Shown: positions 1-64,000 of the stretch, piece by piece
Numbering within the stretch: the first letter of the stretch is position 1
Layout of the letters: the number at the start of each line of letters is the position of its first letter
NCBI GenBank assembly: GCA_021846045.1
Contig: JAJZCM010000001.1
Coordinates: forward strand, 54,457 to 118,456
Reading direction: 5' to 3'
Source of the DNA: a bacterium
GTDB taxonomy: Bacteria > Elusimicrobiota > Elusimicrobia > UBA1565 > UBA9628
Length of the DNA stretch: 64,000 nt
Notes under the pieces: generated by a model
Seen by the model: the letters and a program-made list of their open reading frames with translations, nothing else
Told to the model about the DNA's origin: nothing
Databases searched by the model: none
Translations under genes and position numbers: made by a program

Positions 1-205
1 ATTTGAAGACCGGGGGAGCCGCGGGTTCAAATGGGGTTAAATCCGCCGCAACCGGTTACAAAAAAAATGGAAGTTCCATGCCGCAGTTAAAAAAAATAAA
101 TCCCATCGCGCAGCCGGTTCCGGGGCAAAATGGAACTCTCCTTCAGTCTTTCCGCGGTCCGACAGTTTTTCAAGGAACTCAGGACAAGCAGCCGCCGCCC
201 AATCC

Positions 206-1579
206 CTAATTTTTTAGGAGATGTAGGAGACCTTCTCCGGTTTTTCGGATATCCCCCGCTCCGAGAGTCAAGACGACATCGCCGCTTTTAAGCGATTTGG
301 ACAGCTCTTGAGCGCCGGGATAGGGGGCGCAATGAACGCCGTTTCTTGCCACCGAATCAAGAATCAGGCGAGAACTGACCCCCGGGATGGGCTTTTCACC
401 GGCGGGATAGATATCAGTGATGAAAACTTGGTCAGCATTCTTAAAGGCTGGGCCGAATTCTCCAGCCAAAAGTTTTGTTCGCGAGTAGCGGTGCGGCTGG
501 AAGACGACGATGACGCGCTTGGCTTTCCAAAGATTTGAGACCGCCGCGAGGGTCGCTTTGATTTCGGTCGGATGATGTCCGTAGTCATCAACGAACTCAA
601 CTCCCCGGGCGCGTCCGATTGTGTCCAGGCGGCGCCCAACACCCTTAAATTCCGAAAGCCCCGCGGCCAAAAGTTTGAGATCAAAGCCGAGAAAGTGTCC
701 CGCCGCGAGAGCGGCGAGGCTGTTGAGGACATTGTGCTTTCCAGGAACTGAGAGATGAATTTGGATCATCTTTTTCCCTTTAAAGACAGCGTCGAAGTTG
801 GAACCGTCCTTGGCCAGATGAATATTGTTGGCTGTCCATTCGCTTGATTTCCCAAACCCGTAAGTGATGACCGGCTTTGAAAGCGAGTTGGATATTTCTT
901 TAAGCAATGGGTTGTCCGCGCAGAGAATGGCCGCGCCGTAAAAGGGAAGGCGACTGAGGTGCTCGATAAAAGAAGCCTTGAGGGCTTCCATTGTTTTGTG
1001 AAAGTCGAGATGATCGTTGTCGATATTAGTGACAATCGCGACCAAGGGGGAGAGGCGGACAAAGGAACCGTCGGATTCATCCGCCTCGGCGACGAGATAA
1101 TCGCTGGCGCCAAGGCGCGCGCCGGCATGGATGTTTTTAAGCCGTCCGCCAATAATCATGGTGGGATTAGCCTTGGCCGCGCTCAAAGCCATCGCCGTCA
1201 TCGAGGTCGTGGTCGTTTTTCCATGCGAGCCCGCGATGGTGATCGTTTTTTTCATGCGCCCGATTTCGGAAAGCATCTCCGCTCTCGAAATGATGGGGAT
1301 GCGCTTTTTTTCGGCTTCTAAAACCTCGGGGTTTCGGGGAGACACCGCCGAGCTAATGACAACGACTTGCGCGCCCGCGATATGAGAGGATTTGTGGCCG
1401 TAAAAGATTTTCGCGCTAAGGCTTTTGAGCCTGCGGGTGGTTTCGCTCTCTTTTATATCCGAGCCGGAAATCTGGTAACCGAGATTTAAAAGCACTTCGG
1501 CGATGCCGCTCATTCCGACGCCGCCGATGCCGACGAAATGGATGCGCTTAACGAATGCGCTCATGAAGTCCGTGGTCAT
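206..1579 (-). CDS. murC: UDP-N-acetylmuramate--L-alanine ligase
   Basis: Mur-ligase motifs are present: HFVGIGGVGMSGIAEVL near the N-terminus and GSHGKTTTTSM (P-loop). I placed the start at the internal Met (MTTDFMSAF...), which gives a TAATG stop/start overlap with the upstream TPR gene. The longest ORF runs to 1624. Confidence 0.9.
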   Translation of the reverse strand: MTTDFMSAFVKRIHFVGIGGVGMSGIAEVLLNLGYQISGSDIKESETTRRLKSLSAKIFYGHKSSHIAGAQVVVISSAVSPRNPEVLEAEKKRIPIISRAEMLSEIGRMKKTITIAGSHGKTTTTSMTAMALSAAKANPTMIIGGRLKNIHAGARLGASDYLVAEADESDGSFVRLSPLVAIVTNIDNDHLDFHKTMEALKASFIEHLSRLPFYGAAILCADNPLLKEISNSLSKPVITYGFGKSSEWTANNIHLAKDGSNFDAVFKGKKMIQIHLSVPGKHNVLNSLAALAAGHFLGFDLKLLAAGLSEFKGVGRRLDTIGRARGVEFVDDYGHHPTEIKATLAAVSNLWKAKRVIVVFQPHRYSRTKLLAGEFGPAFKNADQVFITDIYPAGEKPIPGVSSRLILDSVARNGVHCAPYPGAQELSKSLKSGDVVLTLGAGDIRKTGEGLLHLLKN

Positions 1580-3336
1580 TAGGGGCGTCCTTTGCGGGGC
1601 TGAACGGTCGGTTTTAAAAGCCACTTGAGCCCTTCTTTCGCCGTTTCGTTTTGGGGGTCGAGGGCAAGAGCTCTCTTAAGATATTTGACGGCGTCTTTTT
1701 CATTGCCCATGATGATGGAGGCAACCGCGCGCCCCAGCCAAGCGACATCATTGGCGGGGTCAAGGCGGCAGGCTCGTTCAAAGTCGTCTAAGGCTTCGGG
1801 CCCTTTGCCCAAGGTTGCGTATCCTAGCCCTTCCTCGGTCCACCAATCGGTTTGATCGGGATGGTGAACGGTTTGTCCGGGCCGCGGCAAAATTTCGGAA
1901 ACCAAATCCATCCACCCTGTTCCCATGATCCAAAGCCCTAGGTCGTTGCCGACTGCGTGCGGCTGATAAGAAACGTTGAGCGGATTGTTTGTGGGCCGCG
2001 GGCCGCCGGTTGAGACGTGCTCCAGGTTTTTATAAGTCAAGTTCATCCCGAATCGCACGTTGGAATTGGGAGGCGCTTTATTGAGCGTCTGCCTTAAATT
2101 TTGAATGATTTGGGCGATTTCGGCTTTTCTTTCTTGGGCGGAGCCTGCATGGATGGGGTATTCACGCTGAACGGCTTGGGGGGAGGCTTGCGCGTTTCCC
2201 AATTTTTTCTCCAATTCCCGCTTAAGAGACGATTGGCTTTCATTATCGGCCAGTTTGAGTTTGGGCTTGGGCATGAAGACTACTTCGACTTGTAAAATCG
2301 CGCCTTGATTAAGCGGAATGCGATTAAGATTCTTTTTAAAGACGTTCAAGGGGTCGTTGGAGGGAGTTTTCGGCTGAGGTTTGGCCGTCGGACCGTGGTT
2401 TTTCGCCGGCTTTGCCGGTTTTTGTTTTTTTTGCGGGCTGTTTTTTGATTTTCCGCCCGAATAAGAAAGCGAAAGCCGCAGTCCTGGGCCGCCTTCTTTC
2501 GGCGTGAGGTCAAAAGCTTGAGCCATGACTAAACGCGCGTCTTTATATTTGTTTTCAAGCAGATACAGGTGCGAGAGCAAAAGGCGGGCGACGGAATCCC
2601 TTTCTTTTAAATCCACGGCATGGCTGAAATCATCCATGGCCTTGTTGTAGTGATGGTCTCGCACGGCCATCGACCCCATCTCCAGAAGCGCATCCTCGTA
2701 ATCGGGAAAAAGTTCAAGGGCGGCGGCGAATTCATCGGTGGCTTCCGTGTAGCGCCCGAGCCGGCGATACAGCATTCCCAATTGATAGTGGTAAAGGGGA
2801 TATTTGGGGTCAAGGCTCACCGCGTCCCGGAGGTGTTCCAGCGCATCCTGAATTTTTCCGAGAGTTTCCTCGACAGAACCCAGGTTCATCTGGATATCGG
2901 GCCTAGAGGGGTTGAGTTTAGCCGCGGTCTTAAATTCTTGGTAGGCGCCTTGGTTGTTGCCTTCCCAGGCCAATGAGATTCCAATCAACATATAGACCTG
3001 GGCGCTTTTGGGATCCAACTCAAGGCTTTTTTGGTATTCTTCAAGCGATTTTTGAACTTGACCAAGCCAATAGTAGGCGACTCCCAGCATCATGTGGGCC
3101 TTGGGGTCCTGCGGGTTATTCGCGACCGCGCGGCCGAATTCTTCCGCCGCGATGTCATAATGCCCGCGCTGTAAATATTCAGATCCCACATATTCGTTGC
3201 GGCCCGCTTGAGACGCCATGATCTGGTCCCAAATAGTGTCTGAACCGGCTTGACTCGCGCTGATATCGGCTTTGGCCGCGAGGGGGAACAGAAAGCCAAG
3301 GATGAGCGCCAAGGATAAAATGCGCGGAATAATTTT
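1579..3336 (-). CDS. secreted TPR-repeat protein (signal peptide KKIIPRILSLALILGFLFPLAAKA, then multiple TPR units)
   Basis: There is a long run of TPR-like 34-aa units (AHMMLGVAYYWLGQ, AQVYMLIGISLAWEG, YHYQLGMLYRRLGRY...). It lies in the same frame as the upstream rdgB with no stop codon between them, and no canonical start codon is visible at the signal peptide. Start unresolved. Confidence 0.55.
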   Translation of the reverse strand, partial: KIIPRILSLALILGFLFPLAAKADISASQAGSDTIWDQIMASQAGRNEYVGSEYLQRGHYDIAAEEFGRAVANNPQDPKAHMMLGVAYYWLGQVQKSLEEYQKSLELDPKSAQVYMLIGISLAWEGNNQGAYQEFKTAAKLNPSRPDIQMNLGSVEETLGKIQDALEHLRDAVSLDPKYPLYHYQLGMLYRRLGRYTEATDEFAAALELFPDYEDALLEMGSMAVRDHHYNKAMDDFSHAVDLKERDSVARLLLSHLYLLENKYKDARLVMAQAFDLTPKEGGPGLRLSLSYSGGKSKNSPQKKQKPAKPAKNHGPTAKPQPKTPSNDPLNVFKKNLNRIPLNQGAILQVEVVFMPKPKLKLADNESQSSLKRELEKKLGNAQASPQAVQREYPIHAGSAQERKAEIAQIIQNLRQTLNKAPPNSNVRFGMNLTYKNLEHVSTGGPRPTNNPLNVSYQPHAVGNDLGLWIMGTGWMDLVSEILPRPGQTVHHPDQTDWWTEEGLGYATLGKGPEALDDFERACRLDPANDVAWLGRAVASIIMGNEKDAVKYLKRALALDPQNETAKEGLKWLLKPTVQPRKGRP

Positions 3337-3894
3337 TTTGAGAGCGAGAGACCGGTGACTGATGGAATTTTTTTCTTCCGGCTTCATTTCCGCGAAGGTT
3401 TTTTTGAGAGAAGGAACAAAGAAAACGGGATCATATCCAAATCCCTGATTTCCCTTGGGCGCATCCGTAATGAAGCCCTCGATTCGGCCCTCGACCATCT
3501 CGATTTCGCCTTCAGGGCTTGAAAGGGCCATGACGGTGCGAAAGACGGCTTGCCGCTTTTCTGCGGGCGTTTGTGAAAGATTGTGGAGAAGTTTTTTGAT
3601 GTTGTCTTGAAAAGAAGAGCGGTCTCTAGCGTAGCGAGCGGACAAAACCCCGGGAGCCCCTTGAAGGGCTTCAACCTCAAGGCCGGTATCATCGGCCAAG
3701 GCCCAAAGCTTCGTTTGCAAGGCCGCTTCCCGCGCTTTTTTTGCCGCATTGCCCTCAATTGTCGGCTGATCTTCGACAGTCTCGGGGAGAAACGGGAAAT
3801 CCTTGAGAGAGAGAACTGAAAGTTCAGGCCCTAGCATTTCTGAAATTTCCCTTTCTTTATGCCGGTTTGTCGTTGCCAGTAAAATTCGCTTCAT
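3328..3894 (-). CDS. rdgB: dITP/XTP pyrophosphatase (RdgB/Ham1 family)
   Basis: N-terminus MKRILLATTNRHKEREI, with FGYDPVFF and a SHRSLAL C-terminus typical of the Ham1/RdgB family. The ORF continues in frame into the TPR protein. The 3' boundary is assigned by homology length (~190 aa). Confidence 0.8.
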
Positions 3895-3934
3895 CGTGTT
3901 TGATAAGGCGTCGAGAAATTGTAACATTTCTAAG

Positions 3935-4219
3935 ATGAAAAGGGGATTGGCGCTCTTGTTGATTTTGGGTTTTTTTGGATGCGCGGAATTGGGTTTTAAA
4001 GCGCCCCTTCAAGATTCCGCTCTCAGGGGCTCGATTATGTCCGCCTTGAGACGGCAAAAAGGCCTCGACCTATCCCATGTTGATGTGGATGTCGACGCGG
4101 GCTCTGTCGTCATCAGCGGAATGGTGGATTCCGTCCAGCAGGAAAAGCTGCTTGAGGACGTCGTCTACCATGTTCGCGGAGTTAAGGAGCCGGCGTTCAA
4201 CCTTGCCGTCAAAGAATAG
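3935..4219 (+). CDS. small lipoprotein with BON-like (OsmY-type) C-terminal domain
   Basis: MKRGLALLLILGFFGC is a lipobox-type signal. The C-terminal VDVDVDAGSVVISGMVDSVQQEKLLEDVVYHVRGVKE resembles a BON domain. An RBS-less internal ATG of the 3803 ORF was chosen. Confidence 0.5.
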   Translation: MKRGLALLLILGFFGCAELGFKAPLQDSALRGSIMSALRRQKGLDLSHVDVDVDAGSVVISGMVDSVQQEKLLEDVVYHVRGVKEPAFNLAVKE

Positions 4220-5174
4220 CTTAAAAAATATCCTTGCTTGGTATCTTCGCCACCGCAGGCCAATGCCGTGGCGGAAACATCCTTCTCCCTATCGAACCTG
4301 GGTTTCCGAAATCATGCTTCAGCAAACGACAGTGGCGTTTGTTATTCCATATTTTGAGCGCTTTATGAAAAAATTTCCCGACATCCGAGCCTTGGCGAGC
4401 GCGAAAGAAGAAGAGGTTTTAGCTTTGTGGGCGGGCCTGGGCTATTACTTACGCGCCAAAAACCTGCTTTTAACCGCGAAAAAAATAGTCGCCGAACATG
4501 GAGGGGCGTTTCCGGATGATTTTGACTCCGTCATTTCCTTGCCCGGGATTGGACGCTATACGGCGGGAGCGATTCTCTCAATCGCGTTTCAAAAGCCCTA
4601 TCCGGTTTTAGATGGAAACGTATCCCGAGTCTTTTCCCGCCTAACGGCTCAAAACAAAACTCAAGGGCGCCTATGGGAGATGGCTGAGAAATTCTTGGAT
4701 CGCGAGAGCCCCGGGGATTGGAATCAGGCCTTGATGGAATTGGGAGCGACGATATGCGCGCCTGAAAATCCTCATTGCGGGAGATGTCCGGCCGCTTTTT
4801 CGTGCAAGGCTTTCAAGGCAAAAACCCAGAATCTTTTTCCCGCGCCCAAGATTAAAAAACCATTCGTGAAATTAAACTGGAACTTTTTGTGGATTGAAAA
4901 AGGAGAAAAGGCTCTTCTGTGGAAGCGAGGCGAATCGGAAAAGCTTTTAAAAAATCATTGGGGGCTTCCGGAAGTCGGGCAAATTAACGCCGAAGTTGGC
5001 GCGCTGCTTAAATCCGGAATGCACACAATTACCCATCACCAGATTCGAGTTCGGGTTTACCAAGGGAGTTTAAACGAAAAAAATCCAGCGCCGGCAAAAT
5101 GGGCGCCGAAGCGGGACTTGTCTCGGTTTTTAGTTTCTTCCCTTTGGAAAAAGTGCTTGCCGGAGGGGAATTAA
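4170..5174 (+). CDS. mutY: A/G-specific adenine DNA glycosylase
   Basis: WYLRHRRPMPWR..PYRTWVSEIMLQQTTVAFVIPYFERF is the canonical MutY N-terminal region. The HhH-GPD segment LPGIGRYTAGAILSIAF and the 4Fe-4S cysteine cluster C..C..C are present. The start overlaps the BON gene; an alternative start is at 4263. Confidence 0.85.
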   Translation: MFAELRSRRSTLPSKNSLKNILAWYLRHRRPMPWRKHPSPYRTWVSEIMLQQTTVAFVIPYFERFMKKFPDIRALASAKEEEVLALWAGLGYYLRAKNLLLTAKKIVAEHGGAFPDDFDSVISLPGIGRYTAGAILSIAFQKPYPVLDGNVSRVFSRLTAQNKTQGRLWEMAEKFLDRESPGDWNQALMELGATICAPENPHCGRCPAAFSCKAFKAKTQNLFPAPKIKKPFVKLNWNFLWIEKGEKALLWKRGESEKLLKNHWGLPEVGQINAEVGALLKSGMHTITHHQIRVRVYQGSLNEKNPAPAKWAPKRDLSRFLVSSLWKKCLPEGN

Positions 5175-7075
5175 CTCGTTTTCAAAAACAAGGCGGCTAG
5201 CGGCGGAAGGGTTAAGTTGATTGAGTAGGGCTGGTTGTGAAACGCGATATTTTCCGCCCAGACGCCGCCCAAGTTTCCCATTCCGCTTCCGCCGTATTCG
5301 ACGGAGTCGCTGTTTAAAATTTCTTTCCAGTATCCCTCTTGCGGGGCGCCGACGCGGTAATTAATCCTTGGGACCGGAGTCAGGTTTAAAACGACAATGA
5401 TTGTCTCGCCATCTTTTGATTTTCTTTTCCAGCTTAAAACGCCAGCGTTGGAATCGGCGCAATCGATCCATTCAAAACCTTCCGGAGAACAATCGTTTTG
5501 ATGGAGCGCGGGCTCTTCCCTGTAGATTTTATTGAGCATCTCAACCCAGAGTCTGATGCCCTCATGCTCTTTGTATTGAAGCAAGTGCCAGTCGAGGCTG
5601 TGGTCGTGAGTCCATTCGTTCCATTGCGCGATTTCCGCGCCCATAAATAGAAGTTTTTTTCCGGGTTGGGCGTAGAGGTCGGCGAAAAGAAGCCTTAAGT
5701 TGGCGAATTTTTGCCACAAATCTCCCGACATTTGGTTGATTAAAGAGCCTTTCCCATGGACGATTTCATCGTGCGACAAGGGCAAAACAAAGTTCTCGTG
5801 CCAGGCATAGAGCATACGGAAGGTGAGACTGTTGTGATGATATTTTCGGTGAATCGGGTCTTTTTGGAAGTAGCGGAGGCTGTCATGCATCCAGCCCATA
5901 TCCCATTTGTAGCCAAAACCCAGCCCTCCGCAGGAGGTGGGGCGGGAAACCATCGGCCAAGCGGTGGACTCCTCAGCGAACATTTGAATTCCCGGGTGAT
6001 CGAGATAGGCCGTTTCGTTGAGCGTCCTCAAAAAAGAAATAGCTTCGAGATTCTCGCAGCCGCCGTAGCGGTTGGGAATCCAGTCGCCGTTTTTTCGGGA
6101 ATAGTCAAGATACAGCATTGAGGCGACGGCGTCGACCCGAAGACCATCGGCATGATAGGTGTCCAGCCAAAACATCGCGCTCGACAAAAGAAAACTTCGA
6201 ACTTCGTGCCGGCTGTAATTAAAGACGTAGCTGCCCCAGTCGGGGTGAAACCCCTGCCTAGGGTCGGAATGCTCGTAGAGGTGCGTGCCGTCAAAAAGCC
6301 CGAGGCCGTGGCCGTCGGTGGCGAAATGGGAGGGGACCCAGTCCAAGATGACGCCGATTCCATGCTGGTGTAGAGAATCGATGAGAAACATGAAATCCTG
6401 CGGGGTTCCGTATCGGGAGGTGGGCGCGAAATAACCCAAGGTTTGATATCCCCAGGATCCGTAAAAAGGGTGTTCCATGACCGGTAAAATTTCGACATGG
6501 GTAAAATTCATCTTGCGCAAATATTCCGGCAAGATTTTCGCCATCTCGCGGTAGCTGAGAGACCTTTGGTTTTCTTCCGGCACTTTTCGCCAGGATCCCA
6601 AATGCAGTTCGTAAATCGCCTGTGGAGCCTCCAACGAATTTTTATGGGCGCGGGAATTAAGCCAATCCTGGTCGTTCCATTCATAGGACAAATCGCGGAC
6701 TATAGAGGCGGATTTGGGAGCGACTTCAAAATGAAAACCGAAAGGGTCCGCTTTCTCCGCTTCAAAATTTAAGTCCCTGGAAACGATTCGATATTTATAG
6801 GCGGAACCATCTTTTGCCTCTGCGACGAAGCCTTCCCAAATTCCTGAATTTCCGCGTGGAAATAAAGGGTGGCTCGCGCGCCGCCAGGAGTTGAAGTCTC
6901 CCATCACGTAAACCGCGCTCGCGTTCGGCGCCCAAACGGAAAAAAAGACTCCGTCTTTTTTATCGGAGGGGTGCGCGCCGAGTTTCTGGTAAATGCGGCG
7001 GTGCGTGCCCTCGTTAAAGAGATGCAGGTCCTCGGCGGTCAAGAGGCTGTTGAACAAACCCAAATTGCTGTGCAT
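5171..7075 (-). CDS. glgB: 1,4-alpha-glucan branching enzyme
   Basis: A 634-aa GH13 branching-enzyme pattern is visible, with the CBM48 region FSVWAPNASAVYVMGDFNSW and catalytic-region motifs GFRVDAV / HDE. Confidence 0.9.
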   Translation of the reverse strand: MHSNLGLFNSLLTAEDLHLFNEGTHRRIYQKLGAHPSDKKDGVFFSVWAPNASAVYVMGDFNSWRRASHPLFPRGNSGIWEGFVAEAKDGSAYKYRIVSRDLNFEAEKADPFGFHFEVAPKSASIVRDLSYEWNDQDWLNSRAHKNSLEAPQAIYELHLGSWRKVPEENQRSLSYREMAKILPEYLRKMNFTHVEILPVMEHPFYGSWGYQTLGYFAPTSRYGTPQDFMFLIDSLHQHGIGVILDWVPSHFATDGHGLGLFDGTHLYEHSDPRQGFHPDWGSYVFNYSRHEVRSFLLSSAMFWLDTYHADGLRVDAVASMLYLDYSRKNGDWIPNRYGGCENLEAISFLRTLNETAYLDHPGIQMFAEESTAWPMVSRPTSCGGLGFGYKWDMGWMHDSLRYFQKDPIHRKYHHNSLTFRMLYAWHENFVLPLSHDEIVHGKGSLINQMSGDLWQKFANLRLLFADLYAQPGKKLLFMGAEIAQWNEWTHDHSLDWHLLQYKEHEGIRLWVEMLNKIYREEPALHQNDCSPEGFEWIDCADSNAGVLSWKRKSKDGETIIVVLNLTPVPRINYRVGAPQEGYWKEILNSDSVEYGGSGMGNLGGVWAENIAFHNQPYSINLTLPPLAALFLKTS

Positions 7076-7251
7076 GATTTCTCCCTGCTCGTGAAAGTAA
7101 AACCCATTCGCCCTATTTTACATAATAGCCCCTTTCTTTATAATCTTAAGGTCGAGACAATGCCGATCTTATGAGCTATTGGAAGCGGCATAGTGTCATG
7201 TGTGATATTTCTAAATGAGCGCGATGCGTGATTAGGCCTGTGAGAAAAATC

Positions 7252-7343
7252 GTAACTACTCACGTCACCCCGACGAAAGTCGGGGTCCAGTTTCATGAAA
7301 CACCGGATTCCGGCTTTCGCCGGAATGACGAACCTGAGCGGTT
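7252..7343 (+). repeat. RPE/MITE-like double-hairpin dispersed repeat, copy 1
   Basis: Sequence GTAACTACTCACGTCACCCCGACGAAAGTCGGGGTCCAG...GGATTCCGGCTTTCGCCGGAATGACGAACCTGAGC. The same ~90-nt unit recurs at 31711, 39392, 45691, 45889, 54707 and 57294. Confidence 0.85.
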
Positions 7344-8842
7344 GATTTCCGATGAGAGGCCTGAACTGCATTTCTAAGCCGTGAGATTACCTCTGAGTTA
7401 ATATCTTCCAAATTCAGTTTCCAAGCCCAGTTTCCGGAGGTCGTTGCCGGAATGTTCATTCTCGCTTCCGATCCGAGGCTTAAAACGTCTTGCATCGGAA
7501 TAATGGCTGTGTTGGCCGGCGAATCCAAAAGGGCTTGGATGAGCTTCCAATGATTCTCAGGATCAGATTTTGAGCTATCGGCGTAGACAAGCGCCCGCTT
7601 GACTTCTTCTTGAGGGCCGTTTTGGAGCCAGCCGTTGAGCGTGTCGTTGTCATGCGTTCCGGTGTAGGCGACGGAGTTCGGCGCATAATTTTTAGGCAAA
7701 AATTTTTCTTCGCCGCCAAAGGAAAATTGAAGAATGTTCATGCCGGGAAGATGAAACTCATCTCGCAATCGGTAGACGTCGTCGCCGGCAACGCCTAGAT
7801 CTTCTGCGATGATTTGAAATTCCGGCATCTGGGGGAGAATCGAGGAAAAGAAATCCGATCCCGGACCCTGGACCCATTGGCCTTTGACGGCGGTTTTTTC
7901 TCCGGCCGGAATGCGCCAGTAGCGGCAAAAGCCGATAAAATGGTCCAGGCGCACAGCGCTAAAACGTTGAGCGGAAATTTTAAGGCGATTTTTCCACCAT
8001 TCATAGCCGGATTCTTTTAGGATATCCCAACGATAAAGGGGGTTTCCCCAGAGCTGCCCGGTTTTTGAAAAATAATCAGGGGGAACTCCGGAAACTGCGA
8101 TTGGAGAACCTTGTTTGTCCAAATCGAAAATATTTTGGTGCGCCCAGACGTCCACGCTGTCTTGGGAGACGAAGATTGGGATGTCTCCAATTAGAGATAT
8201 TCCTTTTTCCTCGCAGGCGCTTCTGAAGCGTTTCCACTGCCGATCGAAGAGAAACTGCTCGAATTGATAGTAAAACGAGGTTTCGCCTAAAAAATGAAGA
8301 AGGTCTCTTTCCCAAAAGCGGAAATTGCGGGCGCGAATTTGTTCCGGCCACTCGGCCCAGGGCTTTTGCTTAAAACGCTCTTTAAGCGAGGAAAACCATG
8401 CGTAATCGTTGATCCAGAAGGATTCCCGGTCCAAAAACGAGTGAAATTCAGCCCAGCTTCCGGGGGGATTTTCTTTTTGAAAACGGGAAGAAGCCAGTCG
8501 TAAAACCTTTTCTTTTTCCATCAATGCTTGAGCTGAGCTCAAGCCTCTGAATGCGGGAATTTCCGCGCGGTTCAGAAATCCTTCTTCCGCCGCCAGATCA
8601 AGATTGATAAAAGAAGGGTTTCCGGCAAAAGCGGAGACGCTGCTGTAGGGAGAATTTCCAGTGCCCGTGGGATTAATTGGGAGCATTTGCCAGTATTTTT
8701 GCCCGGTCTCGGATAAAAAATCGATGAAACGGCGCGCCGTGGGGCCCAAATCCCCAGTTCCGACTTCCCCGGGCAAAGAACTGATAGGGAACAATACCCC
8801 GCAGAAACGATTAGTAAACAGGCTCAAATTTTCTTTTCTCAT
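7265..8842 (-). CDS. malQ: 4-alpha-glucanotransferase (amylomaltase)
   Basis: GH77 motifs are present: LPINPTG..SPYSS, GDIPIFV and HDNDT. The last ~25 codons and the stop codon are supplied by the repeat element (…AQVRHSGESRNPVFHETGPRLSSG*). Start chosen at MRKENLSLF. Confidence 0.85.
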   Translation of the reverse strand: MRKENLSLFTNRFCGVLFPISSLPGEVGTGDLGPTARRFIDFLSETGQKYWQMLPINPTGTGNSPYSSVSAFAGNPSFINLDLAAEEGFLNRAEIPAFRGLSSAQALMEKEKVLRLASSRFQKENPPGSWAEFHSFLDRESFWINDYAWFSSLKERFKQKPWAEWPEQIRARNFRFWERDLLHFLGETSFYYQFEQFLFDRQWKRFRSACEEKGISLIGDIPIFVSQDSVDVWAHQNIFDLDKQGSPIAVSGVPPDYFSKTGQLWGNPLYRWDILKESGYEWWKNRLKISAQRFSAVRLDHFIGFCRYWRIPAGEKTAVKGQWVQGPGSDFFSSILPQMPEFQIIAEDLGVAGDDVYRLRDEFHLPGMNILQFSFGGEEKFLPKNYAPNSVAYTGTHDNDTLNGWLQNGPQEEVKRALVYADSSKSDPENHWKLIQALLDSPANTAIIPMQDVLSLGSEARMNIPATTSGNWAWKLNLEDINSEVISRLRNAVQASHRKSTAQVRHSGESRNPVFHETGPRLSSG

Positions 8843-9938
8843 AATTTGCCCGGACGATAGAGACCAGATCGTTGGTATTATCGCCCTTATCATCGAAACG
8901 AGTCATCCCGATAATTCCATCGTACTCGGTTTCCCTGAGGGTCGCGATCATTTTTTTGCGGTCAAACCCCGCTTTCTGAAAGGCCGCGAGAGATATTTTG
9001 GCCGCTTCATAGGCATAGATATCGTAGGTGCGTGGGGTGGTTTTAAATAAGGAGCGATATTGAGAGATAAAGGGATCGGCGCCGGGAAGGAAATCAACGG
9101 GAACCCCACTGATGACAAAATAGGCTCCGTTGGAAGCGGGGCCGGCGAGCTTAAATAAAGTGTCTTCCTTGGATGCTCCGCCTGAAAAAAAGGTTATACC
9201 CAGACGGTTATCACGAAGAGATTTGAGAATGTTTGCCGCTTCCGGGTAAAACCCACCGAAGAAAAGGCCCTGCGGCTTTGAAGCCTCAAGCGCGCTTATG
9301 AGCCCTGAAAGATTGGGCGGGTTGGGGGGAAGAGCGACAAATCCTAGAATTTTTCCACCTTCTTTTTTAAAATCTGAACCAAAGGCTTCTGAAAATTCCA
9401 TTCCGTAAGAGCTTTGATCGTCAACAATAAAAAACGAATGGATGCCGAGACGGGAATAAGCAAAATGAGCGGCGAATTTCGCCTGGGATAAATCAGTCGG
9501 CGGCATGCGGAAAATACTTTTTTTCCATTTCCAAGAGGGGCTTTTTTGCTGGGCGGTGAGAACGCTATTGGCGGCAGAGGGCGTGATCATGGGAATTAAG
9601 GATTCGGCGTAGACAGGAGCCGCGGCTAAGCAAGAATCCGAAGTAAAGTCTCCGATGACGGCAAAGACTTTTGGGTTTTCCGTTATTTGCCCAGCAGCCT
9701 TGACCGCTCCTTGGGGCGTTCCTTGATCGTCGTAAGCGCGGACAACGATATTCCAAGAATTTTCATCGGAATCATTGAACCCCGAAGCGGCTAATTTAAC
9801 GGCGCGGACGATGCCGCCGCCTTCGGCGCCGATAGGACCGGACAGCGGAACGGCAACGGCCAAAATGGCATTGGGTTTGGGGTTTGAGCAAGCGAGGATA
9901 ATCCCCGCGGCCAAAAGGAGCGGAAAAACTTTTCGCAT
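8811..9938 (-). CDS. periplasmic substrate-binding lipoprotein, LivK/branched-chain amino acid ABC-type (type I PBP)
   Basis: A lipoprotein signal (MRKVFPLLLAAGIILAC) is followed by a Leu/Ile/Val-binding-protein-like fold pattern. No permease or ATPase genes are adjacent. Confidence 0.65.
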   Translation of the reverse strand: MRKVFPLLLAAGIILACSNPKPNAILAVAVPLSGPIGAEGGGIVRAVKLAASGFNDSDENSWNIVVRAYDDQGTPQGAVKAAGQITENPKVFAVIGDFTSDSCLAAAPVYAESLIPMITPSAANSVLTAQQKSPSWKWKKSIFRMPPTDLSQAKFAAHFAYSRLGIHSFFIVDDQSSYGMEFSEAFGSDFKKEGGKILGFVALPPNPPNLSGLISALEASKPQGLFFGGFYPEAANILKSLRDNRLGITFFSGGASKEDTLFKLAGPASNGAYFVISGVPVDFLPGADPFISQYRSLFKTTPRTYDIYAYEAAKISLAAFQKAGFDRKKMIATLRETEYDGIIGMTRFDDKGDNTNDLVSIVRANYEKRKFEPVY

Positions 9939-9992
9939 TGGCCCTATTGTATCACTTGGCCGAAGCATAACGTCTTTCCTAGAGACGTTTCG

Positions 9993-10090
9993 GCACGCTC
10001 TCGCTTCGCGAGCAAGGAACGCAGGCGCGTGCCTAGAATCTTTCTCATAGATGCCCGCGCACGCTCTCGCTTCGCGAGCAAGGAACGCAG
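9993..10090. repeat. two identical 32-nt direct repeats (GCACGCTCTCGCTTCGCGAGCAAGGAACGCAG) separated by a 34-nt spacer; each contains a CTCGC-TTC-GCGAG hairpin
   Basis: Direct read of the intergenic region between the LivK-like gene start and the glycine-zipper gene stop. Confidence 0.7.
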
Positions 10091-10117
10091 TGAAAAGCGG
10101 TTCGTTTTAGGCTTTAG

Positions 10118-12130
10118 TCATGAGGCTGGAGACCCTGGTGGCATCGGAGATTTTGACGGCGGAAGCGCCGGTTTAGAAGGAGCCGGATTATTTTTGTCGT
10201 TTGCGGAATTTTTTGTCGAGAGCTGAGTTTTCTTAGAAGAAGATTCTTTGTTTGTTAAATAATCTCGCCCAGCGGCGATTGCAGCTCCAATAACTGCTCC
10301 CGCAGCGCTTCCTATGGCCGCCCCCGGAAGACCGCCCGTCATGGCGCCAAGGATTCCACCCGCAACTCCGACAATCGCCGATCCTTTGAGCATGTCTTTG
10401 ACGTAACTGGTCTTTTTAGGGAGGGAACTTTTGGGCTTTTCTTGTTTGGCCGCGTGGTTTTTTTGGATTGAAGGTTTCCGCATTTTGGAGTTACCCGCAG
10501 TTTTTTTAGAAGGAGTTTGGTTGGGCGTGACCGCTGCCGAAGGCCCGCTCTGCGATAGTGCAGAATCCGACTTATTCTGGGCGAGCTGATTGCCAATTGC
10601 GTTACCGTACGCCATTGTTTTTTGTTTGTTCAAACCGAACGTATCTTTCGGCGTTGGTTGTGGAGATGTGGTGGCGAGGATGCCTCCAGCGGCGATTGCA
10701 GCTCCAATAACTGCTCCCGCGGCGCTTCCTATGGCCGCCCCCGGAAGACCGCCCGTCATGGCGCCAAGGATTCCACCCGCAACTCCGACAATCGCCGCCC
10801 CTTTGAGCATGTCTTTGACGTAGCTGGTCTTTTTAGGGAGGGAACTTTTGGGCTTTTCTTGTTTGGCCGCGTGGTTTTTTGGGGCGGCTTTGTGATGAAT
10901 TGAAGGTTTCCGCATTTTGGAGTTGCCCGCAGTTTTTTTAGAAGGAGTTTGGTTGGGCGTGACCACTGCCGAAGGCCCGCTCTGCGATAGTGCAGAATCC
11001 GACTTATTCTGGGCGAGCTGATTGCCAATTGCGTTACCGTACGCCATTGTTTTTTGTTTGTTCAAACCGAACGTATCTTTCGGCGTTGGTTGTGGAGATG
11101 TGGTGGCGAGGATGCCTTCTGAATTGGGAGAAGACGCAATCGGCGCGGGGGGCTGGAGAGGCTTGGACGGCCCGCCATTGCTTAGGGGGCCAGCTGCAAG
11201 CCCGATTCCGGCTCCAAGGACGGCGGCGGTGATGATCAATCCTGGGGCGGCTCCAAATCCCGTGACCATCAGTCCCGCGGCCAAACCCAAAAGAAGGCCG
11301 GTGGCTATGCGGGAAGTGGCGATATAGTGGCCGACTTTATTAATTCCACCCCAAAGTTTAGCGAAAAAACCGGGTTTTGATTTCTTGGGTTTGTCGGACG
11401 GCGCTTTAGGCGCCGGCGGTGCGGCCACTGGTTTATTAACGTCTTGAGTGAAAGGATTTTGGTTGGAGGTTTGAGATTTCCCACTGGAAGGCGGCGCTGA
11501 TGGGGTTGTGGGGGTTCCTCCAGATGCGTTGGCTTGGCCTTGGGTTTGAGTGGCGAGATTTCCCATTCCTTTTGTTGGTGGGGGCGTCGGGGTTCCTTGA
11601 GCGGCGGTGGATTTGGCAGCTTGGCGGGCTGAACCCATTGCCGCCGACCCTGCGACTTTCTGGTTCAGGGCTTGTCTTCCTTCATTACCCATTCCTGAAT
11701 TGGCTGGATTGGGAGTTGGTCTGGCAATGGAGTCATCCAATTTTTTTTTCTCAGCCGCCGTGGGTTTATATTGTGCAAGAGCCCAAAGAGGAGAACCGGG
11801 CGCGTATTCGGTTATAATGGGCCAGTGATTGGTTATATTGACATTCCTCAGAACCATTCCATGCTTACCAGTTCCTTGAAGAATCGCTTGAGCAAATTTG
11901 CGGCGCGCTTGATTGTCAGCGGCCTCTAGGGCCAATGACTTATCATCCACGCGGGAGACGGAACCGCAGGCATAATAAATGTCCCCTTTCGGATGGATCA
12001 AATGTTTCGGGGATTTTATGCATTCCTGCATTAAGTCATTCGGTGTTGGATTTGCCCAAGAGCTGACTGGAAACAGGCCTAGAGCTAAAATCGGAAAAAC
12101 CGTGGAGATAATCGCGAGTTTCAGTTTCAT
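10118..12130 (-). CDS. secreted low-complexity glycine-zipper repeat protein (N-terminal globular domain, P/T/S/Q-rich linkers, repeated GxxxG membrane-like segments)
   Basis: Signal peptide MKLKLAIISTVFPILALGLFPVSSWA, then a ~100-aa globular domain, then a long compositionally biased region with two ~139-aa near-identical repeats. Each repeat ends in GAAIVGVAGGILGAMTGGLPGAAIGSAAGAVIGAAIAAGG. Start set at the Met preceding the signal peptide. Confidence 0.6.
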   Translation of the reverse strand: MKLKLAIISTVFPILALGLFPVSSWANPTPNDLMQECIKSPKHLIHPKGDIYYACGSVSRVDDKSLALEAADNQARRKFAQAILQGTGKHGMVLRNVNITNHWPIITEYAPGSPLWALAQYKPTAAEKKKLDDSIARPTPNPANSGMGNEGRQALNQKVAGSAAMGSARQAAKSTAAQGTPTPPPTKGMGNLATQTQGQANASGGTPTTPSAPPSSGKSQTSNQNPFTQDVNKPVAAPPAPKAPSDKPKKSKPGFFAKLWGGINKVGHYIATSRIATGLLLGLAAGLMVTGFGAAPGLIITAAVLGAGIGLAAGPLSNGGPSKPLQPPAPIASSPNSEGILATTSPQPTPKDTFGLNKQKTMAYGNAIGNQLAQNKSDSALSQSGPSAVVTPNQTPSKKTAGNSKMRKPSIHHKAAPKNHAAKQEKPKSSLPKKTSYVKDMLKGAAIVGVAGGILGAMTGGLPGAAIGSAAGAVIGAAIAAGGILATTSPQPTPKDTFGLNKQKTMAYGNAIGNQLAQNKSDSALSQSGPSAAVTPNQTPSKKTAGNSKMRKPSIQKNHAAKQEKPKSSLPKKTSYVKDMLKGSAIVGVAGGILGAMTGGLPGAAIGSAAGAVIGAAIAAGRDYLTNKESSSKKTQLSTKNSANDKNNPAPSKPALPPSKSPMPPGSPAS
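10268..11103. repeat. near-perfect tandem duplication, ~417-bp unit x2 (one 18-nt indel), inside the glycine-zipper gene
   Basis: Units 10268-10685 and 10686-11103 are almost identical at the nucleotide level. The antisense shadow ORFs 10339..10596 and 10756..11028 are 95% identical. Confidence 0.85.
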
Positions 12131-12256
12131 TATTGGCGCCTCCCGCCTTCGCCTTATAAATGTAATCCCATCCCCGCGTCCTGTCAAGGGCCTTTTTAAT
12201 TTTTTACTAATTTTTTACTTTTCAAGTGGGGCTGAGAATTTGTAACTTTACAACAC

Positions 12257-13909
12257 ATGGAACGATGGACAATTAAGGAAGACCCTAACGCCGCGGACCC
12301 GCAACGCCACTCCCTTCTCATCGCGGGAGATAAATCGGATTTGCAGAAAATTATTAAAAAATTCGGCAAACTGTGCGGACGTCCGACCACAATGGGCGCT
12401 TCCGGCGACTATAATCTGTGTCTGCCGCTTCATCATTTGACCGAGAAAATTCAGAAAGAACTTGGGGAGTTTTTAGATTTGATGACGCCGCAAAAGCCCG
12501 TTTCCAAGGCCGTGAAGGAATCAGAGCCTCAAGAACCTGCGGTTTCGGCCCTTGAATATCCAACACCTCAGGAATCGCCAAAAGAAGAGTCTTTGCCCAC
12601 TCCAGGATTAGAGCTTGAAGTTTCTCCCGCGCCGCAACCGGAAGAGCCAAAGAAAGAAATTCCAGTTATTGAGACCGCGCCTTCGGCTTTGCCGCCCTTG
12701 GAGTCCTTGGCGACCCCGGCGGTGATTCCGGATCCTTTGAAGAATTTGGAAACTCTCAAAATCGGCTCCCATAATCGTTTCGCCCATGCGGCGGCAATTT
12801 CCGTCGCCGACGCCCCCGGGTCCATGTATAATCCACTTTTTATTTACGGGCCTCCGGGTTCGGGAAAAACACATTTGTCCCATGCCTTGGCCCAGGAAAT
12901 ATCAAAAAATCTGGGTGAAAATACCGTTTTATTGACTTCAGGCTGGAAACTGTCGGCGTCCACGGTTTCTGCCTCCAATGCGGCCCATTCCCTTTGGTGG
13001 GATAAAATGTCCGCGCATTTCAAAGTCATGATTATTGATGACCTTCACTTAATGGCTTTGACTGAGCAAAATCAGGGATTGATTGAGAAGATGATTTCCC
13101 AGTTTTTATCGGAAGGACGCCAACTGGTGGTCACCGCCGTTTATCCTCCCAAGGCATTGGAGTCTCTGGCCCAAAGGCTTAAGATTTCTTTTACGGCGGC
13201 GCAGGCTTCTTCCTTTGAAATGAAGCCCGCGCCGCCGTCTATCTCGATGGAGGAGTTCAATGACTTTATTCGAGGGAAAGATTTAAATGTGTCCGAAGAA
13301 GAATCAAAAATGCTGCTAGAGCGACTGTCCGCATTTCCTTTGGAGGCTCATTTGTGGGCTCGGCGGTTAGTTCGTTTTCTGGATTTGGGCGTTTCGTTGG
13401 GACAGAGTCCTAAAATCAAGGCATTATTGCCGGCGCTTTTTGATCTTGCATTGCCGGAAGAGGCGAAGGCGCTTCCGGATCCGTCCGACATGGCGAAGGT
13501 CAGCCATTTCCTTTTTCCAAAGGCCAAGGCGGAATCCTTGCCCATTACCTGGTTTTTCCCTAAAGGTTCGGATTCGATGGTCGCATGGGCGCAAATGATG
13601 TTTTTTCAATCCATGGCCGATATGGGAATTTCGCGTTCCTATCGAAACCTTCCGCCGCAGCCGTATGACCCCTCCCAGCCGCTGGGCCTTCCGTTTAAAA
13701 TCGGGGAAATCTGCCGGAGATTGTCTCCGAGAGCCGTGGTCCTTTTGGGGCCGCCTCCACAAACTCCATTGGGAGAAAGAGAGACCGAATGGATTCATGC
13801 GACGCGGCATGTTTTAGGAGCTATGGGAGTTGCGTCTGCGCATATTCCCTTTCAAGGAACTAAAGTCTACGCTTATTTCTTGAGGGCTCATCTGGACATG
13901 ATGCCATGA
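12257..13909 (+). CDS. DnaA-like AAA+ ATPase paralog (domain III only; no DnaA domain IV)
   Basis: SHNRFAHAAAISVADAPGSMYNPLFIYGPPGSGKTHLSHA matches the DnaA/Hda domain-III N-terminal region and Walker A. The Walker B/sensor region MIIDDLHLMA...LVVTAVYPPK is present. A P/E-rich N-terminal linker and a ~200-aa C-terminal extension lack the DnaA-box-binding signature. Confidence 0.6.
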   Translation: MERWTIKEDPNAADPQRHSLLIAGDKSDLQKIIKKFGKLCGRPTTMGASGDYNLCLPLHHLTEKIQKELGEFLDLMTPQKPVSKAVKESEPQEPAVSALEYPTPQESPKEESLPTPGLELEVSPAPQPEEPKKEIPVIETAPSALPPLESLATPAVIPDPLKNLETLKIGSHNRFAHAAAISVADAPGSMYNPLFIYGPPGSGKTHLSHALAQEISKNLGENTVLLTSGWKLSASTVSASNAAHSLWWDKMSAHFKVMIIDDLHLMALTEQNQGLIEKMISQFLSEGRQLVVTAVYPPKALESLAQRLKISFTAAQASSFEMKPAPPSISMEEFNDFIRGKDLNVSEEESKMLLERLSAFPLEAHLWARRLVRFLDLGVSLGQSPKIKALLPALFDLALPEEAKALPDPSDMAKVSHFLFPKAKAESLPITWFFPKGSDSMVAWAQMMFFQSMADMGISRSYRNLPPQPYDPSQPLGLPFKIGEICRRLSPRAVVLLGPPPQTPLGERETEWIHATRHVLGAMGVASAHIPFQGTKVYAYFLRAHLDMMP

Positions 13910-15330
13910 GCTTGGGAATTCTAAAAGATATCGCCTGGCTCGGCGCCGGATTTGTTTTAGGAGCGGGCGGGTCCTTGTTTTTGAGGGAAACTTTTTATAA
14001 AGACGAATTGGATTCCCAGGGTTTAAAAGAAGAATTAACGGAAACTCAAGTCCGCCTTGACGCGAAATCCCGAGAAATTAAAACCCTTCAAGATACCGTA
14101 CGATCCGCCGCTTCTCCTACGGATTTGACGGCGGCGCTGGCGGGAATCGTTTCGATCGTGACTCGGCACATGGAAGTGGATTTGGTCGCCTTTTTACTCT
14201 TGGATGAAGCCTCCCAGGAATTGGTCACTCGGCCCGGGGCTTACGGCCTTGAGAAGGAGGAGCAGATTTACAAAATATCGCTGATGGATGAAAACGCTTC
14301 CTCGGTTCGGGTTTTTAAGACAGGGAAGCCTTTCGTCGCGGGAGACGCTCAAGCCGACCCCGGCGTCATCACGCATTACGCCAAATTATGGGATATTCGC
14401 TCTTTAATCGTCGTTCCGGTCAGCAAACAAGGGCATTCCTGGGGTGTGATGCGGGTTGGTAGCCGCAAGCCTTATGCGTTTACCCAAGAGCATGTGGATC
14501 TGATGGGAGCAATTGCCGAGGATGCGGCGATTATCATTGAGATGTCGGTTCTAAATCAGCAATTACTTTCGGATAGGGAACAATTAAGGGCCTTAAGCCG
14601 TATGAAAGATGAGTTCGTTTCAACCGTCAGCCATGAGTTTAAGACGCCGCTGACAACGCTGGCGGGTTTTTTGGGGCTCATGCTGGAAGGGGAAATCGGC
14701 CCCGTCAGCGAGGATCAAAGACGATTTATGGTGATGGCTAAAAACGCGGTAGAGAGGCTTTCGAACATGGTTTCTGATTTATTAGACATTTCCCGACTTG
14801 AATCGGACATGAAAATGGAGCTGAAGCGTTTTTCTCTAACCCCATCGCTCTCTTCTATTATTGAAGCTCACAACCTTGAAGCGACGGCGGCCAAAAAGGA
14901 AATTCATCTCGATTCTCCCAAGAATTTGCCGGAAGCCCTCGCCGACCCAAAATGGATTTCGGTCGTCGCTGAGAATTTGATATCGAATGCGCTGAAATTT
15001 ACCAAACCGGGCGGACGCATCAGCGTTTCCGTTTTTAATAAAGGAGATTGCATCGAGACGATTATTGAAGATGACGGCATCGGCCTTCCACAAGAGGCGC
15101 TCTCCCATATCTTTGAAAAATTTTACCGGGCTTCAAACGCGCGGGAATTGAATATCTCGGGGACCGGCCTTGGCCTTGCGATATCAAAAAAAATTATCGA
15201 TTTACACGGCGGACGTTTATGGCTTGAGTCTTCCTTGGGAAAAGGAACGAAAGCTCATTTCGTCATTTATTCTGTCAACCGTTATGGCGGCCCCGGCCAA
15301 AACAGAACGGAAACAATGCAGGAGGCTTAA
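13906..15330 (+). CDS. GAF-domain sensor histidine kinase
   Basis: One N-terminal TM helix, a GAF-like region, the HisKA motif VSHEFKTPLTTLAGF, and HATPase_c (G-box GTGLGLAISKKII). It starts with an ATGA overlap onto the upstream gene. Confidence 0.85.
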   Translation: MSLGILKDIAWLGAGFVLGAGGSLFLRETFYKDELDSQGLKEELTETQVRLDAKSREIKTLQDTVRSAASPTDLTAALAGIVSIVTRHMEVDLVAFLLLDEASQELVTRPGAYGLEKEEQIYKISLMDENASSVRVFKTGKPFVAGDAQADPGVITHYAKLWDIRSLIVVPVSKQGHSWGVMRVGSRKPYAFTQEHVDLMGAIAEDAAIIIEMSVLNQQLLSDREQLRALSRMKDEFVSTVSHEFKTPLTTLAGFLGLMLEGEIGPVSEDQRRFMVMAKNAVERLSNMVSDLLDISRLESDMKMELKRFSLTPSLSSIIEAHNLEATAAKKEIHLDSPKNLPEALADPKWISVVAENLISNALKFTKPGGRISVSVFNKGDCIETIIEDDGIGLPQEALSHIFEKFYRASNARELNISGTGLGLAISKKIIDLHGGRLWLESSLGKGTKAHFVIYSVNRYGGPGQNRTETMQEA

Positions 15331-15331
15331 T

Positions 15332-16882
15332 ATGTTAGCTCATGTCAGTTCTATGGGACTGCGCGGCATTGAAAGTTATCCCGTTTTGGTCGAACTTGAT
15401 TTATCCAACGGACTTCCGGGGTATACAACGGTCGGCCTGCCCGATGACGCGGTTCGGGAGTCGCGGGATAGAGTCATTTCGGCGGTTAGAAACTGCGGCT
15501 TTAATCTTCCGCAAAAGAGAATTACCGTTAATTTGGCTCCGGGACAATCGCGAAAGGAAGGTAGCCATTTTGATTTGCCTATAGCCTTGGCCCTCTTGAC
15601 GGCTTCAGGACAAATTGAGTCGGAGAGTTGGGAGGGAAAATACTGCTGCATCGGGGAATTGGCTTTAGATGGGACGATGCGTCCGGTTCGAGGCGCTCTA
15701 TCGATGGCCATGAGGGCGCGGCAGGAAGGGTTTAAAGCCATGATTGTTCCCAAGGCAAACGCCGCGGAGGCGAGAGCGGTCGGTATTGACGTAATTCCGG
15801 GCGCCACCTTAAGGGAAATCGTGGATTTTCTCAGCGCCCCTGAATTATCCCAAAGAGATTTTGCTTTTTCAGACCCCTTTGAGGATGTCTTTCCCGCGCA
15901 AAAAGAGGAGAGAAGTCTGGAAGACATGGCGGATGTCAAGGGACAGGTTTTGGCAAAAAGAGCAGCGGAGATTGCGGCCGCCGGCTTTCACAACTTGATT
16001 GTGATGGGGCCTCCGGGAATTGGAAAGTCAATGCTGGCCCGCCGCCTGCCCGGAATTTTGCCACCCATGAGCCGGGGAGAAATTTTAGAGGTGACGCGCA
16101 TTCATTCGGCAAGATCGAAAGAAGGTTCCGGCCTTGTCGCTCGGAGACCCTTTAGGGACCCGCATCACAGCGCCTCTTTGGTTTCCCTAGTGGGCGGCGG
16201 GCCGGGGGTTAAGCCTGGAGAAGTTTCCCTGGCGCATGGAGGAGTTCTCTTCCTAGATGAAGTCCTTGAATTCAACAGGACCGCCTTGGAATCTTTGCGT
16301 CAGCCTCTGTCGGATTTTAAAATTACGATCTCAAGGGCTAAGGACTGCGTGGAATATCCCGCGCGCTTCATTTTGGTCGCGGCGCTCAACCCTTGTCCCT
16401 GCGGGTTTAGGGGACATCCGACCAAACCTTGCATCTGCAGTCCCAAGGCCGTTTCAAGTTACCTTTCCCGAGTTTCAGGGCCTTTGCTTGACCGAATCGA
16501 TCTTCAGGTTGAAATGTCTCCCCTTGACTTTTCCGATTGGGCCGCTCAAACTAACAGGATGCCTGAATCTTCCGCTGAAATTAGAAAGCGGGTCGTTTGC
16601 GCCCGCCAAAAGCAGCAAGAACGGTTGGGCAGAGAAGACTTCGCGGCAAACGCCTACTTAACGCAAGGCGAAATCAAACGGCATTGCGTTCTTTCCTCCA
16701 GCGCCCTGGACGCTTTGAGGCAAGCCGCTCAGAAATTTGACCTATCGGCTCGGGGTCTGGACCGTGTTCTCAAGGTTTCTCGCACGATTGCGGATTTGGA
16801 GGACTCTGATTCCATTGAGATAAGACACATAGCCGAGGCCATGAATTACCGGGCTTTGGATAAAGAGAGGAATTCCTTATGA
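15332..16882 (+). CDS. comM: Mg-chelatase-like AAA+ ATPase ComM/YifB
   Basis: N-terminal Lon-like/ChlI domain (SMGLRGIESYPVLVELD), Walker A GPPGIGKSML and a C-terminal MgChelatase_C region. GGAGG RBS at 15321-15325. Confidence 0.85.
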   Translation: MLAHVSSMGLRGIESYPVLVELDLSNGLPGYTTVGLPDDAVRESRDRVISAVRNCGFNLPQKRITVNLAPGQSRKEGSHFDLPIALALLTASGQIESESWEGKYCCIGELALDGTMRPVRGALSMAMRARQEGFKAMIVPKANAAEARAVGIDVIPGATLREIVDFLSAPELSQRDFAFSDPFEDVFPAQKEERSLEDMADVKGQVLAKRAAEIAAAGFHNLIVMGPPGIGKSMLARRLPGILPPMSRGEILEVTRIHSARSKEGSGLVARRPFRDPHHSASLVSLVGGGPGVKPGEVSLAHGGVLFLDEVLEFNRTALESLRQPLSDFKITISRAKDCVEYPARFILVAALNPCPCGFRGHPTKPCICSPKAVSSYLSRVSGPLLDRIDLQVEMSPLDFSDWAAQTNRMPESSAEIRKRVVCARQKQQERLGREDFAANAYLTQGEIKRHCVLSSSALDALRQAAQKFDLSARGLDRVLKVSRTIADLEDSDSIEIRHIAEAMNYRALDKERNSL

Positions 16883-17379
16883 AGATGCTTTTGTTTTTTT
16901 GTCTGTGGCCGTCTCAAATTCTTCATGCGCAAACCGTCTCCAGCGCTTCAATCGTTTCTAATTCGGTTGAGCAGTCCGTGATCGAAAGTTTATCGGTCTC
17001 GGAGCCGCCGGGACTGGCGGAACAATTCCCTTCGGCCAGAAGATTTAAAGCGCCTTTGAAATGGGCGGCGGACGGTTGGGTTTTAGAGAAAAAAGCGTCC
17101 GAAATAAAAGAGACCGATCAATTTCAGCTGATGAGTCCGCCCGGCGCTCGGGTGGACGCGCGTCTTAGAAAAGGGGTTCGGGTCTCCGTCAATGACCAAT
17201 TAACCATTTACCGGGCGGCTTCTCGCCATGAAAAAGACTTAGACGTCCATGCGCGCTATTTGTTTAAAGTCGGAACGGCCAAGGTCGTCAAGATTCTCGG
17301 CCCTTCCCGCTGCCAAATCAAGATTGAAATTGCCAACGGCGCAGTTGAAGACGGGGATCTGATTAAAAAGGATTGGTGA
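16879..17379 (+). CDS. hypothetical secreted protein
   Basis: Signal-peptide-like N-terminus, no recognisable motif. Sits between comM and dprA. Confidence 0.4.
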   Translation: MKMLLFFCLWPSQILHAQTVSSASIVSNSVEQSVIESLSVSEPPGLAEQFPSARRFKAPLKWAADGWVLEKKASEIKETDQFQLMSPPGARVDARLRKGVRVSVNDQLTIYRAASRHEKDLDVHARYLFKVGTAKVVKILGPSRCQIKIEIANGAVEDGDLIKKDW

Positions 17380-18497
17380 TGAATTCTTTAGACCCCGTCT
17401 CCGAGAGGGCTTTGAAGCTCAACTCGGCTTTTAATTTCCCTCCCGACGCCAGGAGAAAGATATTAAAGGAATTTGGAAATTCTTTGTGGGATAAACCGGC
17501 GGAGACTTGGTCCGAAGTCTCGGGACTGTCCTACGCATCGGCCGATAAACTCAAGCAAGAGGCGTTTTCTTTTGACGCCCCAAGAGAGTTCGAGCGCGTT
17601 CAGTCTCTCGGGGCGAGGGTTCTTTTTGACTGGGAAAAAAGTTATCCCGAAATTCTCAAAACTCTTCTTCACGCGCCTTTGGCGATTTATGTGATGGGCG
17701 AAATGTCTGAAACCAATTCCTTGGCCATCGTAGGAACGCGCACCCCTACTTCTTATGGACGGAGAATGGCCGCCCGGTTTTCGCGAGAGGGGGTTTCTTC
17801 GGGGCTGACGATCGTCAGCGGCTTGGCCAGGGGAATTGATACCGAAGCGCATCGGGCGGCGGTTGAGAATGCGGGAAAAACTTGGGCGGTTTTGGGCTCG
17901 GGATTCTTGAATTTATATCCTGCGGAGAACAAAAAATTATCCGATCAGATTGTAGAAAACGGGGGATGTTTGATCAGCGAATTTCCGCTTGAAACCAAGC
18001 CCTGGCCCGCTTGTTTCCCCATGCGAAACCGGATTATTTCCGGTCTTTCCTGGGGCGTGATGGTGGTGGAGGGAAAAGAAAAATCTGGTTCCTTGATTAC
18101 CGCGCGAATCGCGGCGGAACAAGGGCGGGCGGTTTTTGCGGTTCCCGGCCCGATTGATTCTCCCCTGAGCGAGGCGCCCCATCTTTTGATTGCGCAAGGA
18201 GCTAAATTAGTTTCCCATTTTAACGATGTGTTGGAGGATCTGCCGCCCTCATGTTTTAAAGAAGAAATGAAGCCTTCCGAACAAGTTTTTTTCGCGCCTG
18301 AATTTCCACGGGCCCTTTCCTTGACTAAGCGTAAAATTCTACAATTCATCGGTTCTCAGGTCCTGGGACTAGAGGAGATCGGCGTTGGATGCGGCCTTGA
18401 TTTTCCCAGCCTTTCCTCGGATTTGTTTGAACTTGAAATGGATGGATTGATTATCAGCGAACCAGGACAACGTTATGCCATTAAAAAAAGAAACTAA
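17373..18497 (+). CDS. dprA: DNA processing protein A (Smf)
   Basis: Rossmann-like DprA core: AIVGTRTPTSYG, GLARGIDTEAHRAA, RNRIISGLS. Confidence 0.85.
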   Translation: MVMNSLDPVSERALKLNSAFNFPPDARRKILKEFGNSLWDKPAETWSEVSGLSYASADKLKQEAFSFDAPREFERVQSLGARVLFDWEKSYPEILKTLLHAPLAIYVMGEMSETNSLAIVGTRTPTSYGRRMAARFSREGVSSGLTIVSGLARGIDTEAHRAAVENAGKTWAVLGSGFLNLYPAENKKLSDQIVENGGCLISEFPLETKPWPACFPMRNRIISGLSWGVMVVEGKEKSGSLITARIAAEQGRAVFAVPGPIDSPLSEAPHLLIAQGAKLVSHFNDVLEDLPPSCFKEEMKPSEQVFFAPEFPRALSLTKRKILQFIGSQVLGLEEIGVGCGLDFPSLSSDLFELEMDGLIISEPGQRYAIKKRN

Positions 18498-20835
18498 AAA
18501 AAAGAAAGTCAAAACAGACGGCGCAAAAAAAACAAAAAGCGGTCAAGAAACATCGCTTCTGATCGTTGAGTCGCCGGCCAAGGAACGGACCATTTCCCGC
18601 CTATTAAAAGGAAATATCATCGTCAAAAGCTCTTTCGGCCATGTGCGGGATTTGCCGGTAAGAAAAATGGGGGTTGACGTCCATAAGGGCTTTCAGCCGG
18701 AATACGTCGTTTTGCCGCGCGCCAAGAAAGTCATCTCGGAGCTTAAAAAACTGGCGGATAAGTCGACTTATGTTTATCTCGCGACCGACCATGACCGCGA
18801 AGGAGAATCCATCGCTTGGCATTTAAGCGACATTCTCCATTTGAATTCCCAAAAGGCTCGCCGGATCACCTTTCATGAAATCACTTTGCCGGCCATCAAG
18901 GAAGCTCTTGCCTCGCCTCGGGACATTGATCAGCATTTAGTGGGCGCTCAGCAGGCTAGAAGAATCATAGACCGCTTGGTCGGCTATGAACTTTCTCCCT
19001 TGCTGTGGGAGAAAATTAAAAAAGGCTTGTCCGCTGGACGGGTGCAATCGGTGGCGGTTCGGCTTTTGTCGGAAAGAGAGAAGGAGATTAAATCTTTCGT
19101 TTCGGAGTCGTTTTGGATCGTGCAGGTTCTCTTAAAAAAGGACGGTTTCCCGGCTTTTCTCGCTGATTTGACTTTGTGGAAGAGCGCAAAAGTCGAGCAA
19201 ACGAAAACTTTTAATCTTTTTGCCGAGCCTTACCGAGTTCGCATGAGCTCTCTTAAAAGTGAGGCAGACGTCAAGGAAGTGGAAAAAGACGCCTCTTCCA
19301 ACGCTTTTACGGTGATTGCGGCCGAGCGCAAGGAATCTCGCCGGCGTCCGGCTCCGCCTTTTTCAACGAGCGCTCTTCAACAAGCGGCTTCGACGAAACT
19401 GGGCTTTACGGCCGAGCGCACGATGCGGACCGCGCAATCTCTCTATGAGGGTATTGATTTGGGAAACGGAGAAACCGTCGGTCTGATTACTTATATGAGA
19501 ACTGATTCGTTTTTCGTTTCCAAAATCGCGGCCAACGAAGCGTCCGCTTTCATTAAAGACCGTTTCGGCGCAGATTACGCTCCGGATTCACCGCCGGTTT
19601 ACCAAACAAAAACCATGGCCGCTCAGGAAGCCCATGAAGCCATTCGTCCGACCAGCATCTTAAGAACTCCCGAGGAATTAAAAAGCCGCATTAATTCCGA
19701 TCAGGCGAAACTCTACGACCTGATCTGGAAAAGATTTGTCTCAAGCCAAATGAGAGAAGCCGTTTACGATACGCTGGCCATCGATATTAAAGGGTCGGGT
19801 GAAGCCGTTTTTCACGCCTCGGGCCGGGCGCTTAAATTTGAAGGTTTTCTTAAAGTCTATTCGATAGACAAAGAGGACTCGGAAGAAAATGAGGAAAATG
19901 AAAATTCTCAAGACCGGCCTTTGCCGCCTCTGCAAGCGGGGGACGCTCTGCAGTTAACGCAATTTAAGCCTGAAATGAAGAAAACCGGGCCGCCTCCTTT
20001 TTATAACGAGGCGAGTTTGATTCGGACGATGGAAAAACATGGCATAGGGCGTCCCTCAACTTATGCGCCTACGATTAAGACCATCGTCGATCGCGGATAT
20101 GTGCGCAGGCAGAAAGACCGCCAGCTTCTGGTCACCGAACTGGGGAACTTGGTCACCGATAAGCTCAAACAGCATTTTCCGGATGTCGTCAGCTTGGGAT
20201 ATACCGCCGAAGTCGAGGAGCGCCTGGATAGAATCGCGGAAGGCGTTGAGGAATGGAACGGGGTCATTGCGGATTTTTATAAGCCTTTCTCTGAATCCGT
20301 CAAAAAGGCCTCTTCGGAAATGACGGTGTCCCGTATTGAACCCAAACAAACCGATGAAATCTGTCCCTTGTGCGGCAGCCCGATGCTTTTGCGCGAAAGC
20401 CGCTTTGGGCAATATATTTCGTGCTCGCGTTTTCCCGAATGCAAGGGTAAAATAGCTCTAAACGCGGAAGGAAAAAAGCTTGAGCCGGAGAAGACCGATG
20501 AAATATGCGATGTTTGCGGAAAGCCCATGGTCATCCGAACCGGCAGGAAGGGCCGCTTTATGGCGTGTTCCGGTTACCCGGCCTGTAAGAATACATTCTC
20601 CTTGGACGCGGAGGGCAAAAAGGTCATGGATTCTCGGCCGCTTCTTACCAGCCGTCCTTGCGACAAATGTCAAAAGCCCATGTGGATTAGAAAAGGAAAA
20701 CGCGGTTTTTTCCTAGCGTGTTCGGGCTTTCCTAAATGCCGGAATCTGAAACCTTTATCAAAAGAAGAAGGGCAGTCATTACGCAAGGAAGCGGAAGCGG
20801 ATTTCGCCAAAAACCGAGGGTTCGGAAAGAAATAG
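18475..20835 (+). CDS. topA: DNA topoisomerase I
   Basis: TOPRIM (LLIVESPAKERTI, ATDHDREGE), the catalytic Tyr region, and three C-terminal C4 zinc-ribbon motifs (CPLCGSPM..CSRFPECK etc.). Confidence 0.9.
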   Translation: MPLKKETKKKKVKTDGAKKTKSGQETSLLIVESPAKERTISRLLKGNIIVKSSFGHVRDLPVRKMGVDVHKGFQPEYVVLPRAKKVISELKKLADKSTYVYLATDHDREGESIAWHLSDILHLNSQKARRITFHEITLPAIKEALASPRDIDQHLVGAQQARRIIDRLVGYELSPLLWEKIKKGLSAGRVQSVAVRLLSEREKEIKSFVSESFWIVQVLLKKDGFPAFLADLTLWKSAKVEQTKTFNLFAEPYRVRMSSLKSEADVKEVEKDASSNAFTVIAAERKESRRRPAPPFSTSALQQAASTKLGFTAERTMRTAQSLYEGIDLGNGETVGLITYMRTDSFFVSKIAANEASAFIKDRFGADYAPDSPPVYQTKTMAAQEAHEAIRPTSILRTPEELKSRINSDQAKLYDLIWKRFVSSQMREAVYDTLAIDIKGSGEAVFHASGRALKFEGFLKVYSIDKEDSEENEENENSQDRPLPPLQAGDALQLTQFKPEMKKTGPPPFYNEASLIRTMEKHGIGRPSTYAPTIKTIVDRGYVRRQKDRQLLVTELGNLVTDKLKQHFPDVVSLGYTAEVEERLDRIAEGVEEWNGVIADFYKPFSESVKKASSEMTVSRIEPKQTDEICPLCGSPMLLRESRFGQYISCSRFPECKGKIALNAEGKKLEPEKTDEICDVCGKPMVIRTGRKGRFMACSGYPACKNTFSLDAEGKKVMDSRPLLTSRPCDKCQKPMWIRKGKRGFFLACSGFPKCRNLKPLSKEEGQSLRKEAEADFAKNRGFGKK

Positions 20836-21714
20836 TGAGGGAGCATATTGTCGATTTTTTATCCTATTTGAGGGGAACCCGCCGATATTCCGCCCATACC
20901 CTAAGAGCGTATGACTTCGACTTAAATGAGTTTGTCGCGGTTTCGCAATTGCAGTCTCTTGCCGGGATAGAACGGGGGCTTATTCGCGCTTATATCGCCG
21001 ACCTTCAAAAGAAGAAAAATCTTTCACGCAATAGTCTCCTGAGGAAGATTTCCGCCGTGCGTTCGCTGACCCGGTTTTTACTCGAAAGAAACTTAATTTC
21101 CGATTCCCCTTTTGTCGGCCTCATTCTTCCTAAAAAAGAGAAGCTGCTTCCCAAATTTATGACGGAAGATGAAGTGTCGGCGCTCTTGGAAACATCCTCT
21201 TCCGGCGTGGGCCGATCTTTGTTAAGAGACCGCGCCCTTTTAGAAATTCTTTATTCCACGGGCGTTCGTCGCGCGGAATTGTCCTCTCTCAACATAGGAG
21301 ACGTTGATTTTAACGGGGGCTTTCTTCGCGTGTTTGGGAAAGGATCGCGGGAACGGGTCGTTCCGGTGGGCAACCAAGCCTTAAGCGTTCTGCGCTCTTA
21401 TCTTGATTCAAGGCCTTCAAGACATGGGGGAGATCCTTTGTTTTTCAACGCTAGAGGAAGCCGCCTTTCGGAACAGGGAATCGCTTTAATCATAAAAAAA
21501 TGGAAAAACAACCTGCATTGGCCCAAAAGATTGACTCCGCATATGTTTCGGCATAGCTTCGCGACGCATCTTCTGAACGCAGGCTGCGATCTGCGTTCTT
21601 TACAGGAAATGTTGGGGCATAAAAATCTCTCCAATACCCAGATTTACACCCATGTTTCCCTGGAGCGCCTTAAAGAGGTTTACGGAAAGTCCCATCCTAG
21701 AGCGCGGTCTTCGC

Positions 21715-21725
<11 letters not shown>
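20835..21725 (+). CDS. tyrosine recombinase XerC/XerD family
   Basis: N-terminal SAM-like domain (HTLRAYDFDL) and the catalytic region HMFRHSFATHLLNAGCDLRSLQEMLGHKNLSNTQIYTHV. A GTG start overlaps the topA TAG (TAGTG). Confidence 0.8.
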
Positions 21726-24734
<3,009 letters not shown>

Positions 24735-24737
24735 TTC

Positions 24738-25094
24738 ATGAGAACCTGGCCTAAAGACAAAGTTGCCTTGGGCCTTGTGGTAACAGCCGTTTTGTTGGAG
24801 TTAGTTTTTGGGCTTACAGGACTGACTTGGGGATTGCCGAACGAGTCCCGTTTTGTCATCTTCCCTCCGGCCATGCTTTCCGATTCCAAAATGCCGGAAA
24901 ATCTTGAGGTGAGCTGGAAGAAAATTTATCAAGGGGTCAAGCAATCACGACGAGAAGATAGCGATGAGTTAATGCCGAGTATTAAAGGACTTGCGGAATT
25001 TAAGCCGTTCTCTTTAGGGCCGTTCGCGATGGACCCTCATTACTACATCAATACCGCGATGAGAATCTTTAAGTTAAAAGCTCAAAAATCTTAA
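24738..25094 (+). CDS. small membrane protein; possible N-terminal remnant of a GT-C (ArnT/PMT-like) glycosyltransferase
   Basis: One TM helix and WGLPNESRFVIF, which resembles the conserved WGLPN..DE N-terminal motif of the GT-C at 45850. Confidence 0.3.
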   Translation: MRTWPKDKVALGLVVTAVLLELVFGLTGLTWGLPNESRFVIFPPAMLSDSKMPENLEVSWKKIYQGVKQSRREDSDELMPSIKGLAEFKPFSLGPFAMDPHYYINTAMRIFKLKAQKS

Positions 25095-25155
25095 TGCCTT
25101 TCCGTTTAGGCTCCGTGACAGAATAATGCGAGCCCTGAGAGTATCGTGGGAAGGG

Positions 25156-26220
25156 CTATCGGCAAATTTGCGACCAATCGGGGTTTGCTTGGGCAAACTT
25201 GGCGATCTCCGATAGAATGTTCTGAATCTTGACTTGAGGCTTCCAATTCCAGGCCTTTTGGGCGCGAGAAGAGTCCAAGACCATCCATGGAATATCAAAA
25301 GGGCGGTTTCGAGGATCGGCCTTGACCGTGTTCTCTCCCAAGCGTTCTCCGCACCAAGAAGATAATTGCGCGAGCGACATGCTGTTTTCCAAACCGCCGG
25401 AAACGTTGAGGATTTTGAGAGCCGAATTTTTTGGAGATCGAATTTGCTTTTCCAAAAGAGAGGCCAAATCGCGAGGATGCAGGCAATCGCGGACTTGATA
25501 GCCCTTTCCGTTAAATCCGATATAGCGGAGCGGGCGTTTTTCCCGCCAAGCATGAATCCAATAGCTGAAAATTCCTTGTTCTGCGCGGCCGAACTGCCCA
25601 GCCCCGGACAAAACGCCGCAGCGATTGATGAAAACGGGGAAATTAAAAATCTCTCCATACTCCAAGGCAAGGGCCTCGGACACGAGTTTGCTTGTCCCGT
25701 AAAGAGACAAGGGGGGGCGCGTGGAAAAATCCTCGTTGACGCCTTTCAGGCTCAAGCCCTGGGGCCAGGAAGAGGATTTTTTAGGGTAAAAGGCCTCATT
25801 TTTGGCCTTGACTGTCAAACTCTCAAGCGATTTAATCGAATAGACGCGGCTGGTGCTGAGCAAAATAAATCCCGCCTTTTGGACTTTGCAGAATTCAAGC
25901 ATGTTGAGCGTTCCCATCAAATTGTGTTCGATTGTCTGTCGGCTGGATGTTTGGCCGTCAATTCCAGCTAGGACGCTGGGATTTGCGGCCGCGTCTATGA
26001 TCCAGTCCACCGCGGGTAAGGTCTCAAAATCACTGGGAATTCGAATGTCGCCGTGAAAAAGTGGAACACCCCACTGTTTGAGAAATCTGCGGTTGAGTTC
26101 GCTTCCCGGACGGATGAGATTGTCAAAACCGAGGATTTCGTGATTAAGCCCTTCTTCTTTCCAGACTTTAATGATGGAACTTCCGACAAACCCGCAGGCG
26201 CCGGTGATTAGAATTTTCAT
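25156..26220 (-). CDS. NAD-dependent epimerase/dehydratase (extended SDR; CDP-sugar 2-epimerase-like)
   Basis: [13 protein letters not shown] Rossmann motif and a YxxxK region. Confidence 0.8.
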
Positions 26221-27287
26221 GCTGGAATTTTTTTCAGCCTGTTGCGCCAGGAATCGGCGATCTCGCGAAAGATATCGTCAAGAGATTTTGCAATGTCCCA
26301 GTTGGGATAATGCGTCTTCATTTTTCTTAAATCGCTGTAATAGCAGATGTGGTCGCCGATACGGTTTTCATCGAGGTAGACGTATTTCTGTTTTTTTCCG
26401 CTCAAGGCCGAGACCTTTTCGAAGGCTTCAAGAATGGAGCAGGCGTTGTTTTTTCCGCCGCCGAGATTATAAACTTCTCCGCATCTGGGGGATTTTGCGA
26501 ACTCATGGATAAAGGCCGCGACGTCTTCCGAATGGATATTGTCTCGAACCTGCTTTCCTTTATACCCATAAACCTTGTATTCTCTTTCCTCAAGATTGCA
26601 CTTGATGAGATAGCTTAAAAAACCATGCAGTTCGACGCCCGAATGGTTGGGGCCCGTTAAGCATCCGCCTCTAAGGGCGCAGGTCGGCATGTTGAAATAT
26701 CGCCCATATTCTTGGACCATGACGTCCCCGGCTACTTTTGAGGCCCCGAAGATGGAATGCTTCGATTGGTCAATGGAAAACGTTTCCGGAATTCCGTTTT
26801 GATATATCGGATCATCATAATCCCAGCGCGTTTTCAATTCCTTCATTTTGATGGCGTTGGGGAGATCACCGTAAACTTTATTGGTCGACATGTGGATGAA
26901 GGGAGACTCGCGGCAGAAACGCCTGGCGGCTTCAAGCAAATTGAGCGTTCCGACCGCATTGGTGTCGAAATCATCAAAAGGAATTGCGGCGGCGCGGTCA
27001 TGGGAGGGTTGGGCGGCGGTATGGACGATGATGTCGGGCTTAATTTCCGATAAAAGCTTTAAGACGTTTGCCCGATCGCGGATATCAAGTTCGTGGTGGG
27101 TGAAGTCCGAGAGAGTTCCTTCAAGCCTTTTTTGATTCCAACGCGTGTCGCCCGAATGTCCAAAAAAAACCGCGCGTTGGTTGTTGTCCAAGCCTTCGAC
27201 CTTGAAACCGCGCTTCCCAAAATAAATGCAAACCTCGGAGCCGATTAAACCTGAGGAGCCGGTCACGAAGACCTTCTTTTTTTTCAT
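26217..27287 (-). CDS. NAD-dependent epimerase/dehydratase (extended SDR)
   Basis: [13 protein letters not shown] Rossmann motif. Overlaps the downstream SDR gene by 4 nt. Confidence 0.8.
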
Positions 27288-27330
27288 TACGATATCTAAC
27301 GATATTTACCCGCCTTTTTGCTAGGATTTC

Positions 27331-29901
27331 TTGATGCCGACCATGGTTAAAGATAAGATTGCCTCGCTTAAGAAATCTCTTGAGCTTCAGTCCTTTCTTC
27401 ATAAATCCATGATTTGGTGGCTTCCGCTTCTCTATTTTTTAATTTCTTCTCTTTTCTATTTACGGACATACGATTCCGCTCAGGTCAAGATTACCATCAT
27501 GCAAATGGGGGGATTGGCGCTTTTGACCCTGTGGGTCAGCCGCTTGATTGAATCGGGCGGCGCCGCGCTCAGCCGGGAAGACCTGGTTTGTCTGTCTCCG
27601 TTTTTGGCGTATCTTTTGGTCGGAATTCTTTCCTTCATCCATGCGCCTTACCGAATGGCGAGCGTGGACTTTTTCATCCGGCATTTTTTCTTTATGTCGG
27701 TGGCTCTTATCGTTATCTATGAATTCGACGCCGAAGCGTCAGAGCGTTTGACAAAAATACTCATTTGGACGGCCTGGGTGGCGGTCGGATACGGGTTTCT
27801 CCAGGTCATTGATACCCATTTCTTTCCTCCCGGAGTGGGGCACGGCATCGATCCTTTCATCTGGCGCATGGCCTTTGGCGATCGAGTGTTCTCAACTTAC
27901 GGTAATCCCAACTTTTTCGCGGACTTTTTAGTCATCATCTTCCCCATCTTGTTGTTGCGCTATCTCAAAGGGCGCCGGATGTCCTTGATTCCCTTGATGT
28001 TGATGCTCTTGGTTGATCTCTATTTTACGGGGACCAAGGGGGCTTGGGTGGGTTTTGGAATCGTGATTGTCGTTTTTTGCGTGATCGCCTTCATCTATTT
28101 TAAGGAAATTATTCAGCCGTATCGAAAGTATTTGATTGGGGCGGCAATTGCGGTCTTGCTACCGTTCTCATATATATTCATGAAGGATTTCACGACGCGC
28201 CTGGCTTCGGTTAATTTCCGCTTGTTTACCTGGGAAGCCACTTGGGAAATGATCATGACCCAGCCCTTTATCGGGACCGGCGTGGGGAGTTTTCCTCCGG
28301 TTTATCCTGCTTTTAGGCGCCCGCCGATTTTTCATATCGAGGCCAAGCATAATACGGAAACCGATCACGCGGAAGACGAGTATTTGGAAGAGTTGTTCGA
28401 CAATGGAATTCTGGGCTTTGGCGTATTTTTGTGGTTGATCATCAGCACCTTGGTCGTCGGTTTTAAGTCTCTAGGGCAGATGCTGGATGTTTCCCACTCA
28501 TCAAAAGATAAAAAAATTCCGCCGAGGGTCTTTGACCTTTTGGGCTACATGATCGCGTTTATCGGCATGTTGTGTCATAATTTTTTCGACGTGAGTCTCC
28601 GTTTTGTCTCTTCGGGGGTTTATTTGGGCCTTTTGCCTGGGATGATCGTAAATCTCTCCCGAGGAAAGGGCCTTTATGAATCGCATACTCTTCAGGAAAA
28701 AAATGTCAAACCGGGCGAAGCGGCTCCGGAGTCGTTTTGGAAAACCCTGTCTGAGTTCTTAATCTGGCCGGTTCGTTTGGCTGCCTGGGGCGGGCTTTTC
28801 TATATCGCCTTCTTGATTCTGACTCAATTTAACGCCTTGCAGGGCCCTATTGATCGCCTAACGATGGGAGGGGAAATTCTTCAGTGGTGGCTTTCTTGGG
28901 GAACCTTATTGGCTTGCGTTCTTGGATTGGGATTTGTTTTTTTTCGACTGATCCTTCTGTCGGAGAATCCCTTTGTCGGGGCGCTCATCTTGTCGGCCCT
29001 GCCGATTCTTTATACTTTTTGGGGTTATTTTAAAGCCGATATCCATCACAATATCGCCATCTATTTTTCAAAGGAACATGATTGGGATAAGGCCTTGTCC
29101 GAATATCAAACGGTGCATCGCCTCGATCCTAATTTTGCGATGGCGCTCTACTTCATGGGGAATGTCTTCAACGACCGGTTTAATATGCAAAAAACTTATA
29201 ATCCTTCCTGGGGAGACAAGAACAACGTTTCGCGGGATGATTATGAGCGCGCCTTGGACGCCTATAATGAAGTTCGCAAGCTTTCCCCCAATTACGTTCA
29301 GATGCATTATCAGGTGGGCGTCCTTCATCTTAAGCGCGCCCAGTGGGCGATAGACCACGGTCATCCCGAAGACGCGTTGACGTATTTTAACCGCGCGCTG
29401 ACCCGCTTTAAGCTTTATAAGACCATTGATCCCGTCTTTGGGCCCAATTTCCTGAGAATAGGCCAGGTCTATATGATGGAGCATCGCTATGCGGACGCGG
29501 TCAAGGCCTACCAAGAATATATTTTGGCGGATAAATGCGCGGTTGATCCTTCCTTGATCGTCAAGCCTTTCCTTAGAAAAACCATTCTCAGTTATCAAAC
29601 CTATGTTCATGTCCCCGGAATTCCCTATCCGGTTCATCGTCACCCCGCTCCCGACAAGCATGCGGAAGGGGCCGAGGTTTACACCAGTTTGGGGAACGCT
29701 TATTTTATGATGAATAATTTTGAGGCGGCCAAGGCCGCTTACCAGGAAGCTCTTCAATATGATCCAAATTTTGCCCAAGCTCAACATAACATAGCCGCCG
29801 TCTCGCTGCGGCTTAAAAATCCAAAAGGGAAGCCCTTGCTCCAAAATCCTTCAGAAGCTTCTCCACATTCTTCCGGCTATGAGATCATTCAGAAAAAGTA
29901 G
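27331..29901 (+). CDS. Wzy_C (O-antigen ligase / PglL-type oligosaccharyltransferase-like) polytopic membrane protein with C-terminal TPR domain
   Basis: More than 10 TM helices and the Wzy_C-like loop PFIGTGVGSFPPVYPAFR...HIEAKHNTETDHAEDEYLEELFDNGILG. The C-terminal ~350 aa are TPR-like. Confidence 0.65.
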   Translation: MMPTMVKDKIASLKKSLELQSFLHKSMIWWLPLLYFLISSLFYLRTYDSAQVKITIMQMGGLALLTLWVSRLIESGGAALSREDLVCLSPFLAYLLVGILSFIHAPYRMASVDFFIRHFFFMSVALIVIYEFDAEASERLTKILIWTAWVAVGYGFLQVIDTHFFPPGVGHGIDPFIWRMAFGDRVFSTYGNPNFFADFLVIIFPILLLRYLKGRRMSLIPLMLMLLVDLYFTGTKGAWVGFGIVIVVFCVIAFIYFKEIIQPYRKYLIGAAIAVLLPFSYIFMKDFTTRLASVNFRLFTWEATWEMIMTQPFIGTGVGSFPPVYPAFRRPPIFHIEAKHNTETDHAEDEYLEELFDNGILGFGVFLWLIISTLVVGFKSLGQMLDVSHSSKDKKIPPRVFDLLGYMIAFIGMLCHNFFDVSLRFVSSGVYLGLLPGMIVNLSRGKGLYESHTLQEKNVKPGEAAPESFWKTLSEFLIWPVRLAAWGGLFYIAFLILTQFNALQGPIDRLTMGGEILQWWLSWGTLLACVLGLGFVFFRLILLSENPFVGALILSALPILYTFWGYFKADIHHNIAIYFSKEHDWDKALSEYQTVHRLDPNFAMALYFMGNVFNDRFNMQKTYNPSWGDKNNVSRDDYERALDAYNEVRKLSPNYVQMHYQVGVLHLKRAQWAIDHGHPEDALTYFNRALTRFKLYKTIDPVFGPNFLRIGQVYMMEHRYADAVKAYQEYILADKCAVDPSLIVKPFLRKTILSYQTYVHVPGIPYPVHRHPAPDKHAEGAEVYTSLGNAYFMMNNFEAAKAAYQEALQYDPNFAQAQHNIAAVSLRLKNPKGKPLLQNPSEASPHSSGYEIIQKK

Positions 29902-31708
29902 CCGCAAATTTCTTCCCGCTCTTTTAATCGCCTTTGCGGCTTCTTTGACCGCCGCTGTCAGGGCGGCAACTTTTCCCGCGACCGACGAGGCCGTTTTTTC
30001 TCCGATGCAAGAGGAAATGGCGCGTTCGCTCAAAAATTTGAAAGAGGGAGATTTTGGGCCGCCTTATTTTATCGCTTACCGCATGGTCGTTGGCCGGGGA
30101 ATGGATATCTCGGCGTCTTTTGGCGGAGTTGTATCCGAAAACAAATATCATTCCCAGACTCTTTTCTCCGAAGTCAGATATGGGAATAAAAAAATGGATA
30201 ACACCTCGATTCAATATCAGGGGCTGAGCGCAGAGGCGCCGCTCAGCGGAAAAGAATTACGCGAGAATTTATGGATATTGACGGATAAGGCCTATAAGGA
30301 CGCGGTTGCCGGATATCTGGAAAAAAAAGCGAAACGGGTTACGGAATTTAGAGCGGAAAATCTGCCGGATTTTACCGATGAACCCTCGACGCGTTCCTAT
30401 GAGCCTCAAGAGGCTCCGAGTTTTGACGATGCCGCAGCCCGTTCCCTCGTTAAAAATTTAAGCCGGCTTTTGCGTTCCTATCCTTATATTTATCATGGGA
30501 CTGTGATTTTGCATTTAGGATGGTCGCGCCGGTACCTTTTGACCTCCGAGGGGACCAAGGTCTCGGGGCCGTATGAGAATTTGCCCAATTACCTCAGTAT
30601 TGACGTCAATTCTCGAGCGAAAGACGGGCTTAAGGTCAGCAATTACCGCGAGTGGGTTTTTAAAGATATGAAAAGTCTTCCGCCTCGGGAGAAACTAGCA
30701 AGAGCCGTGAAGCGCTTGGCGCTTGAGCTTAAAGAGTTGAGAGACGCCCCCTTAGAGACACCCGTCGCCGCTCCGACAATTTTGGATCCGGAAATGACGG
30801 GGGTCTTGTTTCATGAAGCGTTGGGACACAAGTTAGAGGGGGAGCGGCAAAGGGATCCCTTGCAAGGGCAAATATTTAAAGGCATGGTCGGCAAAAAAAT
30901 TATTCCAAGTTTCTTGTCAGTTATTGACGACCCAACGATGAGTTTTTTTAAAGGCGTTTCGCTTCACGGTCATTACCGGATTGATTCCGAAGGCGTCCCA
31001 TCTGAAAGAGTCGTTCTGGTTCGCAATGGTATTTTGGAAAATTTCCTGATGTCGAGATGGCCGCTTAAGGATTTTTCCCATTCAAACGGGCATGGGCGGG
31101 CTTCTTCAAGACTTCGTCCCTTGGGGCGCATGGCGAACTTGATGATTGAGGCTAAAAATCCTCTAAGTCCCGCCGCGCTTAAAAATAAATTACTGAAGCT
31201 GCTTCGCTCGGAACACAAGCCTTACGGCTTTAGGATTGTGGGCGCTTACGGCGGAGACAATCCAAGCGAGAGAACCCAGGCTCAGACGCTGCAGCTTCGG
31301 CCGCGTTTAGTTTACCGAATTTCGGCCAAGGACGGAAAAGAGACCTTGGTAAGAGGCGTTAAAATCGTCGTGACCCCCTTGGTCGTTTTAAACCGCATTT
31401 TGGCGGCTTCAAACGACGAGGCCCTCTCAAATCCTTACTTTTGCGGGGCGGAATCAGGATGGGCGCCGGTCGATCAAATCGCTCCGAGCGTTTTAGTTTC
31501 GGAGCTTGAGTTTGAGCGTCTGCCTGAAAATCGCTTAAAACCGCCGATTTTGCCCTCTCCGTTGACACATTTGCTAAAGCACGGAGAGGACGCTTGGCCT
31601 CCAGCCTTGATCGCGCCCTCTCCGTTGACACATTTGCTAAAGCACGGAGAGGACGCTTGGCCTCCAGCCTTGATCGCGCCTTCTCCGTTGACGCATGGAA
31701 AAAATTGA
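29879..31708 (+). CDS. secreted TldD-like metallopeptidase (HExxGH present)
   Basis: Signal peptide, then a TldD/PmbA fold pattern with HEALGHKLEGE. The C-terminus is extended by a 63-nt tandem duplication. Confidence 0.7.
   Translation: MRSFRKSSRKFLPALLIAFAASLTAAVRAATFPATDEAVFSPMQEEMARSLKNLKEGDFGPPYFIAYRMVVGRGMDISASFGGVVSENKYHSQTLFSEVRYGNKKMDNTSIQYQGLSAEAPLSGKELRENLWILTDKAYKDAVAGYLEKKAKRVTEFRAENLPDFTDEPSTRSYEPQEAPSFDDAAARSLVKNLSRLLRSYPYIYHGTVILHLGWSRRYLLTSEGTKVSGPYENLPNYLSIDVNSRAKDGLKVSNYREWVFKDMKSLPPREKLARAVKRLALELKELRDAPLETPVAAPTILDPEMTGVLFHEALGHKLEGERQRDPLQGQIFKGMVGKKIIPSFLSVIDDPTMSFFKGVSLHGHYRIDSEGVPSERVVLVRNGILENFLMSRWPLKDFSHSNGHGRASSRLRPLGRMANLMIEAKNPLSPAALKNKLLKLLRSEHKPYGFRIVGAYGGDNPSERTQAQTLQLRPRLVYRISAKDGKETLVRGVKIVVTPLVVLNRILAASNDEALSNPYFCGAESGWAPVDQIAPSVLVSELEFERLPENRLKPPILPSPLTHLLKHGEDAWPPALIAPSPLTHLLKHGEDAWPPALIAPSPLTHGKN
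31555..31698. repeat. 63-bp tandem duplication (2.3 copies), each unit holding an 8-bp-stem hairpin CTCTCCGT..ACGGAGAG
   Basis: Units 31555-31617 and 31618-31680 are identical, followed by a partial third unit. Encodes PSPLTHLLKHGEDAWPPALIA x2 at the C-terminus of the TldD-like protein. Confidence 0.85.
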
Positions 31709-31710
31709 CA

Positions 31711-31772
31711 GCTCCGGAATCCAGAAGATCGCTGCTCTGGACCCCGACTTTCATCGGGGTGACGTGAGTTGT
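31711..31772 (-). repeat. degenerate/partial copy of the double-hairpin repeat family
   Basis: CCCCGACTTTCATCGGGGTGACGTGAGTTGT (reverse orientation, stem with a C-to-T change) plus a CCGGAATCCAG remnant. Confidence 0.6.
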
Positions 31773-31773
31773 T

Positions 31774-32712
31774 ATGGAAAAAATTGACATGGAACAAGTC
31801 TCTTCTGTAACTTTGGAGGAATTGCCCTGCAATTTGTGCGGTTCCAGAGAGAGCGCCGTTTTATACCAGCGGCCTTATCTGACTCCGCATGACCAGAAAG
31901 TCGGAGCTTTTGCCGCGACGACCGATGAATTTCTCAATTACGGACGCATTGTTTCTTGCTTAAAATGCGGTTTGTGTTATACCAATCCCCGTCCCACGGC
32001 CGAGGCCATTCTTTCCGGCTATGGAAATTACGTGGATGAAAGCTATCTTTTGGAAAGCTCAAGCCGTTCAATTAACGCCCATTTGAGCCTTAATACCATT
32101 CGGCGGTTCACTTCAACGGGCAAGCTCCTTGAAGTCGGTTCTTCCGTCGGTTATTTTCTCAACGCGGCCCGAACCGATTTTGAAGTGACGGGCCTGGAGC
32201 CTTCCCGTTGGGCCGCCGAAGAGGCGCGGAGAAGATTTAAAGTCGAATGTTATCCCGAATCGCTCGAAAACCCAAGCAGCATCCAGGGAAGAAGTTTTGA
32301 TGTGGTCGCCATGTCGGATGTCGTTGAGCATCTTCTGGATCCGAAATCGGCGGTTCTCTCTTGTCGAAATTTTTTAAAACCTGGGGGGATTCTCTACCTT
32401 CTGACGCCCGATATCGGAAGCCTTTCGGCCAAGTTGATGCGCGGCTATTGGTGGGGGCTTCGTCCCGCCCATATTTATTATTTTTCAAGACAAACGATGA
32501 CGCAAATGCTCATGGGAAACGGGTTTGAAATATTGACCATTAAATCCTTCGGGCGAATTTTCTCCTATTCCTATTGGCTGAGCCGGTTGAAGAACTACCC
32601 AAAATCAGTTTTCCTTACGGTTGGCGGGGTAATCAAAGCCCTTGGCCTTGAAAATAAGCTGGTCTATATTGATACACGGGATTCAATGGAAATATGCGCG
32701 AGAAAAAGGTAA
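31774..32712 (+). CDS. class I SAM-dependent methyltransferase with N-terminal C4 zinc ribbon
   Basis: CNLCGS...CLKCGLC, then LEVGSSVGYF (motif I) and VVAMSDVVEHLLDP. Confidence 0.75.
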   Translation: MEKIDMEQVSSVTLEELPCNLCGSRESAVLYQRPYLTPHDQKVGAFAATTDEFLNYGRIVSCLKCGLCYTNPRPTAEAILSGYGNYVDESYLLESSSRSINAHLSLNTIRRFTSTGKLLEVGSSVGYFLNAARTDFEVTGLEPSRWAAEEARRRFKVECYPESLENPSSIQGRSFDVVAMSDVVEHLLDPKSAVLSCRNFLKPGGILYLLTPDIGSLSAKLMRGYWWGLRPAHIYYFSRQTMTQMLMGNGFEILTIKSFGRIFSYSYWLSRLKNYPKSVFLTVGGVIKALGLENKLVYIDTRDSMEICARKR

Positions 32713-34031
32713 ATCAGGCGTCTTTAAAAATTGCCTGCGTTCCTTGCTCGCAAAGCGAGAGTGTGCGCGGGCGTCTAGGGGGAAGATTTTGGGCACGCGC
32801 ATGCATTCTCTTTTTCGCATTCATCCTGAGAAGCGCCTACGCTTTTTACGCTTACAATCATACGTTTAAGGAATATAAGACCGAAGGCCAGCAGGTATCG
32901 GCGCTTGATCCGGATGGATACAATCGCCTGGGCGTCGCCTTAATTGAGCGCGGGGAACTTTCCCTGACGCCGGGCCGTCTTGAAACTTCCCGCGAGCCTT
33001 TTTATCCCCTTTTGTTGGCGGCGGTCCATTTCTTTTTCGGGCTTTCACCCATCGTGGGGATTACGCTGAATGTCTTGATCGGAGTTTTGTGTTGTTGGAT
33101 GACGTATGCGGTCACTCTCTCTGTTTTTCAAAATGAACGGGTGGGGCTTTTTTCTCTCTTGCTGGCGGCTTTTTTTCCGGAATGGATTTATTTTTCCGCG
33201 ACGATGTTTCGAGAGCCGTTGATCATCCTTTTAAGCTTGATTTGGATTCTCCTGTGGCAGAAATACTCTTCCTCGAGGAATGGGTGGGCTTATGCCGGGA
33301 TGGGAACGGCCTTTGGGCTTCTCTGTTTAACCCGTTCTCCTTTCATCCCCATAGGGGGCGCTTTTGCGCTCTTGGCCGCCTCAAAAATAAAACTTAAAGA
33401 TTGGGCTCGGACCATTGGAATTTTCCTTTTGTGCGCTTTTGTTCTGGAAGGAATATGGACGTACCGCAACGAGAGAATCTTAAAGAGATGGGTCGCGGGG
33501 GCGAGCATGGGGGGCTCGGTCATGTATTTATCCCTTCTCTATAATTACTCGCGTCCGGACATTCCCCTTGAATACCCGCTGGGTGCGGGAAAAGACCCCG
33601 TTATTTCTGTGGTCCTTGCCCGGCATTTGACCTTGGATCAAGCCGAGCCTATTTTTTATCAGTCCTGTCTTAAAATTCTCATCCATCACCCGCTGGTTTT
33701 TTGGGACGCTTTCATCCATAAGGTTATGAAACTCTGGCGGCCTTACCCCAATCCTGGATGGAAATATCCGCATTCACTTTTCGCTCTTTCATCTCTCTCT
33801 TTGATCGGGCTTTTCTCGGGTGGTGGAATCATGCTTCTAGGTCTTTGGGGAAGCGTTTTGGCGTGGAGAAATGGATATCCTATTGGATTTTTAATCCTGT
33901 TTCCGATGCTCATGTCGGTGGTTTACGGGCTTTTTTGGGCCGTGATGCGCTATCACACAACTTTAATGGTGGGGGTCATTCCTCAGGCGGCCTACGCCTT
34001 AGACGCGCTGCTCTCAAGAAAAGAATCATGA
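32694..34031 (+). CDS. GT-C membrane glycosyltransferase (ArnT/PMT / GT39-83-like)
   Basis: Polytopic protein with an N-terminal periplasmic loop GYNRLGVAL..REPFYPLLLA, typical of polyprenyl-phosphate-sugar-dependent GT-C enzymes. Start uncertain. Confidence 0.65.
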   Translation: MREKKVNQASLKIACVPCSQSESVRGRLGGRFWARACILFFAFILRSAYAFYAYNHTFKEYKTEGQQVSALDPDGYNRLGVALIERGELSLTPGRLETSREPFYPLLLAAVHFFFGLSPIVGITLNVLIGVLCCWMTYAVTLSVFQNERVGLFSLLLAAFFPEWIYFSATMFREPLIILLSLIWILLWQKYSSSRNGWAYAGMGTAFGLLCLTRSPFIPIGGAFALLAASKIKLKDWARTIGIFLLCAFVLEGIWTYRNERILKRWVAGASMGGSVMYLSLLYNYSRPDIPLEYPLGAGKDPVISVVLARHLTLDQAEPIFYQSCLKILIHHPLVFWDAFIHKVMKLWRPYPNPGWKYPHSLFALSSLSLIGLFSGGGIMLLGLWGSVLAWRNGYPIGFLILFPMLMSVVYGLFWAVMRYHTTLMVGVIPQAAYALDALLSRKES

Positions 34032-35674
34032 AAAAATTATTATGTCTGGGACTTTTAATTCTCCCTTTCTCTTCTTTCGCTCAAGATTCCACTATTGGCG
34101 TCGTGGTTTCTTCTGAAATAGCGAAGGCCATGACCCATTTGCAGGAGCCGGGATATCCGCTGCCGTATTTTATTTCCATCAATGTTTCGGATGTGGATAA
34201 TTGGGACTCGGAATGCGATATGGGCGCCCTGAATTGGTCCGAGCATTGGCGGGGGCGTTCGTTTTTTCCTGATGTTCGCGTCGGCAGCTATGCCTTGGAT
34301 AATCACCGCAATCCCGTGCCCCTTGGAGTCCTAGGCTCGTGGATTTCAATCGACGATAATCCGTTTGCTTTAAAACACGATCTTTGGTTGGGGCTTGATG
34401 AGTCCTACAAATCCGCTTCGGCCGGGTTTTTACGGAAAGAAGCCCAACGGGTCAGGGATGGAAAAAGGGAATATGACACCGACGACCTTTCCCATGAAAA
34501 ACCGATCATTAGCGCCGCTTCATTTCCCGCCGTTGGCGGCGGAACTTCTTTTTATCGCCAGATGAACCGCATTTGCCGCTCGGTCAGCGCCGTTTTTTCC
34601 CAGAAGCCTTCTTTAATTCAGGGGAATGTCTCGGTGGAACGAAGAAGCGTTCTTTCCCGTTTTTATAATTCCGAGGGAAGCCGAATTCACTCATCGAGGG
34701 ATATTTTTCATATCGAACTCAATATCGCGGCGGTTTCAAAAGACGGGATGAAGCTTTATTCAGAGCGTAATTTTATCTCCTTGTCAACCATGACTCTGCC
34801 GTCTTCCGATGTGATGGAAGCGCAAGGCAGGAAGATGTTGTCGGAAGTGGGAAAACTCTTGCTCGCTCCTTCCACTTCTCCCTTTAATGCTCCGGCTTTG
34901 ATTGACCCAACAGTTACTTCCGCCATTGTTTCATCTTTAGGCCTTAATTTTTCCGGTGAGTCCGCGCGCAATCCCTCCGGTGCCCAGATATTCAGAGGAA
35001 AAGTCGGCGACATTGTGTTTTCCAAGGATTTAACCCTGATTGACGATCCCATGGCGCGGTTTTTTAAGAAAACGCCTCTCGTCGGTTTTTATTCTTATGA
35101 TGAGGAAGGGGTGAAAGCCCAAAAGGTTCTTTTGGTTGAGGATGGGCGTCTTAAAAATTTCCTCCTGTCGCGTTATCCGGTCATTGGCTTTCCGCATTCC
35201 AACGGACATGCCAGAGGCGAGGCGGGGGCCTATCCGCGCGCGATGCCGAGCAATCTTTTCTTGGAAGCTAAACATGGGTATTCGCATGCTAAATTGATGA
35301 AGATTTTGCTCAAAGAGTTGAGAAAAGAAGGCAAGCCCTATGGGCTTTGGATTCGGAAAGTGCGGTCTTTTGTCCGAGAAAACAGCGCCGCGGGCGAAGA
35401 GTCTTTGCGGATCATGCCGGAACTGGTCTATCTCGTTGACGCCAAAACTGGAAAATTAACCTTGGTGCGGGGGTTGGATTTGGTGGGAACGCCTCTTGGA
35501 TTTCTCAATCATGTTTTGGGAGAGGGAAATGACATGACGGCGATCGGCCACCGGATTGGATGGGTGCCCATGTCGGTGGTCGCGCCAAGCTTGGTTTTGT
35601 CCCAGGTTGAACTCCAAAGATCGAAAGAACCTCCGGTGAATCCGCCCATTTTACCCTCGCCGCAGTCGCCTTGA
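34028..35674 (+). CDS. secreted PmbA/TldE-like protein (paralog of the 29879 gene, HExxGH absent)
   Basis: Signal peptide MKKLLCLGLLILPFSSFA. It is collinear with the TldD-like protein, including the shared C-terminal motif PPILPSP, but lacks the zinc-binding HExxxH. ATGA overlap with the upstream gene. Confidence 0.7.
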   Translation: MKKLLCLGLLILPFSSFAQDSTIGVVVSSEIAKAMTHLQEPGYPLPYFISINVSDVDNWDSECDMGALNWSEHWRGRSFFPDVRVGSYALDNHRNPVPLGVLGSWISIDDNPFALKHDLWLGLDESYKSASAGFLRKEAQRVRDGKREYDTDDLSHEKPIISAASFPAVGGGTSFYRQMNRICRSVSAVFSQKPSLIQGNVSVERRSVLSRFYNSEGSRIHSSRDIFHIELNIAAVSKDGMKLYSERNFISLSTMTLPSSDVMEAQGRKMLSEVGKLLLAPSTSPFNAPALIDPTVTSAIVSSLGLNFSGESARNPSGAQIFRGKVGDIVFSKDLTLIDDPMARFFKKTPLVGFYSYDEEGVKAQKVLLVEDGRLKNFLLSRYPVIGFPHSNGHARGEAGAYPRAMPSNLFLEAKHGYSHAKLMKILLKELRKEGKPYGLWIRKVRSFVRENSAAGEESLRIMPELVYLVDAKTGKLTLVRGLDLVGTPLGFLNHVLGEGNDMTAIGHRIGWVPMSVVAPSLVLSQVELQRSKEPPVNPPILPSPQSP

Positions 35675-35720
35675 CAGAAAAGAATGTCTCTGTTACACTA
35701 ACTTAGGACACGGAGGAATC

Positions 35721-35939
35721 GTGGAAAAACCTCAGGAATTGCTTTTTGTTATAGAAGAATCGCCTGGAGGAGGCTATATCGCCTCGGCCCTTGGCCCAAG
35801 CATTGTTACTGAAGCCGATGATTGGGAGTCGCTTAAAAAACGGATATCCGATGCGGTTTTGTGCCATTTTGAAGATCCGGCATTTCGCCCTCGCATCATT
35901 CGGCTTCATGCGGTCAAGGATGAGTTTTTGGCTTTATGA
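35721..35939 (+). CDS. hicB: HicB-family antitoxin (UPF0150-like, short form)
   Basis: LLFVIEESPGGGYIASALGPSIVTEADDWESLKKRISDAVLCHFED matches the HicB N-terminal RNase-H-like fold pattern. 4-nt overlap with the downstream hicA. Confidence 0.55.
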   Translation: MEKPQELLFVIEESPGGGYIASALGPSIVTEADDWESLKKRISDAVLCHFEDPAFRPRIIRLHAVKDEFLAL

Positions 35940-36178
35940 GGCTTCCCCGCGATATTGGGGGAGAGGAACTGGCCCGCCTGCTTATTCGCTATGGTTACAT
36001 GGTGACCCGCCAAACTGGCAGCCATATTCGACTAACAACTCAGCGAGAGGGAGAGCATCATCTGACGATTCCAGCGCATACTGATCTTCGTTTAGGGACG
36101 CTTAATTCTATCCTCCAAGAAGTGTCTCGGCATATCAAGAAAGATAAGAACGACTTAATTCAAGAATTATGGCCGTGA
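35936..36178 (+). CDS. hicA: HicA-family mRNA interferase toxin
   Basis: GYMVTRQTGSHIRLT...HLTIPAH.DLRLGTLNSILQ fits the YcfA/HicA dsRBD-like motif set (GSH, P.H, GTL..IL). Confidence 0.65.
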   Translation: MRLPRDIGGEELARLLIRYGYMVTRQTGSHIRLTTQREGEHHLTIPAHTDLRLGTLNSILQEVSRHIKKDKNDLIQELWP

Positions 36179-36199
36179 CTGGGGAGTGAGGGTGTTTTA

Positions 36200-37222
36200 A
36201 TGTCGGATTCTCCGTTTTTTTCAATTGTCTTACCCACCTACAATCGCGCCGTGATGTTGCCGACGGCACTTGAAACTCTCCGTCGCCAAACATTTACTGA
36301 TTTTGAAGTTTTAATTGTTGATGATGGATCCACCGATAATACTCCTGAAATTGTTAAGACTTGGACGCAGGACTCGCGCTTCAAATATAAATTCTTAGAT
36401 CATGTCGGCAATATGCCATGCCGGAATAAAGCCCTTGAAATGGCTTCGGGGATATGGATTACCAATATTGATTCCGATGATCTTTGGCTGCCCAATAGGC
36501 TTGAGAAATTTGCGGCATATATTCAGCGGCATCCACAGGTGGGATTTATTTTCTCGAATGGGTATCTTTACCGGTTTGGGCGTATTATTGGGGTGGATTT
36601 TGATCCGTTGAAATCGCTTCCCGAGGGGAAAATGGCGGGGCATTATGCCGTGGGAAGATCGGGATTGCCGTATCTGACCACAAATCTCGCGATTCCCAGG
36701 GCTCTTTATGACAAATATGGCCATTATCGCAAAGATATGGTGATTCTCGACAATGAACTCTATGCGCGGATGCTCGCCGATGGAGTTGAAGTGGGCATTA
36801 TCTATGAGCCTTTGGCTATTCGCAGAATACATGGAGGCCAGGTTACTCATCAGTGGCTTGGCTCCTATCCGGAATCAATTGAAGCCCTAAAAGCCGCAAA
36901 GCCTTCTGCCGAGGTTTTTGATCAGGAGAAACTCAATCTTGTCCTAGAATTTTCTGATTACCTATGGCGTAATTTAGAGGGGAAAAAAGCGCGCTGTTTT
37001 ATGCTGGAAGAATTGGGAGAGAAGGCCCCAAAAACACGGCTTTATTTTCTTACTTTTATCCCGGCTCCCCTGCTGTTTTTAGCTAAAAAATTACGGAGAC
37101 TGTATTTAATCCTCATCCATTCCCCGATTTTTGCGAGCCCTGAGACCAAAAAAATATACCAGTTTCTTAATCCCTTGTTGATCAGCGAGGGAATTCGCGA
37201 GAGAGATAGTTGGTCGAGTTGA
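36200..37222 (+). CDS. GT2 glycosyltransferase
   Basis: FSIVLPTYNRAVML, VLIVDDGSTD, NIDSDD (DXD). Confidence 0.8.
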   Translation: MSDSPFFSIVLPTYNRAVMLPTALETLRRQTFTDFEVLIVDDGSTDNTPEIVKTWTQDSRFKYKFLDHVGNMPCRNKALEMASGIWITNIDSDDLWLPNRLEKFAAYIQRHPQVGFIFSNGYLYRFGRIIGVDFDPLKSLPEGKMAGHYAVGRSGLPYLTTNLAIPRALYDKYGHYRKDMVILDNELYARMLADGVEVGIIYEPLAIRRIHGGQVTHQWLGSYPESIEALKAAKPSAEVFDQEKLNLVLEFSDYLWRNLEGKKARCFMLEELGEKAPKTRLYFLTFIPAPLLFLAKKLRRLYLILIHSPIFASPETKKIYQFLNPLLISEGIRERDSWSS

Positions 37223-37233
37223 AGATCGTCGAT

Positions 37234-38784
37234 TCAATCAGCGGTGGCAATGCTTTTATTAAAAGAAACTCTCAAAATATTGGATGGTAAAATGGTTTGT
37301 TGCCCCATCGAGTGCTCGTATCTTTGAGGGGTTCGGCTTGGATTGAAGGGAATTTTTAGTTTTTGACGAACATCGGATTCCGTTTGATTGCGGAGCTTCA
37401 CTAAATCCTCAGCCGAGACGTAATCAGTATAAACAAAGGATTGATACCCGCCGTTGGGATCGCCTTTGTAGTAATCGGCGACTTCGGTGTAGTCCACTTC
37501 CTGGGAAAAAAGGCGATCTCCATTTTTCTTGTAAGTATAAACCCATAGATTCCTCTTGCCGGGGTCCTGAACTGCATGATCGTAATAGGGAGTTCCTGGG
37601 TAAGTGGTGATAATAGTCACGTCAAAATCATCGGGTTTGACTTCCAAAAGCCAGTCGCGCGTGTCTCGAATAGTCTCTGGCGATTCCCCTGGATGTCCGA
37701 TGGACATTAAGGCTTTTATCTTAAGTCCATGTCTGCGGGCGATTTCAACGCAGCGGGTATTTTCTTCCCGCGCGGCTTTTTTGTTGATATTTTGAAGAAT
37801 TCGGGGAGACCCAGATTCAAAACCGGTCAATATCCAACGAAAACCCGCTTTCCGCATCGCCTCGGCTTGTTCATCAGTAAAAAGCTGAGACTTAATAAAG
37901 CCCCTGAGGCGAAATTCAACGCCCAATTGGTCTTGGAGAGAACATATTTCACGCATCAGTTCGACCATTTTGGGATTGACGTTGAGTTCGTCATCATAGA
38001 GCATAAATCCGCGTACCCCGTAATCGCGGAACATTTGCTTCATTTCAAGAACGATGTTCTCGGTCGTCCGCATTCGTATTCGGCGCAGCATCGGAGATTC
38101 TCGCCCTCCGCAAAATCCGCATTCGAAAGGGCATCCAAGCTGCGCGATTAAAGACAACGCCCGCAGGCCTTCTATCTCATAGCGGTAGCTGTCAACGTCC
38201 ACAAGGCGTCTGGCGGGAAACGGCAATTCCGTTAGGCGCGCATTATTTAAAAAGAGCGGAGAATGCGGATCGTCGGCGTCGACGAGTTTTGGGGGATTCT
38301 CGCTTAAGGCGGAAAAAATCGCCTCCTCACCGTCTCCAGCAACTAAGATATCATAAAGTTCGGCCAGCTTTTGATAGGCGAGAGTCGCACGGCCCTCTAT
38401 CCCGCGACGTTTCTCTCCTTTGTAAGCGGCATTGACTAGAGTGATATGCGGTCCGCCGAGAATAATGCGCGCGCGTGGAGATTGGGCGCGTAAAACGCGC
38501 AGTATTTTGGTCGAAGCCGGGAGTTGTGGAGTTGTGGCGGTCAGTCCGAAAAATCGGGCTTTTGACGATGAGGCATGAAGGGCCGCGACTTCTTCATAGT
38601 TTTCGACTCCGGACAAGTCCAGCATTTCGACCGCATATCCCTCGCGCTCTAAAACGGCCGCGACCTTGAGTATGCCTAAAGACATAAAAACGCGCTCATC
38701 CAGCAAGAATAAAGAGGGCGGGACAATGAGGCAAACAGTTTGTCTTTCTCGACTATTGCGGGTGGAAGTCGCTCCGGCAAGCAT
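37234..38784 (-). CDS. B12-binding domain radical SAM protein (class B)
   Basis: N-terminal cobalamin-binding Rossmann region (CLIVPPSLF...GILKVAAVLEREGY) and the radical-SAM cluster motif CPFECGFCGG. Start chosen at an internal Met; the longest ORF runs to 38874. Confidence 0.75.
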   Translation of the reverse strand: MLAGATSTRNSRERQTVCLIVPPSLFLLDERVFMSLGILKVAAVLEREGYAVEMLDLSGVENYEEVAALHASSSKARFFGLTATTPQLPASTKILRVLRAQSPRARIILGGPHITLVNAAYKGEKRRGIEGRATLAYQKLAELYDILVAGDGEEAIFSALSENPPKLVDADDPHSPLFLNNARLTELPFPARRLVDVDSYRYEIEGLRALSLIAQLGCPFECGFCGGRESPMLRRIRMRTTENIVLEMKQMFRDYGVRGFMLYDDELNVNPKMVELMREICSLQDQLGVEFRLRGFIKSQLFTDEQAEAMRKAGFRWILTGFESGSPRILQNINKKAAREENTRCVEIARRHGLKIKALMSIGHPGESPETIRDTRDWLLEVKPDDFDVTIITTYPGTPYYDHAVQDPGKRNLWVYTYKKNGDRLFSQEVDYTEVADYYKGDPNGGYQSFVYTDYVSAEDLVKLRNQTESDVRQKLKIPFNPSRTPQRYEHSMGQQTILPSNILRVSFNKSIATAD

Positions 38785-38872
38785 AAGCGAATTATAGTAA
38801 AATGGAAATCCCTTTATGCTGCTACGAGAACGATTCCCAAGTCCGAGAGAACGCAAGAACAGGGCCGTTTTC

Positions 38873-39487
38873 ATGGACAGAGACGGTGTGATTATTAAAG
38901 AAGTAAATTACCTCTCGCGCCTTGAGGATATGAAAATTATCTCCGGAGTTGCGGATTCGATCGCGAAACTGAGAAAAGCGGGCTTTAAGATGATAGTTAT
39001 CAGCAATCAGTCGGCCGTCGCTCGCGGACGCCTGAGCCTTTTTAAACTTCATAAAATTACGCGCGTTTTACTCCAAATGATTCGGGAAAAAAATTCCAAG
39101 GCTTGCATTGACGCCGTTTACTATTGTCCGCATCATCCTGATTTCGGCAAACCCTGCTCTTGCCGGAAACCCGGGATTGGGCTTCTCCTTAAAGCGCAAA
39201 AAAAATTCAACATTGATTTGAAATCCTCCTATTTTGTCGGAGACTCAAGCGCCGATATCCTAACGGCTCGGCGGGCAGGATGCGTTCCTCTGCTGGTGAA
39301 AACGGGGAAAGGTGGAAAAGACGGACTCTACAAGGCAAAGCCGAAAAAAATATTTAAAAACCTTTCCGAGGCTTCCCGCTGGATTTTAACTGCTCAGGTT
39401 CGTCATTCCGGCGAAAGCCGGAATCCAGTTGGAAACCTGGACCCCGACTTTCGTCGGGGTGACGTGAGTAGTTGCGCTGGATTTTAA
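38873..39487 (+). CDS. gmhB: D-glycero-D-manno-heptose 1,7-bisphosphate phosphatase (HAD-IIIA)
   Basis: FMDRDGVI (DxD), ISNQS, YYCPHHPDFGKPCSCRKP (Zn-binding Cys cluster), FVGDSSAD. The last ~28 codons and the stop codon come from the repeat element (AQVRHSGESRNP...). Confidence 0.8.
   Translation: MDRDGVIIKEVNYLSRLEDMKIISGVADSIAKLRKAGFKMIVISNQSAVARGRLSLFKLHKITRVLLQMIREKNSKACIDAVYYCPHHPDFGKPCSCRKPGIGLLLKAQKKFNIDLKSSYFVGDSSADILTARRAGCVPLLVKTGKGGKDGLYKAKPKKIFKNLSEASRWILTAQVRHSGESRNPVGNLDPDFRRGDVSSCAGF
39392..39475 (-). repeat. double-hairpin dispersed repeat copy (reverse orientation)
   Basis: GTTCGTCATTCCGGCGAAAGCCGGAATCC...TGGACCCCGACTTTCGTCGGGGTGACGTGAGTAGTTGC. Confidence 0.85.
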
Positions 39488-39491
39488 AACA

Positions 39492-40190
39492 ATGAAAGTA
39501 TTGATTGTCGCCGGCGGATTTGGAACCAGGATGCGTCCCTTGTCCCAGGATATTCCAAAGCCGATGCTCAAAATTTTTGAAAAGCCGATTTTGGAGCATC
39601 TCATTATTTGGCTTCAATCTTCTGGCTTTAAAGAGATTACTCTTTGTTTGGGGCACAAGGCGGATGTCGTGTCCAATTATTTCGGAAAGGGAGAGACATG
39701 GGGGGTCAATCTTGAGTATTATATCGAAACAGAACCGCGTGGAACGGCCGGATGCGTGCGGGATACGTGCGGTAATTTAACAGAGGACGTTCTGGTTGTT
39801 TATGGTGATTTGTTTATTTCGATGAATTTGAAACCGTTTTTGGACTTTCATGCCGAAAACTCCGGTTCTGCCGCGAGCTTGATTCTCTTTAAGACCGATC
39901 ATCCTCGGGATTCCGACTTAGTGCGTCTTGAAAACAGCCAAATTAAAAATTTTTACCGCGACCCAGAGGCTGAAGATTCGAAACATTTGGCTTGCGCGGC
40001 CGTCTGGGCGTTGAGAAAGCCGATTCTGGACTTGATTCCAAAAGACCGGCCTTCGGATTTTGGACGGGATATTTTCCCTCAAGCGCTTAAGAGAGGGCTC
40101 AGTTTGTCCGGATACGTCACGGCTGAAATCCTGGCGGATTTGGGAACCCCTGAGCGTTTTTCCGCTTTTGAAAAAAGGCGTTTGCAATGA
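39492..40190 (+). CDS. hddC: sugar-1-phosphate nucleotidyltransferase, D-glycero-alpha-D-manno-heptose 1-phosphate guanylyltransferase-like
   Basis: LIVAGGFGTRMRPLS..PKPM is an NTP_transferase signature. Its position between gmhB and hddA supports the HddC assignment. Confidence 0.65.
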   Translation: MKVLIVAGGFGTRMRPLSQDIPKPMLKIFEKPILEHLIIWLQSSGFKEITLCLGHKADVVSNYFGKGETWGVNLEYYIETEPRGTAGCVRDTCGNLTEDVLVVYGDLFISMNLKPFLDFHAENSGSAASLILFKTDHPRDSDLVRLENSQIKNFYRDPEAEDSKHLACAAVWALRKPILDLIPKDRPSDFGRDIFPQALKRGLSLSGYVTAEILADLGTPERFSAFEKRRLQ

Positions 40191-41158
40191 TCATTTCTCG
40201 CACGCCTTTTAGAATCAGCCTTGCCGGAGGCGGCACCGATCTTAAGGAGTTTTACCGGCATGAACACGGCGCCGTATTATCTTTTGCCATCGATAAGTAT
40301 ATGTATATCACCGTCAATCACTATTTTGATGAATCGGTGTTTTTAAAGTATTCAAAAAGCGAGTTGGTTGATTCCGCCTCTCGAATACGCCACCCTCTAT
40401 GGAGAGAGTGCTTGATTCAAAGCGGTCTCCATTGCGGAATAGAAATGACTTCGATGGCCGATATTCCGGGCGGCACGGGACTGGGTTCTTCCTCAAGCTT
40501 TACCGTTGGCACGCTCCATGCCTTATCGGCTTTTAAGGGCGAGTTTCGCACCGCTGAAGAGTTGGCCCGCGGCGCCTGTCGTATTGAAATTGAACGCCTG
40601 AAAGATCCCATCGGAAAGCAAGATCAATACATCGCCGCTTATGGCGGCTTTCAATTCATCGAGTTTCTGCCGGATGAAAGCGTGAAAGTTAATCCTGTCA
40701 TTCTTAGCGAGAAAACGCGCGAAGCCCTTTTTAGCCGGATGATTTTATTTTATACGGGAATGCGTCGCAGGGCGGGAACGATACTTAAAAAAGCTCGCAG
40801 CAATTTCTCGGAAAACATGGAGAGCCTCAGGCGCTTAAGAGAATTAGCCTATTGGTCCAAGGAAAGAATCCAAAAAGGAGACGTGGATTCAATCGGCCCG
40901 GTTTTGCGTGAAAGTTGGGAAATTAAAAAGTCCTTGACCGGGGAAGTGACTAACGAGGTGATTGATCAAATTTATAGAAGAGCTCTCAAGGCTGGAGCCG
41001 TGGGCGGGAAAATTCTCGGAGCGGGCGGTGGGGGGTTTCTACTTCTTTTTTGTCCTCCGTCTAAGCGTTCATCCGTTATCGGTAACCTTAAAAACTGGCG
41101 GCATATCCCATTTAAATTTGAACCGGAGGGGTCGAAAATAATCCATGTCAGCCGCTAA
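40187..41158 (+). CDS. hddA: D-glycero-alpha-D-manno-heptose 7-phosphate kinase (GHMP kinase)
   Basis: RTPFRISLAGGGTDL and the GHMP motif PGGTGLGSSSSF. ATGA overlap with hddC. Confidence 0.8.
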   Translation: MIISRTPFRISLAGGGTDLKEFYRHEHGAVLSFAIDKYMYITVNHYFDESVFLKYSKSELVDSASRIRHPLWRECLIQSGLHCGIEMTSMADIPGGTGLGSSSSFTVGTLHALSAFKGEFRTAEELARGACRIEIERLKDPIGKQDQYIAAYGGFQFIEFLPDESVKVNPVILSEKTREALFSRMILFYTGMRRRAGTILKKARSNFSENMESLRRLRELAYWSKERIQKGDVDSIGPVLRESWEIKKSLTGEVTNEVIDQIYRRALKAGAVGGKILGAGGGGFLLLFCPPSKRSSVIGNLKNWRHIPFKFEPEGSKIIHVSR

Positions 41159-41771
41159 AAAGATAACTTCCACCCGTCCGGGGGCTTTCCATCTCATTGG
41201 CCCGGGCGGCTTGCCGGCCGAGGATTTTGCCGCTTGGTATCGGACGGAGTCTTTTCGGCAGTGGCAAAGCCTCGATTTAAAGGCAATTTCCAGTCTTGCG
41301 AAAACAATCGAGAAGGCGGAAAAAGAAAATCGGGAAATTTTCGTCATGGGAAACGGGGGATCGGCCGCGACGGCTTCTCATTGGGCGACGGATTTTTCCA
41401 AGACGGCGTATGTTGCGGGACATCCAATGATTCGCTGTCGTTGCCTGTCTGAAAACATCCCTTATTTGACGGCGATCGGCAACGACCTATCTTTCGACGA
41501 CTTTTTTAGCCGTCAGTTGGAAAACATTTTAAACCCCGGGGACCTGGTTATTTTAATATCGGGAAGCGGAAATTCAAAGAACCTCATCAAGGCTTGCCGA
41601 TTGGCGAAGAAGAGAAAAGCCCAGACCGCTGGAATCCTGGGCTTTGATGGCGGGCGTTTAAAAAACATGGTTGATTTAAAGATTATCGTGCCTTCCAATC
41701 AATACGGCGTCATTGAGGATATGCACATGGCCATTGGGCACATTTTGACGTTTTATTTAAAACAGAGATAA
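41145..41771 (+). CDS. gmhA: phosphoheptose (sedoheptulose-7-phosphate) isomerase, SIS domain
   Basis: VMGNGGSAATASHWATDF, ILISGSGNS and a C-terminal HMAIGHIL. Confidence 0.8.
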   Translation: MSAAKKITSTRPGAFHLIGPGGLPAEDFAAWYRTESFRQWQSLDLKAISSLAKTIEKAEKENREIFVMGNGGSAATASHWATDFSKTAYVAGHPMIRCRCLSENIPYLTAIGNDLSFDDFFSRQLENILNPGDLVILISGSGNSKNLIKACRLAKKRKAQTAGILGFDGGRLKNMVDLKIIVPSNQYGVIEDMHMAIGHILTFYLKQR

Positions 41772-41776
41772 ACGAC

Positions 41777-42745
41777 ATGCGCGTTTTAATGACGGGAGGA
41801 GCAGGCCTTGTGGGAAATGCCTTAACGAGGCTTCTTCTTAAAAACGGCGCACGGGTCTTTTGCGTGGACAATCTTTCTCTGGGGACTCGCCGTCATCTCG
41901 CGGAGTTTCAAAATAATTCTGATTTTGAGTTTGAGGAGTTGGACGTCAGCGTTTCCAGCTGGCACAAAAAGATTCAAGGCCGAAACTTTGATTTGTTGGC
42001 GCATCTGGCTGCAAATTCCGACATTTCCTTGGGAAATTCCCGTCCCGAAATGGATAAGAGCCGCACCTGGGACACGACTTTTGAGGCCTTGATGGCCGCC
42101 CGTGAAATGAAGATTCCAAAATTTATTTTCAGTTCTAGTTCTGCGGTCTACGGGGCAAACCCCGTCATGCCGACGCCGGAGGCTTCTCCAAATCTTCATC
42201 CTGTTTCCATTTACGGCGCCGGAAAGCTGGCTTCCGAGGCTTTCATCAGCGCTTTTGTTGAAAATTACGGGCTCAACGCCTGGATTTTTAGGTTTGGCAA
42301 CGTTGTTGGCGAAAAACTAACCCATGGCGTCATTTATGATTTCATCGCGCGCTTGCGAAAAAACTCAAATGAGCTCAATGTCTTGGGAAACGGGTTTCAA
42401 ACAAAAACCTACATTGATGTGGAAGATTGCGTTTCCGGCATTTATCTGTCTCTTGAGAAAAGCCCGGACGGTTCACGCCACCAAGAAAAATTTCAGATTT
42501 TTAATTTGAGTACTGAAGGGGCCACATCGGTCAGGCAAATTGCCGAAGAGTCTTGCCGGGCTTTAAATCTTAAAACCTGCAAGGTCAACTATCAGAATTC
42601 TCCCATCGGATGGGTGGGGGATGTTCCTAAAACCAGCCTTGACGTGTCCAAGATTAAGCGCTGCGGTTGGCGGCCCCGGCTTGATTCAAACGCCGCAGTG
42701 CTTAAAGCGATTCAAGATTACGCCGCGTGGTCTAAGGGCTCCTAA
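41777..42745 (+). CDS. NAD-dependent epimerase/dehydratase (extended SDR)
   Basis: VLMTGGAGLVGNAL, with the YGAGK (YxxxK) motif. Confidence 0.8.
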   Translation: MRVLMTGGAGLVGNALTRLLLKNGARVFCVDNLSLGTRRHLAEFQNNSDFEFEELDVSVSSWHKKIQGRNFDLLAHLAANSDISLGNSRPEMDKSRTWDTTFEALMAAREMKIPKFIFSSSSAVYGANPVMPTPEASPNLHPVSIYGAGKLASEAFISAFVENYGLNAWIFRFGNVVGEKLTHGVIYDFIARLRKNSNELNVLGNGFQTKTYIDVEDCVSGIYLSLEKSPDGSRHQEKFQIFNLSTEGATSVRQIAEESCRALNLKTCKVNYQNSPIGWVGDVPKTSLDVSKIKRCGWRPRLDSNAAVLKAIQDYAAWSKGS

Positions 42746-42748
42746 ATC

Positions 42749-43438
42749 ATGATCTCAGGGAAAAAAATTAGTTTGATTTTGCCGACCCTTAATGAGGCGG
42801 AGGGGCTGGGTTATTTAAAGGAGAAAATTCCCTCTTCGATTGACGAGGTTTTGATTGTTGACGGCGACAGCCGCGACAAGACCAGGGAAATTGCTGAGAG
42901 TTTCGGCTGGAAAGTCGTCGTTGAAAAACGCCACGGCTACGGACGCGCGTATAAGACGGGGTTTGAGCAGTCTCAAGGCGATATTATCGCGACTGCCGAC
43001 GCCGATGGGACCTATCCCGTTGAGGATATCGAGTTCTTAGTTCAAGAGCTTTTAACCGCCGATCTTGATTTTATTTCCTGCTCCCGTTTTCCTTTAAAGG
43101 ATTCTCAAAGCATGAACGGGCTCAATCAGGTTGGGAATTTGATGATTACTTGGGCGGCTCAGGTCTTATGGCTTCACCCTTTCAGCGATATCTTGTCCGG
43201 CATGTGGGTTTTCAGACGAAGCGTTCTTAGTCAATTGGTCTTGAAAAGCGACAACTGGAATTTTTCCGAAGAAATAAAATTGCGCGCTTATGAAGCCCTG
43301 AAAGACAAATTTAAGGAAATTCAAATTTCTTACCGCAATCGCTTGGGGGAGACCAAACTCATGCCCTGGAAGGTGGGCTGGGAAAACATTCTCTATATGA
43401 TCGGCATGAGACTAAGGGCTCGCAACGAAATAATATGA
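42749..43438 (+). CDS. GT2 glycosyltransferase, DPM1/ArnC-like
   Basis: ISLILPTLNEAEGL, VLIVDGDSRD, ATADADGTYP. Confidence 0.8.
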   Translation: MISGKKISLILPTLNEAEGLGYLKEKIPSSIDEVLIVDGDSRDKTREIAESFGWKVVVEKRHGYGRAYKTGFEQSQGDIIATADADGTYPVEDIEFLVQELLTADLDFISCSRFPLKDSQSMNGLNQVGNLMITWAAQVLWLHPFSDILSGMWVFRRSVLSQLVLKSDNWNFSEEIKLRAYEALKDKFKEIQISYRNRLGETKLMPWKVGWENILYMIGMRLRARNEII

Positions 43439-43461
43439 CCATTTGGGAAGCCCAGATGGAG

Positions 43462-43499
43462 TTGTCCACCTCGTCCACAGTTATCCACAGTAATTCACA
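43462..43499 (+). promoter_or_regulatory. array of four head-to-tail DnaA-box-like 9-mers at exact 10-bp phasing, one perfect TTATCCACA
   Basis: GTTGTCCACC TCGTCCACAG TTATCCACAG TAATTCACAG. It lies in a ~230-bp apparently noncoding gap between two GT2 genes. Confidence 0.45.
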
Positions 43500-43535
43500 G
43501 AAAGAAAAAGAAGTAAAAAGGAGGAATGGCCTACA

Positions 43536-44402
43536 ATGGCTTTCTTCTTCTCTTCAAACGACAACAGCAAAGACCAGCTCAAATCAGGTCAACCGTGGCC
43601 CGAAGAACTGGGAGTGCCTCATTGGGAATATCCTTACTTTTTATCTCAGGCAAAGGTCAAAGGAATCATCTTGAAGTTTTCAATCGTCATCCCCATTTAT
43701 AACGAAGCCGCCACGGCCAAAACTCTTATTGAAAAAGTCATTACCGCCGAGGTCCTCGGGCTCGAAAAAGAAATCATCATCGTAGAAGGCGCGTCCACGG
43801 ACGGAACGCGAGAAATCGCGCGTGAGTTTGAAAAAACGCCCGGCGTTCGCGTTATGTATGAAGAGCGTCCTTCCGGTAAAGGCAATGCCGTCAAAAAAGG
43901 GCTTTCCGCCGTTACCGGAGATTATATTCTAATTCAAGACGGAGATTTGGAATACGATGTCGCCGATTACCCGAAACTTCTTAAGCCTCTAATTGAAAAT
44001 CAAGCCGACGTTGTTTATGGATCTCGCGTTTTGCGCTCGCCGCAAAGCTGGCAGTTCAGGCGTTTTTCCGGTTTTGAGAGATTTTACGGTTTTTTCGTCA
44101 ATTTCGGCGGCGTTCTCTTTACCAATCTTTTTAATTTTCTCTATGGAACGCATTTAAGCGATGTAGCGACTATGTTTAAGATTTTTAAGGCCGATGATTT
44201 GCGAAGGATAAGCCTTAAGAGTTGCGGCTTCGACTACGATTGGGAAATTTCCGCCAAACTGGCAAAGAATAAGTCCACTCGATTTAAAGAAATTCCTGTT
44301 TTTTATAGAGCGCGTTCCCGCGCAGAGGGGAAGAAAATCAGGTTTTGGAGAGATGGGCTTAGCGTGTTTATCGCGATTTTGCGCTACCGATTTTCTGATT
44401 GA
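43536..44402 (+). CDS. GT2 glycosyltransferase, DPM1/ArnC-like
   Basis: FSIVIPIYNEAATA, IIIVEGASTDGT, ILIQDGDLEYD. The ATG at 43536 adds an atypical 47-aa N-terminus; the real start is probably the TTG near 43672, preceded by AAAGGA. Confidence 0.75.
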   Translation: MAFFFSSNDNSKDQLKSGQPWPEELGVPHWEYPYFLSQAKVKGIILKFSIVIPIYNEAATAKTLIEKVITAEVLGLEKEIIIVEGASTDGTREIAREFEKTPGVRVMYEERPSGKGNAVKKGLSAVTGDYILIQDGDLEYDVADYPKLLKPLIENQADVVYGSRVLRSPQSWQFRRFSGFERFYGFFVNFGGVLFTNLFNFLYGTHLSDVATMFKIFKADDLRRISLKSCGFDYDWEISAKLAKNKSTRFKEIPVFYRARSRAEGKKIRFWRDGLSVFIAILRYRFSD

Positions 44403-45667
44403 AAATGGAGTGAGAGAAGATAAGAAAATCCAAGAATTAAAAACGGCATTATCGGCAAACGGTATCGCATTTGGCTGACACTCACCATGTGAACTCCGAA
44501 TGTCATAGCGATAAAAAGCACGATGGGGTAGAATATCCGCCGTTCCTTGTTAAAAAGCTGCCAAGTTCCCCACAACCCGCCTATAATTAGCCAAGGCTCG
44601 AAGAAAAAGCTGATCGTAATGAGCGTTCCCCGCCTTAAGCCAATTGATGGATGATTTGCGGGATTTTGGAAATAAACTTTGTTCATGCGCGGATAAAAAC
44701 GCCAAAAATTAAGGCTTTTTAGAAGCCATTGATGAATCACTGCCTCGGGATGGGTGAGCATAAAACGGATGGCCGCTCTCCAATAAAGATTATCTTGATC
44801 GTGCGCTGAAAGGCGGGAAGCTTGCGCAAAAAGGGGGGTGCCTTTCAAATAGTGCATGGCGACTTGCGTGTCTTGTTCGTTTAAATCAAAAAGGAGCGTG
44901 CCATGCAAGAGGCTAATTCCTCCATGGCTATCCAAGGAAAAAGAGCCCGTTTCGATGCGGTTTCTCAAAGACCATGAAATTAGAAGGAGAGCCCAGAAAA
45001 AAGAAGACCAAAGGAGGCTTAAAAGAATCGGGCGGCTCCTCAGAGACGCAAAAATTGCGATGAGCCATATTCCGACCATGATGACCGCGCCTTCCGGGCG
45101 CGAAAGAGCGGCCAGGCCCAACGAAATTCCCGTGGCGGCGGCGTTCAAAAAACTTGCTTTTCCCTCGGACATCATTTGACATAACCGCCAGATTCCAAAA
45201 GTCATAAAAACAAGATAAGGAGTTTCCGAGAGCATCATTCCCCCATAATAAATGAAAAAGGGATAAACGGTAGAAATAAGTAGCGCGATTTTTCCGGCAA
45301 GTTTGGAACGGGTCAGCTTTTCAGTCATTTGCCAAACGGTCCAGACTAAAGCCATGTCAGGAATGAGAAGGCCAAGCCGGGCATAAAGAGGACGGTCTCC
45401 AAAGAGGCGAAAGAAAATAGAGAAATAAAAGGCTGGGATGGGGGAACCTGCCGAAGCGTTGGTTTGGCTGCCAAAAACGTTAAATTTCATCAAATTGAGG
45501 GCCGCTTGATGATAACCCGTTTCATCAATTTGATAAAAGCCGTTTCCTAGTTTTAAGGCGAAAATAAAACGAATCAGGAATGCCGCTAGAAAACAGGCCC
45601 AAGGCGGGATTTTTTCAATAAATCCAAAAATCTTCTTTAATGACGATGTATAATTGGACGTAAGCAT
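44384..45667 (-). CDS. GT-C membrane glycosyltransferase (ArnT/PMT-like)
   Basis: Polytopic, with an N-terminal loop YQIDETGYHQAAL typical of GT39/83 enzymes. Confidence 0.65.
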   Translation of the reverse strand: MLTSNYTSSLKKIFGFIEKIPPWACFLAAFLIRFIFALKLGNGFYQIDETGYHQAALNLMKFNVFGSQTNASAGSPIPAFYFSIFFRLFGDRPLYARLGLLIPDMALVWTVWQMTEKLTRSKLAGKIALLISTVYPFFIYYGGMMLSETPYLVFMTFGIWRLCQMMSEGKASFLNAAATGISLGLAALSRPEGAVIMVGIWLIAIFASLRSRPILLSLLWSSFFWALLLISWSLRNRIETGSFSLDSHGGISLLHGTLLFDLNEQDTQVAMHYLKGTPLFAQASRLSAHDQDNLYWRAAIRFMLTHPEAVIHQWLLKSLNFWRFYPRMNKVYFQNPANHPSIGLRRGTLITISFFFEPWLIIGGLWGTWQLFNKERRIFYPIVLFIAMTFGVHMVSVSQMRYRLPIMPFLILGFSYLLSLHFQSENR

Positions 45668-45690
45668 TCAGCGAACCCGTCCTGCAAAAG

Positions 45691-45776
45691 TCGTCACCCC
45701 GACGAAAGTCGGGGTCCAGGCCCACGCGAAAGTCTGGATTGCGGCTTTCGCCGCAATGACGGGTGAGTTTGCCGAA
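45691..45776 (+). repeat. variant copy of the double-hairpin repeat; stem 2 carries compensatory changes (TTGCGGC-TTTC-GCCGCAA)
   Basis: GTCACCCCGACGAAAGTCGGGGTCCAGG...TGGATTGCGGCTTTCGCCGCAATGACGGGTGAG. Confidence 0.8.
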
Positions 45777-45849
45777 TATCTACAATTGGACATTGACTTG
45801 GCACAGCCTATATAGACTATACTTATCCTAGGCCTCCTTCACAAATAAA

Positions 45850-47670
45850 ATGCCTGTCTTTAATCTTAAAGTATTTAATAAAAAGTCGGTAACTACTCAC
45901 GTCACCCCGACGAAAGTCGGGGTCCAGAGCAGCAATTTTCTGGATTCCGGCTTTCGCCGGAATGACGAACCTGGGCAGTTACAAAAGTCGTTTTGTATTG
46001 TAGTTGTTTTCCTTATTGCCTGGGGGTTGCGTGTTCTGGGCGTTCGATGGGGGCTTCCCAATATTTTTAACGGCGATGAGCCGCATTTTCTTAATCTCGC
46101 GGTTTCCTTTGGGCGCGGCTCTTTAAAGCCCTATGCTTTTAAATATCCGACTCTTTGGCCGTATTTTTTGTTTGTGTGTTATGGATTTTACTTTCTCTTT
46201 TGGTCTGGACTCGGGCTCTTGCATGGGATTACGGCTTTTGCCGGACTTTACGCTTGGCATCCGACGGGATTTTATCTCATCGCCCGCTTGGCGGCCGGTC
46301 TTCTTTCCATGGCCGCCGTTTTTGTCCTTTATCAAACGGGGAAAGAAGTAGAGGAGTTTTCCTGGGCATGGGTTTTTGCCGCTTTCGCTCCGCTTCTTAT
46401 TTATTCGGCTCACGAGGCGAAAGCCGACAGCCTGATGTTTTTCTTAATTTGTCTAGGCTGGCATTCGGCGGTGAAATTCTTTAAATCAGGGATGAGGAAA
46501 GATCATTTTTTTTCCGCCTTCTTTTTCGGGCTTGCGTTTTCAAGCCAGTTTACCGCTCTTCCGGCTTTAAGCGCGCTACTGGCTTTGGACTTTATTTCTC
46601 CAAAAAATACGCCTATAATCTGGGCCTTGGAGTCCGTTGGGATTTTTTCTCTGGCGTTTGTCTTGGGTTCTCCCTACGCAGTTTTTGATTTTCATAATTT
46701 CTGGTTCTGGATCCATATGCACAATCCCGAGGCGATGAACTCTCTTCGCTTTTGGACGAGACTAAGCGTGGCCAAGCGCCTCGGGCTCAATTTGCTGGGC
46801 TTTGAAGGATTTAATTGGGGGGCGGGGATTTTGGCTCTTTGGGGGCTTATTTCGTTTTTCTATCTTGATTTTAAGATGGCTTTGTTTCTTTTGTTTCCGG
46901 TTGCGCTTTCTTTCCTTGTCTTGGTTAATAATCCCGATGGAGGAGTTCCAAGATACTTGACTTCTGTTTTCCCGGCGCTTGATTTTATGGCCTCAGCGGG
47001 AATATTTTTCTTGTTAAAGGGAAAAAATCGGGCTTGGAAAACGATCATGGGCGGGCTAATCGCATCTTTTATTTTTTTCCCAGCTATTCTCAATGCTTGG
47101 AAGCGGGATAGGTTCATGAGACTTCCGGATACTCGAATGGAGGCGGAAAATTGGATATCAAAAAACATTCCCCAGGGGTCGGTTATTTTGGCTGATGAGC
47201 CCGATACCGAACCGAGGCTTTTAATGAATAAAGAAGAAGTGACGGCTTTGGCCGAGCGTACGAAACAGAATGGATCGCCCCGAAGTCGTCTTTATTTTGC
47301 CATGGCCCAAACTCATCCTGGGGGGGGGTATTGGGTTTACCGCATCAAGCGCTCTTCTTGGGATTTAGACATTTTCTTTACGGGGGAGGCGGATCTCTCG
47401 CAGAAAGATTCTCCCATGCTGAATATTTCCAAAGGGGTTGAGAGCGCCCGAGAGGCGGGAGTTCAATACGTCATCACTTCAAGTCAAGGCGTCAATCTAA
47501 AAAGAGCCATTGAGTTGCGAAATTTTTTTGATCAGCTGGGGTCAAAGGCTATTTTGCTTAAAGAATTTGATCCGGTCGCCGGGAAAACCGCCGGCCCGGT
47601 TCTCAAGGTATACCGGTTACCTGAGGCCCCAAATGGGGTGCCATTGCGGAATGAGCCGCGCCTCTTTTAA
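45850..47670 (+). CDS. GT-C membrane glycosyltransferase (ArnT/PMT-like)
   Basis: WGLPNIFNGDEPHF N-terminal loop and more than 10 TM helices. The ATG at 45850 reads through the repeat element in frame ([13 protein letters not shown]...); the true start may lie downstream of the element. Confidence 0.65.
   Translation: MPVFNLKVFNKKSVTTHVTPTKVGVQSSNFLDSGFRRNDEPGQLQKSFCIVVVFLIAWGLRVLGVRWGLPNIFNGDEPHFLNLAVSFGRGSLKPYAFKYPTLWPYFLFVCYGFYFLFWSGLGLLHGITAFAGLYAWHPTGFYLIARLAAGLLSMAAVFVLYQTGKEVEEFSWAWVFAAFAPLLIYSAHEAKADSLMFFLICLGWHSAVKFFKSGMRKDHFFSAFFFGLAFSSQFTALPALSALLALDFISPKNTPIIWALESVGIFSLAFVLGSPYAVFDFHNFWFWIHMHNPEAMNSLRFWTRLSVAKRLGLNLLGFEGFNWGAGILALWGLISFFYLDFKMALFLLFPVALSFLVLVNNPDGGVPRYLTSVFPALDFMASAGIFFLLKGKNRAWKTIMGGLIASFIFFPAILNAWKRDRFMRLPDTRMEAENWISKNIPQGSVILADEPDTEPRLLMNKEEVTALAERTKQNGSPRSRLYFAMAQTHPGGGYWVYRIKRSSWDLDIFFTGEADLSQKDSPMLNISKGVESAREAGVQYVITSSQGVNLKRAIELRNFFDQLGSKAILLKEFDPVAGKTAGPVLKVYRLPEAPNGVPLRNEPRLF
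45889..45982 (+). repeat. double-hairpin dispersed repeat copy
   Basis: GTAACTACTCACGTCACCCCGACGAAAGTCGGGGTCCAGAGCAGCAATTTTCTGGATTCCGGCTTTCGCCGGAATGACGAACCTGGGCAGTTAC. Confidence 0.85.
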
Positions 47671-48336
47671 GAGAGATTGGGCTTGCCTGAGAAATTTAAT
47701 CGCCAAGGCCGGTTTAATTGTCCTGACCTCCCTGATGGGAGTTGCGGGTTGAAGGATGAGCGGAATATCAGGAGAGCTTTCTTGTAAAATGCGGATGACT
47801 TGTCTCCACTCCGCTTCGGTCGTCTTATCGGTCAAAATGACCTTGACAAAAGATTTTTTAGGAATCAACCGCAAAAATTCCAAGTGTTCCGACCAAAGTT
47901 CTCTTCCAGTTGATGACGGCAGTTTGATGTCCATTGCAACGATATCGCAGAGGTCCCGGACTTGTTTAAAGGCCTCGACGCGCGTTCCGTTGGTTTCCAA
48001 GTAATTTAAAAGACCTTCTTTCCTGACCCAAGGCATGACGCTTAAAAGAAAAGGGACATGGAGCAAAGGCTCTCCGCCCGTCCAGGAGAGGGATCTGTGG
48101 TTTTTCTCGCTTTTGAGCCGAGACACCTCCGAATGAAACTGATTTAACTCCATGACTTCTCCGGAGGGAATCGGAATTGTCCTCGGCTCGTCGCAATAAT
48201 CGCAGTGGAGATTGCATCCCCCAAAACGCACGAAGATTTGCCTTTCTCCAAGATAGATTCCTTCACCTTGAAGGGAAGAAAAGATTTCGACGATTCGAGC
48301 TGAAGCGGAATTTGAAAGATTGATTGAGCCGGACAT
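47617..48336 (-). CDS. queE: 7-carboxy-7-deazaguanine synthase (radical SAM)
   Basis: FVRFGGCNLHCDYCDEP (CxxxCxxC) and the QueE-type N-terminus IVEIFSSLQGEG. Confidence 0.85.
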   Translation of the reverse strand: MSGSINLSNSASARIVEIFSSLQGEGIYLGERQIFVRFGGCNLHCDYCDEPRTIPIPSGEVMELNQFHSEVSRLKSEKNHRSLSWTGGEPLLHVPFLLSVMPWVRKEGLLNYLETNGTRVEAFKQVRDLCDIVAMDIKLPSSTGRELWSEHLEFLRLIPKKSFVKVILTDKTTEAEWRQVIRILQESSPDIPLILQPATPIREVRTIKPALAIKFLRQAQSLLKEARLIPQWHPIWGLR

Positions 48337-48338
48337 TT

Positions 48339-49010
48339 TTAAAGAGCGGGATCTTTTATTTTAGCGATCAAAAAACCCTTGGCCCTTAGTTTGCAGGAAT
48401 CGCACTGTCCGCAGGGGTGTTTTTTTCCAGCGTAGCAAGACCAGGTGAGCTTCAGGGGGACATTAAGATTAAGAGCCAGACGCACGATTTGTTCTTTGTC
48501 GAGATGAAGAAGAGGCGACAATATCTTAATCGGGCTTCCCATGACGCCGCTCTTCGTCCCAAGGCGGGCCAAGCGCTCAAAAGCGTTGAGATAAGCGGGG
48601 CGGCAGTCGGGGTATCCGCTGTAATCAAGAGCGTTGGCTCCGATGACGATGGCTTGCGCCCCAATGGCGTCAGCCAAAGATAGAGCCAAAGATAAAAAAA
48701 CGGTGTTCCGACCTGGAACATAGGTAGACGGAATAGGCCCGCGGCCTATTTTTGAAAGAGGCAAATTCGGCAATTTTTTAGTTTTGTCAGCGAGCGAACT
48801 TGCTTTAAGCCAGGATAAATTCAAGCGAATTTGATGGGTTTTGATTTTCGCTTGTCTAGCCACGGCACGCGCCGAAATTAATTCGCGTTGATGCCGTTGT
48901 CCGTAGAAAATAGACAACCCTTGGCAGTCATAGCCTCGCGCTTTGGCCCAGTAAAGGGCAGTTGAGGAATCAAGTCCTCCGGATAATAGAACGACGGCTT
49001 TCTTTTTCAT
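48339..49010 (-). CDS. queC: 7-cyano-7-deazaguanine synthase
   Basis: KAVVLLSGGLDSST PP-loop and the C-terminal Zn site CGQCDSC. Start at MKKKAVV gives a TGATG overlap with the upstream exonuclease gene. Confidence 0.85.
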   Translation of the reverse strand: MKKKAVVLLSGGLDSSTALYWAKARGYDCQGLSIFYGQRHQRELISARAVARQAKIKTHQIRLNLSWLKASSLADKTKKLPNLPLSKIGRGPIPSTYVPGRNTVFLSLALSLADAIGAQAIVIGANALDYSGYPDCRPAYLNAFERLARLGTKSGVMGSPIKILSPLLHLDKEQIVRLALNLNVPLKLTWSCYAGKKHPCGQCDSCKLRAKGFLIAKIKDPAL

Positions 49011-49597
49011 CACCGCGTGGAAGGATTTTTGAATTCCCGGCAAAATTTATCAAGTTCAGTCGGGTCCTTGGAAAGATTTTCATAGCGCTTTGTTTGGGCC
49101 CAGAATACTTCCCAAGCGGCTCGGACGTCCTCGTCAGCCCTATGCGCCCCATCCAAATTTTTTCCGCAGTAAAATTGGTAGGCGGCCGACAAATTTCGGC
49201 GTTCCATTCTTCGGAAAATGACCAGGGCATCAATGAAATTTCTTCCATCCATGAAAAAGGGAATTTCCGCGCGGTTAAATTCCGTTTGGAGAATGGGGAT
49301 GTCGAATTGGATGATGCCGTATCCTCCGATATCGGCTGTTCCAATAAAATCGCGGATTTGAGTGCCGATTTCCTTGAAAGTCGGGGCGTCTTTTACCATG
49401 TCGTTGGAGATGTGGTGAATGCGAAAAGACGGCTCGGGAATAAAGGTTTCCGGATTAATAAAAGACGAGAACGATTTTTCAACGCCGTTGGTCTCCATTT
49501 TGATCATGGATATCTCAATAATGCGGTCGGTGGCGGTTGAAAGCCCAGTGCTCTCGATATCCATGAAAACCAAGGGTCTTTTTTGATTTTTCAGCAT
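49010..49597 (-). CDS. DEDDh 3'-5' exonuclease (DnaQ/RNase T-like)
   Basis: Exo I FMDIESTG, Exo II HHISNDMV, Exo III GAHRADEDVRAA. Confidence 0.75.
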   Translation of the reverse strand: MLKNQKRPLVFMDIESTGLSTATDRIIEISMIKMETNGVEKSFSSFINPETFIPEPSFRIHHISNDMVKDAPTFKEIGTQIRDFIGTADIGGYGIIQFDIPILQTEFNRAEIPFFMDGRNFIDALVIFRRMERRNLSAAYQFYCGKNLDGAHRADEDVRAAWEVFWAQTKRYENLSKDPTELDKFCREFKNPSTR

Positions 49598-50913
49598 AGG
49601 GCCAGTTTTTCCGCGCATTTCTTTCCATCCATGATCGCTTCTTCCATGAAAGAATATTTCCAGGCGCCGTAACGCCCGATTGACTCCACTTCGTTTTTTG
49701 CGAGGAATGGAAATAGTGTGTTCAAGGCTTTTGTTCTCTTAAAATCATAAACGACATATCCGCATTTGATCGGCAACCACTCTTTGATGATTACCCGATT
49801 GTCAGACCTTAATATTTTACAATCCCTGAGAGCCTTTAGCGCGAGAGATTCCATATGGGATAAGCGAACCTTAGTTTTTGAGTCTCTTGAAAATTCAACA
49901 TACAGAGAACTTGAACCCGCAGGCGCGTTGGAGGAAGCGAATTGATTGTAAAACCCAACCCGGTAGAAGGGATATTTTTTTTCAGGAAAATAAATCCAGT
50001 GTTTTCCCGGCATGAGGTTTCCGGAAACGCCGAGGTTGAGGCAATAAACGGAATTAGAGGACAAATTTTCGGCCGCGCTTAGAACGCGGGCGGGAGTTTC
50101 CTTGCAAAGAGAAATAAAATCAGTCAATGGAACGGTGTTAACCAAGCGTTTAAAAGAAACTATTCCCAGGTTTTTAACGAGCGCCTCTTTTGTCTTTAAA
50201 TTAATCCAGATGGCTTCACTGCTCAAAAGCAACTGGTTTTTCTTGAGGCGTTGGGATAAGGCGTTCGGCAGAGATTGAATGCCGCCTTGTCTAGGGTAGA
50301 CAAACGAGGCGTTGTATCCAAAAGCCTTCGTTTGGTCCATCAGAGCTCCATAGAGGACTTCGGAAACCTTGGGCGCGGGCACAAAACGGCCTTGCCATTC
50401 CGTCGTCATGGTCGAAAGTTTTCTTTGCCAAAGTTTTTCATTGTAGGGAAACAGGAAATGTTTGCAGATTCCATCTCCAAAAGTCCGAAGCGCCCAATCC
50501 TTGAAAGAGACCTGCGTGGTTTTTCTCGCAGTCTTAGTGGGGCGGTGGACGGTTTTAAGAAATCCAAGGAGACACTCGTCAATCACGGAATCCGGAAGGC
50601 CGTAGGTGTTGGCTTGGAAGGGGTAGCGCGTCAAAACCTCATGCGAATAAATCCAAGAACTGCGCTTAATCTCGCGCAAATTACCTTTTAGTAAGTCTTG
50701 GATCAGTTTTTTCCCATAGGGATCGTGAAGATGGAGAAGGTGCCCAGTAAAATCGAAGGTAAACCCTTTTCTAAATATCGAAGAGGCGGCGCCGCCGGGA
50801 TATTTTTCTTTTTCGACTATTAAGGCCGAAAGCCCTGAATTTTTATTAAGGTGATAGGCGGTCGATAGTCCGGCAAGGCCGCCGCCTAAAATTAAGACAT
50901 CGGTTTTAATCAT
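49591..50913 (-). CDS. FAD-dependent oxidoreductase (amine-oxidase fold; UDP-galactopyranose-mutase-like C-terminus)
   Basis: VLILGGGLAGLSTAY dinucleotide-binding motif. The C-terminal GRYGAWKYSFMEEAI resembles the Glf C-terminal GRLAEYKYYDMHQ. Confidence 0.6.
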   Translation of the reverse strand: MIKTDVLILGGGLAGLSTAYHLNKNSGLSALIVEKEKYPGGAASSIFRKGFTFDFTGHLLHLHDPYGKKLIQDLLKGNLREIKRSSWIYSHEVLTRYPFQANTYGLPDSVIDECLLGFLKTVHRPTKTARKTTQVSFKDWALRTFGDGICKHFLFPYNEKLWQRKLSTMTTEWQGRFVPAPKVSEVLYGALMDQTKAFGYNASFVYPRQGGIQSLPNALSQRLKKNQLLLSSEAIWINLKTKEALVKNLGIVSFKRLVNTVPLTDFISLCKETPARVLSAAENLSSNSVYCLNLGVSGNLMPGKHWIYFPEKKYPFYRVGFYNQFASSNAPAGSSSLYVEFSRDSKTKVRLSHMESLALKALRDCKILRSDNRVIIKEWLPIKCGYVVYDFKRTKALNTLFPFLAKNEVESIGRYGAWKYSFMEEAIMDGKKCAEKLALC

Positions 50914-51952
50914 CGTAAATTACGACGTGGGCAAGCATGCGGCTTAGGAGTAAAAGGGGAACAATTAATATTCCGTAGAGAATGATCGCGCCCATCAGAT
51001 GGATTTGCGTCGCTAGGAAACCGAAAAATCCAAGGAAAGCCGCTATTGCCGCCGCAATGAGAACGACTTGAAGACGGGAATACCCCATTTTTTCCAAGCG
51101 CAAGGCGAAGTGGTCTTTGGAGCCCATGAAAGGCGATTTTCCCTTCATCAGCCGAAGAACCATGACAAACAGCGTGTCATACATGGGGACGAGTAAAATT
51201 AAAATAGGCGCGTAGACTCCGGCCGGGTTGATGTCGGAATAGCGGGTTCCCAAAGAAACGCAGGCAAGCAAAAAGCCCAGAAGGAGGCTTCCGGAATCGC
51301 CCATAAAAATTTTTCTTTTTTTTGAAAAATTCCAGGGCAAAAAACCGAGGGCCGCGCCGGCGAGCGCGGCGGAGGCGAAGTTGACGTAGAGTTCTTCCGA
51401 CGGAAGGGAAATAAGAAGAAATCCCATCGCGGCTATCGCCGCCTGGCTTGCGCAGAGGCCGTCCATGATATCAATGATGTTGAGCGCATTAGTGATTCCG
51501 ACAATCCAAAGGAGCGTCAAAAACGCGGCGACGTAGTTGGGGGAAATAAAGCGAATGCGAATGCCGTTAAATAAAACAATCGAGGCGGCCGCGAACTCAA
51601 TTAAGAATTTAACGCGGTAATCGAGGCCTTTAGGCTTGTTGATGTCGTCAAAAATCCCGCAGGCGAAAATCATGCTTCCACCGATGAGAAGGGCTCTCAG
51701 GCTGTGCAGAGTTCCAGTGGGAAATCGCGTCCAAAAACGAAGAAAAATCAAGGTTAGCGAGTAGGCGATGTAAAGAGCGATTCCACCTACGACCGGAGTC
51801 GCGACTTTATGAGTTTTGATGGGAGAAGACGGGCGATCGACCCATCCCAAGGCCAAGGCGATTTTTCGAGCCAGCGGAGTTAAGGCGAAAGATAAAAAAA
51901 AGGATGAAAAGACCGCAATCGCGTAGAGGCGCCAGTTGTCAATTTTTATCAT
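50906..51952 (-). CDS. polyprenyl-phosphate N-acetylhexosamine-1-phosphate transferase (MraY/WecA family, GT4)
   Basis: Polytopic, with the NALNIIDIMDGL motif characteristic of MraY/WecA. Confidence 0.8.
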   Translation of the reverse strand: MIKIDNWRLYAIAVFSSFFLSFALTPLARKIALALGWVDRPSSPIKTHKVATPVVGGIALYIAYSLTLIFLRFWTRFPTGTLHSLRALLIGGSMIFACGIFDDINKPKGLDYRVKFLIEFAAASIVLFNGIRIRFISPNYVAAFLTLLWIVGITNALNIIDIMDGLCASQAAIAAMGFLLISLPSEELYVNFASAALAGAALGFLPWNFSKKRKIFMGDSGSLLLGFLLACVSLGTRYSDINPAGVYAPILILLVPMYDTLFVMVLRLMKGKSPFMGSKDHFALRLEKMGYSRLQVVLIAAAIAAFLGFFGFLATQIHLMGAIILYGILIVPLLLLSRMLAHVVIYDD

Positions 51953-53980
51953 TTAGGGTTCATTAAGGGAAAAAAGCATGCAGCCGCTAGAACGGTAAAG
52001 AAGGGGGGATTTTTTAAGAAGGTCTCTGAGGCGGATTTTGCCTTGCGGAGACAACTTTCCCAAGGAATCTCCCAGGCGAATCATTTCTTGCGGAACCCAT
52101 AAAATTTCAGTGATTCCTTGCCGCTTAAGATGCGCGGCAAGTTCTTTCTCGCTAGAGGCGAGGTTTGAGTCGTCAATGAAAAAGTTCGGCGAGAAAATGG
52201 ATGAGGCGATGGAACCCGCCGGAGCGTAATAGCTGCGCTCTTCACCCATAATCAGAATCTTATCATTTCGCTTCGCCTGCTCAGCGGCGTAATGCGCGCA
52301 GGGGTAATAAAGGAGTTTTTGAGACAGATAGTCCGTTCTGGTTTTCAGTCCCAGCAAGGTTTCTCCTCCATTAAAAACCCCGAAATTAACAAAGAGAAAT
52401 AAAAGCAAATGCGTCAAAATAATCAAAGAGATTGCCGAAGTTAAAATAATTTGTGTTGAACGGTCCAGACGTTCCTTGAGTTTGAGAAGCGCGTTTCCGG
52501 CCAACAGACAGAGAAGAGGGCAAAGAGCGATTAAAAATCTCAAAACAACGCCGGTCAAAAACCAAATCAGGATATAAACTAAAGAAAATACGACTAAGCG
52601 CTTTAAAAAAAGATTCTTTCTGGAAGCCCAAACGGCCAAAGGCAGGGACCAGAATAAAATTTCCCAACCAAGTCCGCCCAAGACGTCCATTCCGCGCCCG
52701 AAATGAAGGCTGTTGGTTAAAAGCATCACGGGAAAATCAGCCCAGCGCCGGTAGTTAAGCCCGCTGCGGTATTCGGCAAGGGCGTTGAAATAATTATGAG
52801 CGATTTCTTTATTCCATCCGATTTGTGAGGCCTTAAAGAAAGGGTTAAAGAACGGAAAAAAGGGATTGCCGACTTCTATCCAATTTTTGAGCATCCAAGG
52901 GGAGAAGAGAATCGTCACGATTGCGGTAAATAGCGCCGCGTCTTTGAGCGCTTCCTTCCTTGATTCCGATGGAAAAAAAACGCGGCTCCACAAGGTCATT
53001 CCTAAAATTCCCGCCGTAATCCCCGCGTAGTATTTGGTTCCCAAGGCCAGCCCGCAAAACACGGCCGACAAAATCAGCCAAGCCTTGGAACCTGAGGAAG
53101 TCGAGCGTATTTCTTCCCAGCGAAGAAATGAGAGGACCGAAGCCGTAGTCCACAACATCACCAAGGGTTCAACGTAAGAAGAGGCGGATAAAAGCATTGC
53201 CGAGCTTTGCGTAACAAGTAAAAGAATCGACAACATGACCGCTTTGATGGGAATTTCAAGCTGGGCGATTTCAAAAATCCACCAGGCGCTCAGAAAAAGC
53301 GAAACCCACATGAACATTTGAGCGAGAATGTCCGATTTAAACAGCAGCGATAAGGTAAACAGCATCTCGCCGTTTTGTGGGAAATGGCTGTAGAGAAGCC
53401 AAGGCAGTTTGACCAGCCCATGGGCTTGAACATAGGCGGCGGCTAAAGGTAAATGATAGACCAAGGAATCATACTGATGTGGGGGAATTAAACAGCACCA
53501 AAGAACGAGCAGAAGGGCGAAAAAAACGATCAGGGATTCAAAAGGGTTGCCGGTCAGAATTTTTTTCGGGGAATTAAATGCGCGAAAAAGGGCTTTTAAT
53601 TCCGCAAATCCCAGAATCCAAAGAATGGAGAGAAGTAAAGTCAGGGTGAGGGGGGTCAGATAATGAATGGCGGCAAGAAAAAAAACGCTCAGGCTTAAAA
53701 TTCCCAGTCCTAATGTCGCGCCGATCAAGGTTTTTTGCGAGGGGCTGATATCAGAAAAACCAAGCAAGGTAACTATCAGGCGCCCGGCTCCCGAAGCGGC
53801 CGATAAGATGAGTAACAGTTCCATGAAAGCTGCAAATCCAGGGAAAAAGGGAAATAAAAAATAGGAGCCGAACGTATAAAGGGAGAAAAAGAGCGTTGCA
53901 AGGGCTGCGCCGAAAAAAAATAATTTTCCGTCTTCGGTCATCTCAAAGCTTCTGGGCTTTTGGGCTGGGGGGAGAGCCAT
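51953..53980 (-). CDS. large polytopic membrane protein, probable GT-C fold glycosyltransferase
   Basis: About 14 TM helices, the early loop [17 protein letters not shown], and a C-terminal soluble domain. The family assignment is tentative. Confidence 0.5.
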
Positions 53981-54696
53981 TTGAAGTGAACAAGCCCCAG
54001 ACGATGGGGAATGTATTGAGAGATAATTTTGAGCGTGGAAAGTCCGTAGATTACGCTTCTTTTAAAATTAATGGAGGAGGCTTCGGGAAAGTATCTTGCG
54101 GCCACGGGAATATCTCCAATTTTAAGGTGGCAGGCCGCGGCCTGAAGCAAAAACTCCTGGTCAAAGACGAAATCGTCGGAATTGTCCTGCCAGCGGATTG
54201 TTTCAAGGCATTTCCGGGAATAGGCCCTTAAGCCTGAATGCCATTCCCCTAAGTTTTGACCCGTGCAGGTGTTTTCAAGAATGGTGAGGAAACGGTTGAA
54301 GACATATTTATACAAGGGCATTCCGCCCTCCAGCGCTTCCCACCGGGTTCTGATGCGGTTTCCCAAAACGACGTCGCAGATTCCGTTTTTAATGAGAGAA
54401 ATCATGATGGGCGCCAGTCTTGCGTCATATTGATAGTCCGGATGAATCATGATGACGACATCGGCCCCGCGTTTAAGAGCTTCTAGGTAGCAAGTCTTTT
54501 GATTGCCGCCATAGCCCTTGTTTTTTTCATGGACGATGGTGGTTAGCCCCAGTTTTTTTGAAAGGGCGGCGGTGCCGTCTTTGGAGCAATCATCCACCAG
54601 AATAATCTCGTCTACGCTTCCTAGCGGGATGTCAAAAACGGTCTTTTCCAAGGTCTTTTCCGCGTTGTAAGCGGGTAAAACCGCGATCGTTTTCAT
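53938..54696 (-). CDS. GT2 glycosyltransferase, DPM1/ArnC-like
   Basis: [24 protein letters not shown], and a DXD region. Confidence 0.8.
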
Positions 54697-54706
54697 GATT
54701 TTTGTT

Positions 54707-54798
54707 AACCACTCACGTCACCCCGACGAAAGTCGGGGTCCAGAGCAACAATTTTCTGGATTCCGGCTTTCGCCGGAATGACGAACCTGAGCAGTTAT
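54707..54798 (+). repeat. double-hairpin dispersed repeat copy in a divergent promoter region
   Basis: ACCACTCACGTCACCCCGACGAAAGTCGGGGTCCAGAGCAACAATTTTCTGGATTCCGGCTTTCGCCGGAATGACGAACCTGAGCAGTTATG. Confidence 0.85.
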
Positions 54799-54911
54799 GA
54801 TTTTTGTAAGAAATTAGCAATATGAATCTGCGACGATTACGTATAGGATAGCATAAGCCTACGTAAGGAAGGCTTGAAATAAATTAGGGCTTCTGTTATA
54901 ACTCTACAGAC

Positions 54912-56204
54912 ATGTCTATGGGATTACCTCAGGATTGGGAAAGAATAGGGCTAGGAGGGGTTGAATCCATTAATAATTTGGATACGGCTCGCATGACCTT
55001 GCGTTGGGCGCTTGAACGCTTAAGAGCTCTAGAAGAAAAAAATAACGCTTTTGAAAAGAAAACCAAGGAATTTGGGGATATCAAGGAAAAGATTGATGAA
55101 GAGAGAAGCGCCCTCAAACGCGCCTTATCCGTCCGCGAGGAAGAAGAAAAGTGGCGAGATGATTATTATCAGCGGCTCAGACAAAGAATTCAGAGTTTAG
55201 TCTCAGAGAAACTCTCGGGAAATTCAAACGCCGTTTCCATTGCTTCCCGAGAGTTGGAATTGGCGAGGCTTGAAGAAGAAAACCATCAGCGGCGTCTGGC
55301 CTTGGAGAAAGAATATTCGGTCAAGATGAGATCTGGTCAGGCGGAATATGAACGCCTTAAAGCGTCGTTGGATTCTCAGGCTAAGAATCAAGCCGAACAG
55401 TGGGAAAAGGCGGAAGCGGAGCGCCAAATTCGTTTTAACGAATTCATGACGCAACAGCGAGGGCTGTTGGAAATGCAAAGCCGGCAAGTGGAAGCAGAGT
55501 CGGCGCGCGTGGCGTCTTGGAGAATGGATCAAGCGTCCGCATCGTGGGCGGTGGAAAAAGAGAGTCTTCTCAAAGAGATTGCGCAATTGAAGGAAAAGGA
55601 AGGAGATTTACGCCGCAAGCTGCATGCGGAAGGGCTTGCCTTGGATAGCGCGAGAGAAGAGGCGCTCAATATTTCAAGATCCAGCGAAATTCGCCTTCGG
55701 CACATAGAGGAAGAACAAAAGGTCTTCGATAGGGAACAAGAGACGATCAAGGCCGAAGCCAATCTATGGCGGCTTAAATCCGGGGAAGGATGGTCTTCGC
55801 TCGCGGAGATTAAAAAAAAGTGCGTTGAGCTTGAAAATCAGCTTAAAGAGTCTCAGACCCTTTGCTCGGAAGAAGCGGCTAAAAGAAAGGCGGCCGAGGA
55901 AAGATTTCAGGTTTATGAACGGAGTTGGTCGAAAAGGCAAACAGATTTAGATCTTATTGAGGAATCTCTTCTTAAGAAATTTAAAGACCTGGAAGATGAG
56001 GTGTCCCGCAGGGACCGCGTTTGGAAAGACCGTGAAGATTTCATGCGTAAACGCGATCAAAACTGGCATAATCGTATAGAAGAATGGCAGTCGATGATGC
56101 AGGAAAAGTCCGAGGGCGTAGAAAAGCTCAGGTCTGAACTGCTCGAAGCCGTTCGAGGCTATATCAAGAGAAAAAAAGGGGAAGAACATGGAAATGGAGA
56201 ATAG
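54912..56204 (+). CDS. long coiled-coil protein (E/K/R-rich)
   Basis: A heptad-rich charged sequence runs through the protein, with no enzymatic motif. Confidence 0.55.
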   Translation: MSMGLPQDWERIGLGGVESINNLDTARMTLRWALERLRALEEKNNAFEKKTKEFGDIKEKIDEERSALKRALSVREEEEKWRDDYYQRLRQRIQSLVSEKLSGNSNAVSIASRELELARLEEENHQRRLALEKEYSVKMRSGQAEYERLKASLDSQAKNQAEQWEKAEAERQIRFNEFMTQQRGLLEMQSRQVEAESARVASWRMDQASASWAVEKESLLKEIAQLKEKEGDLRRKLHAEGLALDSAREEALNISRSSEIRLRHIEEEQKVFDREQETIKAEANLWRLKSGEGWSSLAEIKKKCVELENQLKESQTLCSEEAAKRKAAEERFQVYERSWSKRQTDLDLIEESLLKKFKDLEDEVSRRDRVWKDREDFMRKRDQNWHNRIEEWQSMMQEKSEGVEKLRSELLEAVRGYIKRKKGEEHGNGE

Positions 56205-57045
56205 GGTCAATTCGGAGGGGTTTGAGAATCCTCATCAGAGACTTGACGAGATATGGACTAGGCTCAGCGAGGTTTGTCGGAAGCTCTGGCAAGAAGATTC
56301 TCCTGCCGCAGTGGGTCTTGAGGCCATTGTCGAGGAATTTAAAGGCGAGGTCCGGCGTTTAGGACAGGCCTTGGCCGCATCCCAGAAAACTCTTTCGGAG
56401 CAAAAATACATGCTCTCAAAAGAGTTCAACGAGTTTTTCTCCGATCAAATTCTGGAACTAAAATCCCAGATTAGCCGCGGTTCGGTCCGCATTTCGGCTC
56501 TTGAGAAAACATTGGCCAGCCGCGACGCGGAAATCGGCAATCTCCTGAAGGCCTTGGCGGATAAGGAGGCGGAGAACGTCAAGTTTCACGATGAGTATCT
56601 CAAAGCCGCTTCCCAATCCGATGAAATGCAGGCTCGGAAAATGGAGGTTTTTTACCAAGAACTTAAAAATAAGGAATCCGAGCTTGAAAAGACTTGGGAA
56701 AATAGAAAAAAAGCGCTGGAAGAAGATCATCGTCAGCACATTGAATCTCTTCAGAAGAAAGAAAGCGCTCTTGAAGGAAAGTTTTCCCAGAGGGAAAAAG
56801 AGCTTCGAGAATTCCAGGAGCGTTTGATGCAGGAGCGCATGACTTGGGAATCGCAGACTCTCCAGCAGCGTGAGATATTCAATAAGAGAGAAGAAGATCT
56901 GAAGAAGCAAAGCCAAGACCTATTAAGCGAATACAAGATAAAGCAGGACGAGTTGCAGCGCATCAAGGATGGCATGAAGTCGGAAATCGTGGAACTTGTC
57001 CGTCAGTACCAGGCGAGGCTTAAGGCGCAGTCGGCTGTAAGCTAG
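56188..57045 (+). CDS. coiled-coil protein
   Basis: Charged heptad-rich sequence. Overlaps the upstream gene by 17 nt. Confidence 0.55.
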   Translation: MEMENRVNSEGFENPHQRLDEIWTRLSEVCRKLWQEDSPAAVGLEAIVEEFKGEVRRLGQALAASQKTLSEQKYMLSKEFNEFFSDQILELKSQISRGSVRISALEKTLASRDAEIGNLLKALADKEAENVKFHDEYLKAASQSDEMQARKMEVFYQELKNKESELEKTWENRKKALEEDHRQHIESLQKKESALEGKFSQREKELREFQERLMQERMTWESQTLQQREIFNKREEDLKKQSQDLLSEYKIKQDELQRIKDGMKSEIVELVRQYQARLKAQSAVS

Positions 57046-57107
57046 TTTTGGGCGGAGCTGGAGAAAAACTCCGGCTCCGCTTTCCGTTTAATTCGAGAAT
57101 TTGCCCA

Positions 57108-58448
57108 ATGGAAAAAAAATCCGCCGAAGAAGCCGCTTTGGCCGGGCTTGAGGAGATTAAAAAAGAATATTACTCCCGCTTGGACTCTATTGATTTGAGT
57201 TTTTCGAGTCTCAAGGAAAATAAGTCTTCCCGCGATTACTTCTCGGATATCTTGACGGAGGAACCTCCAAGTTTATTGGAGATTCCTCCGGTCGTAACTA
57301 CTCACGTCACCCCGACGAAAGTCGGGGTCCAGAGCAACAATTTTCTGGATTCCGGCTTTCGGCCGCTTTCCAACGAACTTGGAAGCGGCGCTTCCTCCCC
57401 AATGCTCGGTCGCCGGAATGACGAACCTGAGCAGTTACCGCCGGTTAAAGAAATAATCCCGCCAAAACCTAAAGTCAATTTTTTCCCCGAATTTACGGAT
57501 GAGCCGGTTAGCGCCGCGGGTGAAAATAAGAATGAGGAAACCCAGTCTTCATTCATTATGAATGCGCCGGTGGAGAAGGAAACGCCTTTAGCCCAGGCGG
57601 ACGCGATTGCCACGCGCTTGGAAAATCTCCCCGTCTTGGGGCGCTCTTTCTCATTTTACAGTTTGCTTGTCTCTGGGGCGCTTCTTGTTGGCGCTATCTC
57701 TTGGGTGGGCTGGAATGCGTGGTCATCCTCATGGAAATCTTCTCTTCCTTTTGGCGAGCCGGTTGGCCTTGCCGCTGTTGGGGACAATCTGGCGTCTTTG
57801 GATCCCGCTGATAATCTTATTTATACCCTCAAAGGCTCTTCAGGAAAACCGCTAGGAAAATATCCTTTCGTTTGCGATCATGCTTCAGGGTTTGCCGGCT
57901 TTCAAAACGAGTTTTGGTGTTCAGAAGCTGACAAAGGCGATGTTCGGCGTTATTTCTTGGTCAATGGAAATGAGTATGAACTTCAGAGGGTTTATAAGAC
58001 TTTTGGAACCAAAATTGGAGCGCTCTATTCGGATGGAAATTATTTATGGGGCGCGGATGCGACTAGCGGGAAAATTTTTCAGTATTTAATTGTTAAGGCC
58101 CTGACGGGGATTCTTTTAACGCCCATTGACCGTTTTACCCTTCCCGATATTTCCCCGGCAGGACTTTATGCGTCTAATGGAATTTTATGGGTTTTAGACG
58201 CCAAAAGCAGGAGAATCAAGCGCTTTAAAATCTCGGTTTCAAAAGCGGAGCCCATTGATTCTTATGATCTAAACCAAAAGATAAAAGCGCTTGGCGCTCT
58301 TGCGGGGCTGTCCGTTAATGGGGAAAGAGTTTATATTCTAACCCGCCATCCCTCCAGAATTTTCAGCTTCGATCTTAAAAATTTGCCTCATCGCCGGTCG
58401 CCGATACATTTCCCAAGGGCGCCCGCGACGCTCGGCCTTCGGCCTTGA
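57108..58448 (+). CDS. membrane-anchored protein with C-terminal beta-propeller-like (NHL/SMP-30-like) domain; carries an in-frame repeat-element insertion
   Basis: Disordered N-terminus, one TM helix (FSFYSLLVSGALLVGAISWVGW), and C-terminal repeated strand motifs (LYASNGILWVLD, VNGERVYILT). The element at 57294-57439 is translated in the sense orientation. Confidence 0.5.
   Translation: MEKKSAEEAALAGLEEIKKEYYSRLDSIDLSFSSLKENKSSRDYFSDILTEEPPSLLEIPPVVTTHVTPTKVGVQSNNFLDSGFRPLSNELGSGASSPMLGRRNDEPEQLPPVKEIIPPKPKVNFFPEFTDEPVSAAGENKNEETQSSFIMNAPVEKETPLAQADAIATRLENLPVLGRSFSFYSLLVSGALLVGAISWVGWNAWSSSWKSSLPFGEPVGLAAVGDNLASLDPADNLIYTLKGSSGKPLGKYPFVCDHASGFAGFQNEFWCSEADKGDVRRYFLVNGNEYELQRVYKTFGTKIGALYSDGNYLWGADATSGKIFQYLIVKALTGILLTPIDRFTLPDISPAGLYASNGILWVLDAKSRRIKRFKISVSKAEPIDSYDLNQKIKALGALAGLSVNGERVYILTRHPSRIFSFDLKNLPHRRSPIHFPRAPATLGLRP
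57294..57439 (+). repeat. double-hairpin repeat copy with a nested 51-nt palindromic insertion inside stem-loop 2, within a CDS
   Basis: ...GGATTCCGGCTTTCG[GCCGCTTTCCAACGAACTTGGAAGCGGCG...CTCGGT]CGCCGGAATGACGAACCTGAGCAGTTAC. The insertion is itself an inverted repeat (GCCGCTTTCCAA / TTGGAAGCGGC). Confidence 0.85.
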
Positions 58449-58460
58449 CCGCGACGCTCT

Positions 58461-58844
58461 TCATTCAGCGACTCCCCTTTGACGCAAAACAGCCTTCACC
58501 CGCGCTAGGAATTCTTCCTTCTTATAGGGCTTGGCGATGAAGTCGTCTACTCCAAAGTGAAGGGCTTCAAGCTCGGATTCCGTTTGAGAGTTGACCGTTA
58601 GCATGATAATCGGAGTTTTTTTAAGAGAGGGGTCATCTCTAAGTTTTCGACAGAAAGTTTCTCCGTCCATCTTCGGCATTTTCCAATCCAAGAGGATCAG
58701 GTCGGGCTTGAATTTTTTGGCCGAAATAAGAGCTTCCGCTCCATCTTTTGAGCAGAGAACCTCAAACCCTGAAGACTTGAGTATGTCTTGGGCGATCAAG
58801 CGATAATCTTCCTCGTCGTCTACGACCAAGGCTTTATGGGGCAT
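58461..58844 (-). CDS. single-domain response regulator (CheY-like receiver)
   Basis: LVVDDEE, with phospho-acceptor DLILLDWKMPKMDG and a K-containing C-terminus. Confidence 0.85.
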   Translation of the reverse strand: MPHKALVVDDEEDYRLIAQDILKSSGFEVLCSKDGAEALISAKKFKPDLILLDWKMPKMDGETFCRKLRDDPSLKKTPIIMLTVNSQTESELEALHFGVDDFIAKPYKKEEFLARVKAVLRQRGVAE

Positions 58845-58853
58845 ATATTTCTC

Positions 58854-60239
58854 CTATGCTGCTTTTTCTACGGCTTTAAGAGTGAAGGAAAACGCGCTTC
58901 CTTTGCCGGGAGTCGAGCGGACCGCAACCTTTCCTCCATGGGCTTCAACGATGGACTTGACGATATAAAGCCCGAGGCCCGTGCCGCGTTCGGCTGGAGA
59001 CAGTCCTTGGGCATTGCTGTTCTTGCCTTGAGTAAAGGCTTGGAAGAGTTTCTTTAAGTCTTCTTCCGTCATTCCTTTCCCGTTATCCTGAACTGAAAAT
59101 TCAAAAAATCGCTCGTTTCCTTCCCTGAATTTTTCGGCTTTGAACTTGATTCCGCCGTTTTCAGGCGTGAATTTGAGAGCATTGGAGATAAGGTTTGAGA
59201 AGACTTGCCGGATTCTGTCGGGGTCGGCCATTGCCACTGATTCTTCGGGTATTTCGTTAGATAGTTGGACATTGTGTTCCTTGGCTTTCGGGCCAAAAAG
59301 GCTGAGCAAATCCGCGACAATAGGAGCAATGGCGGTGGGCTGGGGGGAACAGGTAAATTTACCTTGTTCGATTTTAGCCGCGTCCAAAAGTTGATTGATG
59401 AATTGTTCAAGCCGTTTCGCATTCTTTTCAATGCGATCCACATAGTCTAAGGATTGTTTTGAGGCGGGGGTTTCTTCCGCGTTCAATTTGTCTTTGATCA
59501 GGTCGGCAAGACTAATCATCGCGCCCAATGGAGTTCGCAATTCATGGGTGACGGATGAGACGAAGTTTTTCTTCATGGTGTCGAGTTCTTTAAGCTTTTC
59601 AGACATTTGATTAAAAGAATAAGCGAGAGCCCCGATTTCGTCTCTTGAGTTCCACTCAAGTTTTGCGCCTAAATGTCCGCTTCCCACTTGAGAAGCCACT
59701 TGCGCCAAGGATTTGAGCGGCAGGGTCAAGGCCCAGGCCGAAACCCAAGCGAGCAGGGTTCCAAAAATAATGGATAGGAGCCAAATTTTTAGAATTACCT
59801 GCACGAGTTTCGCTTTTGACTTGGCCAGCGCTTTATGAAGTATTGAGCGGTCAATGTAGAATTGCATGACCACGTTGCGCTTTGGGTTTTCCGGCGATGC
59901 GATATCAAAACGCCTTTCCTCGATGTCGGCGGATTTGGAAAGTTTGCCCAGTTCTATGTTTTGGATCATGGGAGGGTAATTCCAGGCGATCTTGGCGTAA
60001 GAGAGGGCCGGATATTGGGCTTTGAGGAAGTTGATATAGCTGACCAGTTGGAGCTCGTCTTTTTGAAGAAGAGCGTCCAAGGCCACTCTTTGAGCCGAGT
60101 TCTCGACCACGCGCGCTTGATTTTTTAGATCCTCTTTCTGAATGGCGCTGACGGAGACGACGATTCCGTAGCTGAGAATGGTCATCGTCCCCGTCAGTAG
60201 AAGGGTGGTCGTCAGGATGAATTTGCCTCCAATTTTCAT
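58854..60239 (-). CDS. sensor histidine kinase (TM-HAMP-HisKA-HATPase_c)
   Basis: HAMP region, then H-box VTHELRTPLGAM, and N/G boxes (GTGLGLYIVKSIVEAHGG). Confidence 0.85.
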   Translation of the reverse strand: MKIGGKFILTTTLLLTGTMTILSYGIVVSVSAIQKEDLKNQARVVENSAQRVALDALLQKDELQLVSYINFLKAQYPALSYAKIAWNYPPMIQNIELGKLSKSADIEERRFDIASPENPKRNVVMQFYIDRSILHKALAKSKAKLVQVILKIWLLSIIFGTLLAWVSAWALTLPLKSLAQVASQVGSGHLGAKLEWNSRDEIGALAYSFNQMSEKLKELDTMKKNFVSSVTHELRTPLGAMISLADLIKDKLNAEETPASKQSLDYVDRIEKNAKRLEQFINQLLDAAKIEQGKFTCSPQPTAIAPIVADLLSLFGPKAKEHNVQLSNEIPEESVAMADPDRIRQVFSNLISNALKFTPENGGIKFKAEKFREGNERFFEFSVQDNGKGMTEEDLKKLFQAFTQGKNSNAQGLSPAERGTGLGLYIVKSIVEAHGGKVAVRSTPGKGSAFSFTLKAVEKAA

Positions 60240-62275
60240 TGGAGTCCTCCAGCTTGAGACTCTTCGGCGCGCACTCTTTGAAGGGCTCTTTGCGCCGGCA
60301 CGTAGTCCGGCGCGACATTCAAGAGCTTTTGGAAGACGTTTTCGGCCTCTTTCAACCGGCCTTCGGCGTAGAAGGTGACTCCAGCCTGATAGAGATTTTC
60401 TATTTCTTGGGGCGAGACGCTTGCTTTTTTGACCTTCTTGAGCTTACCTCTCTTTTGAGCTGCCACTAGGTTTCTCAACGCGTCTAGCGCGGCCTCAATT
60501 TTCTTCAAGGAGTCCGGATTGGTCTCGTACTCATGAGATTTTCTGAAGGCCCATTGCGCCTTTGGATACTCTTTAAGCGCATAATAGGCCGCGCCCATGC
60601 GGAGATACGCTAGGGCATTGGTCGGATCAATCTTGACGACGCCCTCTCCCATGGCAATTACTTTATCATATTGCTTGAGATCGAGATTGACCTCCATGAG
60701 CGATAGGGCGCCTTGGAGATATTGATCTTTCGGAGTCTCCGCTTGCGCCGCTTTTGGAGCGGCCGGAGCCGGCGTTGGGGCTTCTTGAACGGAAGGCTGA
60801 ACCGGCGTCGGCTTTTGCGGCAGTTCACCGCTCAAGGCTTTCATCGCTTTCAACATATCCTTCAGTTTTTGATCATTGGGCGAAAGTTTTATCGCATAGT
60901 TAACGTGCTTCAAGGCTTTTTTGTCGTCTCCACTCAGGAAGTGAATAATTCCGACATAGAGAGAAGCATTGACGTCGCTTGAGCCGAAGTCCTTGAGCTC
61001 GGGATAAACGTTGGCGACAACCGCGAGTCTCGCTTGGGTTTCTGACAGGACTAGGTCTTTAGGACTGAGAGAAATTGCTTGATTAATTCGGTCCAAGGCA
61101 AGGGCGAATTTTCCTTGTTCCGCGTCGTCATGAGCTTGCTTGACAAAGTTGGCCACCGCGTCTTGTTCGAATCGGAGGAGGCGTCCCTCTTGGAATTTGA
61201 ATTTGGGCGTTCCAACTTGAGCCAATTCGCCGGTATTTTCAAGCAGCGCCTCTCCGTATGAGGCGTGTTCTTCCGGAGATTCGCCGAATCTAAAACTCAT
61301 GCCGAATCTCTGGGTGCCGTAAGCGCTCATCGAGATTCCAGACAACGGGAGTTCAAAACCGTAATCGAACTGCATTTTAAATATTCGGTATGAAAGACCC
61401 ATGGAGATTTGTCTGAAACTTAAGCTTCCTTCGCTGAGTCCGCCTCTGAGTCCAAAAGTTCCGTGCGCCAATGTGGGGAACCATTTCTCGGCCCCCAAGG
61501 AGATGATTTCACCCATCGTCATCGTCGGCTCTTGGATGATGTCGTATTCTCCGGTCAGAGTTGTAAACGGCGTTCGATAGGCCGCTCCAAATTTATAATC
61601 GCGAGCCAATGTTTCTCCCTGAGCCGGATCAAAAGCGATATTCGGCTCGAAGATATGTTGGCTGGCAAATCCGAAGTCCCAGTTGGCCAGCGGGCGGTAG
61701 AGAAGTCCCATGTCCATGTCGAAATTAGTCCTCGTGGTTTGATTGAGCACCGGATCCACGCTTCCAGTATTTGCGATCCCGGTCGGTCCCAGAGGCGAAC
61801 TGGCGAGAGTTCCCAGTCCGCTGAGCGAGCGATCGAGATATTTCAGCGTGAGCCCACCGTAGAGATGCCCGGGCAAGAGCCCTTGAGTATCAATTTCCCG
61901 CCCGTAAGAAGCGTAAATGCTGCTTTCTTGGTAGAAACCATTGAGGGCAAAACGGTTATACCCAAGTCCCAGCGTTCCTTGTCTTCCTTCATCGATCGGT
62001 TGAGCGTAACCAAAAAATGAGTTGGAAAGGTTGGAACTATCGGTCAGACCCGGATAGAATTGGGCATAGGTTGTAACCAATTCTGCGCGATCAAGCGTCG
62101 CAAGTCCGGCAGGGTTGTAATAGATGTCGTAAGCGTCATCGGCTACCGCCGTAAAGGCGTTCCCCATGCCAACGGCGCGCGCGCTGACCCCTAGGTCGTC
62201 ATAGGCGGCCTGAAGCCGGCGGGATACCAACATTCCCGCAGCAAGTAAAATTAAAATTTTTGTTTTATTTTTCAT
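60236..62275 (-). CDS. outer-membrane beta-barrel-like N-terminal domain (YNPAG motif; PorP/SprF- or PorV/FadL-like) fused to C-terminal TPR repeats
   Basis: Signal peptide, then GMGNAFTAVADDAYDIYYNPAGLA and alternating amphipathic strands ending in an aromatic residue (SFRFG). The C-terminal 300 aa are TPR-like. Confidence 0.5.
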   Translation of the reverse strand: MKNKTKILILLAAGMLVSRRLQAAYDDLGVSARAVGMGNAFTAVADDAYDIYYNPAGLATLDRAELVTTYAQFYPGLTDSSNLSNSFFGYAQPIDEGRQGTLGLGYNRFALNGFYQESSIYASYGREIDTQGLLPGHLYGGLTLKYLDRSLSGLGTLASSPLGPTGIANTGSVDPVLNQTTRTNFDMDMGLLYRPLANWDFGFASQHIFEPNIAFDPAQGETLARDYKFGAAYRTPFTTLTGEYDIIQEPTMTMGEIISLGAEKWFPTLAHGTFGLRGGLSEGSLSFRQISMGLSYRIFKMQFDYGFELPLSGISMSAYGTQRFGMSFRFGESPEEHASYGEALLENTGELAQVGTPKFKFQEGRLLRFEQDAVANFVKQAHDDAEQGKFALALDRINQAISLSPKDLVLSETQARLAVVANVYPELKDFGSSDVNASLYVGIIHFLSGDDKKALKHVNYAIKLSPNDQKLKDMLKAMKALSGELPQKPTPVQPSVQEAPTPAPAAPKAAQAETPKDQYLQGALSLMEVNLDLKQYDKVIAMGEGVVKIDPTNALAYLRMGAAYYALKEYPKAQWAFRKSHEYETNPDSLKKIEAALDALRNLVAAQKRGKLKKVKKASVSPQEIENLYQAGVTFYAEGRLKEAENVFQKLLNVAPDYVPAQRALQRVRAEESQAGGLQ

Positions 62276-62279
62276 GGGT

Positions 62280-62675
62280 TTACCTCACCACCACCACGGT
62301 CCCGCTATAAATTTGGCTTTCGACCGCTATTTGGTAAATATAAACTCCGCTGGCGACGATACTGCCGCTGAGTCCGCGTCCATTCCAGGAGACGTATTGG
62401 GGTAAAAATCCGCCTTGGGGACAACCAGTTCCCGCCGCCGGTTGATTGCCGCTCATTTGCGCGACCTTGGATCCTCTCATGTCGTAAATGGTTCCAATAA
62501 TTCCTGAATCGGCGGGGTTATCAAAGCAAAAGAGAATGGTCGAATTAGGACCGCCGGAAGAGGGGGTAACGAAGCGGCTTAAAGGGCCGTAGAATTTCAC
62601 GCTCCCATTTTGGGCTTTAGGATTATTCAGCATTAAAGCCACCAGCGCTGCCGCTAAAACTAATTTTCTTGCTTT
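62280..62675 (-). CDS. small secreted protein with C-terminal sorting domain (T9SS CTD / FlgD-Ig-like)
   Basis: Signal peptide; C-terminus VASGVYIYQIAVESQIYSGTVVVVR. Confidence 0.5.
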   Translation of the reverse strand, partial: KARKLVLAAALVALMLNNPKAQNGSVKFYGPLSRFVTPSSGGPNSTILFCFDNPADSGIIGTIYDMRGSKVAQMSGNQPAAGTGCPQGGFLPQYVSWNGRGLSGSIVASGVYIYQIAVESQIYSGTVVVVR

Positions 62676-62692
62676 CATGTTAGTCTCCTTTT

Positions 62693-64000
62693 TCACCGGG
62701 CTACCACCACGGTTCCGTTAAATATTTTTCCGCCGCCCTTGATCTGGTATATATAGACCCCGCTGGCGACGACAGCGCCGTTGGAAGACTGTCCATTCCA
62801 CTGGAGCTGGTTTCCACCGGGTCCGCTTTGCATATTGGCGACAAAGTCGCCTCTAACGTCAAAAATCTTTCCGCTAACTGAAACGTTGTTGGGGCCTGGA
62901 TCGTAGGTAAAAATAAGAACTGAATTGAGGCCTCCGGAAGTCGGCGTGATAATCCGGCTTGAAATATTTGAGATGTCAAAAACTGGAGAAGAAGTCGTGC
63001 GGTAGAGGCTTCTAATTTCAAAGGTTCCCAGATTGGGAGTTTCAACGTTGACAGTATGCTCCAGGAAGTTGATGGTTCCGTAAAGCTTGTTGAACTGAAT
63101 CCCGTTATCCCAATACATACCCATGTCTTGGGCGTTATAGTTCGATAGGGCCGGAATATCGGACGGAATGGGTTGTCCCCCAGAGTCAAGGATGTAGGCC
63201 AAGGAGATCGTTGCTGGGGATGAGAAATGGAAGTCGGGAATAATTTTATTGTTAACCATTGGCGTAAAGCTTGCCGAGCGCAAGACTCCTTCAGCTGAGC
63301 TTTGCGGCAGGAATGAGCGGGCGATTTGTACGTCACCGCCGTAAGAATTATGGGCGTGGTTAAGTTCAGAAATCTGATCGGCATGGAGCGTGATTCCGCT
63401 TAAGCAATCGTCGAGATAATAAGTCTGGTCGCCGGCGTAGGAAATTGTCGCTGCCGTCGTGGAAATTCCTAGGGAGTTAAAGGATTTTACTTGGTAGTAG
63501 TAGAGGTTTCCACCCATATTGTCGGTGAAAGAAGTGGCGGCATAAGCTTGGCTTGATAATAAGACGGTGTTGGGATCGCAGGCAATCGTAGACCGGAAAA
63601 TTTCATAGCCTTCAATTTCTCCTGCGCTTGGGGTCGTCGTGCTGACGAAAGAGACTCCGTCTCCAAACTGGGTTGTTTGAGACCAGGTGAGCGTGATGCT
63701 GGAACCAGTGATGTCGGCCACAACACCCAAGGGCTCCATTGGAAGAATAGTGGTGGGAACCGCTGAGACCGGGCTTGAGGGCGAGCTTTGCGAACCGCCC
63801 TGAATGACGGAAGTGATTTCATAGTAATAGGTGCTAAAGGGCGTCAGCGGGTAATCAATATAAGAGGTTGTCGTGGTCGTGGCAATTGAGATAAATCCAG
63901 TTCCGTTTTGGGTTGAACGGTAGAGATCGTAATAAATCAGGTTTGACGCTCCGGTATCTGTGCTGCTGAGAGCGCTCCAATTAATCAGATTTTCATCCAG
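62693..64000 (-). CDS. large surface protein with FN3-like repeats and C-terminal sorting domain (5' end beyond window)
   Basis: The frame stays open to the window edge. LTWSQ-type FN3 signatures are present, and the C-terminus VASGVYIYQIKGGGKIFNGTVVVAR is paralogous to the CTD of the 62280 gene. Confidence 0.5.
   Translation of the reverse strand: MDENLINWSALSSTDTGASNLIYYDLYRSTQNGTGFISIATTTTTSYIDYPLTPFSTYYYEITSVIQGGSQSSPSSPVSAVPTTILPMEPLGVVADITGSSITLTWSQTTQFGDGVSFVSTTTPSAGEIEGYEIFRSTIACDPNTVLLSSQAYAATSFTDNMGGNLYYYQVKSFNSLGISTTAATISYAGDQTYYLDDCLSGITLHADQISELNHAHNSYGGDVQIARSFLPQSSAEGVLRSASFTPMVNNKIIPDFHFSSPATISLAYILDSGGQPIPSDIPALSNYNAQDMGMYWDNGIQFNKLYGTINFLEHTVNVETPNLGTFEIRSLYRTTSSPVFDISNISSRIITPTSGGLNSVLIFTYDPGPNNVSVSGKIFDVRGDFVANMQSGPGGNQLQWNGQSSNGAVVASGVYIYQIKGGGKIFNGTVVVAR

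Follow-up and report, generated by a model that had tools for sequence, protein, structure and literature searches.

Described routes to activated heptose and to lipid-linked sugars

GDP-alpha-D-manno-heptose is the seven-carbon homologue of GDP-alpha-D-mannose. The pathway characterised in C. jejuni runs in the order GmhA, HddA, GmhB, HddC, and all of the GHMP-kinase heptose routes characterised so far end in GDP (PMC10680097). The beta-type HldE/HldD route has the GmhA and GmhB steps in common with it, but its kinase is of the PfkB type and its transferase has a cytidylyltransferase-like fold. Pairs of DPMS and GT-C enzymes are known from eukaryotes (DPM1/PMT), actinobacteria (Ppm1/Pmt) and archaea (AglJ-type), and the GtrA/GtrB/Gtr*, ArnC/ArnEF/ArnT and pentofuranose systems follow the logic that the locus described here appears to share, that of a cytoplasmic polyprenyl-phosphate sugar synthase combined with a GT-C enzyme (PMC11127046). 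These three-component systems optionally add an auxiliary epimerase, which diversifies the sugar (Kelly et al. 2024, PMC11127046).

In a literature search, heptose was absent from the sugars found described for three-component periplasmic glycosylation systems, and no precedent was found for a scheme joining polyprenyl-phosphate-heptose to a GT-C enzyme. It is just such a scheme that we propose, with evenly balanced confidence, for a locus from an uncultured member of Elusimicrobia: an NDP-heptose would be handed to polyprenyl-phosphate, after which GT-C enzymes would use it outside the cytoplasm, in a heptose version of DPM1/PMT or ArnC/ArnT. The conserved combination of heptose genes and lipid-loading neighbours suggests a not-yet-described way of placing heptose on the cell surface.

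The heptose gene set

The locus lies within a 64-kb stretch of DNA that was analysed as a whole, hereafter the window. Five plus-strand genes at 38816-42745 encode a GmhB-like HAD-IIIA protein, an NTP_transferase, a GHMP kinase, a GmhA-like SIS protein and a GalE-like SDR, and Pfam and NCBIfam confirm both the ORFs and the families named in the initial annotation. Since an Elusimicrobia MAG contig of 194 kb carries the identical set in its annotation and orthologous sets were found in dozens of further genomes, the grouping is not due to chance. The four folds clustered here (SIS, GHMP kinase, HAD-IIIA and PF00483) are those of the characterised GmhA/HddA/GmhB/HddC route, but all four core proteins score far below the NCBIfam curated cut-offs. 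The D-alpha-D route first assigned to the locus is supported by the four enzyme types, which are those that define it, while GDP as its nucleotide is a matter of indirect argument, taken up below.

The GmhB-like putative heptose-1,7-bisphosphate 7-phosphatase (38816..39487, plus strand) reaches 163.9 bits against PRK08942 (cut-off 178), finds its best PDB matches in E. coli GmhB (3l8e/2gmw, E 2e-29), and has all of the DxDG, SNQS, CxH...CxCRKP (zinc loop) and GDSxxD motifs. In NCBIfam the beta-type GmhB model (164 bits) outscores the alpha-type one (104 bits), a feature that recalls the HldE/HldD route. The gene had been given a start at 38873, which is in fact a Met within HAD motif I, 'AVFMDRDGV'; as the alignment with orthologues sets in at residues 4-17 of the 223-aa ORF, the real start is at 38816. 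At the other end, only residues 1-191 are native, and orthologues cover approximately residues 4-191. Residues 192-223 come from an inserted MITE/REP-like hairpin element of 92 nt at the junction with the nucleotidylyltransferase gene (39384..39476), which has direct repeats GCTGGATTTTAA on both sides and brings 32 foreign codons into the 3′ end of gmhB. This element, whose folding energy is -52.3 kcal/mol (z = -6.2), occurs in six copies in the window, including one at 45890-45981. The four closest relatives have no such element at this junction and keep an ATGA stop/start overlap; sequence comparison thus indicates that the overlap is the ancestral state, later hit by the insertion. Four-nucleotide overlaps had been described throughout the set, but only the nucleotidylyltransferase and kinase genes have one (ATGA, 40187-40190): the kinase and SIS genes overlap by 14 nt, and gaps of 4 nt and 5 nt separate the HAD from the nucleotidylyltransferase gene and the SIS from the SDR gene.

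The sugar-1-phosphate nucleotidylyltransferase (39492..40190, plus strand, PF00483) occupies the HddC position and is a putative user of GTP. It is nearer to mannose-1-P guanylyltransferases than to HddC, both in NCBIfam (146 bits against 89 bits, with an HddC cut-off of 300) and in the PDB (GMPP 8yre/7x8j, 89 bits; Yersinia HddC 5xhw, 81 bits), although UTP- and dTTP-using enzymes match it only slightly less well. The HddA-type GHMP kinase (40187..41158, plus strand, PF00288 and PF08544), a candidate D-glycero-D-manno-heptose-7-P 1-kinase, has HddA as its top NCBIfam match (177 bits, cut-off 600), and characterised HddA enzymes are its nearest solved relatives. Its top four PDB matches are all heptose-7-P kinases (3k85, WcbL 4usk/4usm and C. 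jejuni 4n3o), with E values of 1e-46 to 1e-41, against 1e-17 for fucokinase. The SIS protein (41145..41771, plus strand), a GmhA-like putative sedoheptulose-7-P isomerase, scores 111 bits on TIGR00441 (cut-off 209), and its best PDB matches are the GmhA enzymes of B. pseudomallei, C. jejuni and E. coli. It retains His79 and His199, but Asp83 stands in place of the Glu that is catalytic in characterised GmhA (Glu68 in B. pseudomallei), a substitution near-invariant across the kinase-linked subfamily.

The initial annotation preferred this alpha route to one of the HldE type, and the folds agree: the kinase is GHMP and not PfkB, and the transferase belongs to PF00483, so that clustering with HldE, the outcome named as contrary, fails by fold alone. 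HldE-type domains are moreover absent from the window, where domain searches found no PfkB, CTP_transf_like or GT9 gene. Could the pathway nevertheless feed the LPS inner-core heptose of this diderm, in place of HldE/HldD and with unrelated genes downstream? The window's lack of any HldE-like or HldD-like gene would fit, as would the retention of the cassette across Elusimicrobiota, which would suit a housekeeping envelope role. We consider this very improbable, however, for a GT9 heptosyltransferase is missing from the window too, at least one organism carrying the SDR module described below (locus L166) has an HldE-like gene as well, and the close linkage to a DPMS-like GT2 would stay unexplained.

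Conserved glycosyltransferases downstream

The unit was first taken to end at 42745, whereas the same-strand gene string runs on into two GT2 genes (42749-43438 and 43536-44402). It is the second of these (plus strand) that is the conserved partner of the heptose genes. Of the Elusimicrobiota loci, 27 extend 2.5 kb or more downstream; in all 27 a small DPMS-like GT2 lies downstream of the four heptose genes, 0.8-5.6 kb past the kinase, and 24 of these loci have an orthologue of this particular protein. Reverse searches starting from it recovered the heptose genes in a group of 56-69% identity; in a soil clade of 45-49% identity they did so at about 9 of the 17 loci that have good flanks.

The conserved core of this GT2 begins at 43671. 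It scores 124 bits on the NCBIfam AglJ model, and its best PDB match is DPMS (5mlz, E 2e-16), followed by ArnC, with identity to DPMS of about 22-24%. In its AF2 model (pLDDT 87.9) a GT-A core is joined by two long helices, placed as the interface helices are in DPMS, and the top Foldseek matches in the PDB are ArnC, DPMS or GtrB in 16 of 16 cases (TMq 0.62-0.74). Like human DPM1, it has no transmembrane domain, and it thus differs from GtrB and ArnC, which have two C-terminal TM helices. The DxD motif (D-G-D) and the 'GSR' Arg, equivalent to DPMS Arg117, are invariant, but where DPMS has its guanine-contacting Asp39 the GT2 has a Gly, with a Glu adjacent.

As in the DPMS systems, this protein is paired with a PMT_2-family GT-C enzyme bearing an acidic motif after TM1. 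The gene (44384..45667, minus strand) is convergent to the operon, and its product has multiple TM segments and reaches 38.8 bits on PF13231 (cut-off 26.1). The motif, Q-x-D-E-x-G, is invariant among 14 orthologues; an orthologue is found in 20 of the 27 loci and is absent within the flank of the other 7. A second GT-C-like membrane protein (45850..47670, plus strand) has eight TM-like segments and a weak PMT_2 match (20 bits, below the same cut-off of 26.1); orthologues align from about residue 35-65 on, and its true start is probably past the repeat copy at 45890-45981. In contrast to three-component systems, no flippase gene is recognised: domain and TM searches of the window found no GtrA, SMR, MATE or Wzx candidate.

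The initial annotation drew an analogy with S-layer and capsule heptose systems. On a reading of that kind, ordinary cytoplasmic glycosyltransferases would use the heptose nucleotide to assemble a heptose-containing repeat unit on undecaprenyl diphosphate, be it for an S-layer glycan, a capsule or an O-antigen-like polymer, with the GT2s building the glycan and the GT-Cs being unrelated or of polymerase/ligase type. That is the use of all characterised GDP-heptose pathways (PMC10680097). Genes for a WecA-like initiating transferase, for an O-antigen-ligase-like Wzy_C protein and for a further GT2 (36200-37222) likewise lie in the window, and with several other GT2 and GT-C genes present, co-location within a general glycan island is possible. 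GT2 is, besides, a very broad family, and soluble-acceptor members, the glucosyl-3-phosphoglycerate synthases, match the model too (TMq about 0.69). Yet the analogy does not extend to the conserved neighbours, which are a DPMS/ArnC-like GT2 and GT-C enzymes instead of repeat-unit transferases. The GT2 is of DPMS/ArnC/GtrB/AglJ type by HMM score, sequence and fold rank; it is the sole transferase invariably tied to the heptose genes, unlike the remaining glycosyltransferases of the window, which are not conserved at heptose loci; and GT-C enzymes take lipid-phosphate-linked donors (PMC11127046). We therefore hold repeat-unit synthesis to be rather unlikely, though the most serious competitor of the lipid-phosphate scheme.

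Putative pathway, nucleotide and epimerase cassette

In the proposed pathway, the SIS protein would turn sedoheptulose-7-P into D-glycero-D-manno-heptose-7-P, the GHMP kinase would phosphorylate C1 to give the alpha-1,7-bisphosphate, and the HAD-IIIA phosphatase would take off the 7-phosphate; these three steps and the fourth, that of the nucleotidylyltransferase, have both homology and conserved clustering in their favour. From the conserved gene neighbourhood and fold we infer the remaining three. The DPMS-like GT2 (43536-44402) would move heptose onto polyprenyl phosphate at the inner membrane face. In this lineage the SDR would also epimerise part of the NDP-heptose pool, likeliest at C4, and the epimer would be loaded onto lipid by its partner GT2 (42749-43438). 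After flipping, the GT-C at 44384-45667, perhaps joined by that at 45850-47670, would pass heptose from lipid phosphate to a periplasmic acceptor, which may be a glycan, lipid A/core or protein.

Four indirect lines suggest that the nucleotide is GDP: the nucleotidylyltransferase most resembles Man-1-P guanylyltransferases and HddC, the partner GT2 the GDP-Man-using DPMS, and the SDR an epimerase that prefers GDP-sugars (PMC12171764), and GDP is the end point of every characterised GHMP-kinase heptose route. Contrary to DPMS systems, the linked sugar-nucleotide genes are those of heptose and not of mannose. It is improbable, in our view, that the four genes give heptose with another nucleotide (e.g. 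UDP, CDP or ADP) or act on a related sugar phosphate. The sub-threshold family scores, the near-equal closeness of UTP- and dTTP-using enzymes, the changed catalytic residue of the SIS protein and the loss of the guanine-binding Asp from the GT2 would all agree with this, but the kinase resembles heptose-7-P kinases far more closely than it does GHMP kinases of any other kind, the SIS and HAD proteins have GmhA and GmhB as their closest matches, and guanylyltransferases remain the best matches of the nucleotidylyltransferase. Heptose as the sugar is further strengthened by a transaldolase gene that a second lineage carries inside its homologous cluster (locus L132).

The GalE-like extended SDR (41777..42745, plus strand) is a probable NDP-heptose epimerase, scoring higher on GalE (112 bits) than on HldD (70 bits) in NCBIfam. 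Its closest PDB structure is 8rdg, the GDP-sugar 4-epimerase PhGal4E_1 of P. horikoshii (216.6 bits, 39% identity; PMC12171764). The catalytic Tyr and Lys (Y146 and K150), the GW.GDV loop, and N175 and H183 (N174 and H182 in PhGal4E_1) are shared, but P80 and R83 of the 'red wall' of that enzyme are each replaced by Ser, within an 'ANSDIS' motif that is near-invariant across the bacterial clade. Its genomic partners differ as well, being GmhA-like, nucleotidylyltransferase and GT2 genes. Orthologues in other bacteria (59-67% identical) sit inside SIS-SDR-NTase-GT2 modules, between the GmhA-like SIS and nucleotidylyltransferase genes, a context that backs the link to heptose proposed at the outset.

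Just 3 of the 27 Elusimicrobiota loci have an SDR orthologue. The SDR and the GT2 that follows it form a separate variable cassette, SDR gene first, and in other bacteria too this cassette accompanies GmhA-like genes. This GT2 (42749..43438, plus strand, 229 aa) is of the polyprenyl-phosphate glycosyltransferase type, with NCBIfam scores of 126 bits for AglJ, 98 bits for dolichyl-phosphate hexose transferase and 53 bits for PpgS. Its orthologues (55-65% identical; loci L164-L167) adjoin SDR orthologues every time. The pair was found on four unrelated contigs, three of them arranged SIS-SDR-NTase-GT2, and one contig has an adjoining GT22 GT-C and one a DE-motif multi-TM protein.

A probable alpha-type heptose gene cluster

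Between positions 38816 and 44402, seven ORFs run in the same direction. Five of them encode, all on the forward strand, a HAD-IIIA/GmhB-like phosphatase (38816-39487), an NTP_transferase (NTase, 39492-40190), a GHMP kinase (40187-41158), a SIS isomerase (41145-41771) and an extended SDR of the epimerase/dehydratase family (41777-42745). [quoted passage not shown] The analysis bears this out, subject to corrections: the pathway was in essence correctly assigned, as judged by the folds of the kinase and the NTase, but the limits of the unit and what becomes of its product call for revision in view of conserved glycosyltransferase (GT2 and GT-C) partners. Of the 4-nt overlaps said to join the genes, one exists, at the NTase/kinase junction, but kinase and SIS overlap by 14 nt, and at the two other junctions the genes lie 4 and 5 nt apart. 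The start of gmhB had been placed at 38873, wrongly, on a methionine that falls within the catalytic HAD motif AVFMDRDGV. Because orthologue alignments begin at residues 4-17 of the longer ORF, the start is at 38816, 31 nt from a divergent B12-radical-SAM gene (start 38784, per the MAG annotation). A promoter and terminator scan returned counts equal to the shuffled expectation, and Rfam and tRNA scans were both empty. An identical kinase protein is found on contig DAHZHZ010000002.1 (assembly GCA_027401925.1).

With N- and C-terminal GHMP domains (PF00288, 50 bits; PF08544, 40 bits; Pfam), the kinase carries the PxGxGLGSSS motif, and its segments IPGGTGLGSSSS and GAGGGGF are invariant across 13 orthologues. 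Its best solved relatives in a PDB search are three structurally characterised heptose-7-P kinases, from B. thetaiotaomicron (3k85, 160 bits), B. pseudomallei (WcbL, 4usm/4usk, 148/144 bits) and C. jejuni (4n3o, 144 bits), whereas fucokinase and galactokinase reach 65 and 61 bits. HddA (NF049969) is its top NCBIfam model at 177.3 bits, far under the equivalog cut-off of 600. The NTase (PF00483, 106 bits; Pfam), with the GGxGTRxxPLT/S signature and the N-terminus AGGFGTRMRPLS, scores 88.9 bits on the HddC model NF049965 (cut-off 300) and higher, 146 bits, on the mannose-1-P guanylyltransferase model NF052502; plant GMPP structures give 89 bits and Yersinia HddC 81 bits. Since its best matches are guanylyltransferases, we infer that the nucleotide is GDP.

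HldE consists of a PfkB domain and a cytidylyltransferase-like domain. Neither of these, nor a GT9 domain, was found by Pfam/NCBIfam in any ORF of the 64-kb window, and the HldE/HldD route was rejected on fold for these genes. Nor do the kinase and the NTase fall in with the HldE branch, the outcome that the initial annotation had set against its own reading: the former is a GHMP protein and the latter belongs to PF00483. On sequence grounds, it is the kinase that decides the route, and the alpha-type heptose pathway is the right template, because the kinase is nearest to heptose-7-P kinases, the NTase is of the PF00483 family and the HldE domains are absent from the window. This route has been described for C. 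jejuni, where it comprises GmhA, HddA, GmhB and HddC (PMC10680097).

The SIS protein (PF13580, Pfam) has phosphoheptose isomerases as all of its top 10 PDB matches, and scores 111.3 bits on TIGR00441 (cut-off 209). The catalytic residues of GmhA are a glutamate (E65 of the E. coli and E68 of the B. pseudomallei enzyme) and a histidine (H180/H183). The histidine is conserved here as His199, Asp83 occupies the position of the catalytic glutamate, and Glu191 replaces Q175 of the B. pseudomallei enzyme. Nearly all members of the kinase-linked subfamily share Asp83, which therefore looks more like a trait of the subfamily than like decay. This HddA-linked GmhA-like subfamily thus has Asp for the catalytic Glu and Glu for the zinc/substrate Gln, and the Elusimicrobiota GmhA-like proteins share a conserved N-terminal extension of ~45 residues. 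The HAD phosphatase is closest to E. coli GmhB. All HAD motifs I-IV and the CxH...CxC zinc loop are present, its alignment to 3l8e showing FMDRDG, SNQS, CPHHP...CSCRKP and GDSxxD, and the beta-type model PRK08942 (163.9 bits, cut-off 178) scores higher than the alpha-type NF050049 (104 bits, cut-off 250). All four core enzymes fall under the NCBIfam curated cut-offs (177 vs 600, 89 vs 300, 111 vs 209, 164 vs 178), and the heptose-nucleotide part, ordinary by itself, counts as a divergent new example of a known pathway.

HddA-type kinases are not always clustered with the pathway, because kinase-alone loci exist: in many of the loci fetched from other genomes and metagenomes, no other gene of the window could be detected within 10 kb of the kinase homologue, which has ~50-55% identity (L039, L042, L048-L050, L052-L057, L059-L061, L063-L065, L067, L068, L070, L073, L075, L077, L079-L081). 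These belong mostly to Desulfomonilaceae and other delta-proteobacterial MAGs, and some to Verrucomicrobiota, Pseudomonadota or unclassified organisms.

The last 32 codons of the gmhB ORF, which no orthologue matches, come from a repeat element of ~92 nt made of two GC-rich hairpin halves. At least six copies lie in the 64 kb, in both orientations (7253-7344, 31714-31781, 39384-39476, 45890-45981, 54706-54797 and 57295-57386). The copy at 39384-39476 forms a hairpin at -52 kcal/mol (z = -6.2) and is flanked by two copies of GCTGGATTTTAA, a 12-nt direct duplication. At the HAD/NTase junction of the four closest relatives there is no repeat element, and a TGA/ATG overlap (ATGA) is kept. In the window the junction is remodelled by this copy, which behaves like a MITE because it has the direct duplication and is absent from the four close relatives. 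The copy at 45890-45981 falls within the annotated 5' end of a GT-C-like ORF (45850-47670, +).

The SDR and its glycosyltransferase partner

The nearest solved relative of the SDR is PhGal4E_1 (8RDG; 216.6 bits, 39% identity). Other assignments were rejected: a Cj1427-type C4-dehydrogenase (216 bits for GalE-1/PhGal4E against 48 bits for 6vo6, which is Cj1427), a 4,6-dehydratase or HldD (NCBIfam GalE 112 bits, against 107 for dTDP-glucose dehydratase and 70 for HldD), and, again for a dehydratase, SSSAVYG stands in place of the T-D/E-E motif. PhGal4E_1 is a promiscuous epimerase that prefers GDP-sugars (PMC12171764). The SDR keeps its catalytic Tyr, Lys, N174, H182 and GW.GDV loop, but P80 and R83 are both Ser, inside an ANSDIS motif, itself almost invariant across the bacterial clade; the R83A mutant of PhGal4E_1 keeps 56-77% of its activity on GDP-sugars and loses that on UDP-glucose (PMC12171764). 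Judged by homology, C4 epimerisation is the most likely chemistry for this putative epimerase.

Four SDR orthologues (59-67% identity), on unrelated contigs, each lie directly upstream of an orthologue (55-65%) of the GT2 encoded at 42749-43438 (+), here called the 42749-type. Three of these four loci are ordered GmhA-like SIS, SDR, a different NTase and GT2; one of the three further includes a GHMP kinase and a divergent GT22 GT-C, and another encodes a multi-TM protein in which TM1 is followed by a DE motif. From these neighbourhoods, the SDR and the 42749-type GT2 form a pair that moves together with genes for heptose isomerases. This pairing with GmhA-like SIS genes lends support to the early proposal that the SDR modifies the activated heptose, and suggests that a separate enzyme is dedicated to loading the modified heptose onto lipid. 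The 42749-type GT2 matches AglJ (126 bits), dolichyl-phosphate hexose transferase (98 bits) and PpgS (53 bits) in NCBIfam, a profile shared with the other GT2 of the cluster, at 43536-44402 (+). At L165 and L166, two of the comparison loci, SIS-SDR-NTase-GT2 modules occur without a GHMP kinase or HAD phosphatase within 7 kb, and at L166 an HldE-like gene lies 6 kb off.

DPMS-like GT2 and GT-C enzymes in a conserved neighbourhood

For the GT2 at 43536-44402 (the 43536-type), the best NCBIfam family is AglJ, an archaeal dolichyl-phosphate hexosyltransferase (NCBIfam), at 124 bits, the next family reaching 49 bits. Its best solved relatives by sequence are the dolichyl-phosphate mannose synthase (DPMS) of P. 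furiosus (E 2e-16), then ArnC. An AlphaFold model built with 37 homologues (pLDDT 87.9, pTM 0.86) has a GT-A core and long helices 136-158 and 225-241, the positions that the two interface helices IFH1/IFH2 occupy in DPMS (PMC5526996). In Foldseek, the polyprenyl-phosphate glycosyltransferases ArnC, DPMS and GtrB account for all 16 of its top PDB matches (TMq 0.62-0.74), with GpgS-type GT2 enzymes, which use soluble acceptors, matching slightly less well. The DxD motif (D-G-D) and the arginine of GSR are invariant, the latter corresponding to Arg117 of DPMS, a residue in contact with both the lipid phosphate and mannose O6 (PMC5526996). The guanine-binding Asp39 of DPMS aligns with Gly85, adjoined by Glu84. 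Unlike ArnC, GtrB and P. furiosus DPMS, which have a TM anchor, this GT2 has no TM-like segment, and its model stops after the second long helix; the catalytic domains of human DPM1 and actinobacterial Ppm1 are likewise TM-less.

The GT-C encoded at 44384-45667 (-) is polytopic, with multiple TM segments, and matches PF13231 (PMT_2) at 38.8 bits (cut-off 26.1). Directly after TM1 it carries Q46-x-D48-E49-x-G51, invariant in 14 orthologues and located where GT-C enzymes typically have their acidic motif, in the first extracytoplasmic loop. A sequence search with this protein against the PDB gave no match. No flippase (GtrA, SMR or MATE) was recognised in the window or among conserved neighbours; a 118-aa ORF at 24738-25094, after another GT2, was rejected as a candidate, having one TM segment only and no family match.

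The kinase alignment retrieved 80 genomic loci, onto which the window proteins were mapped; counts refer to the 27 Elusimicrobiota-type loci whose downstream flank is 2.5 kb or longer. A small GT2 lies 0.8-5.6 kb downstream of the kinase in all 27, and in 24 it is a 43536-type orthologue (53-83% identity). The three closest relatives (L004, L006 and L007) have a 42749-type orthologue with the SDR before it, and the window carries both GT2 types; the fourth close relative, L005, has the 43536-type only, without the SDR (its 2.3-kb downstream flank puts it outside the 27-locus count). SDR orthologues occur in only 3/27 loci, and those of the GT-C in 20/27, being missing from seven flanks. In the reverse test, metagenomes were scanned with the 43536-type GT2 alignment: heptose genes were recovered wherever the flank permits in the 56-69%-identity group, and in ~9 of the 17 well-flanked loci of a second clade (45-49% identity). 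Co-location of heptose, GT2 and GT-C genes could partly reflect a general glycan island, as the window holds many other GT2/GT-C genes. Lineage-wide coupling of the heptose genes to a DPMS-like GT2 and a GT-C is the new part, and a specific, cheaply testable hypothesis.

The identity of the sugar can be approached from locus L132, a member of the second clade, on a soil metagenome contig (Ga0302325_10000308, 4351-10714). Its genes are ordered NTase, GHMP kinase, SIS, HAD, transaldolase, SDR and methyltransferase-GT2 fusion, the DPMS-like GT2 being fused to an N-terminal methyltransferase-like domain (545 aa). Transaldolase makes sedoheptulose-7-P, and its position within the cluster, between the phosphatase and the SDR, therefore gives independent support to heptose.

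A candidate polyprenyl-phosphate-heptose route

On homology and conserved clustering, steps 1-4 of the pathway would be carried out by the isomerase, kinase, phosphatase and nucleotidyltransferase. The DPMS-like GT2 would then move heptose onto polyprenyl phosphate, the SDR and the second GT2 would provide a parallel epimerised branch, and the GT-C enzymes would use the lipid-linked heptose outside the cytoplasm; for these steps 5-7, based on conserved neighbourhood and fold, the chances look evenly balanced. DPMS acts on GDP-alpha-D-mannose, of which GDP-alpha-D-manno-heptose is the one-carbon homologue, and this would make the lipid-loading chemistry a natural one. Against the lipid route stand the failure to find a flippase candidate, the missing TM anchor on the GT2, the GT-C missing in 7/27 flanks, the unconserved guanine-binding Asp of DPMS and the match of GpgS-type GT2s to the model. 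We tentatively propose, with confidence a little short of even, that Elusimicrobiota and at least one other lineage use polyprenyl-phosphate-heptose derived from GDP-heptose, made by a TM-less DPM1-like GT2 and consumed by a GT-C, with a swappable SDR+GT2 cassette adding an epimeric donor. Such a scheme would be the heptose counterpart of DPM1/PMT and ArnC/ArnT.

Coupling of heptose to a lipid-monophosphate carrier and a GT-C would extend the three-component, DPM1/PMT-type scheme by a new variant; glucose, galactose and pentofuranoses are among the sugars that a review of this scheme describes as delivered in this way (PMC11127046). A full-text literature search, with most subscription journals outside its coverage, found no description of polyprenyl-, undecaprenyl- or dolichyl-phosphate heptose. 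If the proposal is true, heptose joins hexoses, Ara4N, GalN/GalNAc, GalA and pentofuranoses among the sugars carried by polyprenyl monophosphate, with a new donor substrate and two GT2 subfamilies of assignable specificity. The proposal would also open the envelope chemistry of Elusimicrobiota, for the most part known only as MAGs, to concrete tests, and would warn against assuming that each HddA/HddC cluster serves capsule or S-layer repeat-unit synthesis.

Many further GT2/GT-C genes lie in the window, and this organism apparently depends to a large extent on lipid-phosphate sugar donors. A set with the same logic occupies 50906-54696 (-), with a WecA-like GT4 (50906-51952), a PMT-family GT-C of 675 aa (51953-53980) and a DPMS/AglJ/PpgS-like GT2 (53938-54696), and an AglJ/ArnC-like GT2 at 23955-24734 (+) adjoins two SDR genes (25156-27287, -). 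Two PmbA/TldD-like paralogues (609 and 638 aa, one TM-like segment each) lie at 29879-35674, with a methyltransferase and a PMT_2 GT-C (32694-34031) between them; the first has a perfect 63-nt tandem duplication (31552-31677), and homologues recur close to the heptose module in ~10 Elusimicrobiota loci. Amid these glycan genes stands a HicB-like/HicA toxin-antitoxin pair (72 and 80 aa, 35721-36178), HicA being called by Pfam on the identical MAG contig. Lastly, a 689-aa ORF at 10118-12187 (-), with no Pfam match, contains near-identical repeats of ~200-256 nt at a spacing of ~417-432 nt (10269-11117).

Follow-up and report, generated by a model that had tools for sequence, protein, structure and literature searches.

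The closest described relatives of the elements reported here are the CGTC-1 REPs, which are defined by a CGTC tag, an 8-bp stem, a 4-nt loop and a CCA tail, and which form head-to-head dimers (PMC3733652). The class takes in Neisseria dRS3 and Rickettsia RPE-6 (Di Nocera, De Gregorio & Rocco 2013, PMC3733652), and RPE-4 and RPE-6 are themselves CGTC REPs. The first two stem positions carry complementary A/T "almost invariably", and the repeats 'apparently lack a dedicated transposase' according to the 2013 survey, in the text of which target duplications are unmentioned (PMC3733652). The Neisseria repeat NTS has the sequence CGTCATTCCCGCGMAVGCGGGAATCYRG (Chenal et al. 2025, PMC11893778). Its class, the SRM, is bound by small GIY-YIG Ssn nucleases as ssDNA, but not as RNA or dsDNA, and altering the palindrome of the Neisseria member while keeping the hairpin abolished activity (PMC11893778). 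CGTC-tagged REPs include dRS3/NTS in Neisseria, the RPEs in Rickettsia and the repeats of many soil and groundwater bacteria.

We analysed a 64,000-nt (64-kb) stretch of DNA from a member of the Elusimicrobiota, referred to as the window, in which an earlier note had described two tandem copies of a hairpin element upstream of a GT-C glycosyltransferase gene. Two hairpin-pair elements do exist at the place named, at 45660-45783 (element A) and 45889-45982 (element B). They are not tandem duplicates: each is an independent insertion with its own 8-bp duplication, and the two belong to different subfamilies. The upstream copy had been given the limits 45691-45776, which hold its hairpins, but its true span is longer and has its own inverted ends. 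Both copies thus go back to small mobile palindromic repeats of the known CGTC-type REP / Ssn-related class that inserted separately and recently. Each is a head-to-head pair of hairpin units with almost nothing else inside, bounded by short inverted ends that begin GTAAGC in A and GTAAC in B. The features of element A and its surroundings are as follows.

45660..45783, plus strand: element A (124 nt), IS66-like inverted ends around a head-to-head hairpin pair; absent from relative L147
45652..45659, no strand: target-site duplication of element A, left copy AATTGGAC; single copy in the L147 empty site
45784..45791, no strand: target-site duplication of element A, right copy AATTGGAC; from the L147 comparison
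45692..45719, plus strand: element A hairpin unit 1, CGTCA CCCCGAC GAAA GTCGGGG TCCAG (CGTC-1 REP / SRM-like)
45734..45761, minus strand: element A hairpin unit 2, CGTCA TTGCGGC GAAA GCCGCAA TCCAG (minus-strand reading), the compensated variant
45665..45667, minus strand: present ATG of the divergent PMT_2 gene 44384..45667, from the element A end (MLTSNY...); the gene call starts here
45668..45793, minus strand: remnant of the ancestral PMT_2 start, with ATG 45791-45793, 41 codons through element A and TGA 45668-45670
45787..45814, plus strand: promoter-like TGGACA-16-TATATA, ancestral and identical in L147; its -35 shares bases with the right target-site duplication of element A

The left end of element A reads GTAAGCATTCAGCGAACCCGTC and the right end, on the other strand, GTAGATATTCGGCAAACTCACC. 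Cutting 45660-45791 out of the window restores an ungapped match to L147, where the PMT_2 ortholog begins MSNYASSLKK at the equivalent ATG. Element A entered at codons 2-4 of the PMT_2 gene, adding 132 nt, displacing the start and supplying a new ATG. The old-frame TGA directly adjoins this new in-frame ATG (TGAATG), and the N-terminus now reads MLT-SNY... as against M-SNY... before the insertion. A promoter TGGACA-16-TATATA had been proposed at about 45795-45825; the motif is present, but at 45787-45814, and a sigma-70 consensus scan did not call it, all its matches lying on the minus strand.

Element B lies within the GT-C gene.

45850..47670, plus strand: GT-C (GT39/PMT_2-like) glycosyltransferase ORF, 606 aa, with the ancestral start codon
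45889..45982, plus strand: element B (94 nt), ends GTAACTACTCA ... TGGGCAGTTAC, head-to-head hairpin pair; absent from L147 DNA and from protein P0001
45881..45888, no strand: target-site duplication of element B, left copy AAAAGTCG; from the L147 comparison
45983..45990, no strand: target-site duplication of element B, right copy AAAAGTCG; from the L147 comparison
45900..45927, plus strand: element B hairpin unit 1, CGTCA CCCCGAC GAAA GTCGGGG TCCAG
45940..45967, minus strand: element B hairpin unit 2, CGTCA TTCCGGC GAAA GCCGGAA TCCAG (minus-strand reading); matches the published SRM pattern

The GT-C ORF had also been said to initiate inside a copy. This does not hold, since its ATG at 45850 is upstream of element B; the gene with its ATG inside an element is the divergent 44384..45667 on the minus strand. 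The accompanying observation is correct, namely that the GT-C ATG stands 39 nt before 45889 and that ORF 45850-47670 runs through element B in frame. Insertion took place at codon 13/14. Element B is translated as 31 residues and, with its duplication, amounts to 102 nt that are open in frame, so that the GT-C protein gained 34 residues. These are hydrophilic and precede the first hydrophobic segment, forming part of the N-terminal tail.

The history of both insertions can be read from relatives. When 132 nt and 102 nt are deleted from the window, the remainder forms one ungapped block of 667 nt that is 97.6% identical to L147. This relative lacks both elements precisely, and its empty sites prove the 8-bp duplications (AATTGGAC and AAAAGTCG). 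Protein P0001, 92% identical to the GT-C protein, is without exactly the 34 residues, and all eight of the aligned GT-C homologs start at the equivalent Met without the insert. The syntenic relatives L147-L150 have no such hairpins, compared with 12 units in the window. Both elements therefore inserted after the split from the 97.6%-identical relative, with 8 bp of target duplicated each time. The targets were two back-to-back glycosyltransferase genes, neither of which was destroyed.

A position at the 5' end of a gene, a stable fold, a GNRA-like GAAA loop and covariation are what one would expect if the hairpin pair were a cis-regulatory RNA, a leader or riboswitch-like structure controlling GT-C with selection acting on the RNA fold, and Di Nocera et al. 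have argued for transcription of many REPs and a possible action as RNA. We nevertheless consider this explanation very improbable. Neither the orthologous gene of the 97.6%-identical relative nor any of the 8 aligned homologs has the elements, and the same element is found elsewhere at 3' ends and within genes, pointing in either direction relative to genes. Both strands of the elements fold equally well: as ssDNA, element A gives z = -3.8 / -3.3 on its two strands, and element B forms a four-way junction on both (z = -6.7 / -6.0). A tally of haplotypes finds G.T wobbles without strand bias, and Ssn does not bind RNA (PMC11893778). The elements have no Rfam match; at gathering score the window as a whole has none, the best sub-threshold matches being DUF3577 (E = 0.33) and FtrB (E = 0.59). 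A "structural RNA or DNA role" had been suggested; the half that ties an RNA to GT-C is not supported, and the DNA half is the better one. Because both glycosyltransferase genes survive insertions in their first codons, the locus is instructive but largely ordinary selfish DNA, and the regulatory RNA reading is not adopted.

The window holds further members of the family.

7252..7345, plus strand: family copy over the 3' end of the 4-alpha-glucanotransferase gene 7265..8893 (minus strand); the protein's last residues are element-encoded
31711..31773, minus strand: truncated family copy retaining hairpin 1, with T.G, and half of hairpin 2; a 16-bp direct repeat ATGGAAAAAATTGACA on both sides
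39388..39475, minus strand: family copy at the 3' end of a HAD-hydrolase gene, with a 10-13 bp flanking direct repeat; absent from L148
54706..54797, plus strand: family copy between divergent genes, flanked by TGATTTTTGT; absent from relative L148
57294..57438, plus strand: family copy within a gene that starts at 57108; its reading frame is that of element B

Six of the seven window elements form head-to-head pairs. The remaining one is such a pair in truncated form, the partial copy near 31711-31773, in which CCCCGAT-GAAA-GTCGGGG on the minus strand confirms the T.G wobble previously noticed. The copy at 57294..57438 carries a nested 51-nt in-frame insertion in the loop of hairpin 2. Searching for hairpin 1 (CCCCGACGAAAGTCGGGG, at most 3 mismatches) gave 7 matches in the window against a chance expectation of 0.09, and hairpin 2 gave 6, of which 5 are element-associated, against 0.24. 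Most window copies touch coding sequence.

This distribution bears on the suggestion that the host keeps the repeats for a REP-like function, be it in protecting or terminating transcript 3' ends, in controlling supercoiling or, as in Neisseria, in restricting recombination of incoming ssDNA, and that their position near envelope-glycosylation genes is meaningful. Seven copies occur in a 64-kb region rich in glycosyltransferase genes, three of them at gene 3' ends, and the NTS clusters of Neisseria lie on either side of surface-protein genes and, by way of SsnA, modulate transformation (PMC11893778). The near-identical copies, target duplications and empty sites in relatives point instead to a recent selfish burst; two copies interrupt gene start regions, which is hard to see as adaptive, and the hairpins are without T-tract terminators after them. 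We regard a host function as quite unlikely. A plain terminator reading was rejected for its missing T tract; attC/integron sites, Correia elements and IS200/IS605-type ends were also considered and rejected.

The hairpin unit consists of CGTCA, a 7-bp stem, GAAA, the returning stem and TCCAG. All 12 units in the window carry the CGTC tag and have the form CGTCA-stem-loop-stem-TCCAG, one of them with TCCGG. The unit is a CGTC-1 REP and falls into one class with the Neisseria dRS3/NTS Ssn-related motif. The hairpin ATTCCGGC-GAAA-GCCGGAAT fits the CGTC-1 stem rule fully, and ACCCCGAC-GAAA-GTCGGGGT has A.T at the first stem position and C.G at the second. The published SRM search pattern, HGTCWYN(0-2)YYVSBRHN(0-5)WNVSBRGN(0-2)RNCYNB (Chenal 2025), is matched by the four TTCCGGC units in the window, where each shuffle gave 0-1 matches; compensated stem changes put the CCCCGAC units and the TTGCGGC variant outside it.

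The earlier note had drawn attention to a compensated stem in hairpin 2 of the upstream copy, TTGCGGC-TTTC-GCCGCAA in place of the TTCCGGC-TTTC-GCCGGAA found elsewhere, a C>G change paired with a G>C change. This is confirmed. To follow it in other lineages, copies were gathered with patterns that leave the tested stem free. Among 24 distinct haplotypes of hairpin 2, 18 cells carry changes on both sides and 3 a change on just one, and 5 are unpaired; 97.4% of cells are paired, a value reached in none of 500 shuffles. The double changes affect 5 of the 8 stem pairs across lineages, while loop and flanks are fixed. For hairpin 1, doubly changed cells likewise number 18, across 11 haplotypes that come from several phyla. 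Base pairing is thus constrained, as had been claimed, with 18 double changes against 8 defective cells in hairpin 2. The claim had been staked on a compensatory excess, and the counts for the two hairpins therefore leave it standing. The further claim that selection acts on structure rather than sequence is not supported: conservation is strong in the flanks CGTCA/TCCAG and at most stem positions, and the palindrome change in Neisseria abolished activity (PMC11893778). The covariation is real across lineages, but it is a property of the repeat family and not of this locus.

Intrastrand templated repair of quasi-palindromes is an established mutational mechanism, and perfect palindromes self-correct by template switching; the TTGCGGC/GCCGCAA stem could then have arisen in one step and would be no evidence of selection. 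Half-changed stems are found, TTGCGGC...GCCGGAA in L077 and ...GCCGCAA in L073, and single-sided intermediates therefore exist. The same architecture is kept across phyla despite different stems, with 5 of 8 pairs doubly changed across lineages, loop and flanks fixed and 97% of cells paired, and mutagenesis in Neisseria shows that the palindrome matters for binding (PMC11893778). Templated repair may supply the mutations but leaves their long-term retention unexplained, and as a full account it seems to us improbable. We prefer recognition by a protein: the hairpins, TTGCGGC/GCCGCAA included, would stay paired because a trans-acting protein recognises the folded single-stranded hairpin with its CGTCA/TCCAG flanks. 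By analogy with characterised members, this protein may be a GIY-YIG ssDNA nuclease, Ssn. The constraint would therefore lie on propagation of the repeat family and not on GT-C expression.

In the metagenome loci L051, L055, L077, L105 and L117, GIY-YIG genes (PF01541, about 98 aa) have an identical hairpin 1 immediately beside them. Neither a regex nor a tblastn search found a GIY-YIG gene in the 64-kb window, and a profile search for Ssn-like proteins gave none labelled Elusimicrobiota among the best 120 of at least 7992 matches.

IS66 elements generate 8-bp target duplications. Element A carries IS66-type inverted repeats (GTAAGCG...GCGAACTCACC): by hand count both its ends are 16/22 identical to the IS66-family IR of ISPsk01, GTAAGCGTCCGGCGAACTCACC, and one is 20/22 identical to an IR-like match in L155. 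The ends of element B are short and degenerate (11-13 nt), sharing with the GTAAC-type IS66 IR only the GTAAC start, a weak match of 7/13 and 10/13. Both elements have the 8-bp target duplication of IS66-family MITEs. A 2.38-kb element in L151 with IRs of this type encodes an IS66 transposase and TnpB, and the IS66 ends examined there contain no SRM hairpin, so the combination of ends and hairpin is not a normal IS66 feature. Within the window, IS66-like ends are found on MITE copies alone, and there is no IS66 transposase gene. About 0.94 Mb of other loci gave no IS66-like or GTAAC ends beside hairpins convincingly like those of the window, BLAST of element A against plasmids gave short, weak hairpin matches only, and a scan of viral contigs for the element B end plus hairpin gave 0 matches.

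From the IS66-like ends and the 8-bp target duplications, we therefore read A and B as IS66-type MITEs with an SRM hairpin pair as interior. Since both features are those of the IS66 family, a DDE transposase of that family would have mobilised them in trans. Taken as a whole, the locus probably represents two independent recent MITE insertions, CGTC-1 REP / SRM hairpin pairs with IS66-family-type ends, moved by an IS66 transposase.

Mobilisation by the GIY-YIG nuclease Ssn instead of IS66 was weighed against this, with SRM-ssn-SRM as the autonomous form, the dimer as its gene-less derivative and the GTAA ends incidental. Minimal units of two inverted hairpins around a GIY-YIG gene alone do occur (L051, about 370 bp; L055, about 545 bp), and Chenal et al. 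noted the IS-like architecture NTS-ssnA-NTS (PMC11893778). Direct repeats longer than 8 bp surround three other window copies (10-11, 10-13 and 16 bp); a fixed 8-bp stagger fails to explain these, and the variable 8-16 bp repeats of the window suit a non-DDE mechanism better. Against this, the element A ends match IS66 IRs at 16/22 positions, the two cleanest insertions have exactly 8-bp duplications, strand-transfer activity is not known for Ssn, and cleavage in Neisseria lies a few nt upstream of the motif whereas the window elements end 11-32 nt away. Among 59 dimers of other lineages, 53 have no flanking duplication of 8 bp or more, near the control level, and besides the window copies only L067 (10 bp) stands out; target duplications are therefore not demonstrable as a general property of the dimers. 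Mobilisation by Ssn seems unlikely.

It is conceivable, though rather doubtful, that the elements are an undescribed hybrid, in which hairpins recognised by an ssDNA nuclease are enclosed by IS66-type ends and spread by transposing, duplicating the target as they do. Should this hold generally, such a hybrid would be the first concrete dispersal route for CGTC REPs, NTS-like repeats and RPEs. Another implication might be a part for the hairpin pair, or for Ssn acting on it, in IS66-type transposition. The filled and empty site (97.6%), exact 8-bp duplications and IS66-type ends turn the pairing of an IS66 transposase with a hairpin-pair MITE into a testable hypothesis. The locus extends the repeat class to the Elusimicrobiota and provides two clean cases of genes surviving first-codon insertions, one by an in-frame addition of 34 residues and one by an element-donated start codon. 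For annotation, the peptides VTPTKVGVQ... and LDSGFRRNDE... inside ORFs should be recognised as repeat-derived, and hairpin covariation should not be taken for riboswitch evidence. The advance is a modest one, in that an already known class of repeats is seen in Elusimicrobiota and in a new architecture that is demonstrably mobile.

Compared with CGTC-1 REPs, the window hairpins share the unpaired CGTC tag, the 8-bp stem starting from A.T, the 4-nt loop and the CCA tail, and likewise occur mostly as head-to-head dimers with occasional intragenic copies; hairpin 1 differs in having C.G and not T.A at the second stem position. CGTC-1 REPs are known mainly from Alphaproteobacteria and four other phyla (PMC3733652), the string 'Elusimicrobi' being absent from the text of that survey, whereas the present elements are in Elusimicrobiota. 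The window dimers further differ from those of PMC3733652 in their extra inverted ends, 8-bp duplications and demonstrable empty sites.

With NTS / SRM and Ssn they have in common the CGTCA-palindrome-TCCAG motif, and the TTCCGGC units fit the SRM pattern. The window is without an ssn gene; in metagenome contigs the identical CCCCGAC hairpin is found beside GIY-YIG genes. Only rarely does an NTS repeat lie within a gene (2% in N. meningitidis), in contrast to the window, where the majority of copies touch coding sequence, and mobility of NTS / SRM has only been hypothesised (PMC11893778).

The Rickettsia RPEs are likewise palindromic repeats found in frame in conserved genes and translated as extra segments (PMC2229807, PMC10969869), and the same type of in-frame insertion is seen here, in the 34 residues added to GT-C and, in the same frame, in the gene at 57108. 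RPEs are 105-146 bp long and occur in Rickettsia only (Ogata et al. 2000, as reviewed in PMC2229807, PMC10969869). Their target-site duplication is given as '?' in the Delihas review, whereas duplications and empty sites are explicit for the window elements.

REPINs and GTAG REP doublets are similar in consisting of two inverted REP units in a larger hairpin, dispersed and non-autonomous. REPINs to our knowledge make no target duplications, unlike the window elements. The window tag is CGTC and not GTAG, and no RAYT (IS200/IS605-like) is involved; a RAYT-REPIN identity was rejected for this wrong tag, CGTC being present in every unit. IS66 insertion sequences and their MITE derivatives share with the elements the GTAAGC/GTAAC inverted ends (16/22 for element A) and the 8-bp duplications. 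Where the insertion sequences carry transposase genes, elements A and B have none, and their whole interior is the SRM hairpin pair.

The region 45400-46300 holds two related hairpin-pair elements, which a window-wide repeat search grouped with further copies.

Copies of the hairpin-pair family in the window
45660-45783: element A (124 nt)
45889-45982: element B (94 nt)
57294-57438: family copy inside the gene starting at 57108, in frame, in the frame shared with element B
54706-54797: family copy with flanking direct repeats of 10-11 bp
39388-39475: family copy with flanking direct repeats of 10-13 bp
31711-31773: family copy truncated at both ends, with 16-bp direct repeats around it
7252-7345: family copy overlapping the 3' end of a 4-alpha-glucanotransferase gene (7265..8893, minus strand)

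Hairpin 1 (CCCCGACGAAAGTCGGGG) occurs seven times in the window at up to three mismatches, against a chance expectation of 0.09, and hairpin 2 (TTCCGGCTTTCGCCGGAA) gives six matches against 0.24 expected, five of them within elements. The main-family consensus is GTAACTACTCA CGTCA CCCCGAC GAAA GTCGGGG TCCAG [8-14 nt] CTGGA TTCCGGC TTTC GCCGGAA TGACG AACC TGAGCAGTTAC, which on either strand amounts to two inverted units, each consisting of CGTCA, a 7-nt stem, GAAA, the returning stem and TCCAG. As single-stranded DNA, element B is predicted to fold into a four-way junction made up of an outer stem formed by the inverted ends, CGTCA/TGACG, the two hairpins, and TCCAG/CTGGA. The z-scores of the folds on the two strands are -6.7 and -6.0 for element B and -3.8 and -3.3 for element A; the CGTCA/TGACG and TCCAG/CTGGA pairings follow automatically from head-to-head units, and are therefore no separate evidence of structure.

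Both copies are insertions. The closest homolog of the GT-C protein (P0001, 92% identity, 572 aa) reads MPAFNLKVFHKKS|FCIVVV, and the window protein has 34 additional residues at the bar; all eight aligned GT-C homologs lack these residues and start at the equivalent Met. The DNA from which P0001 derives (L147, GCA_021829385.1) contains neither element, and when 45660-45791 (132 nt) and 45889-45990 (102 nt) are removed from the window, the remainder gives one ungapped 667-nt alignment to L147 at 97.6% identity. The insertions are therefore precise, and each lies between the two copies of a duplicated 8-bp target sequence that occurs once in the empty site: AATTGGAC for element A and AAAAGTCG for element B. 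L148, a more distant relative, has empty sites for three further window copies, and no hairpin units were found in the syntenic relatives L147-L150 (up to 21.7 kb each), compared with 12 in the 64-kb window.

The insertions altered two genes. As previously reported, the GT-C ORF (45850-47670) starts 39 nt ahead of element B, the downstream copy, and runs through it; the title of the earlier note, which had the ORF initiating inside the copy, was loose, because the start lies upstream of it. Element B lies in its only fully open forward frame and adds 34 residues to the protein, after its short N-terminal tail and ahead of its first hydrophobic segment. In the divergent PMT_2 gene, element A entered codons 2-4. 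A frame of 41 codons now runs from the ancestral ATG (45791-45793, minus strand) across element A to TGA 45668-45670; this TGA adjoins a new ATG at 45665-45667 (minus strand) donated by the element end. The PMT_2 N-terminus has thereby become MLTSNYTSSLKK... in place of MSNYASSLKK..., and the gene call of the source Elusimicrobiota MAG (44384..45667) uses the new start. Judged by its sequence, the TGAATG layout is suited to termination-reinitiation. The proposed promoter, TGGACA-16-TATATA, is present at 45787-45814 but was not called by a consensus promoter scan; it is ancestral sequence, identical in L147, and its -35 shares bases with the right-hand duplication of element A.

We scanned a genome collection with ACTCACGTCA, GAAA and TCCAG fixed and both 7-nt stem halves free. 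This gave 25 sites, spread over Dehalococcoidia, Sphingomonas, Luteibacter, Binatia and other lineages. The stem halves are perfectly complementary at 22 of them and represent at least seven different sequences; two others have a single mismatch and one, on a Flavobacteriaceae contig, has no hairpin. At several sites an inverted partner lies downstream. CGTC-tagged REPs were defined by Di Nocera et al. (2013; PMC3733652), whose CGTC-1 family has a CGTC tag, 8-bp stem, 4-nt loop and CCA tail, occurs mostly as head-to-head dimers, and includes Neisseria dRS3 and Rickettsia RPE-6. Chenal et al. (2025; PMC11893778) redefined the Neisseria repeat as NTS (CGTCATTCCCGCGMAVGCGGGAATCYRG) and generalised it to 'Ssn-related motifs' (SRM). 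They showed that SsnA, a GIY-YIG protein of about 94 aa, binds NTS solely as ssDNA, neither as dsDNA nor as RNA, and cleaves a few nucleotides upstream of it, and that sequence and hairpin are both important; ssn genes often carry the motif on their flanks in an IS-like arrangement. The window units agree with the CGTC-1 definition. The published SRM pattern is matched by all four TTCCGGC units; compensated stem changes put the CCCCGAC units and the TTGCGGC variant narrowly beyond it. When metagenomes were scanned with hairpin 1 as the anchor, more than 120 loci were found, and in five of them an identical hairpin 1 directly adjoins a gene for a GIY-YIG protein of about 98 aa (PF01541); two of the five, L051 and L055, have the minimal form hairpin-gene-hairpin. 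The assignment of the hairpin units to this known, widespread class (CGTC-1 REP/SRM) is therefore firm. As a separate observation, Rfam FtrB (Francisella sRNA B, RF02748) has a sub-threshold match at 45843-45991; its consensus holds GUCAUUCCCGCG-uAGG-CGGGAAUC, an SRM/CGTC-REP-like hairpin, and the family may be built on this repeat class.

The compensated stem noticed earlier in the upstream copy (TTGCGGC-TTTC-GCCGCAA replacing TTCCGGC-TTTC-GCCGGAA) is seen in the sequence, as is the T.G wobble in hairpin 1 of the partial copy near 31711; the facts stated in that note are correct, its title apart. Hairpin 2 copies were collected by an exact hairpin 1 and at least nine of ten matching flank bases, ignoring stems. 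Across the 24 distinct haplotypes 97.4% of cells are paired, with both-sided changes at five of the eight pairs and 18 doubly changed cells compared with three one-sided (wobble) and five unpaired; 0 of 500 shuffles reached these values, and slid registers were only 19-47% paired. Hairpin 1 also has 18 doubly changed cells (11 haplotypes from the stem-free scan). The covariation check asked for in that note thus favours a pairing constraint. The claim that selection acts on structure rather than sequence is not supported, since strong conservation extends to the flanks and to most positions of the stems. The TTGCGGC/GCCGCAA change marks a subfamily, to which element A belongs, and is not an event at this locus. 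G.T wobbles among the hairpin 2 haplotypes are similarly frequent on either strand (3 versus 3-4), and thus give no sign of selection on one transcribed strand. Control of the GT-C gene by a structured RNA is rejected: the copies are insertions absent from L147, and the wobbles lack strand bias.

The ends of element A are GTAAGCATTCAGCGAACCCGTC and, on the other strand, GTAGATATTCGGCAAACTCACC. Each is identical at 16 of 22 positions (ungapped, tip-anchored) to the inverted repeat (IR) of the IS66-family element ISPsk01, GTAAGCGTCCGGCGAACTCACC, a match with a chance of order 1e-6 per end by a binomial estimate. Viral contigs were scanned with a pattern that combined these ends and the ISPsk01 IR. 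The scan found a 2.38-kb element (L151) bounded by the ISPsk01-type IR, with genes for an IS66 transposase (NF033517, E = 3e-143) and IS66 TnpB, and also IR variants still nearer element A (20/22 in L155). The ends of element B, GTAACTACTCACG and GTAACTGCCCAGG, are shorter; they begin like the GTAAC-type IS66 IR GTAACCGTCCGGGCA but match it at only 7/13 and 10/13 positions. IS66-family elements produce 8-bp duplications. From these features we infer that elements A and B are IS66-type MITEs whose interior is solely an SRM hairpin pair. No transposase gene with ends of either type lies within the 64-kb window.

Other copies are less regular. The duplicated target of the copy in the gene at 57108 now reads CCTCCGGTC / CCGCCGGTT, both coding Pro-Pro-Val with only synonymous divergence, which suggests that the region is translated and older. 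This copy also carries a 51-nt in-frame insertion nested in the hairpin 2 loop (GCCGCTTTCCAACGAACTTGGAAGCGGC..., itself a hairpin), and metagenome copies L071 and L106 have loop-nested insertions too, so the loop may be an insertion hot spot. The repeats longer than 8 bp around the copies at 54706-54797, 39388-39475 and 31711-31773 are not explained by a fixed 8-bp stagger. Element tips that happen to be identical to the target may account for part of the excess; the 16-bp repeats, around a copy with ragged ends, look like the product of another insertion process. The copy at 7252-7345 encodes the last roughly 20 residues and stop codon of the 4-alpha-glucanotransferase, and no clear target duplication is visible there. 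Among 59 dimers of other lineages only one (L067, 10 bp) has a convincing flanking duplication, and transposition with duplications may therefore be peculiar to the hybrid family of the window.

Three further features of the neighbourhood were observed. Beside the truncated element, a 63-nt unit stands twice in perfect tandem at 31552-31677, in the part of a TldD/PmbA-like gene that codes for the C-terminus; L148 has three of these units. About 3.2 kb at 35662-38863 (HicA-like, GT2 and B12-binding radical SAM genes), ending close to the element at 39388-39475, is missing from the syntenic L148. Long tandem direct repeats at 10269-11117 (198-256 nt units, about 420 nt spacing, 93-97% identical) lie within a large minus-strand ORF (10118..12187) and are unrelated to the hairpin elements.

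The hairpin/nuclease module rides in another IS family too, since a metagenome contig (L105, Ga0315906_10362859, 1-1277; L117 is homologous) carries a complete IS-like unit with inverted ends of roughly 55 nt, each with a hairpin CGTCA-CCCCGACGAAAGTCGGGG-TCCAG, enclosing an IS5-family DDE transposase (NF033580) and then a GIY-YIG gene. In-frame insertion of a palindrome is classic for RPEs, and is common to RPEs and the window elements. Target duplication by RPEs is listed as unknown in the review by Delihas, and target duplications are not mentioned in the 2013 Di Nocera survey (PMC3733652). We did not find IS66-type ends together with 8-bp duplications, a matching empty site and Elusimicrobiota described in the literature; it is this combination that would be new here, the hairpin class itself being known.

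Follow-up and report, generated by a model that had tools for sequence, protein, structure and literature searches.

A DEDDh exonuclease gene followed by queC and queE has been identified at the 3' end of a seven-gene operon in the metagenome-assembled genome of an uncultured Elusimicrobiota bacterium, and the same three genes recur at every Elusimicrobiota locus compared. The queC and queE genes are probably ordinary genes of preQ0 (7-cyano-7-deazaguanine) synthesis residing in a lineage-specific operon of mixed function, which in this genome is fused to an envelope-glycosylation operon; we place the probability of this reading at about 0.62. It draws on the gene identities, catalytic motifs and junctions and on the distribution of the linkage among genomes. 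If it is right, what looks like a seven-gene operon is a pair of adjacent modules that became joined in a single subclade.

Organisation of the operon

The operon occupies positions 47617-54696 on the minus strand of the window, by which is meant the whole 64-kb stretch of DNA analysed. The seven genes, in order of transcription, and the features that flank them are listed below.

54706..54797, no strand assigned: copy of a dispersed double-hairpin repeat of about 92 nt (repeat family D1, inverted partners I2-I13), lying immediately 5' of the operon in the divergent intergenic region
53938..54696, minus strand: GT2 glycosyltransferase of the Dpm1/AglJ/PpgS-like polyprenyl-phosphate sugar synthase type, heading the run (PF00535, 63.5 bits)
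51953..53980, minus strand: GT-C-like polytopic membrane glycosyltransferase, PMT/DUF8201 (partial match to PF02366 PMT, 32 bits)
50906..51952, minus strand: WecA/MraY-family polyprenyl-phosphate sugar-1-phosphate transferase, GT4 Pfam family (PF00953, 109.6 bits)
49591..50913, minus strand: FAD/NAD(P)-binding oxidoreductase of the amine-oxidase superfamily, PRK07208-like (PF01593 and PF13450)
49010..49618, minus strand: DEDDh 3'-5' exonuclease, DnaQ/ExoX-like (PF00929, 84 bits)
48339..49010, minus strand: QueC, predicted preQ0 synthase (PF06508, 241 bits; TIGR00364, 211 bits)
47617..48336, minus strand: QueE-type radical-SAM enzyme, predicted 7-carboxy-7-deazaguanine synthase, closing the run (PF04055 and PF13353)
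45850..47670, plus strand: convergent ORF for a PMT_2-like membrane protein, forming the 3' boundary of the operon (PF13231, a weak match of 20 bits)

All seven open reading frames are found at these coordinates and their ends mostly overlap or abut. The stop codon of the exonuclease gene and the start codon of queC overlap in TGATG, as read in the sequence. The gene calls of the source contig give a 4-nt overlap between the GT2 and GT-C genes, abutting ends between GT-C and GT4, an 8-nt overlap between GT4 and the FAD enzyme, and a 2-nt gap between queC and queE. The FAD enzyme and exonuclease genes overlap by 7 or 28 nt, depending on the choice of ATG; the true start of the exonuclease is likely to be the ATG at 49597 (MLKNQK...). 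The called start of the GT-C gene on the source contig is at about 53941, which gives a protein of 662 aa. The seven genes look like one transcription unit, in which they would be co-transcribed. The family matches and junctions bear out the gene identifications, the minus-strand operon layout and the TGATG junction given in an earlier note on this DNA.

The best NCBIfam matches of the GT2 protein are AglJ, dolichyl-phosphate hexose transferase and PpgS, all below cutoff, and its orthologs (71-91% identity) occupy the same position in all the Elusimicrobiota loci examined. The GT-C protein further matches the LIC_10190 family (49 bits, below cutoff) and, on the precomputed call, PF26626 (DUF8201). 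The WecA-like transferase scores 114.6 bits against TIGR02380 (WecA), below the cutoff of 326, and the flavoenzyme scores 138 bits against NF005548, also below cutoff. The latter had been described as Glf-like. Its FAD/NAD-binding character stands, but the likeness to UDP-galactopyranose mutase is loose (TIGR00031, 24.6 bits against a cutoff of 304).

Identity of QueC and QueE

The QueC protein scores 211.3 bits against TIGR00364, above the equivalog cutoff of 150.3. It has the SGGxDS phosphate-binding loop (SGGLDS at residue 10) and the pocket motifs YGQRHQRE at 36, VPGRN at 98 and YPDC at 133. The corresponding signatures YxQxHxxE, VPxRN and YPDC are essential in E. coli QueC, and the C-terminal zinc motif of canonical QueC is C(x)8CxxCxxC with a Tyr following the first Cys (bioRxiv 10.64898/2026.04.08.717055). 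The four-cysteine zinc motif of the window protein is CYAGKKHPCGQCDSC at 192, in which the first spacing is counted as 7 residues, not 8, as it also is in the QueC of a phage contig (L169). Every canonical signature motif is present in 9 Elusimicrobiota QueC orthologs. By its motifs, the window QueC is predicted to be a canonical small-molecule preQ0 enzyme.

The radical-SAM enzyme encoded next to QueC carries CNLHCDYC at residue 41, the CxxxCxxC motif of the [4Fe-4S] cluster (PF04055, 52 bits). Ahead of the cluster motif is EIFSSLQGEG at residue 17, which corresponds to the N-terminal ExFxSxQGEG segment diagnostic of QueE and aligns with INEMFQTLQGEG...CPVGCAWCD of E. coli QueE (6NHL). In a sequence search of the PDB the top three matches are the three solved QueE structures, 6NHL, 5TGS and 4NJG, with PFL activase behind them. 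Five QueE models of NCBIfam are matched, all below cutoff; the best, TIGR04349, reaches 73 bits, short of its equivalog cutoff of 300, and the top three matches are QueE families. QueE subfamilies are known to be very divergent. Homologs with 60-67% identity carry the QueE name in Elusimicrobia, and queC adjoins queE at every locus examined. If the two genes are ordinary preQ0 genes, these Elusimicrobiota radical-SAM proteins deserve the QueE annotation despite scoring under the cutoff of every curated QueE model.

The pair is like the canonical preQ0/queuosine genes in its full QueC signature, in passing TIGR00364, in the QueE-type N-terminal motif with CxxxCxxC, and in the adjacency of queC and queE. 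It is unlike them in the DEDDh exonuclease that is its upstream partner, in a QueE subfamily that lies outside every NCBIfam QueE equivalog model, and in having no queD or queF in the operon or in the 74 kb examined. In B. subtilis the genes form a queCDEF operon, and in E. coli queC, queD and queE are scattered. In canonical queC neighbourhoods, queE adjoins queC in 26% and queD is adjacent in only 32.6% (bioRxiv 10.64898/2026.04.08.717055), so the missing adjacent queD is the normal, majority case.

The exonuclease

The exonuclease retains all the DEDDh residues, with D20, E22, D106, H159 and D164 invariant in a 16-sequence alignment, and its PF00929 score of 84 bits is well above the cutoff of 24. 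Its AF2 model (pLDDT 90.1) is predicted to have the RNase H-like DnaQ fold, like that of DNA exonucleases; Foldseek aligns it with TM scores of 0.70-0.75 to DinG-exo, DnaQ and Pol III epsilon, with PolC-exo also a top match. In sequence and fold together, the nearest matches are DnaQ, DinG-exo, Pol III epsilon, PolC-exo, TREX1/2, ExoI and ExoX. Neither RNase T nor oligoribonuclease (Orn) is found among the best 50 structural matches of the model.

In its DEDDh residues, fold and size the protein is similar to standalone members of the DnaQ/ExoX family such as Pol III epsilon and ExoX of E. coli. It differs from that family in its linkage to queC-queE, seen in Elusimicrobiota only among the cellular genomes sampled. 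It is also 43-51% identical to Bacteroidota proteins of about 255 aa named DNA polymerase III subunit epsilon. These share an ExoX-like C-terminal domain (PF20600) with Elusimicrobiota relatives. The domain is present in P0010 and in the orthologs at L094 and L095, and it is missing from the window exonuclease and its clade of 78-100% identity. The literature on the ExoX C-terminal domain and MutL yielded nothing usable.

Against the Pol III epsilon models the best score is 109.5 bits (NF004964, cutoff 236) and the protein lies below all the epsilon equivalog cutoffs, which makes a proofreading role at the replicase no more than putative. It ends about 20 residues past the exonuclease domain and has no alpha-binding C-terminal tail. 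The label Pol III epsilon should be regarded as unproven for this exonuclease if our preferred reading is right.

Other genes of queuosine and 7-deazaguanine metabolism

Pfam scans of every non-overlapping window ORF of at least 100 aa, together with inspection of the gaps, found no PTPS/QueD, QueF, TGT or DpdA in the 64-kb window. This confirms the earlier note, which had reported queD, queF and tgt missing from view and QueD not adjacent. The window has no tRNA genes and no Rfam matches, the preQ1 riboswitch included. Past its left end, the next 10 kb is taken up by ribosomal-protein, holA, lptE, leuS and pho genes alone, and queD, queF, tgt, dpdA and a preQ1 riboswitch were all absent there. 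In all, about 74 kb around the operon (the window and this 10 kb) of the 193.8-kb contig was read.

At the related loci, the TGT, DpdA, QueD and QueF Pfam families are listed for no called gene over about 10 kb. No match to PF01702 or other TGT-like families occurs in the window, in the 10 kb beyond it or among the genes tabulated for L001-L013 and L094-L098, and no DpdB or helicase genes were found within about 10 kb at any compared locus.

Conservation of the three genes

The order of exonuclease, queC and queE was compared at 10 distinct Elusimicrobiota loci, the MAGs of the relatives being assigned at phylum level only. All three genes are present at 10/10 of them and adjacent at 9/10, mostly with 4-nt overlaps, and they are kept together down to about 50% identity of the exonuclease and about 60% identity of QueE. 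Conservation of the exonuclease-queC linkage, whose absence from related genomes the earlier note had named as counting against its suggestion, thus holds at all ten loci. The flanks vary, and the gene 3' of queE is different at every distant locus. Of wider interest is the fact that the three-gene unit outlasts extensive local rearrangement across the sampled Elusimicrobiota genomes.

A glycosyltransferase block is located upstream of the three genes at all loci examined. At L094-L098 it is parted from them by differing inserts, which include an Rce1-like gene, opposite-strand ORFs, a Y1 transposase and a C1 peptidase; the opposite-strand ORFs and the transposase imply that the two modules are separate transcription units there. 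A protein with a signal peptide and lipobox heads the three genes at L013, L095, L096 and L098, which argues for an operon of mixed function. This small ORF 5' of the exonuclease in distant relatives had been considered as the missing QueD and was rejected, since it has no Pfam match and carries a signal peptide and lipobox.

Outside the phylum, queC or queE occurs within 10 kb of the orthologous exonuclease in 0/80 genomes, mostly of Bacteroidota, among the matches listed. Of 80 viral contigs with this exonuclease family one, L169, has QueC directly upstream of the exonuclease and a PD-(D/E)XK nuclease downstream; the order queC then exonuclease is the reverse of that in the cellular genomes. 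We found no paper tying queC or queE to a cellular exonuclease, nor anything on queuosine in Elusimicrobia.

Proposed origin and function

The ancestral operon appears to have been lipoprotein, exonuclease, queC and queE, with unrelated housekeeping functions. In Elusimicrobiota, queC and queE follow the gene for a DEDDh DNA exonuclease of the DnaQ/ExoX family in what is probably a short operon with translational coupling. In the subclade of the window, as compared with distant relatives, the lipoprotein gene is absent and the exonuclease lacks its ExoX-like C-terminal domain; both are probably losses, a direction of change that we infer from the present-day arrangements. There the three genes abut the neighbouring envelope-glycosylation operon (GT2, GT-C, WecA-like transferase and FAD enzyme). 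QueE is predicted to convert CPH4 to CDG, and QueC to convert CDG to preQ0, which most likely feeds queuosine in tRNA; a complete pathway to queuosine in tRNA is assumed for this genome. The exonuclease and preQ0 synthesis probably have no functional link.

Alternative roles of the three genes

The exonuclease could be an RNase T-like trimmer of the 3' ends of tRNA or other RNA, which would make the three genes a tRNA-maturation operon sharing a class of substrate with queuosine synthesis. PF00929 takes its name from RNase T and has RNA exonucleases among its members, and both the three genes and their translational coupling are conserved at all Elusimicrobiota loci examined. We nevertheless consider this role unlikely, as the protein most resembles DNA exonucleases in sequence and fold, with RNase T and Orn absent from the best 50, the relatives bear the ExoX-like C-terminal domain, and the orthologs in the 80 other genomes among the matches listed have no link to queC or queE.

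Selection for a functional link would likewise be expected to hold the three genes together while their flanks vary. A real functional partnership in the Elusimicrobiota unit, for instance of the exonuclease with a distal transglycosylase in 7-deazaguanine DNA modification or repair, or through some other connection of the exonuclease with preQ0 metabolism, seems to us rather improbable. If true, it would amount to a chromosomal, housekeeping use of 7-deazaguanine that differs from the Dpd and phage systems already known.

The earlier note had raised a nuclease-associated 7-deazaguanine system, in DNA modification or akin to nucleoside antibiotics, and this finds no positive support, QueC being canonical and TGT or DpdA not being nearby. 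In such a scheme a distal DpdA-like enzyme would insert preQ0 into DNA and the exonuclease would process or proofread the modified DNA. In keeping with it, conserved translational coupling joins preQ0 synthesis to an exonuclease of the DNA type, and the L169 contig indicates that QueC and the exonuclease can be paired in a DNA-metabolism context. Known Dpd and phage clusters (DpdA with FolE, QueD, QueE and QueC) are similar in placing QueC and QueE beside DNA-metabolism enzymes, and in L169 QueC adjoins this very exonuclease family. Unlike these clusters, the window neighbourhood lacks a DpdA/TGT-like transglycosylase, DpdB, QueD and FolE, and its context is conserved and chromosomal, with no mobile or defence island.

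We judge this scheme very improbable. TGT/DpdA, DpdB and helicase genes are missing within about 10 kb at every locus, QueC has the features of the canonical small-molecule enzyme, and the synteny is stable and chromosomal beside housekeeping genes, unlike a defence island. A lipoprotein gene belongs to the operon of the relatives; in the distant ones it stands first in the operon, with the glycosyltransferase block as a unit of its own. The exonuclease ortholog is without nearby queC or queE in 80/80 genomes, mostly Bacteroidota, among the matches listed, and PADLOC reports no component specific to Dpd, Qat or CBASS-IV.

Membership of a defence system was also considered and rejected, because the PADLOC matches (DEDDh, QueC and viperin-like radical-SAM) are all generic. 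QatC of QatABCD and Cap9 of type IV CBASS share the PF06508 fold with the window QueC. QatC, however, is devoid of YxQxHxxE, VPxRN and YPDC, all three of which are present here; the window has no QatA, QatB, QatD or Cap10 partners, and the PADLOC match of QueC is to the generic QueC model only.

The co-transcribed glycosyltransferases might instead build preQ0 into an envelope glycoconjugate or make a 7-deazapurine nucleoside from it. This would be in line with the single overlapping run of seven genes in the window's subclade and with the glycosyltransferase block upstream at all loci examined. It is highly implausible, since the modules are parted by unrelated genes into separate transcription units at L094-L098, lipid-carrier glycosyltransferases (Dpm1-like GT2, GT-C, WecA-like) are typical of envelope glycans and not of nucleoside tailoring, and such genes abound throughout the window independently of queC and queE.

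Boundaries of the operon

The 3' end of queE overlaps the convergent PMT_2-like ORF by 54 nt, and this ORF is found at the same place in the loci L001, L007, L011 and L012. Its start is probably over-extended, because a repeat copy sits in its 5' end. A scan for promoters and terminators did not outperform shuffled sequences: promoter-like sites numbered 4, where shuffling predicts 8.1, and terminator-like sites 14, where it predicts 13.2.

Organisation of the seven-gene run

Seven consecutive ORFs, identified by ORF calls and by Pfam and NCBIfam matches, fill positions 47617-54696 of the window on the minus strand.

Genes of the run, listed in order of transcription
53938-54696, minus: GT2 glycosyltransferase (PF00535; among named models, closest to polyprenyl-phosphate sugar synthases)
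51953-53980, minus: GT-C-like polytopic membrane protein (matches PMT in part; LIC_10190 family)
50906-51952, minus: WecA/MraY-family transferase (PF00953)
49591-50913, minus: FAD/NAD-binding protein of the amine-oxidase superfamily (PRK07208-like)
49010-49618, minus: DEDDh exonuclease (PF00929)
48339-49010, minus: QueC (TIGR00364, 211 bits, cutoff 150)
47617-48336, minus: QueE-like radical-SAM protein (top matches are QueE families)

The gene order and tight junctions described in the earlier note are confirmed by these identities and by the junction sequences. The genes overlap or nearly overlap; TGATG combines the stop of the exonuclease with the start of queC, and the FAD gene terminates inside the exonuclease ORF, at its 5' end. 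The exonuclease start best supported by homologs is the ATG at 49597 (MLKNQK...). The gene families named earlier are right; the label 'Glf-like' for the FAD enzyme is loose, the match to UDP-galactopyranose mutase reaching only 24.6 bits. A scan of the run for consensus promoters and terminators performed no better than on shuffled sequence, which leaves the junctions as the ground for inferring co-transcription. The operon is bounded at its 5' side by a divergent intergenic region of 215 nt holding a dispersed repeat and at its 3' side by a convergent PMT_2-like ORF, which overlaps queE by 54 nt.

QueC, QueE and the exonuclease

The QueC protein has all the expected motifs, namely SGGxDS, YxQxHxxE, VPxRN, YPDC and the four-cysteine zinc motif, tyrosine included. 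Nine orthologs from other Elusimicrobiota also have this canonical signature in full; it was established by experiments in E. coli (bioRxiv 10.64898/2026.04.08.717055). A QatC-, Cap9- or LarE-type derivative is rejected as the identity of this protein.

The radical-SAM protein matches five NCBIfam QueE models, in each case with a score far under the cutoff (73 bits against 300). It is accepted as a QueE of an unmodelled subfamily on the basis of its EIFSSLQGEG segment and CxxxCxxC cluster, of a PDB search in which the three solved QueEs rank best with pyruvate formate-lyase activase behind them, and of the adjacency of queE to queC in every locus examined. Its homologs of 60-67% identity are all from MAGs named Elusimicrobia or Elusimicrobiota and are named QueE at NCBI. 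The exonuclease, QueE and the other proteins are matched exactly on the 193.8-kb contig DAHZHZ010000002.1 of MAG GCA_027401925.1.

The catalytic residues D20, E22, D106, H159 and D164 are kept in the exonuclease, whose predicted structure is confident (pLDDT 90). The best matches are DNA exonucleases, with the exonuclease domain of DinG, DnaQ of S. thermophilus, Pol III epsilon and PolC-exo in front and TREX1/2, ExoI and ExoX after them; the protein falls under the NCBIfam cutoffs for Pol III epsilon. Standalone DnaQ homologs number more than three per bacterial proteome on average, their role being mostly unknown (PMC12926913).

Relatives of the exonuclease have an ExoX-like C-terminal domain (PF20600), which the window protein lacks. 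All six distant Elusimicrobiota loci (L013, L094-L098) encode the form carrying this domain and have mutL 1.5-8 kb downstream of the exonuclease-queC-queE trio, encoded on the other strand; mutS adjoins mutL in those loci that reach far enough. The mutL-mutS pair is found neither in the window nor in the loci read for its domain-less subclade (L001, L007, L011, L012). In E. coli, ExoX belongs to the exonucleases that serve mismatch repair. If anything, this proximity may point to a role of the exonuclease in DNA repair (mismatch repair), unrelated to preQ0.

Conservation of the trio

The earlier note had asked whether the exonuclease co-occurs with queC and queE in other genomes, and exonuclease- and QueE-centred look-ups reveal a linkage conserved within Elusimicrobiota. 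The three genes occur in this order on one strand in L007, L011, L012 and L013 (84%, 80%, 79% and 53% exonuclease identity), and the QueE-centred look-ups gave the identical order in the five loci L094-L098 at 60-66% QueE identity. The junctions are mostly 4-nt overlaps, the only interruption being an epimerase gene between exonuclease and queC in L011. The gene 3' of queE is a different one in each distant locus (M23 peptidase, FAD enzyme, TPR protein, DruA, GT2, acyltransferase). The GT2/GT-C/GT4/FAD block lies upstream of the trio in every locus and is split from it in L094-L098 by varying inserts, which include an Rce1-like protein, opposite-strand ORFs, a Y1 transposase and a C1 peptidase.

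Among the matches listed, none of 80 out-group genomes with an orthologous exonuclease (43-51% identity; mostly Bacteroidota, with a few Lentisphaeria and others) encodes a QueC or QueE homolog 10 kb or less from that gene. In many Chitinophagaceae-type loci (L022, L025, L031, L035, L037, L038, L042, L045, L048, L050 and others) a GT2 gene that is 21-25% identical to the window GT2 starts some 300 nt past the 3' side of the exonuclease match; this adjacency is separate and lineage-specific. Of 80 viral contigs in which this exonuclease family occurs, one (L169:6999-9714; IMG/VR UViG_3300046683_000683) encodes a canonical-motif QueC directly upstream of the DEDDh exonuclease and a PD-(D/E)XK nuclease downstream, and probably represents a phage whose 7-deazaguanine pathway adjoins its recombination/replication module.

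In four of the distant loci a conserved ORF of 118-144 aa shares 4 nt with the start of the exonuclease gene.

Lipoprotein-like ORFs
L013:9603-10004
L095:8136-8570
L096:8186-8542
L098:8202-8588

This ORF has no Pfam match. A signal peptide and an L-[AS]-G-C lipobox identify it as a lipoprotein, and the missing QueD is thereby rejected as its identity. The invariant segments include GYIExGGG and VFDC. The ORF is absent from the subclade of the window.

Search for other queuosine genes

A Pfam scan of all non-overlapping window ORFs of at least 100 aa, with inspection of the leftover gaps, found no QueD/PTPS, QueF, TGT or DpdA in the 64 kb, nor were tRNA genes or matches to Rfam families including preQ1 riboswitches found there. 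The 10 kb past the left end encode rplM, rpsI, rpsT, holA, lptE, leuS and phosphate-transport genes and no Q genes. The earlier remark that queD, queF and tgt are not in view is thus borne out. Canonical queC genes have queD nearby in 32.6% and queE in 26.1% of cases (bioRxiv 10.64898/2026.04.08.717055), so that a queC with no queD beside it is the usual case. The content of the window is that of an ordinary chromosome, with murC, a Ham1 fusion, a MutY-like glycosylase, glgB, malQ, a DnaA-like ATPase, comM, dprA, topA and purA, as well as genes of a heptose-nucleotide pathway and numerous GT2, epimerase and PMT_2 genes.

Possible role of the unit

The seven-gene run is made up of two modules, an envelope-glycosylation module of lipid-carrier enzymes and the small trio unit. 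The ancestral small unit would have comprised lipoprotein, exonuclease, queC and queE; in the subclade of the window the two modules abut, the lipoprotein gene is absent and the exonuclease has no C-terminal domain. The lipoprotein points to a mixed-function operon. We consider that queC and queE make preQ0 as a housekeeping function, with queuosine in tRNA as the presumed destination, and are co-transcribed with a DNA exonuclease through lineage history or co-regulation (probability about 0.6). This is based on the lack of a DNA-modification or defence signal, the lipoprotein in the unit, the normality of queD absence and the commonness of the exonuclease family. That the trio persists while its flanks vary is also what a functional link would give. 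Action of the exonuclease on RNA or tRNA is an unlikely alternative, the best matches of this protein being DNA exonucleases. No sign of a DNA-modification system, raised in the earlier note, or of a defence system was seen: no TGT/DpdA-like gene occurs in any locus examined, PADLOC gives generic matches only and the trio block behaves as stable chromosomal synteny. A part for 7-deazaguanine in DNA that relies on a transglycosylase encoded at a distance is quite improbable. A preQ0-containing glycoconjugate, conceivable beside a glycosylation module, is highly improbable.

No description of a conserved exonuclease-queC-queE unit was found in the literature searched; the unit is an observation on gene order. 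The genes are new members of known families from an uncultured phylum.

Other features of the window

A dispersed repeat of about 92 nt, composed of a pair of GC-rich hairpin modules, CACCCCGACGAAAGTCGGGGTC and GGATTCCGGCTTTCGCCGGAATGAC, is present in six copies in both orientations and looks like a REP/MITE-like element.

Repeat copies, both orientations represented
7253-7344
31714-31781
39369-39476
45890-45981
54706-54797
57295-57386

The copies are intergenic or lie at the 5' ends of long ORFs. The repeat is translated inside ORFs 45850-47670 and 57048-58448, and the starts of both are therefore probably over-called. An exact 63-nt tandem duplication (31552-31677) lies at the 3' end of a PmbA/TldD-like gene (29879-31708), and internal direct repeats of about 420 nt (10269-11117; 93-97% identity) are seen within an unannotated 689-aa ORF (10118-12187). 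Two small overlapping ORFs of 72 and 80 aa (35721-36178) resemble a HicB/HicA-type toxin-antitoxin pair by eye alone. Two successive highly charged ORFs of 430 and 285 aa (54912-57045), coiled-coil-like by eye and with no Pfam match, are divergent from the operon and keep their position in L001 and L007.

Follow-up and report, generated by a model that had tools for sequence, protein, structure and literature searches.

An in-frame, nested MITE-like repeat in the predicted disordered linker of a membrane-protein gene from an uncultivated Elusimicrobiota bacterium

Within a 64-kb stretch of Elusimicrobiota DNA (hereafter the window), the gene for a membrane protein carries, in its own reading frame, a 145-nt repeat that is very probably a non-autonomous MITE, a composite element that landed in frame in the disordered linker of the encoded protein. 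The 94-nt core of the element contains two unlike hairpins, arranged in REPIN fashion on either side of a central stem, and one subfamily carries a separate 51-nt hairpin-plus-tail unit in the loop of hairpin 2. In the mechanism that we favour, this composite would transpose as a single piece, a transposase acting in trans, and would have entered the gene for a single-pass membrane protein in the part encoding a long, fast-evolving, disordered linker between an N-terminal helix and the transmembrane (TM) helix. Judged from the open frame, the protein presumably bears 51 extra hydrophilic residues, and the copy would persist because it is harmless at this site, a presumed neutrality, with selection removing insertions that fall in another frame or in a structured region. 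As the element has a single open frame among its six, only insertions that use this stop-free frame and fall in tolerant regions would survive. The sequence-only reading from which this work started had offered tolerance by the protein and selection for an open frame as two alternatives; both survive here, no longer as a choice but merged into one explanation.

Self-BLAST of the window detects seven members of this repeat family, including that at 57294-57438 in the host gene, of which the segments 57294-57361 and 57410-57437 match sequences near 7252, 31714, 39386, 45692, 45889 and 54705 (Table 1). The host-gene copy aligns with those at 45889 and 54706 in two stretches, one of 67-68 nt with 98.5% identity and one of 28 nt with 100%. 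The short form of the element is a 94-nt core with GTAACT...AGTTAC termini and three hairpins inside, and the long form, of 145 nt, is this core plus a 51-nt module. An extent of 57294-57439 had been given for the host-gene copy at the outset; its location is correct, and the element proper runs from 57294 to 57438.

Table 1. Coordinates of the repeat copies in the window, of the parts of the host-gene copy and of the host gene itself
Feature	Position	Strand	Evidence or remarks
Short-form copy	7252..7345	+	At 3' end of GH77 4-alpha-glucanotransferase ORF (7265..8893, minus strand)
Copy with 23-nt internal deletion	31705..31775	-	At start codon of ORF 31774..32712; flanking repeat duplicates ATGGAAAAAA
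Short-form copy, 90 nt, shorter spacer	39386..39475	-	Last ~33 codons of HAD/GmhB-like ORF (38816..39487, plus strand)
Divergent or partial copy: hairpin 1 and compensated hairpin-2 variant GATTGCGGC...GCCGCAATGAC	45692..45761	+	Intergenic
Sister short-form copy, 94 nt	45889..45982	+	In frame after codon 13 of GT39-like membrane protein ORF 45850..47670; target-site duplication AAAAGTCG
Short-form copy	54705..54798	+	Intergenic; perfect flanking direct repeats TGATTTTTGT
Host CDS, 446 aa	57108..58448	+	Open ORF; orthologues, synteny, codon-position bias, AF2 model, Foldseek
Left target-site duplication CTCCGGTC	57286..57293	.	Direct reading; 6/8 match with right copy
Long-form MITE copy	57294..57438	+	Self-BLAST, alignments; boundaries from the empty site of the sister copy
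Left terminal inverted repeat GTAACTACTCACG	57294..57306	+	Alignment, fold
Hairpin 1, CCCCGAC-GAAA-GTCGGGG	57310..57327	+	Fold; conserved in all copies
Central stem-loop, CCAG...CTGG, variable spacer	57329..57348	+	Fold
Hairpin 2, ATTCCGGC ... GCCGGAAT	57349..57419	+	Fold, alignment to short copies; loop split by module
Nested module GCCGCTTTCCAACGAACTTGGAAGCGGCGCTTCCTCCCCAATGCTCGGTCG	57362..57412	+	In hairpin-2 loop; boundary ambiguous by 3-nt TCG repeat
Module palindrome arms	57362-57373 and 57379-57389	+	Fold
Module tail, 23 nt	57390-57412	+
Right terminal inverted repeat CCTGAGCAGTTAC	57426..57438	+	Alignment, fold
Right target-site duplication CGCCGGTT	57439..57446	.	Duplicated PPV...PPV encoded by both copies together

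Folded as single-stranded DNA, the short form reaches a predicted -25.2 kcal/mol (z = -6.9), with the 12-13-nt terminal inverted repeats paired and, together with CGTCA/TGACG, forming the closing stem; the long form (-36.5 kcal/mol, z = -5.9) retains this structure and has an extra hairpin in the loop of hairpin 2, which in the short form reads ATTCCGGC-TTTC-GCCGGAAT. The spacer of the central stem-loop differs in length and sequence from copy to copy. Among eight close copies, paired cells make up 90.5%, against 24-46% in slid controls, and covariation in the same eight is not significant, the observed score being reached by 59 of 500 shuffles; it is given no weight here. In the wider family, stems read directly vary with compensation (TT/AA, CC/GG, CA/TG, CT/AG, TA/TA, TC/GA and TG/CA). 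Rfam gives no match in the window at the gathering score, and the permissive hits all lie far below threshold.

By its sequence, the element has all the testable hallmarks of a MITE, the exception being an autonomous partner. It is small and has no transposase gene, its sole open frame giving a hydrophilic peptide of 30-47 aa; it is bounded by terminal inverted repeats (GTAACTACTCACG ... CCTGAGCAGTTAC); and it is dispersed in multiple copies, with seven in 64 kb and others in further assemblies. Comparison of filled and empty sites reveals a target-site duplication for the sister copy at 45889-45982, and the repeats beside the host-gene copy are imperfect, with six of eight positions matching. 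As to a partner, 476 kb of scanned DNA held no pairs of element termini at the spacing of an insertion sequence, and the genes adjoining mosaic copies in one related locus (L002) are only an HTH_Tnp_1 fragment and a Pfam-less protein, with no clear partner transposase among them.

The sister copy supplies the evidence for mobility. A homology search with the GT39-like ORF at 45850 recovered a protein that is 92% identical and exactly 34 aa shorter, the relative reading MPAFNLKVFHKKSFCIVVVF where the protein of the window reads MPVFNLKVFNKKS[VTTH...PGQLQKS]FCIVVVF. The corresponding DNA, L051 (GCA_021829385.1), has a single AAAAGTCG, and the window has AAAAGTCG, then the 94 nt GTAACT...AGTTAC, then AAAAGTCG again, so that the insertion, including its 8-bp target duplication, adds 102 nt, or 34 codons. 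Because this is an exact empty site for 45889-45982 in a close relative, comparison of the two alleles shows the short form to be mobile and to make an 8-bp target duplication. Read directly, the flanks of the other copies show repeats of 8-10 bp, and some copies supply gene ends: the minus strand of the copy at 7252..7345, for example, gives the GH77 ORF its last ~25 codons and its stop.

In the host gene, the element (145 nt) and its 8-bp duplication amount to 153 nt, that is, 51 codons, and as the copy also lies in the sole stop-free orientation and phase, the ORF remains intact. Of the six frames, + frame 2 alone lacks stops, in the short and the long form alike; the others yield strings such as WIPAFAGMT and VIPAKAGIQ, with stops mostly at or near the ends of the element. 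Translated in frame, the element makes up residues about 63-111 of the host ORF. The initial claims that a repeat copy is read in frame within 57108..58448, and in the same frame as the copy in the 45850 ORF, are borne out by the open ORF, by the repeat family and by the agreement of the two translations. The flanking repeats are imperfect although the element is ~99% identical to its sister copies; in a 10-nt register, 7/10 positions match (P = 0.0035). For the host-gene copy itself an empty site was not found: the nearest insert-free orthologue is only 54% identical, and scanning metagenomes for a reconstructed version gave no match.

Could 57108..58448 be something other than a single functional gene, either a leftover N-terminus with a downstream start or an assembly artefact at a repeat? 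ATG codons do occur downstream of the element (M98 and M152), and assemblers can be misled by repeats. In seven orthologues (46-65% identity, covering 96-99% of the protein), nevertheless, one ORF encodes the shared N-terminal 50 aa, TM helix and C-terminal domain, and synteny is conserved, the genes for a 442-aa and a 285-aa coiled-coil protein being followed by the host gene and then by a convergent response regulator and histidine kinase. Every orthologue has MEKKSAEE..LDSIDLSF, and every one has its N-terminal 50 aa fused to the rest, which includes the TM helix and a C-terminal domain of high conservation. Divergence is of the coding type, with 12-15 third-position differences in the first 40 codons against 2-9 at positions 1 and 2, and the frame is open throughout. 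An identical called gene is present in GCA_027401875.1, a strain variant of 99.6% identity, recovered from different samples, retains the insert intact, and the same arrangement recurs on at least nine contigs that were assembled independently from several samples, and it is therefore not an assembly artefact. On these grounds we rejected a gene split in two, a start further downstream and an artefact, all of them highly improbable readings; the orthologue comparison that had been proposed as a check shows 57108..58448 to be one real gene.

The protein was predicted at first sight to be a membrane beta-propeller with a disordered insert of ~48 aa near its N-terminus. Its layout comprises a conserved N-terminal helix (residues 1-35), a variable linker (~36-182), a TM helix (183-207) and a C-terminal domain. 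In an AlphaFold model, residues 26-181 have pLDDT below 50 and lack secondary structure, residues 183-207 form a helix, and the C-terminal domain is beta-rich with pLDDT of 65-87. The best structural matches of this domain in Foldseek are YWTD/NHL propellers (E about 1e-5), and Pfam gives only a sub-threshold NHL match. Membrane anchoring and propeller-like fold are thus both supported, and the modelling places the insert in the low-confidence, unstructured linker; the insert is thus again predicted to be disordered, its length being 51 rather than ~48 aa. The linker is variable in sequence and also in length, with 148 aa here and 194-254 aa in other orthologues, one of which (P0005) has a diverged copy of the element at another site of the same linker.

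A second repeat lies within the first. By alignment, the host-gene copy has exactly 51 bases more than the short copies, 57362-57412, between GGCTTTCG and CCGGAATGAC in the loop of hairpin 2, as the sequence-only reading had it when describing a split stem-loop; the imperfect palindrome that it saw there (GCCGCTTTCCAA/TTGGAAGCGGC) is confirmed for the first 28 nt, the module as a whole being a 5' hairpin followed by a 23-nt tail. No chance match to palindrome plus tail is expected, as judged from shuffles of the window, and within the 64-kb window itself, allowing up to three mismatches, the only occurrence is the copy itself. Elsewhere the module is found at unrelated sites, and a simple local duplication, the alternative raised at the outset, fails to account for it. 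It stands alone and intergenic in L015, L010, L020 and L023, adjoins an end of the element in L021, separates CTG from hairpin 2 in three mosaic variants (L011, L002 and L004), and occupies the loop of a second hairpin of CCCCGGC type in L019. In L022, a solo module lies in frame as 17 codons (GRSPTNLEAALPRLDSV) inside a complete thiolase, in a frame that differs from that of the host gene; aligned to PDB 1ulq, it falls at a ~15-residue gap within a 17-aa stretch. Left flanks mostly end in YG, and comparison of the copies reveals neither terminal inverted repeats nor a visible target duplication. One further match, to Sulfuritalea (L013), was rejected as chance, lying in GC-rich coding DNA without similarity to the tail. 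This distribution over loci shows the 51-nt segment to be an independent repeat unit, and the description of an element within an element holds.

Where the nesting took place is a separate matter. The composite occurs at identical junctions in five assemblies (four besides this one): in an MFS gene of L002 (GCA_027401925.1; 98% identity), in an amylase-like gene of L016 (GCA_027406795.1), at two loci (L012 and L014) of the Elusimicrobia MAG clean561, and at an unrelated site in L018 (GCA_021805925.1), where a complete long form has intact termini and flanking repeats of its own. All six aligned composites share the junctions TT(T/C)CG/GCCGC...GGTCG/CCGGAATGACG, marked here by slashes. Because the composite recurs with identical junctions in other assemblies, the nesting most likely predates arrival in the host gene, the composite having arrived as one piece, and probably did not happen in the host gene itself. 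An origin in two steps in place, in which the short form entered the gene first and the module later joined the hairpin-2 loop, would also have kept the frame, 51 being a multiple of three. It would fit a module that is independently mobile, as its solo copies (L015, L020, L022 and L023) and its varied positions before hairpin 2 (L011 and L002) or in the CCCCGGC-type loop (L019) suggest, and a loop-specific target preference would repeatedly yield identical junctions. Such an order of events is unlikely, however, as it is the entire composite, and not just the junction, that shows 95-98% identity with its counterparts in other assemblies, and the complete termini and own flanking repeats of L018 are what is expected of propagation as a unit.

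Other in-gene copies bear on why the insertion is tolerated. In the limited DNA sampled, at least four proteins have internal in-frame copies of the element, be they long, short or mosaic, and every internal in-gene copy found uses the open frame of the element. The carriers are the host gene, the GT39-like ORF, the MFS protein P0009 and the amylase-like protein P0012, with further copies in a caspase-domain protein in L002 and, as a diverged element, in P0005; a fifth protein has the module alone in frame, and the C-terminal tails of two more ORFs derive from the element. A further candidate, P0013, proved to be a repeat protein without relation to the element and was set aside. The in-gene element copies outside the host gene all lie outside Pfam domains, and this, together with the use of the open frame, is what a survival filter predicts.

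The same recurrence might be read as co-option, in which the 51 residues would be a useful linker or interaction segment maintained by selection on the protein, for segments of the element recur in the N-terminal linkers of envelope and membrane proteins and as C-terminal tails, and two strain variants preserve the insert whole. Recurrence in linkers is, however, also the prediction of a tolerance filter. The DNA of the host-gene copy is nearly identical to that of intergenic copies, leaving no time for protein-level selection to have acted; the insert is missing from the orthologues; and the long-form peptide, searched for exhaustively, turned up in no more than three genuine proteins, fragments aside. 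We therefore regard co-option as quite unlikely, and prefer an insertion that persists because it does no harm.

How does this element relate to small repeats described before? The ERIC and other small, MITE-like mobile sequences of enterobacteria that Delihas treated in 2007 (cited in PMC10969869) reportedly have an open frame and give occasional in-frame gene fusions; the present element is unrelated to intragenic ERIC in sequence and in host. In-frame MITE fusions as such are already known, Rickettsia palindromic elements (RPEs) being the classic case, with intragenic ERIC and QMITEs as further ones (PMC10969869, PMC5896051). RPEs are short palindromic mobile repeats that lie in frame in unrelated genes and add a stretch of peptide at places where folding allows it (PMC10969869). 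The present element likewise inserts in frame in protein-coding genes and adds peptide, a likeness of behaviour; its host is an Elusimicrobiota, and it is bounded by clear terminal inverted repeats, duplicates 8 bp of its target and contains a nested second repeat. QMITE2 of Coxiella burnetii, of 150-190 bp, has terminal inverted repeats and variable direct repeats of 7-11 nt; it also occurs in truncated, REP-like versions and can overlap the ends of genes (PMC5896051). Compared by description, the present element is similarly a small MITE bounded by terminal inverted repeats, with direct repeats and overlaps with gene ends, but is smaller, with a nested module and frequent in-frame internal insertions, neither of which is described for QMITE2.

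In architecture, the closest parallels are with two other groups. Neisseria intergenic mosaic elements (NIMEs) consist of dRS3 and RS units in intergenic arrays, rather than of discrete units bounded by terminal inverted repeats with target duplications. Relatives of the present element (L002, L004, L011, L019 and L021) resemble them in being mosaics that combine, in differing orders, hairpins 1 and 2, the module and other units. REP doublets, or REPINs, are mobilised by RAYT transposases, produce no target duplication and have a canonical GTAG head. Similar to these are the GC-rich hairpins of 20-30 nt with flanks GTCA...TCCAG, which occur singly or as inverted doublets with compensated stems, and also the 51-nt module, with its hairpin and tail and without terminal inverted repeats or a visible target duplication. 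Unlike a REPIN, the 94-nt element bears additional terminal inverted repeats, duplicates 8 bp of its target on insertion and lacks the GTAG head, and no RAYT (Y1 transposase) gene was seen in the loci examined. The dRS3 sequence of the NIME-type repeats of Neisseria, a target of the Nf1 integrase, is ATTCCC(N8)GGGAAT (PMC3898611); hairpin 2 here, ATTCCGGCTTTCGCCGGAAT, is ATTCCG(N8)CGGAAT and departs from dRS3 in one position pair, the sixth base and the one opposite it.

Together with its flank, hairpin 2 matches Neisseria gonorrhoeae repeats, which are of this dRS3/NIME type, at 93% over 32 nt. The hairpin unit also matches Azospirillum and a Blastomonas plasmid locus, where both hairpin types lie beside an IS110-family transposase, and 25 viral contigs have exact matches to it, single or as inverted doublets. 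Judged by these matches, the hairpin unit is not lineage-specific, and a literature search by peptide strings and hairpin sequences yielded no named family for it. On the comparisons made, the element behaves like RPEs and is built like REPINs and NIMEs, and is not a demonstrated member of any of these groups.

A broader reading would make of this material a two-tier mini-repeat system, in which a hairpin-doublet MITE bounded by terminal inverted repeats is accompanied by a 51-nt unit that inserts without target duplication and prefers the loops of the MITE's hairpins. Through their lengths and open frames, the pair would be a regular source of in-frame peptide, even in a folded thiolase; the 51-nt unit would move by a single-strand, loop-targeting mechanism as yet undescribed for such small elements; and the hairpins would belong to a widespread unnamed superfamily reaching into Proteobacteria and viral contigs. 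We think this rather unlikely, and take the locus to be a further, well-documented case of something already known, with no new kind of system and no new mechanism.

Its value lies in a nested second repeat and a clean pair of filled and empty sites, together with several independent in-gene insertions, from a poorly studied phylum. For annotation, the element accounts for peptide strings that recur in predicted proteins, and its copies lengthen ORFs or give them new ends. In terms of protein evolution, the locus provides natural insertions of 17-51 residues that linkers, tails and one enzyme loop have accommodated. More generally, the spread of selfish DNA into protein-coding genes, best known from Rickettsia, also operates in an uncultivated Elusimicrobiota lineage, and does so at two nested levels.

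The short form (94 nt) at 45889-45982 represents another in-frame insertion, positioned 3' of codon 13 in ORF 45850..47670, which encodes a GT39-like membrane glycosyltransferase. An exact empty site for this copy is present in a relative that is 92% identical (GCA_021829385.1, L051 1622-1700), and it is the comparison of the filled site with this empty site that defines an 8-bp target-site duplication, AAAAGTCG.

In other cases, copies of the element in the window are located at the ends or starts of genes, as listed in the table below.

Element copies located at gene ends and starts in the window
Copy	Coordinates	Position	Gene product
Short form	7252-7345	3' end of ORF 7265..8893 (minus strand)	GH77 4-alpha-glucanotransferase
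90-nt copy	39386-39475	3' end of ORF 38816..39487 (plus strand)	HAD/GmhB-like phosphatase
Copy with 23-nt internal deletion	31705-31775	Precisely at the 5' end of ORF 31774..32712	

In the glucanotransferase ORF, the minus strand of the element provides both the final ~25 codons, TAQVRHSGESRNP...LSSG, and the stop codon, all lying past the end of the Pfam domain. For the phosphatase, the final ~33 codons come from the element copy, in which the shorter spacer changes the frame midway. The flanking repeat of the internally deleted copy duplicates the ATGGAAAAAA start region, and the start of the ORF that follows is therefore intact. Immediately upstream of this same copy, the C-terminus of ORF 29879..31708 (3' end, 31600-31708) carries a tandem peptide repeat, PSPLTHLLKHGEDAWPPALIA, comprising two full copies and the beginning of a third.

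The host gene of the long-form copy belongs to a family with a variable linker, in which the short motif (K/R)(D/N)(Y/F)F(P/S/A)(D/E)(F/I) recurs (57108-57650 and orthologues, alignment A2), its count being lowest in the window protein. The linker of the orthologue P0005 (GCA_021836825.1) contains a diverged element, THVTPASGKPEF...DSGNSRNDEPEQL (L005, ~4095-4200), at a site that differs from that of the window copy; the tolerant region has here been hit independently. At the C-terminus of the host protein (58395-58448), the final ~18 residues, RRSPIHFPRAPATLGLRP, are unlike the conserved tail of the orthologues, ..LNGAALPQNGANAR, and the convergent response-regulator gene is overlapped by the orthologues but not by the window host gene. 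Between the stop of the upstream gene (57045) and the host gene start lies a GC-rich inverted repeat followed by a T-rich stretch (57053-57090; GGCGGAGCTGGAG-AAAAA-CTCCGGCTCCGC-TTTCCGTTT), which looks like an intrinsic terminator.

The hairpin unit is also found in other replicons, with exact matches to its 27 nt, GTCATTCCGGCGAAAGCCGGAATCCAG, in 25 viral contigs from IMG/VR (L024-L048). The same two-hairpin doublet adjoins an IS110-family transposase on the Blastomonas plasmid NZ_CP020084 (L050), and dRS3-type repeats of Neisseria gonorrhoeae (L049) share 93% identity with hairpin 2 and its flank.

The 51-nt module, nested in the hairpin-2 loop of the long form, occurs alone and in frame, as 17 aa, in a complete thiolase gene on metagenome contig VFSW01331962.1 (L022 4-1290, minus strand); on alignment to PDB 1ulq, this insert coincides with a gap of ~15 residues within the 17-aa stretch. 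A mosaic variant with the order hairpin-module-hairpin (L002 15180-15303) is open and in frame in gene 14680..16110, which encodes a caspase-domain protein, and sits N-terminal to the Peptidase_C14 domain. In the gene for the amylase-like protein P0012, an additional hairpin-1 unit immediately 3' of a long-form copy (L016 6384-6406) is read in a different frame, and more than one reading frame of element fragments can thus be tolerated.
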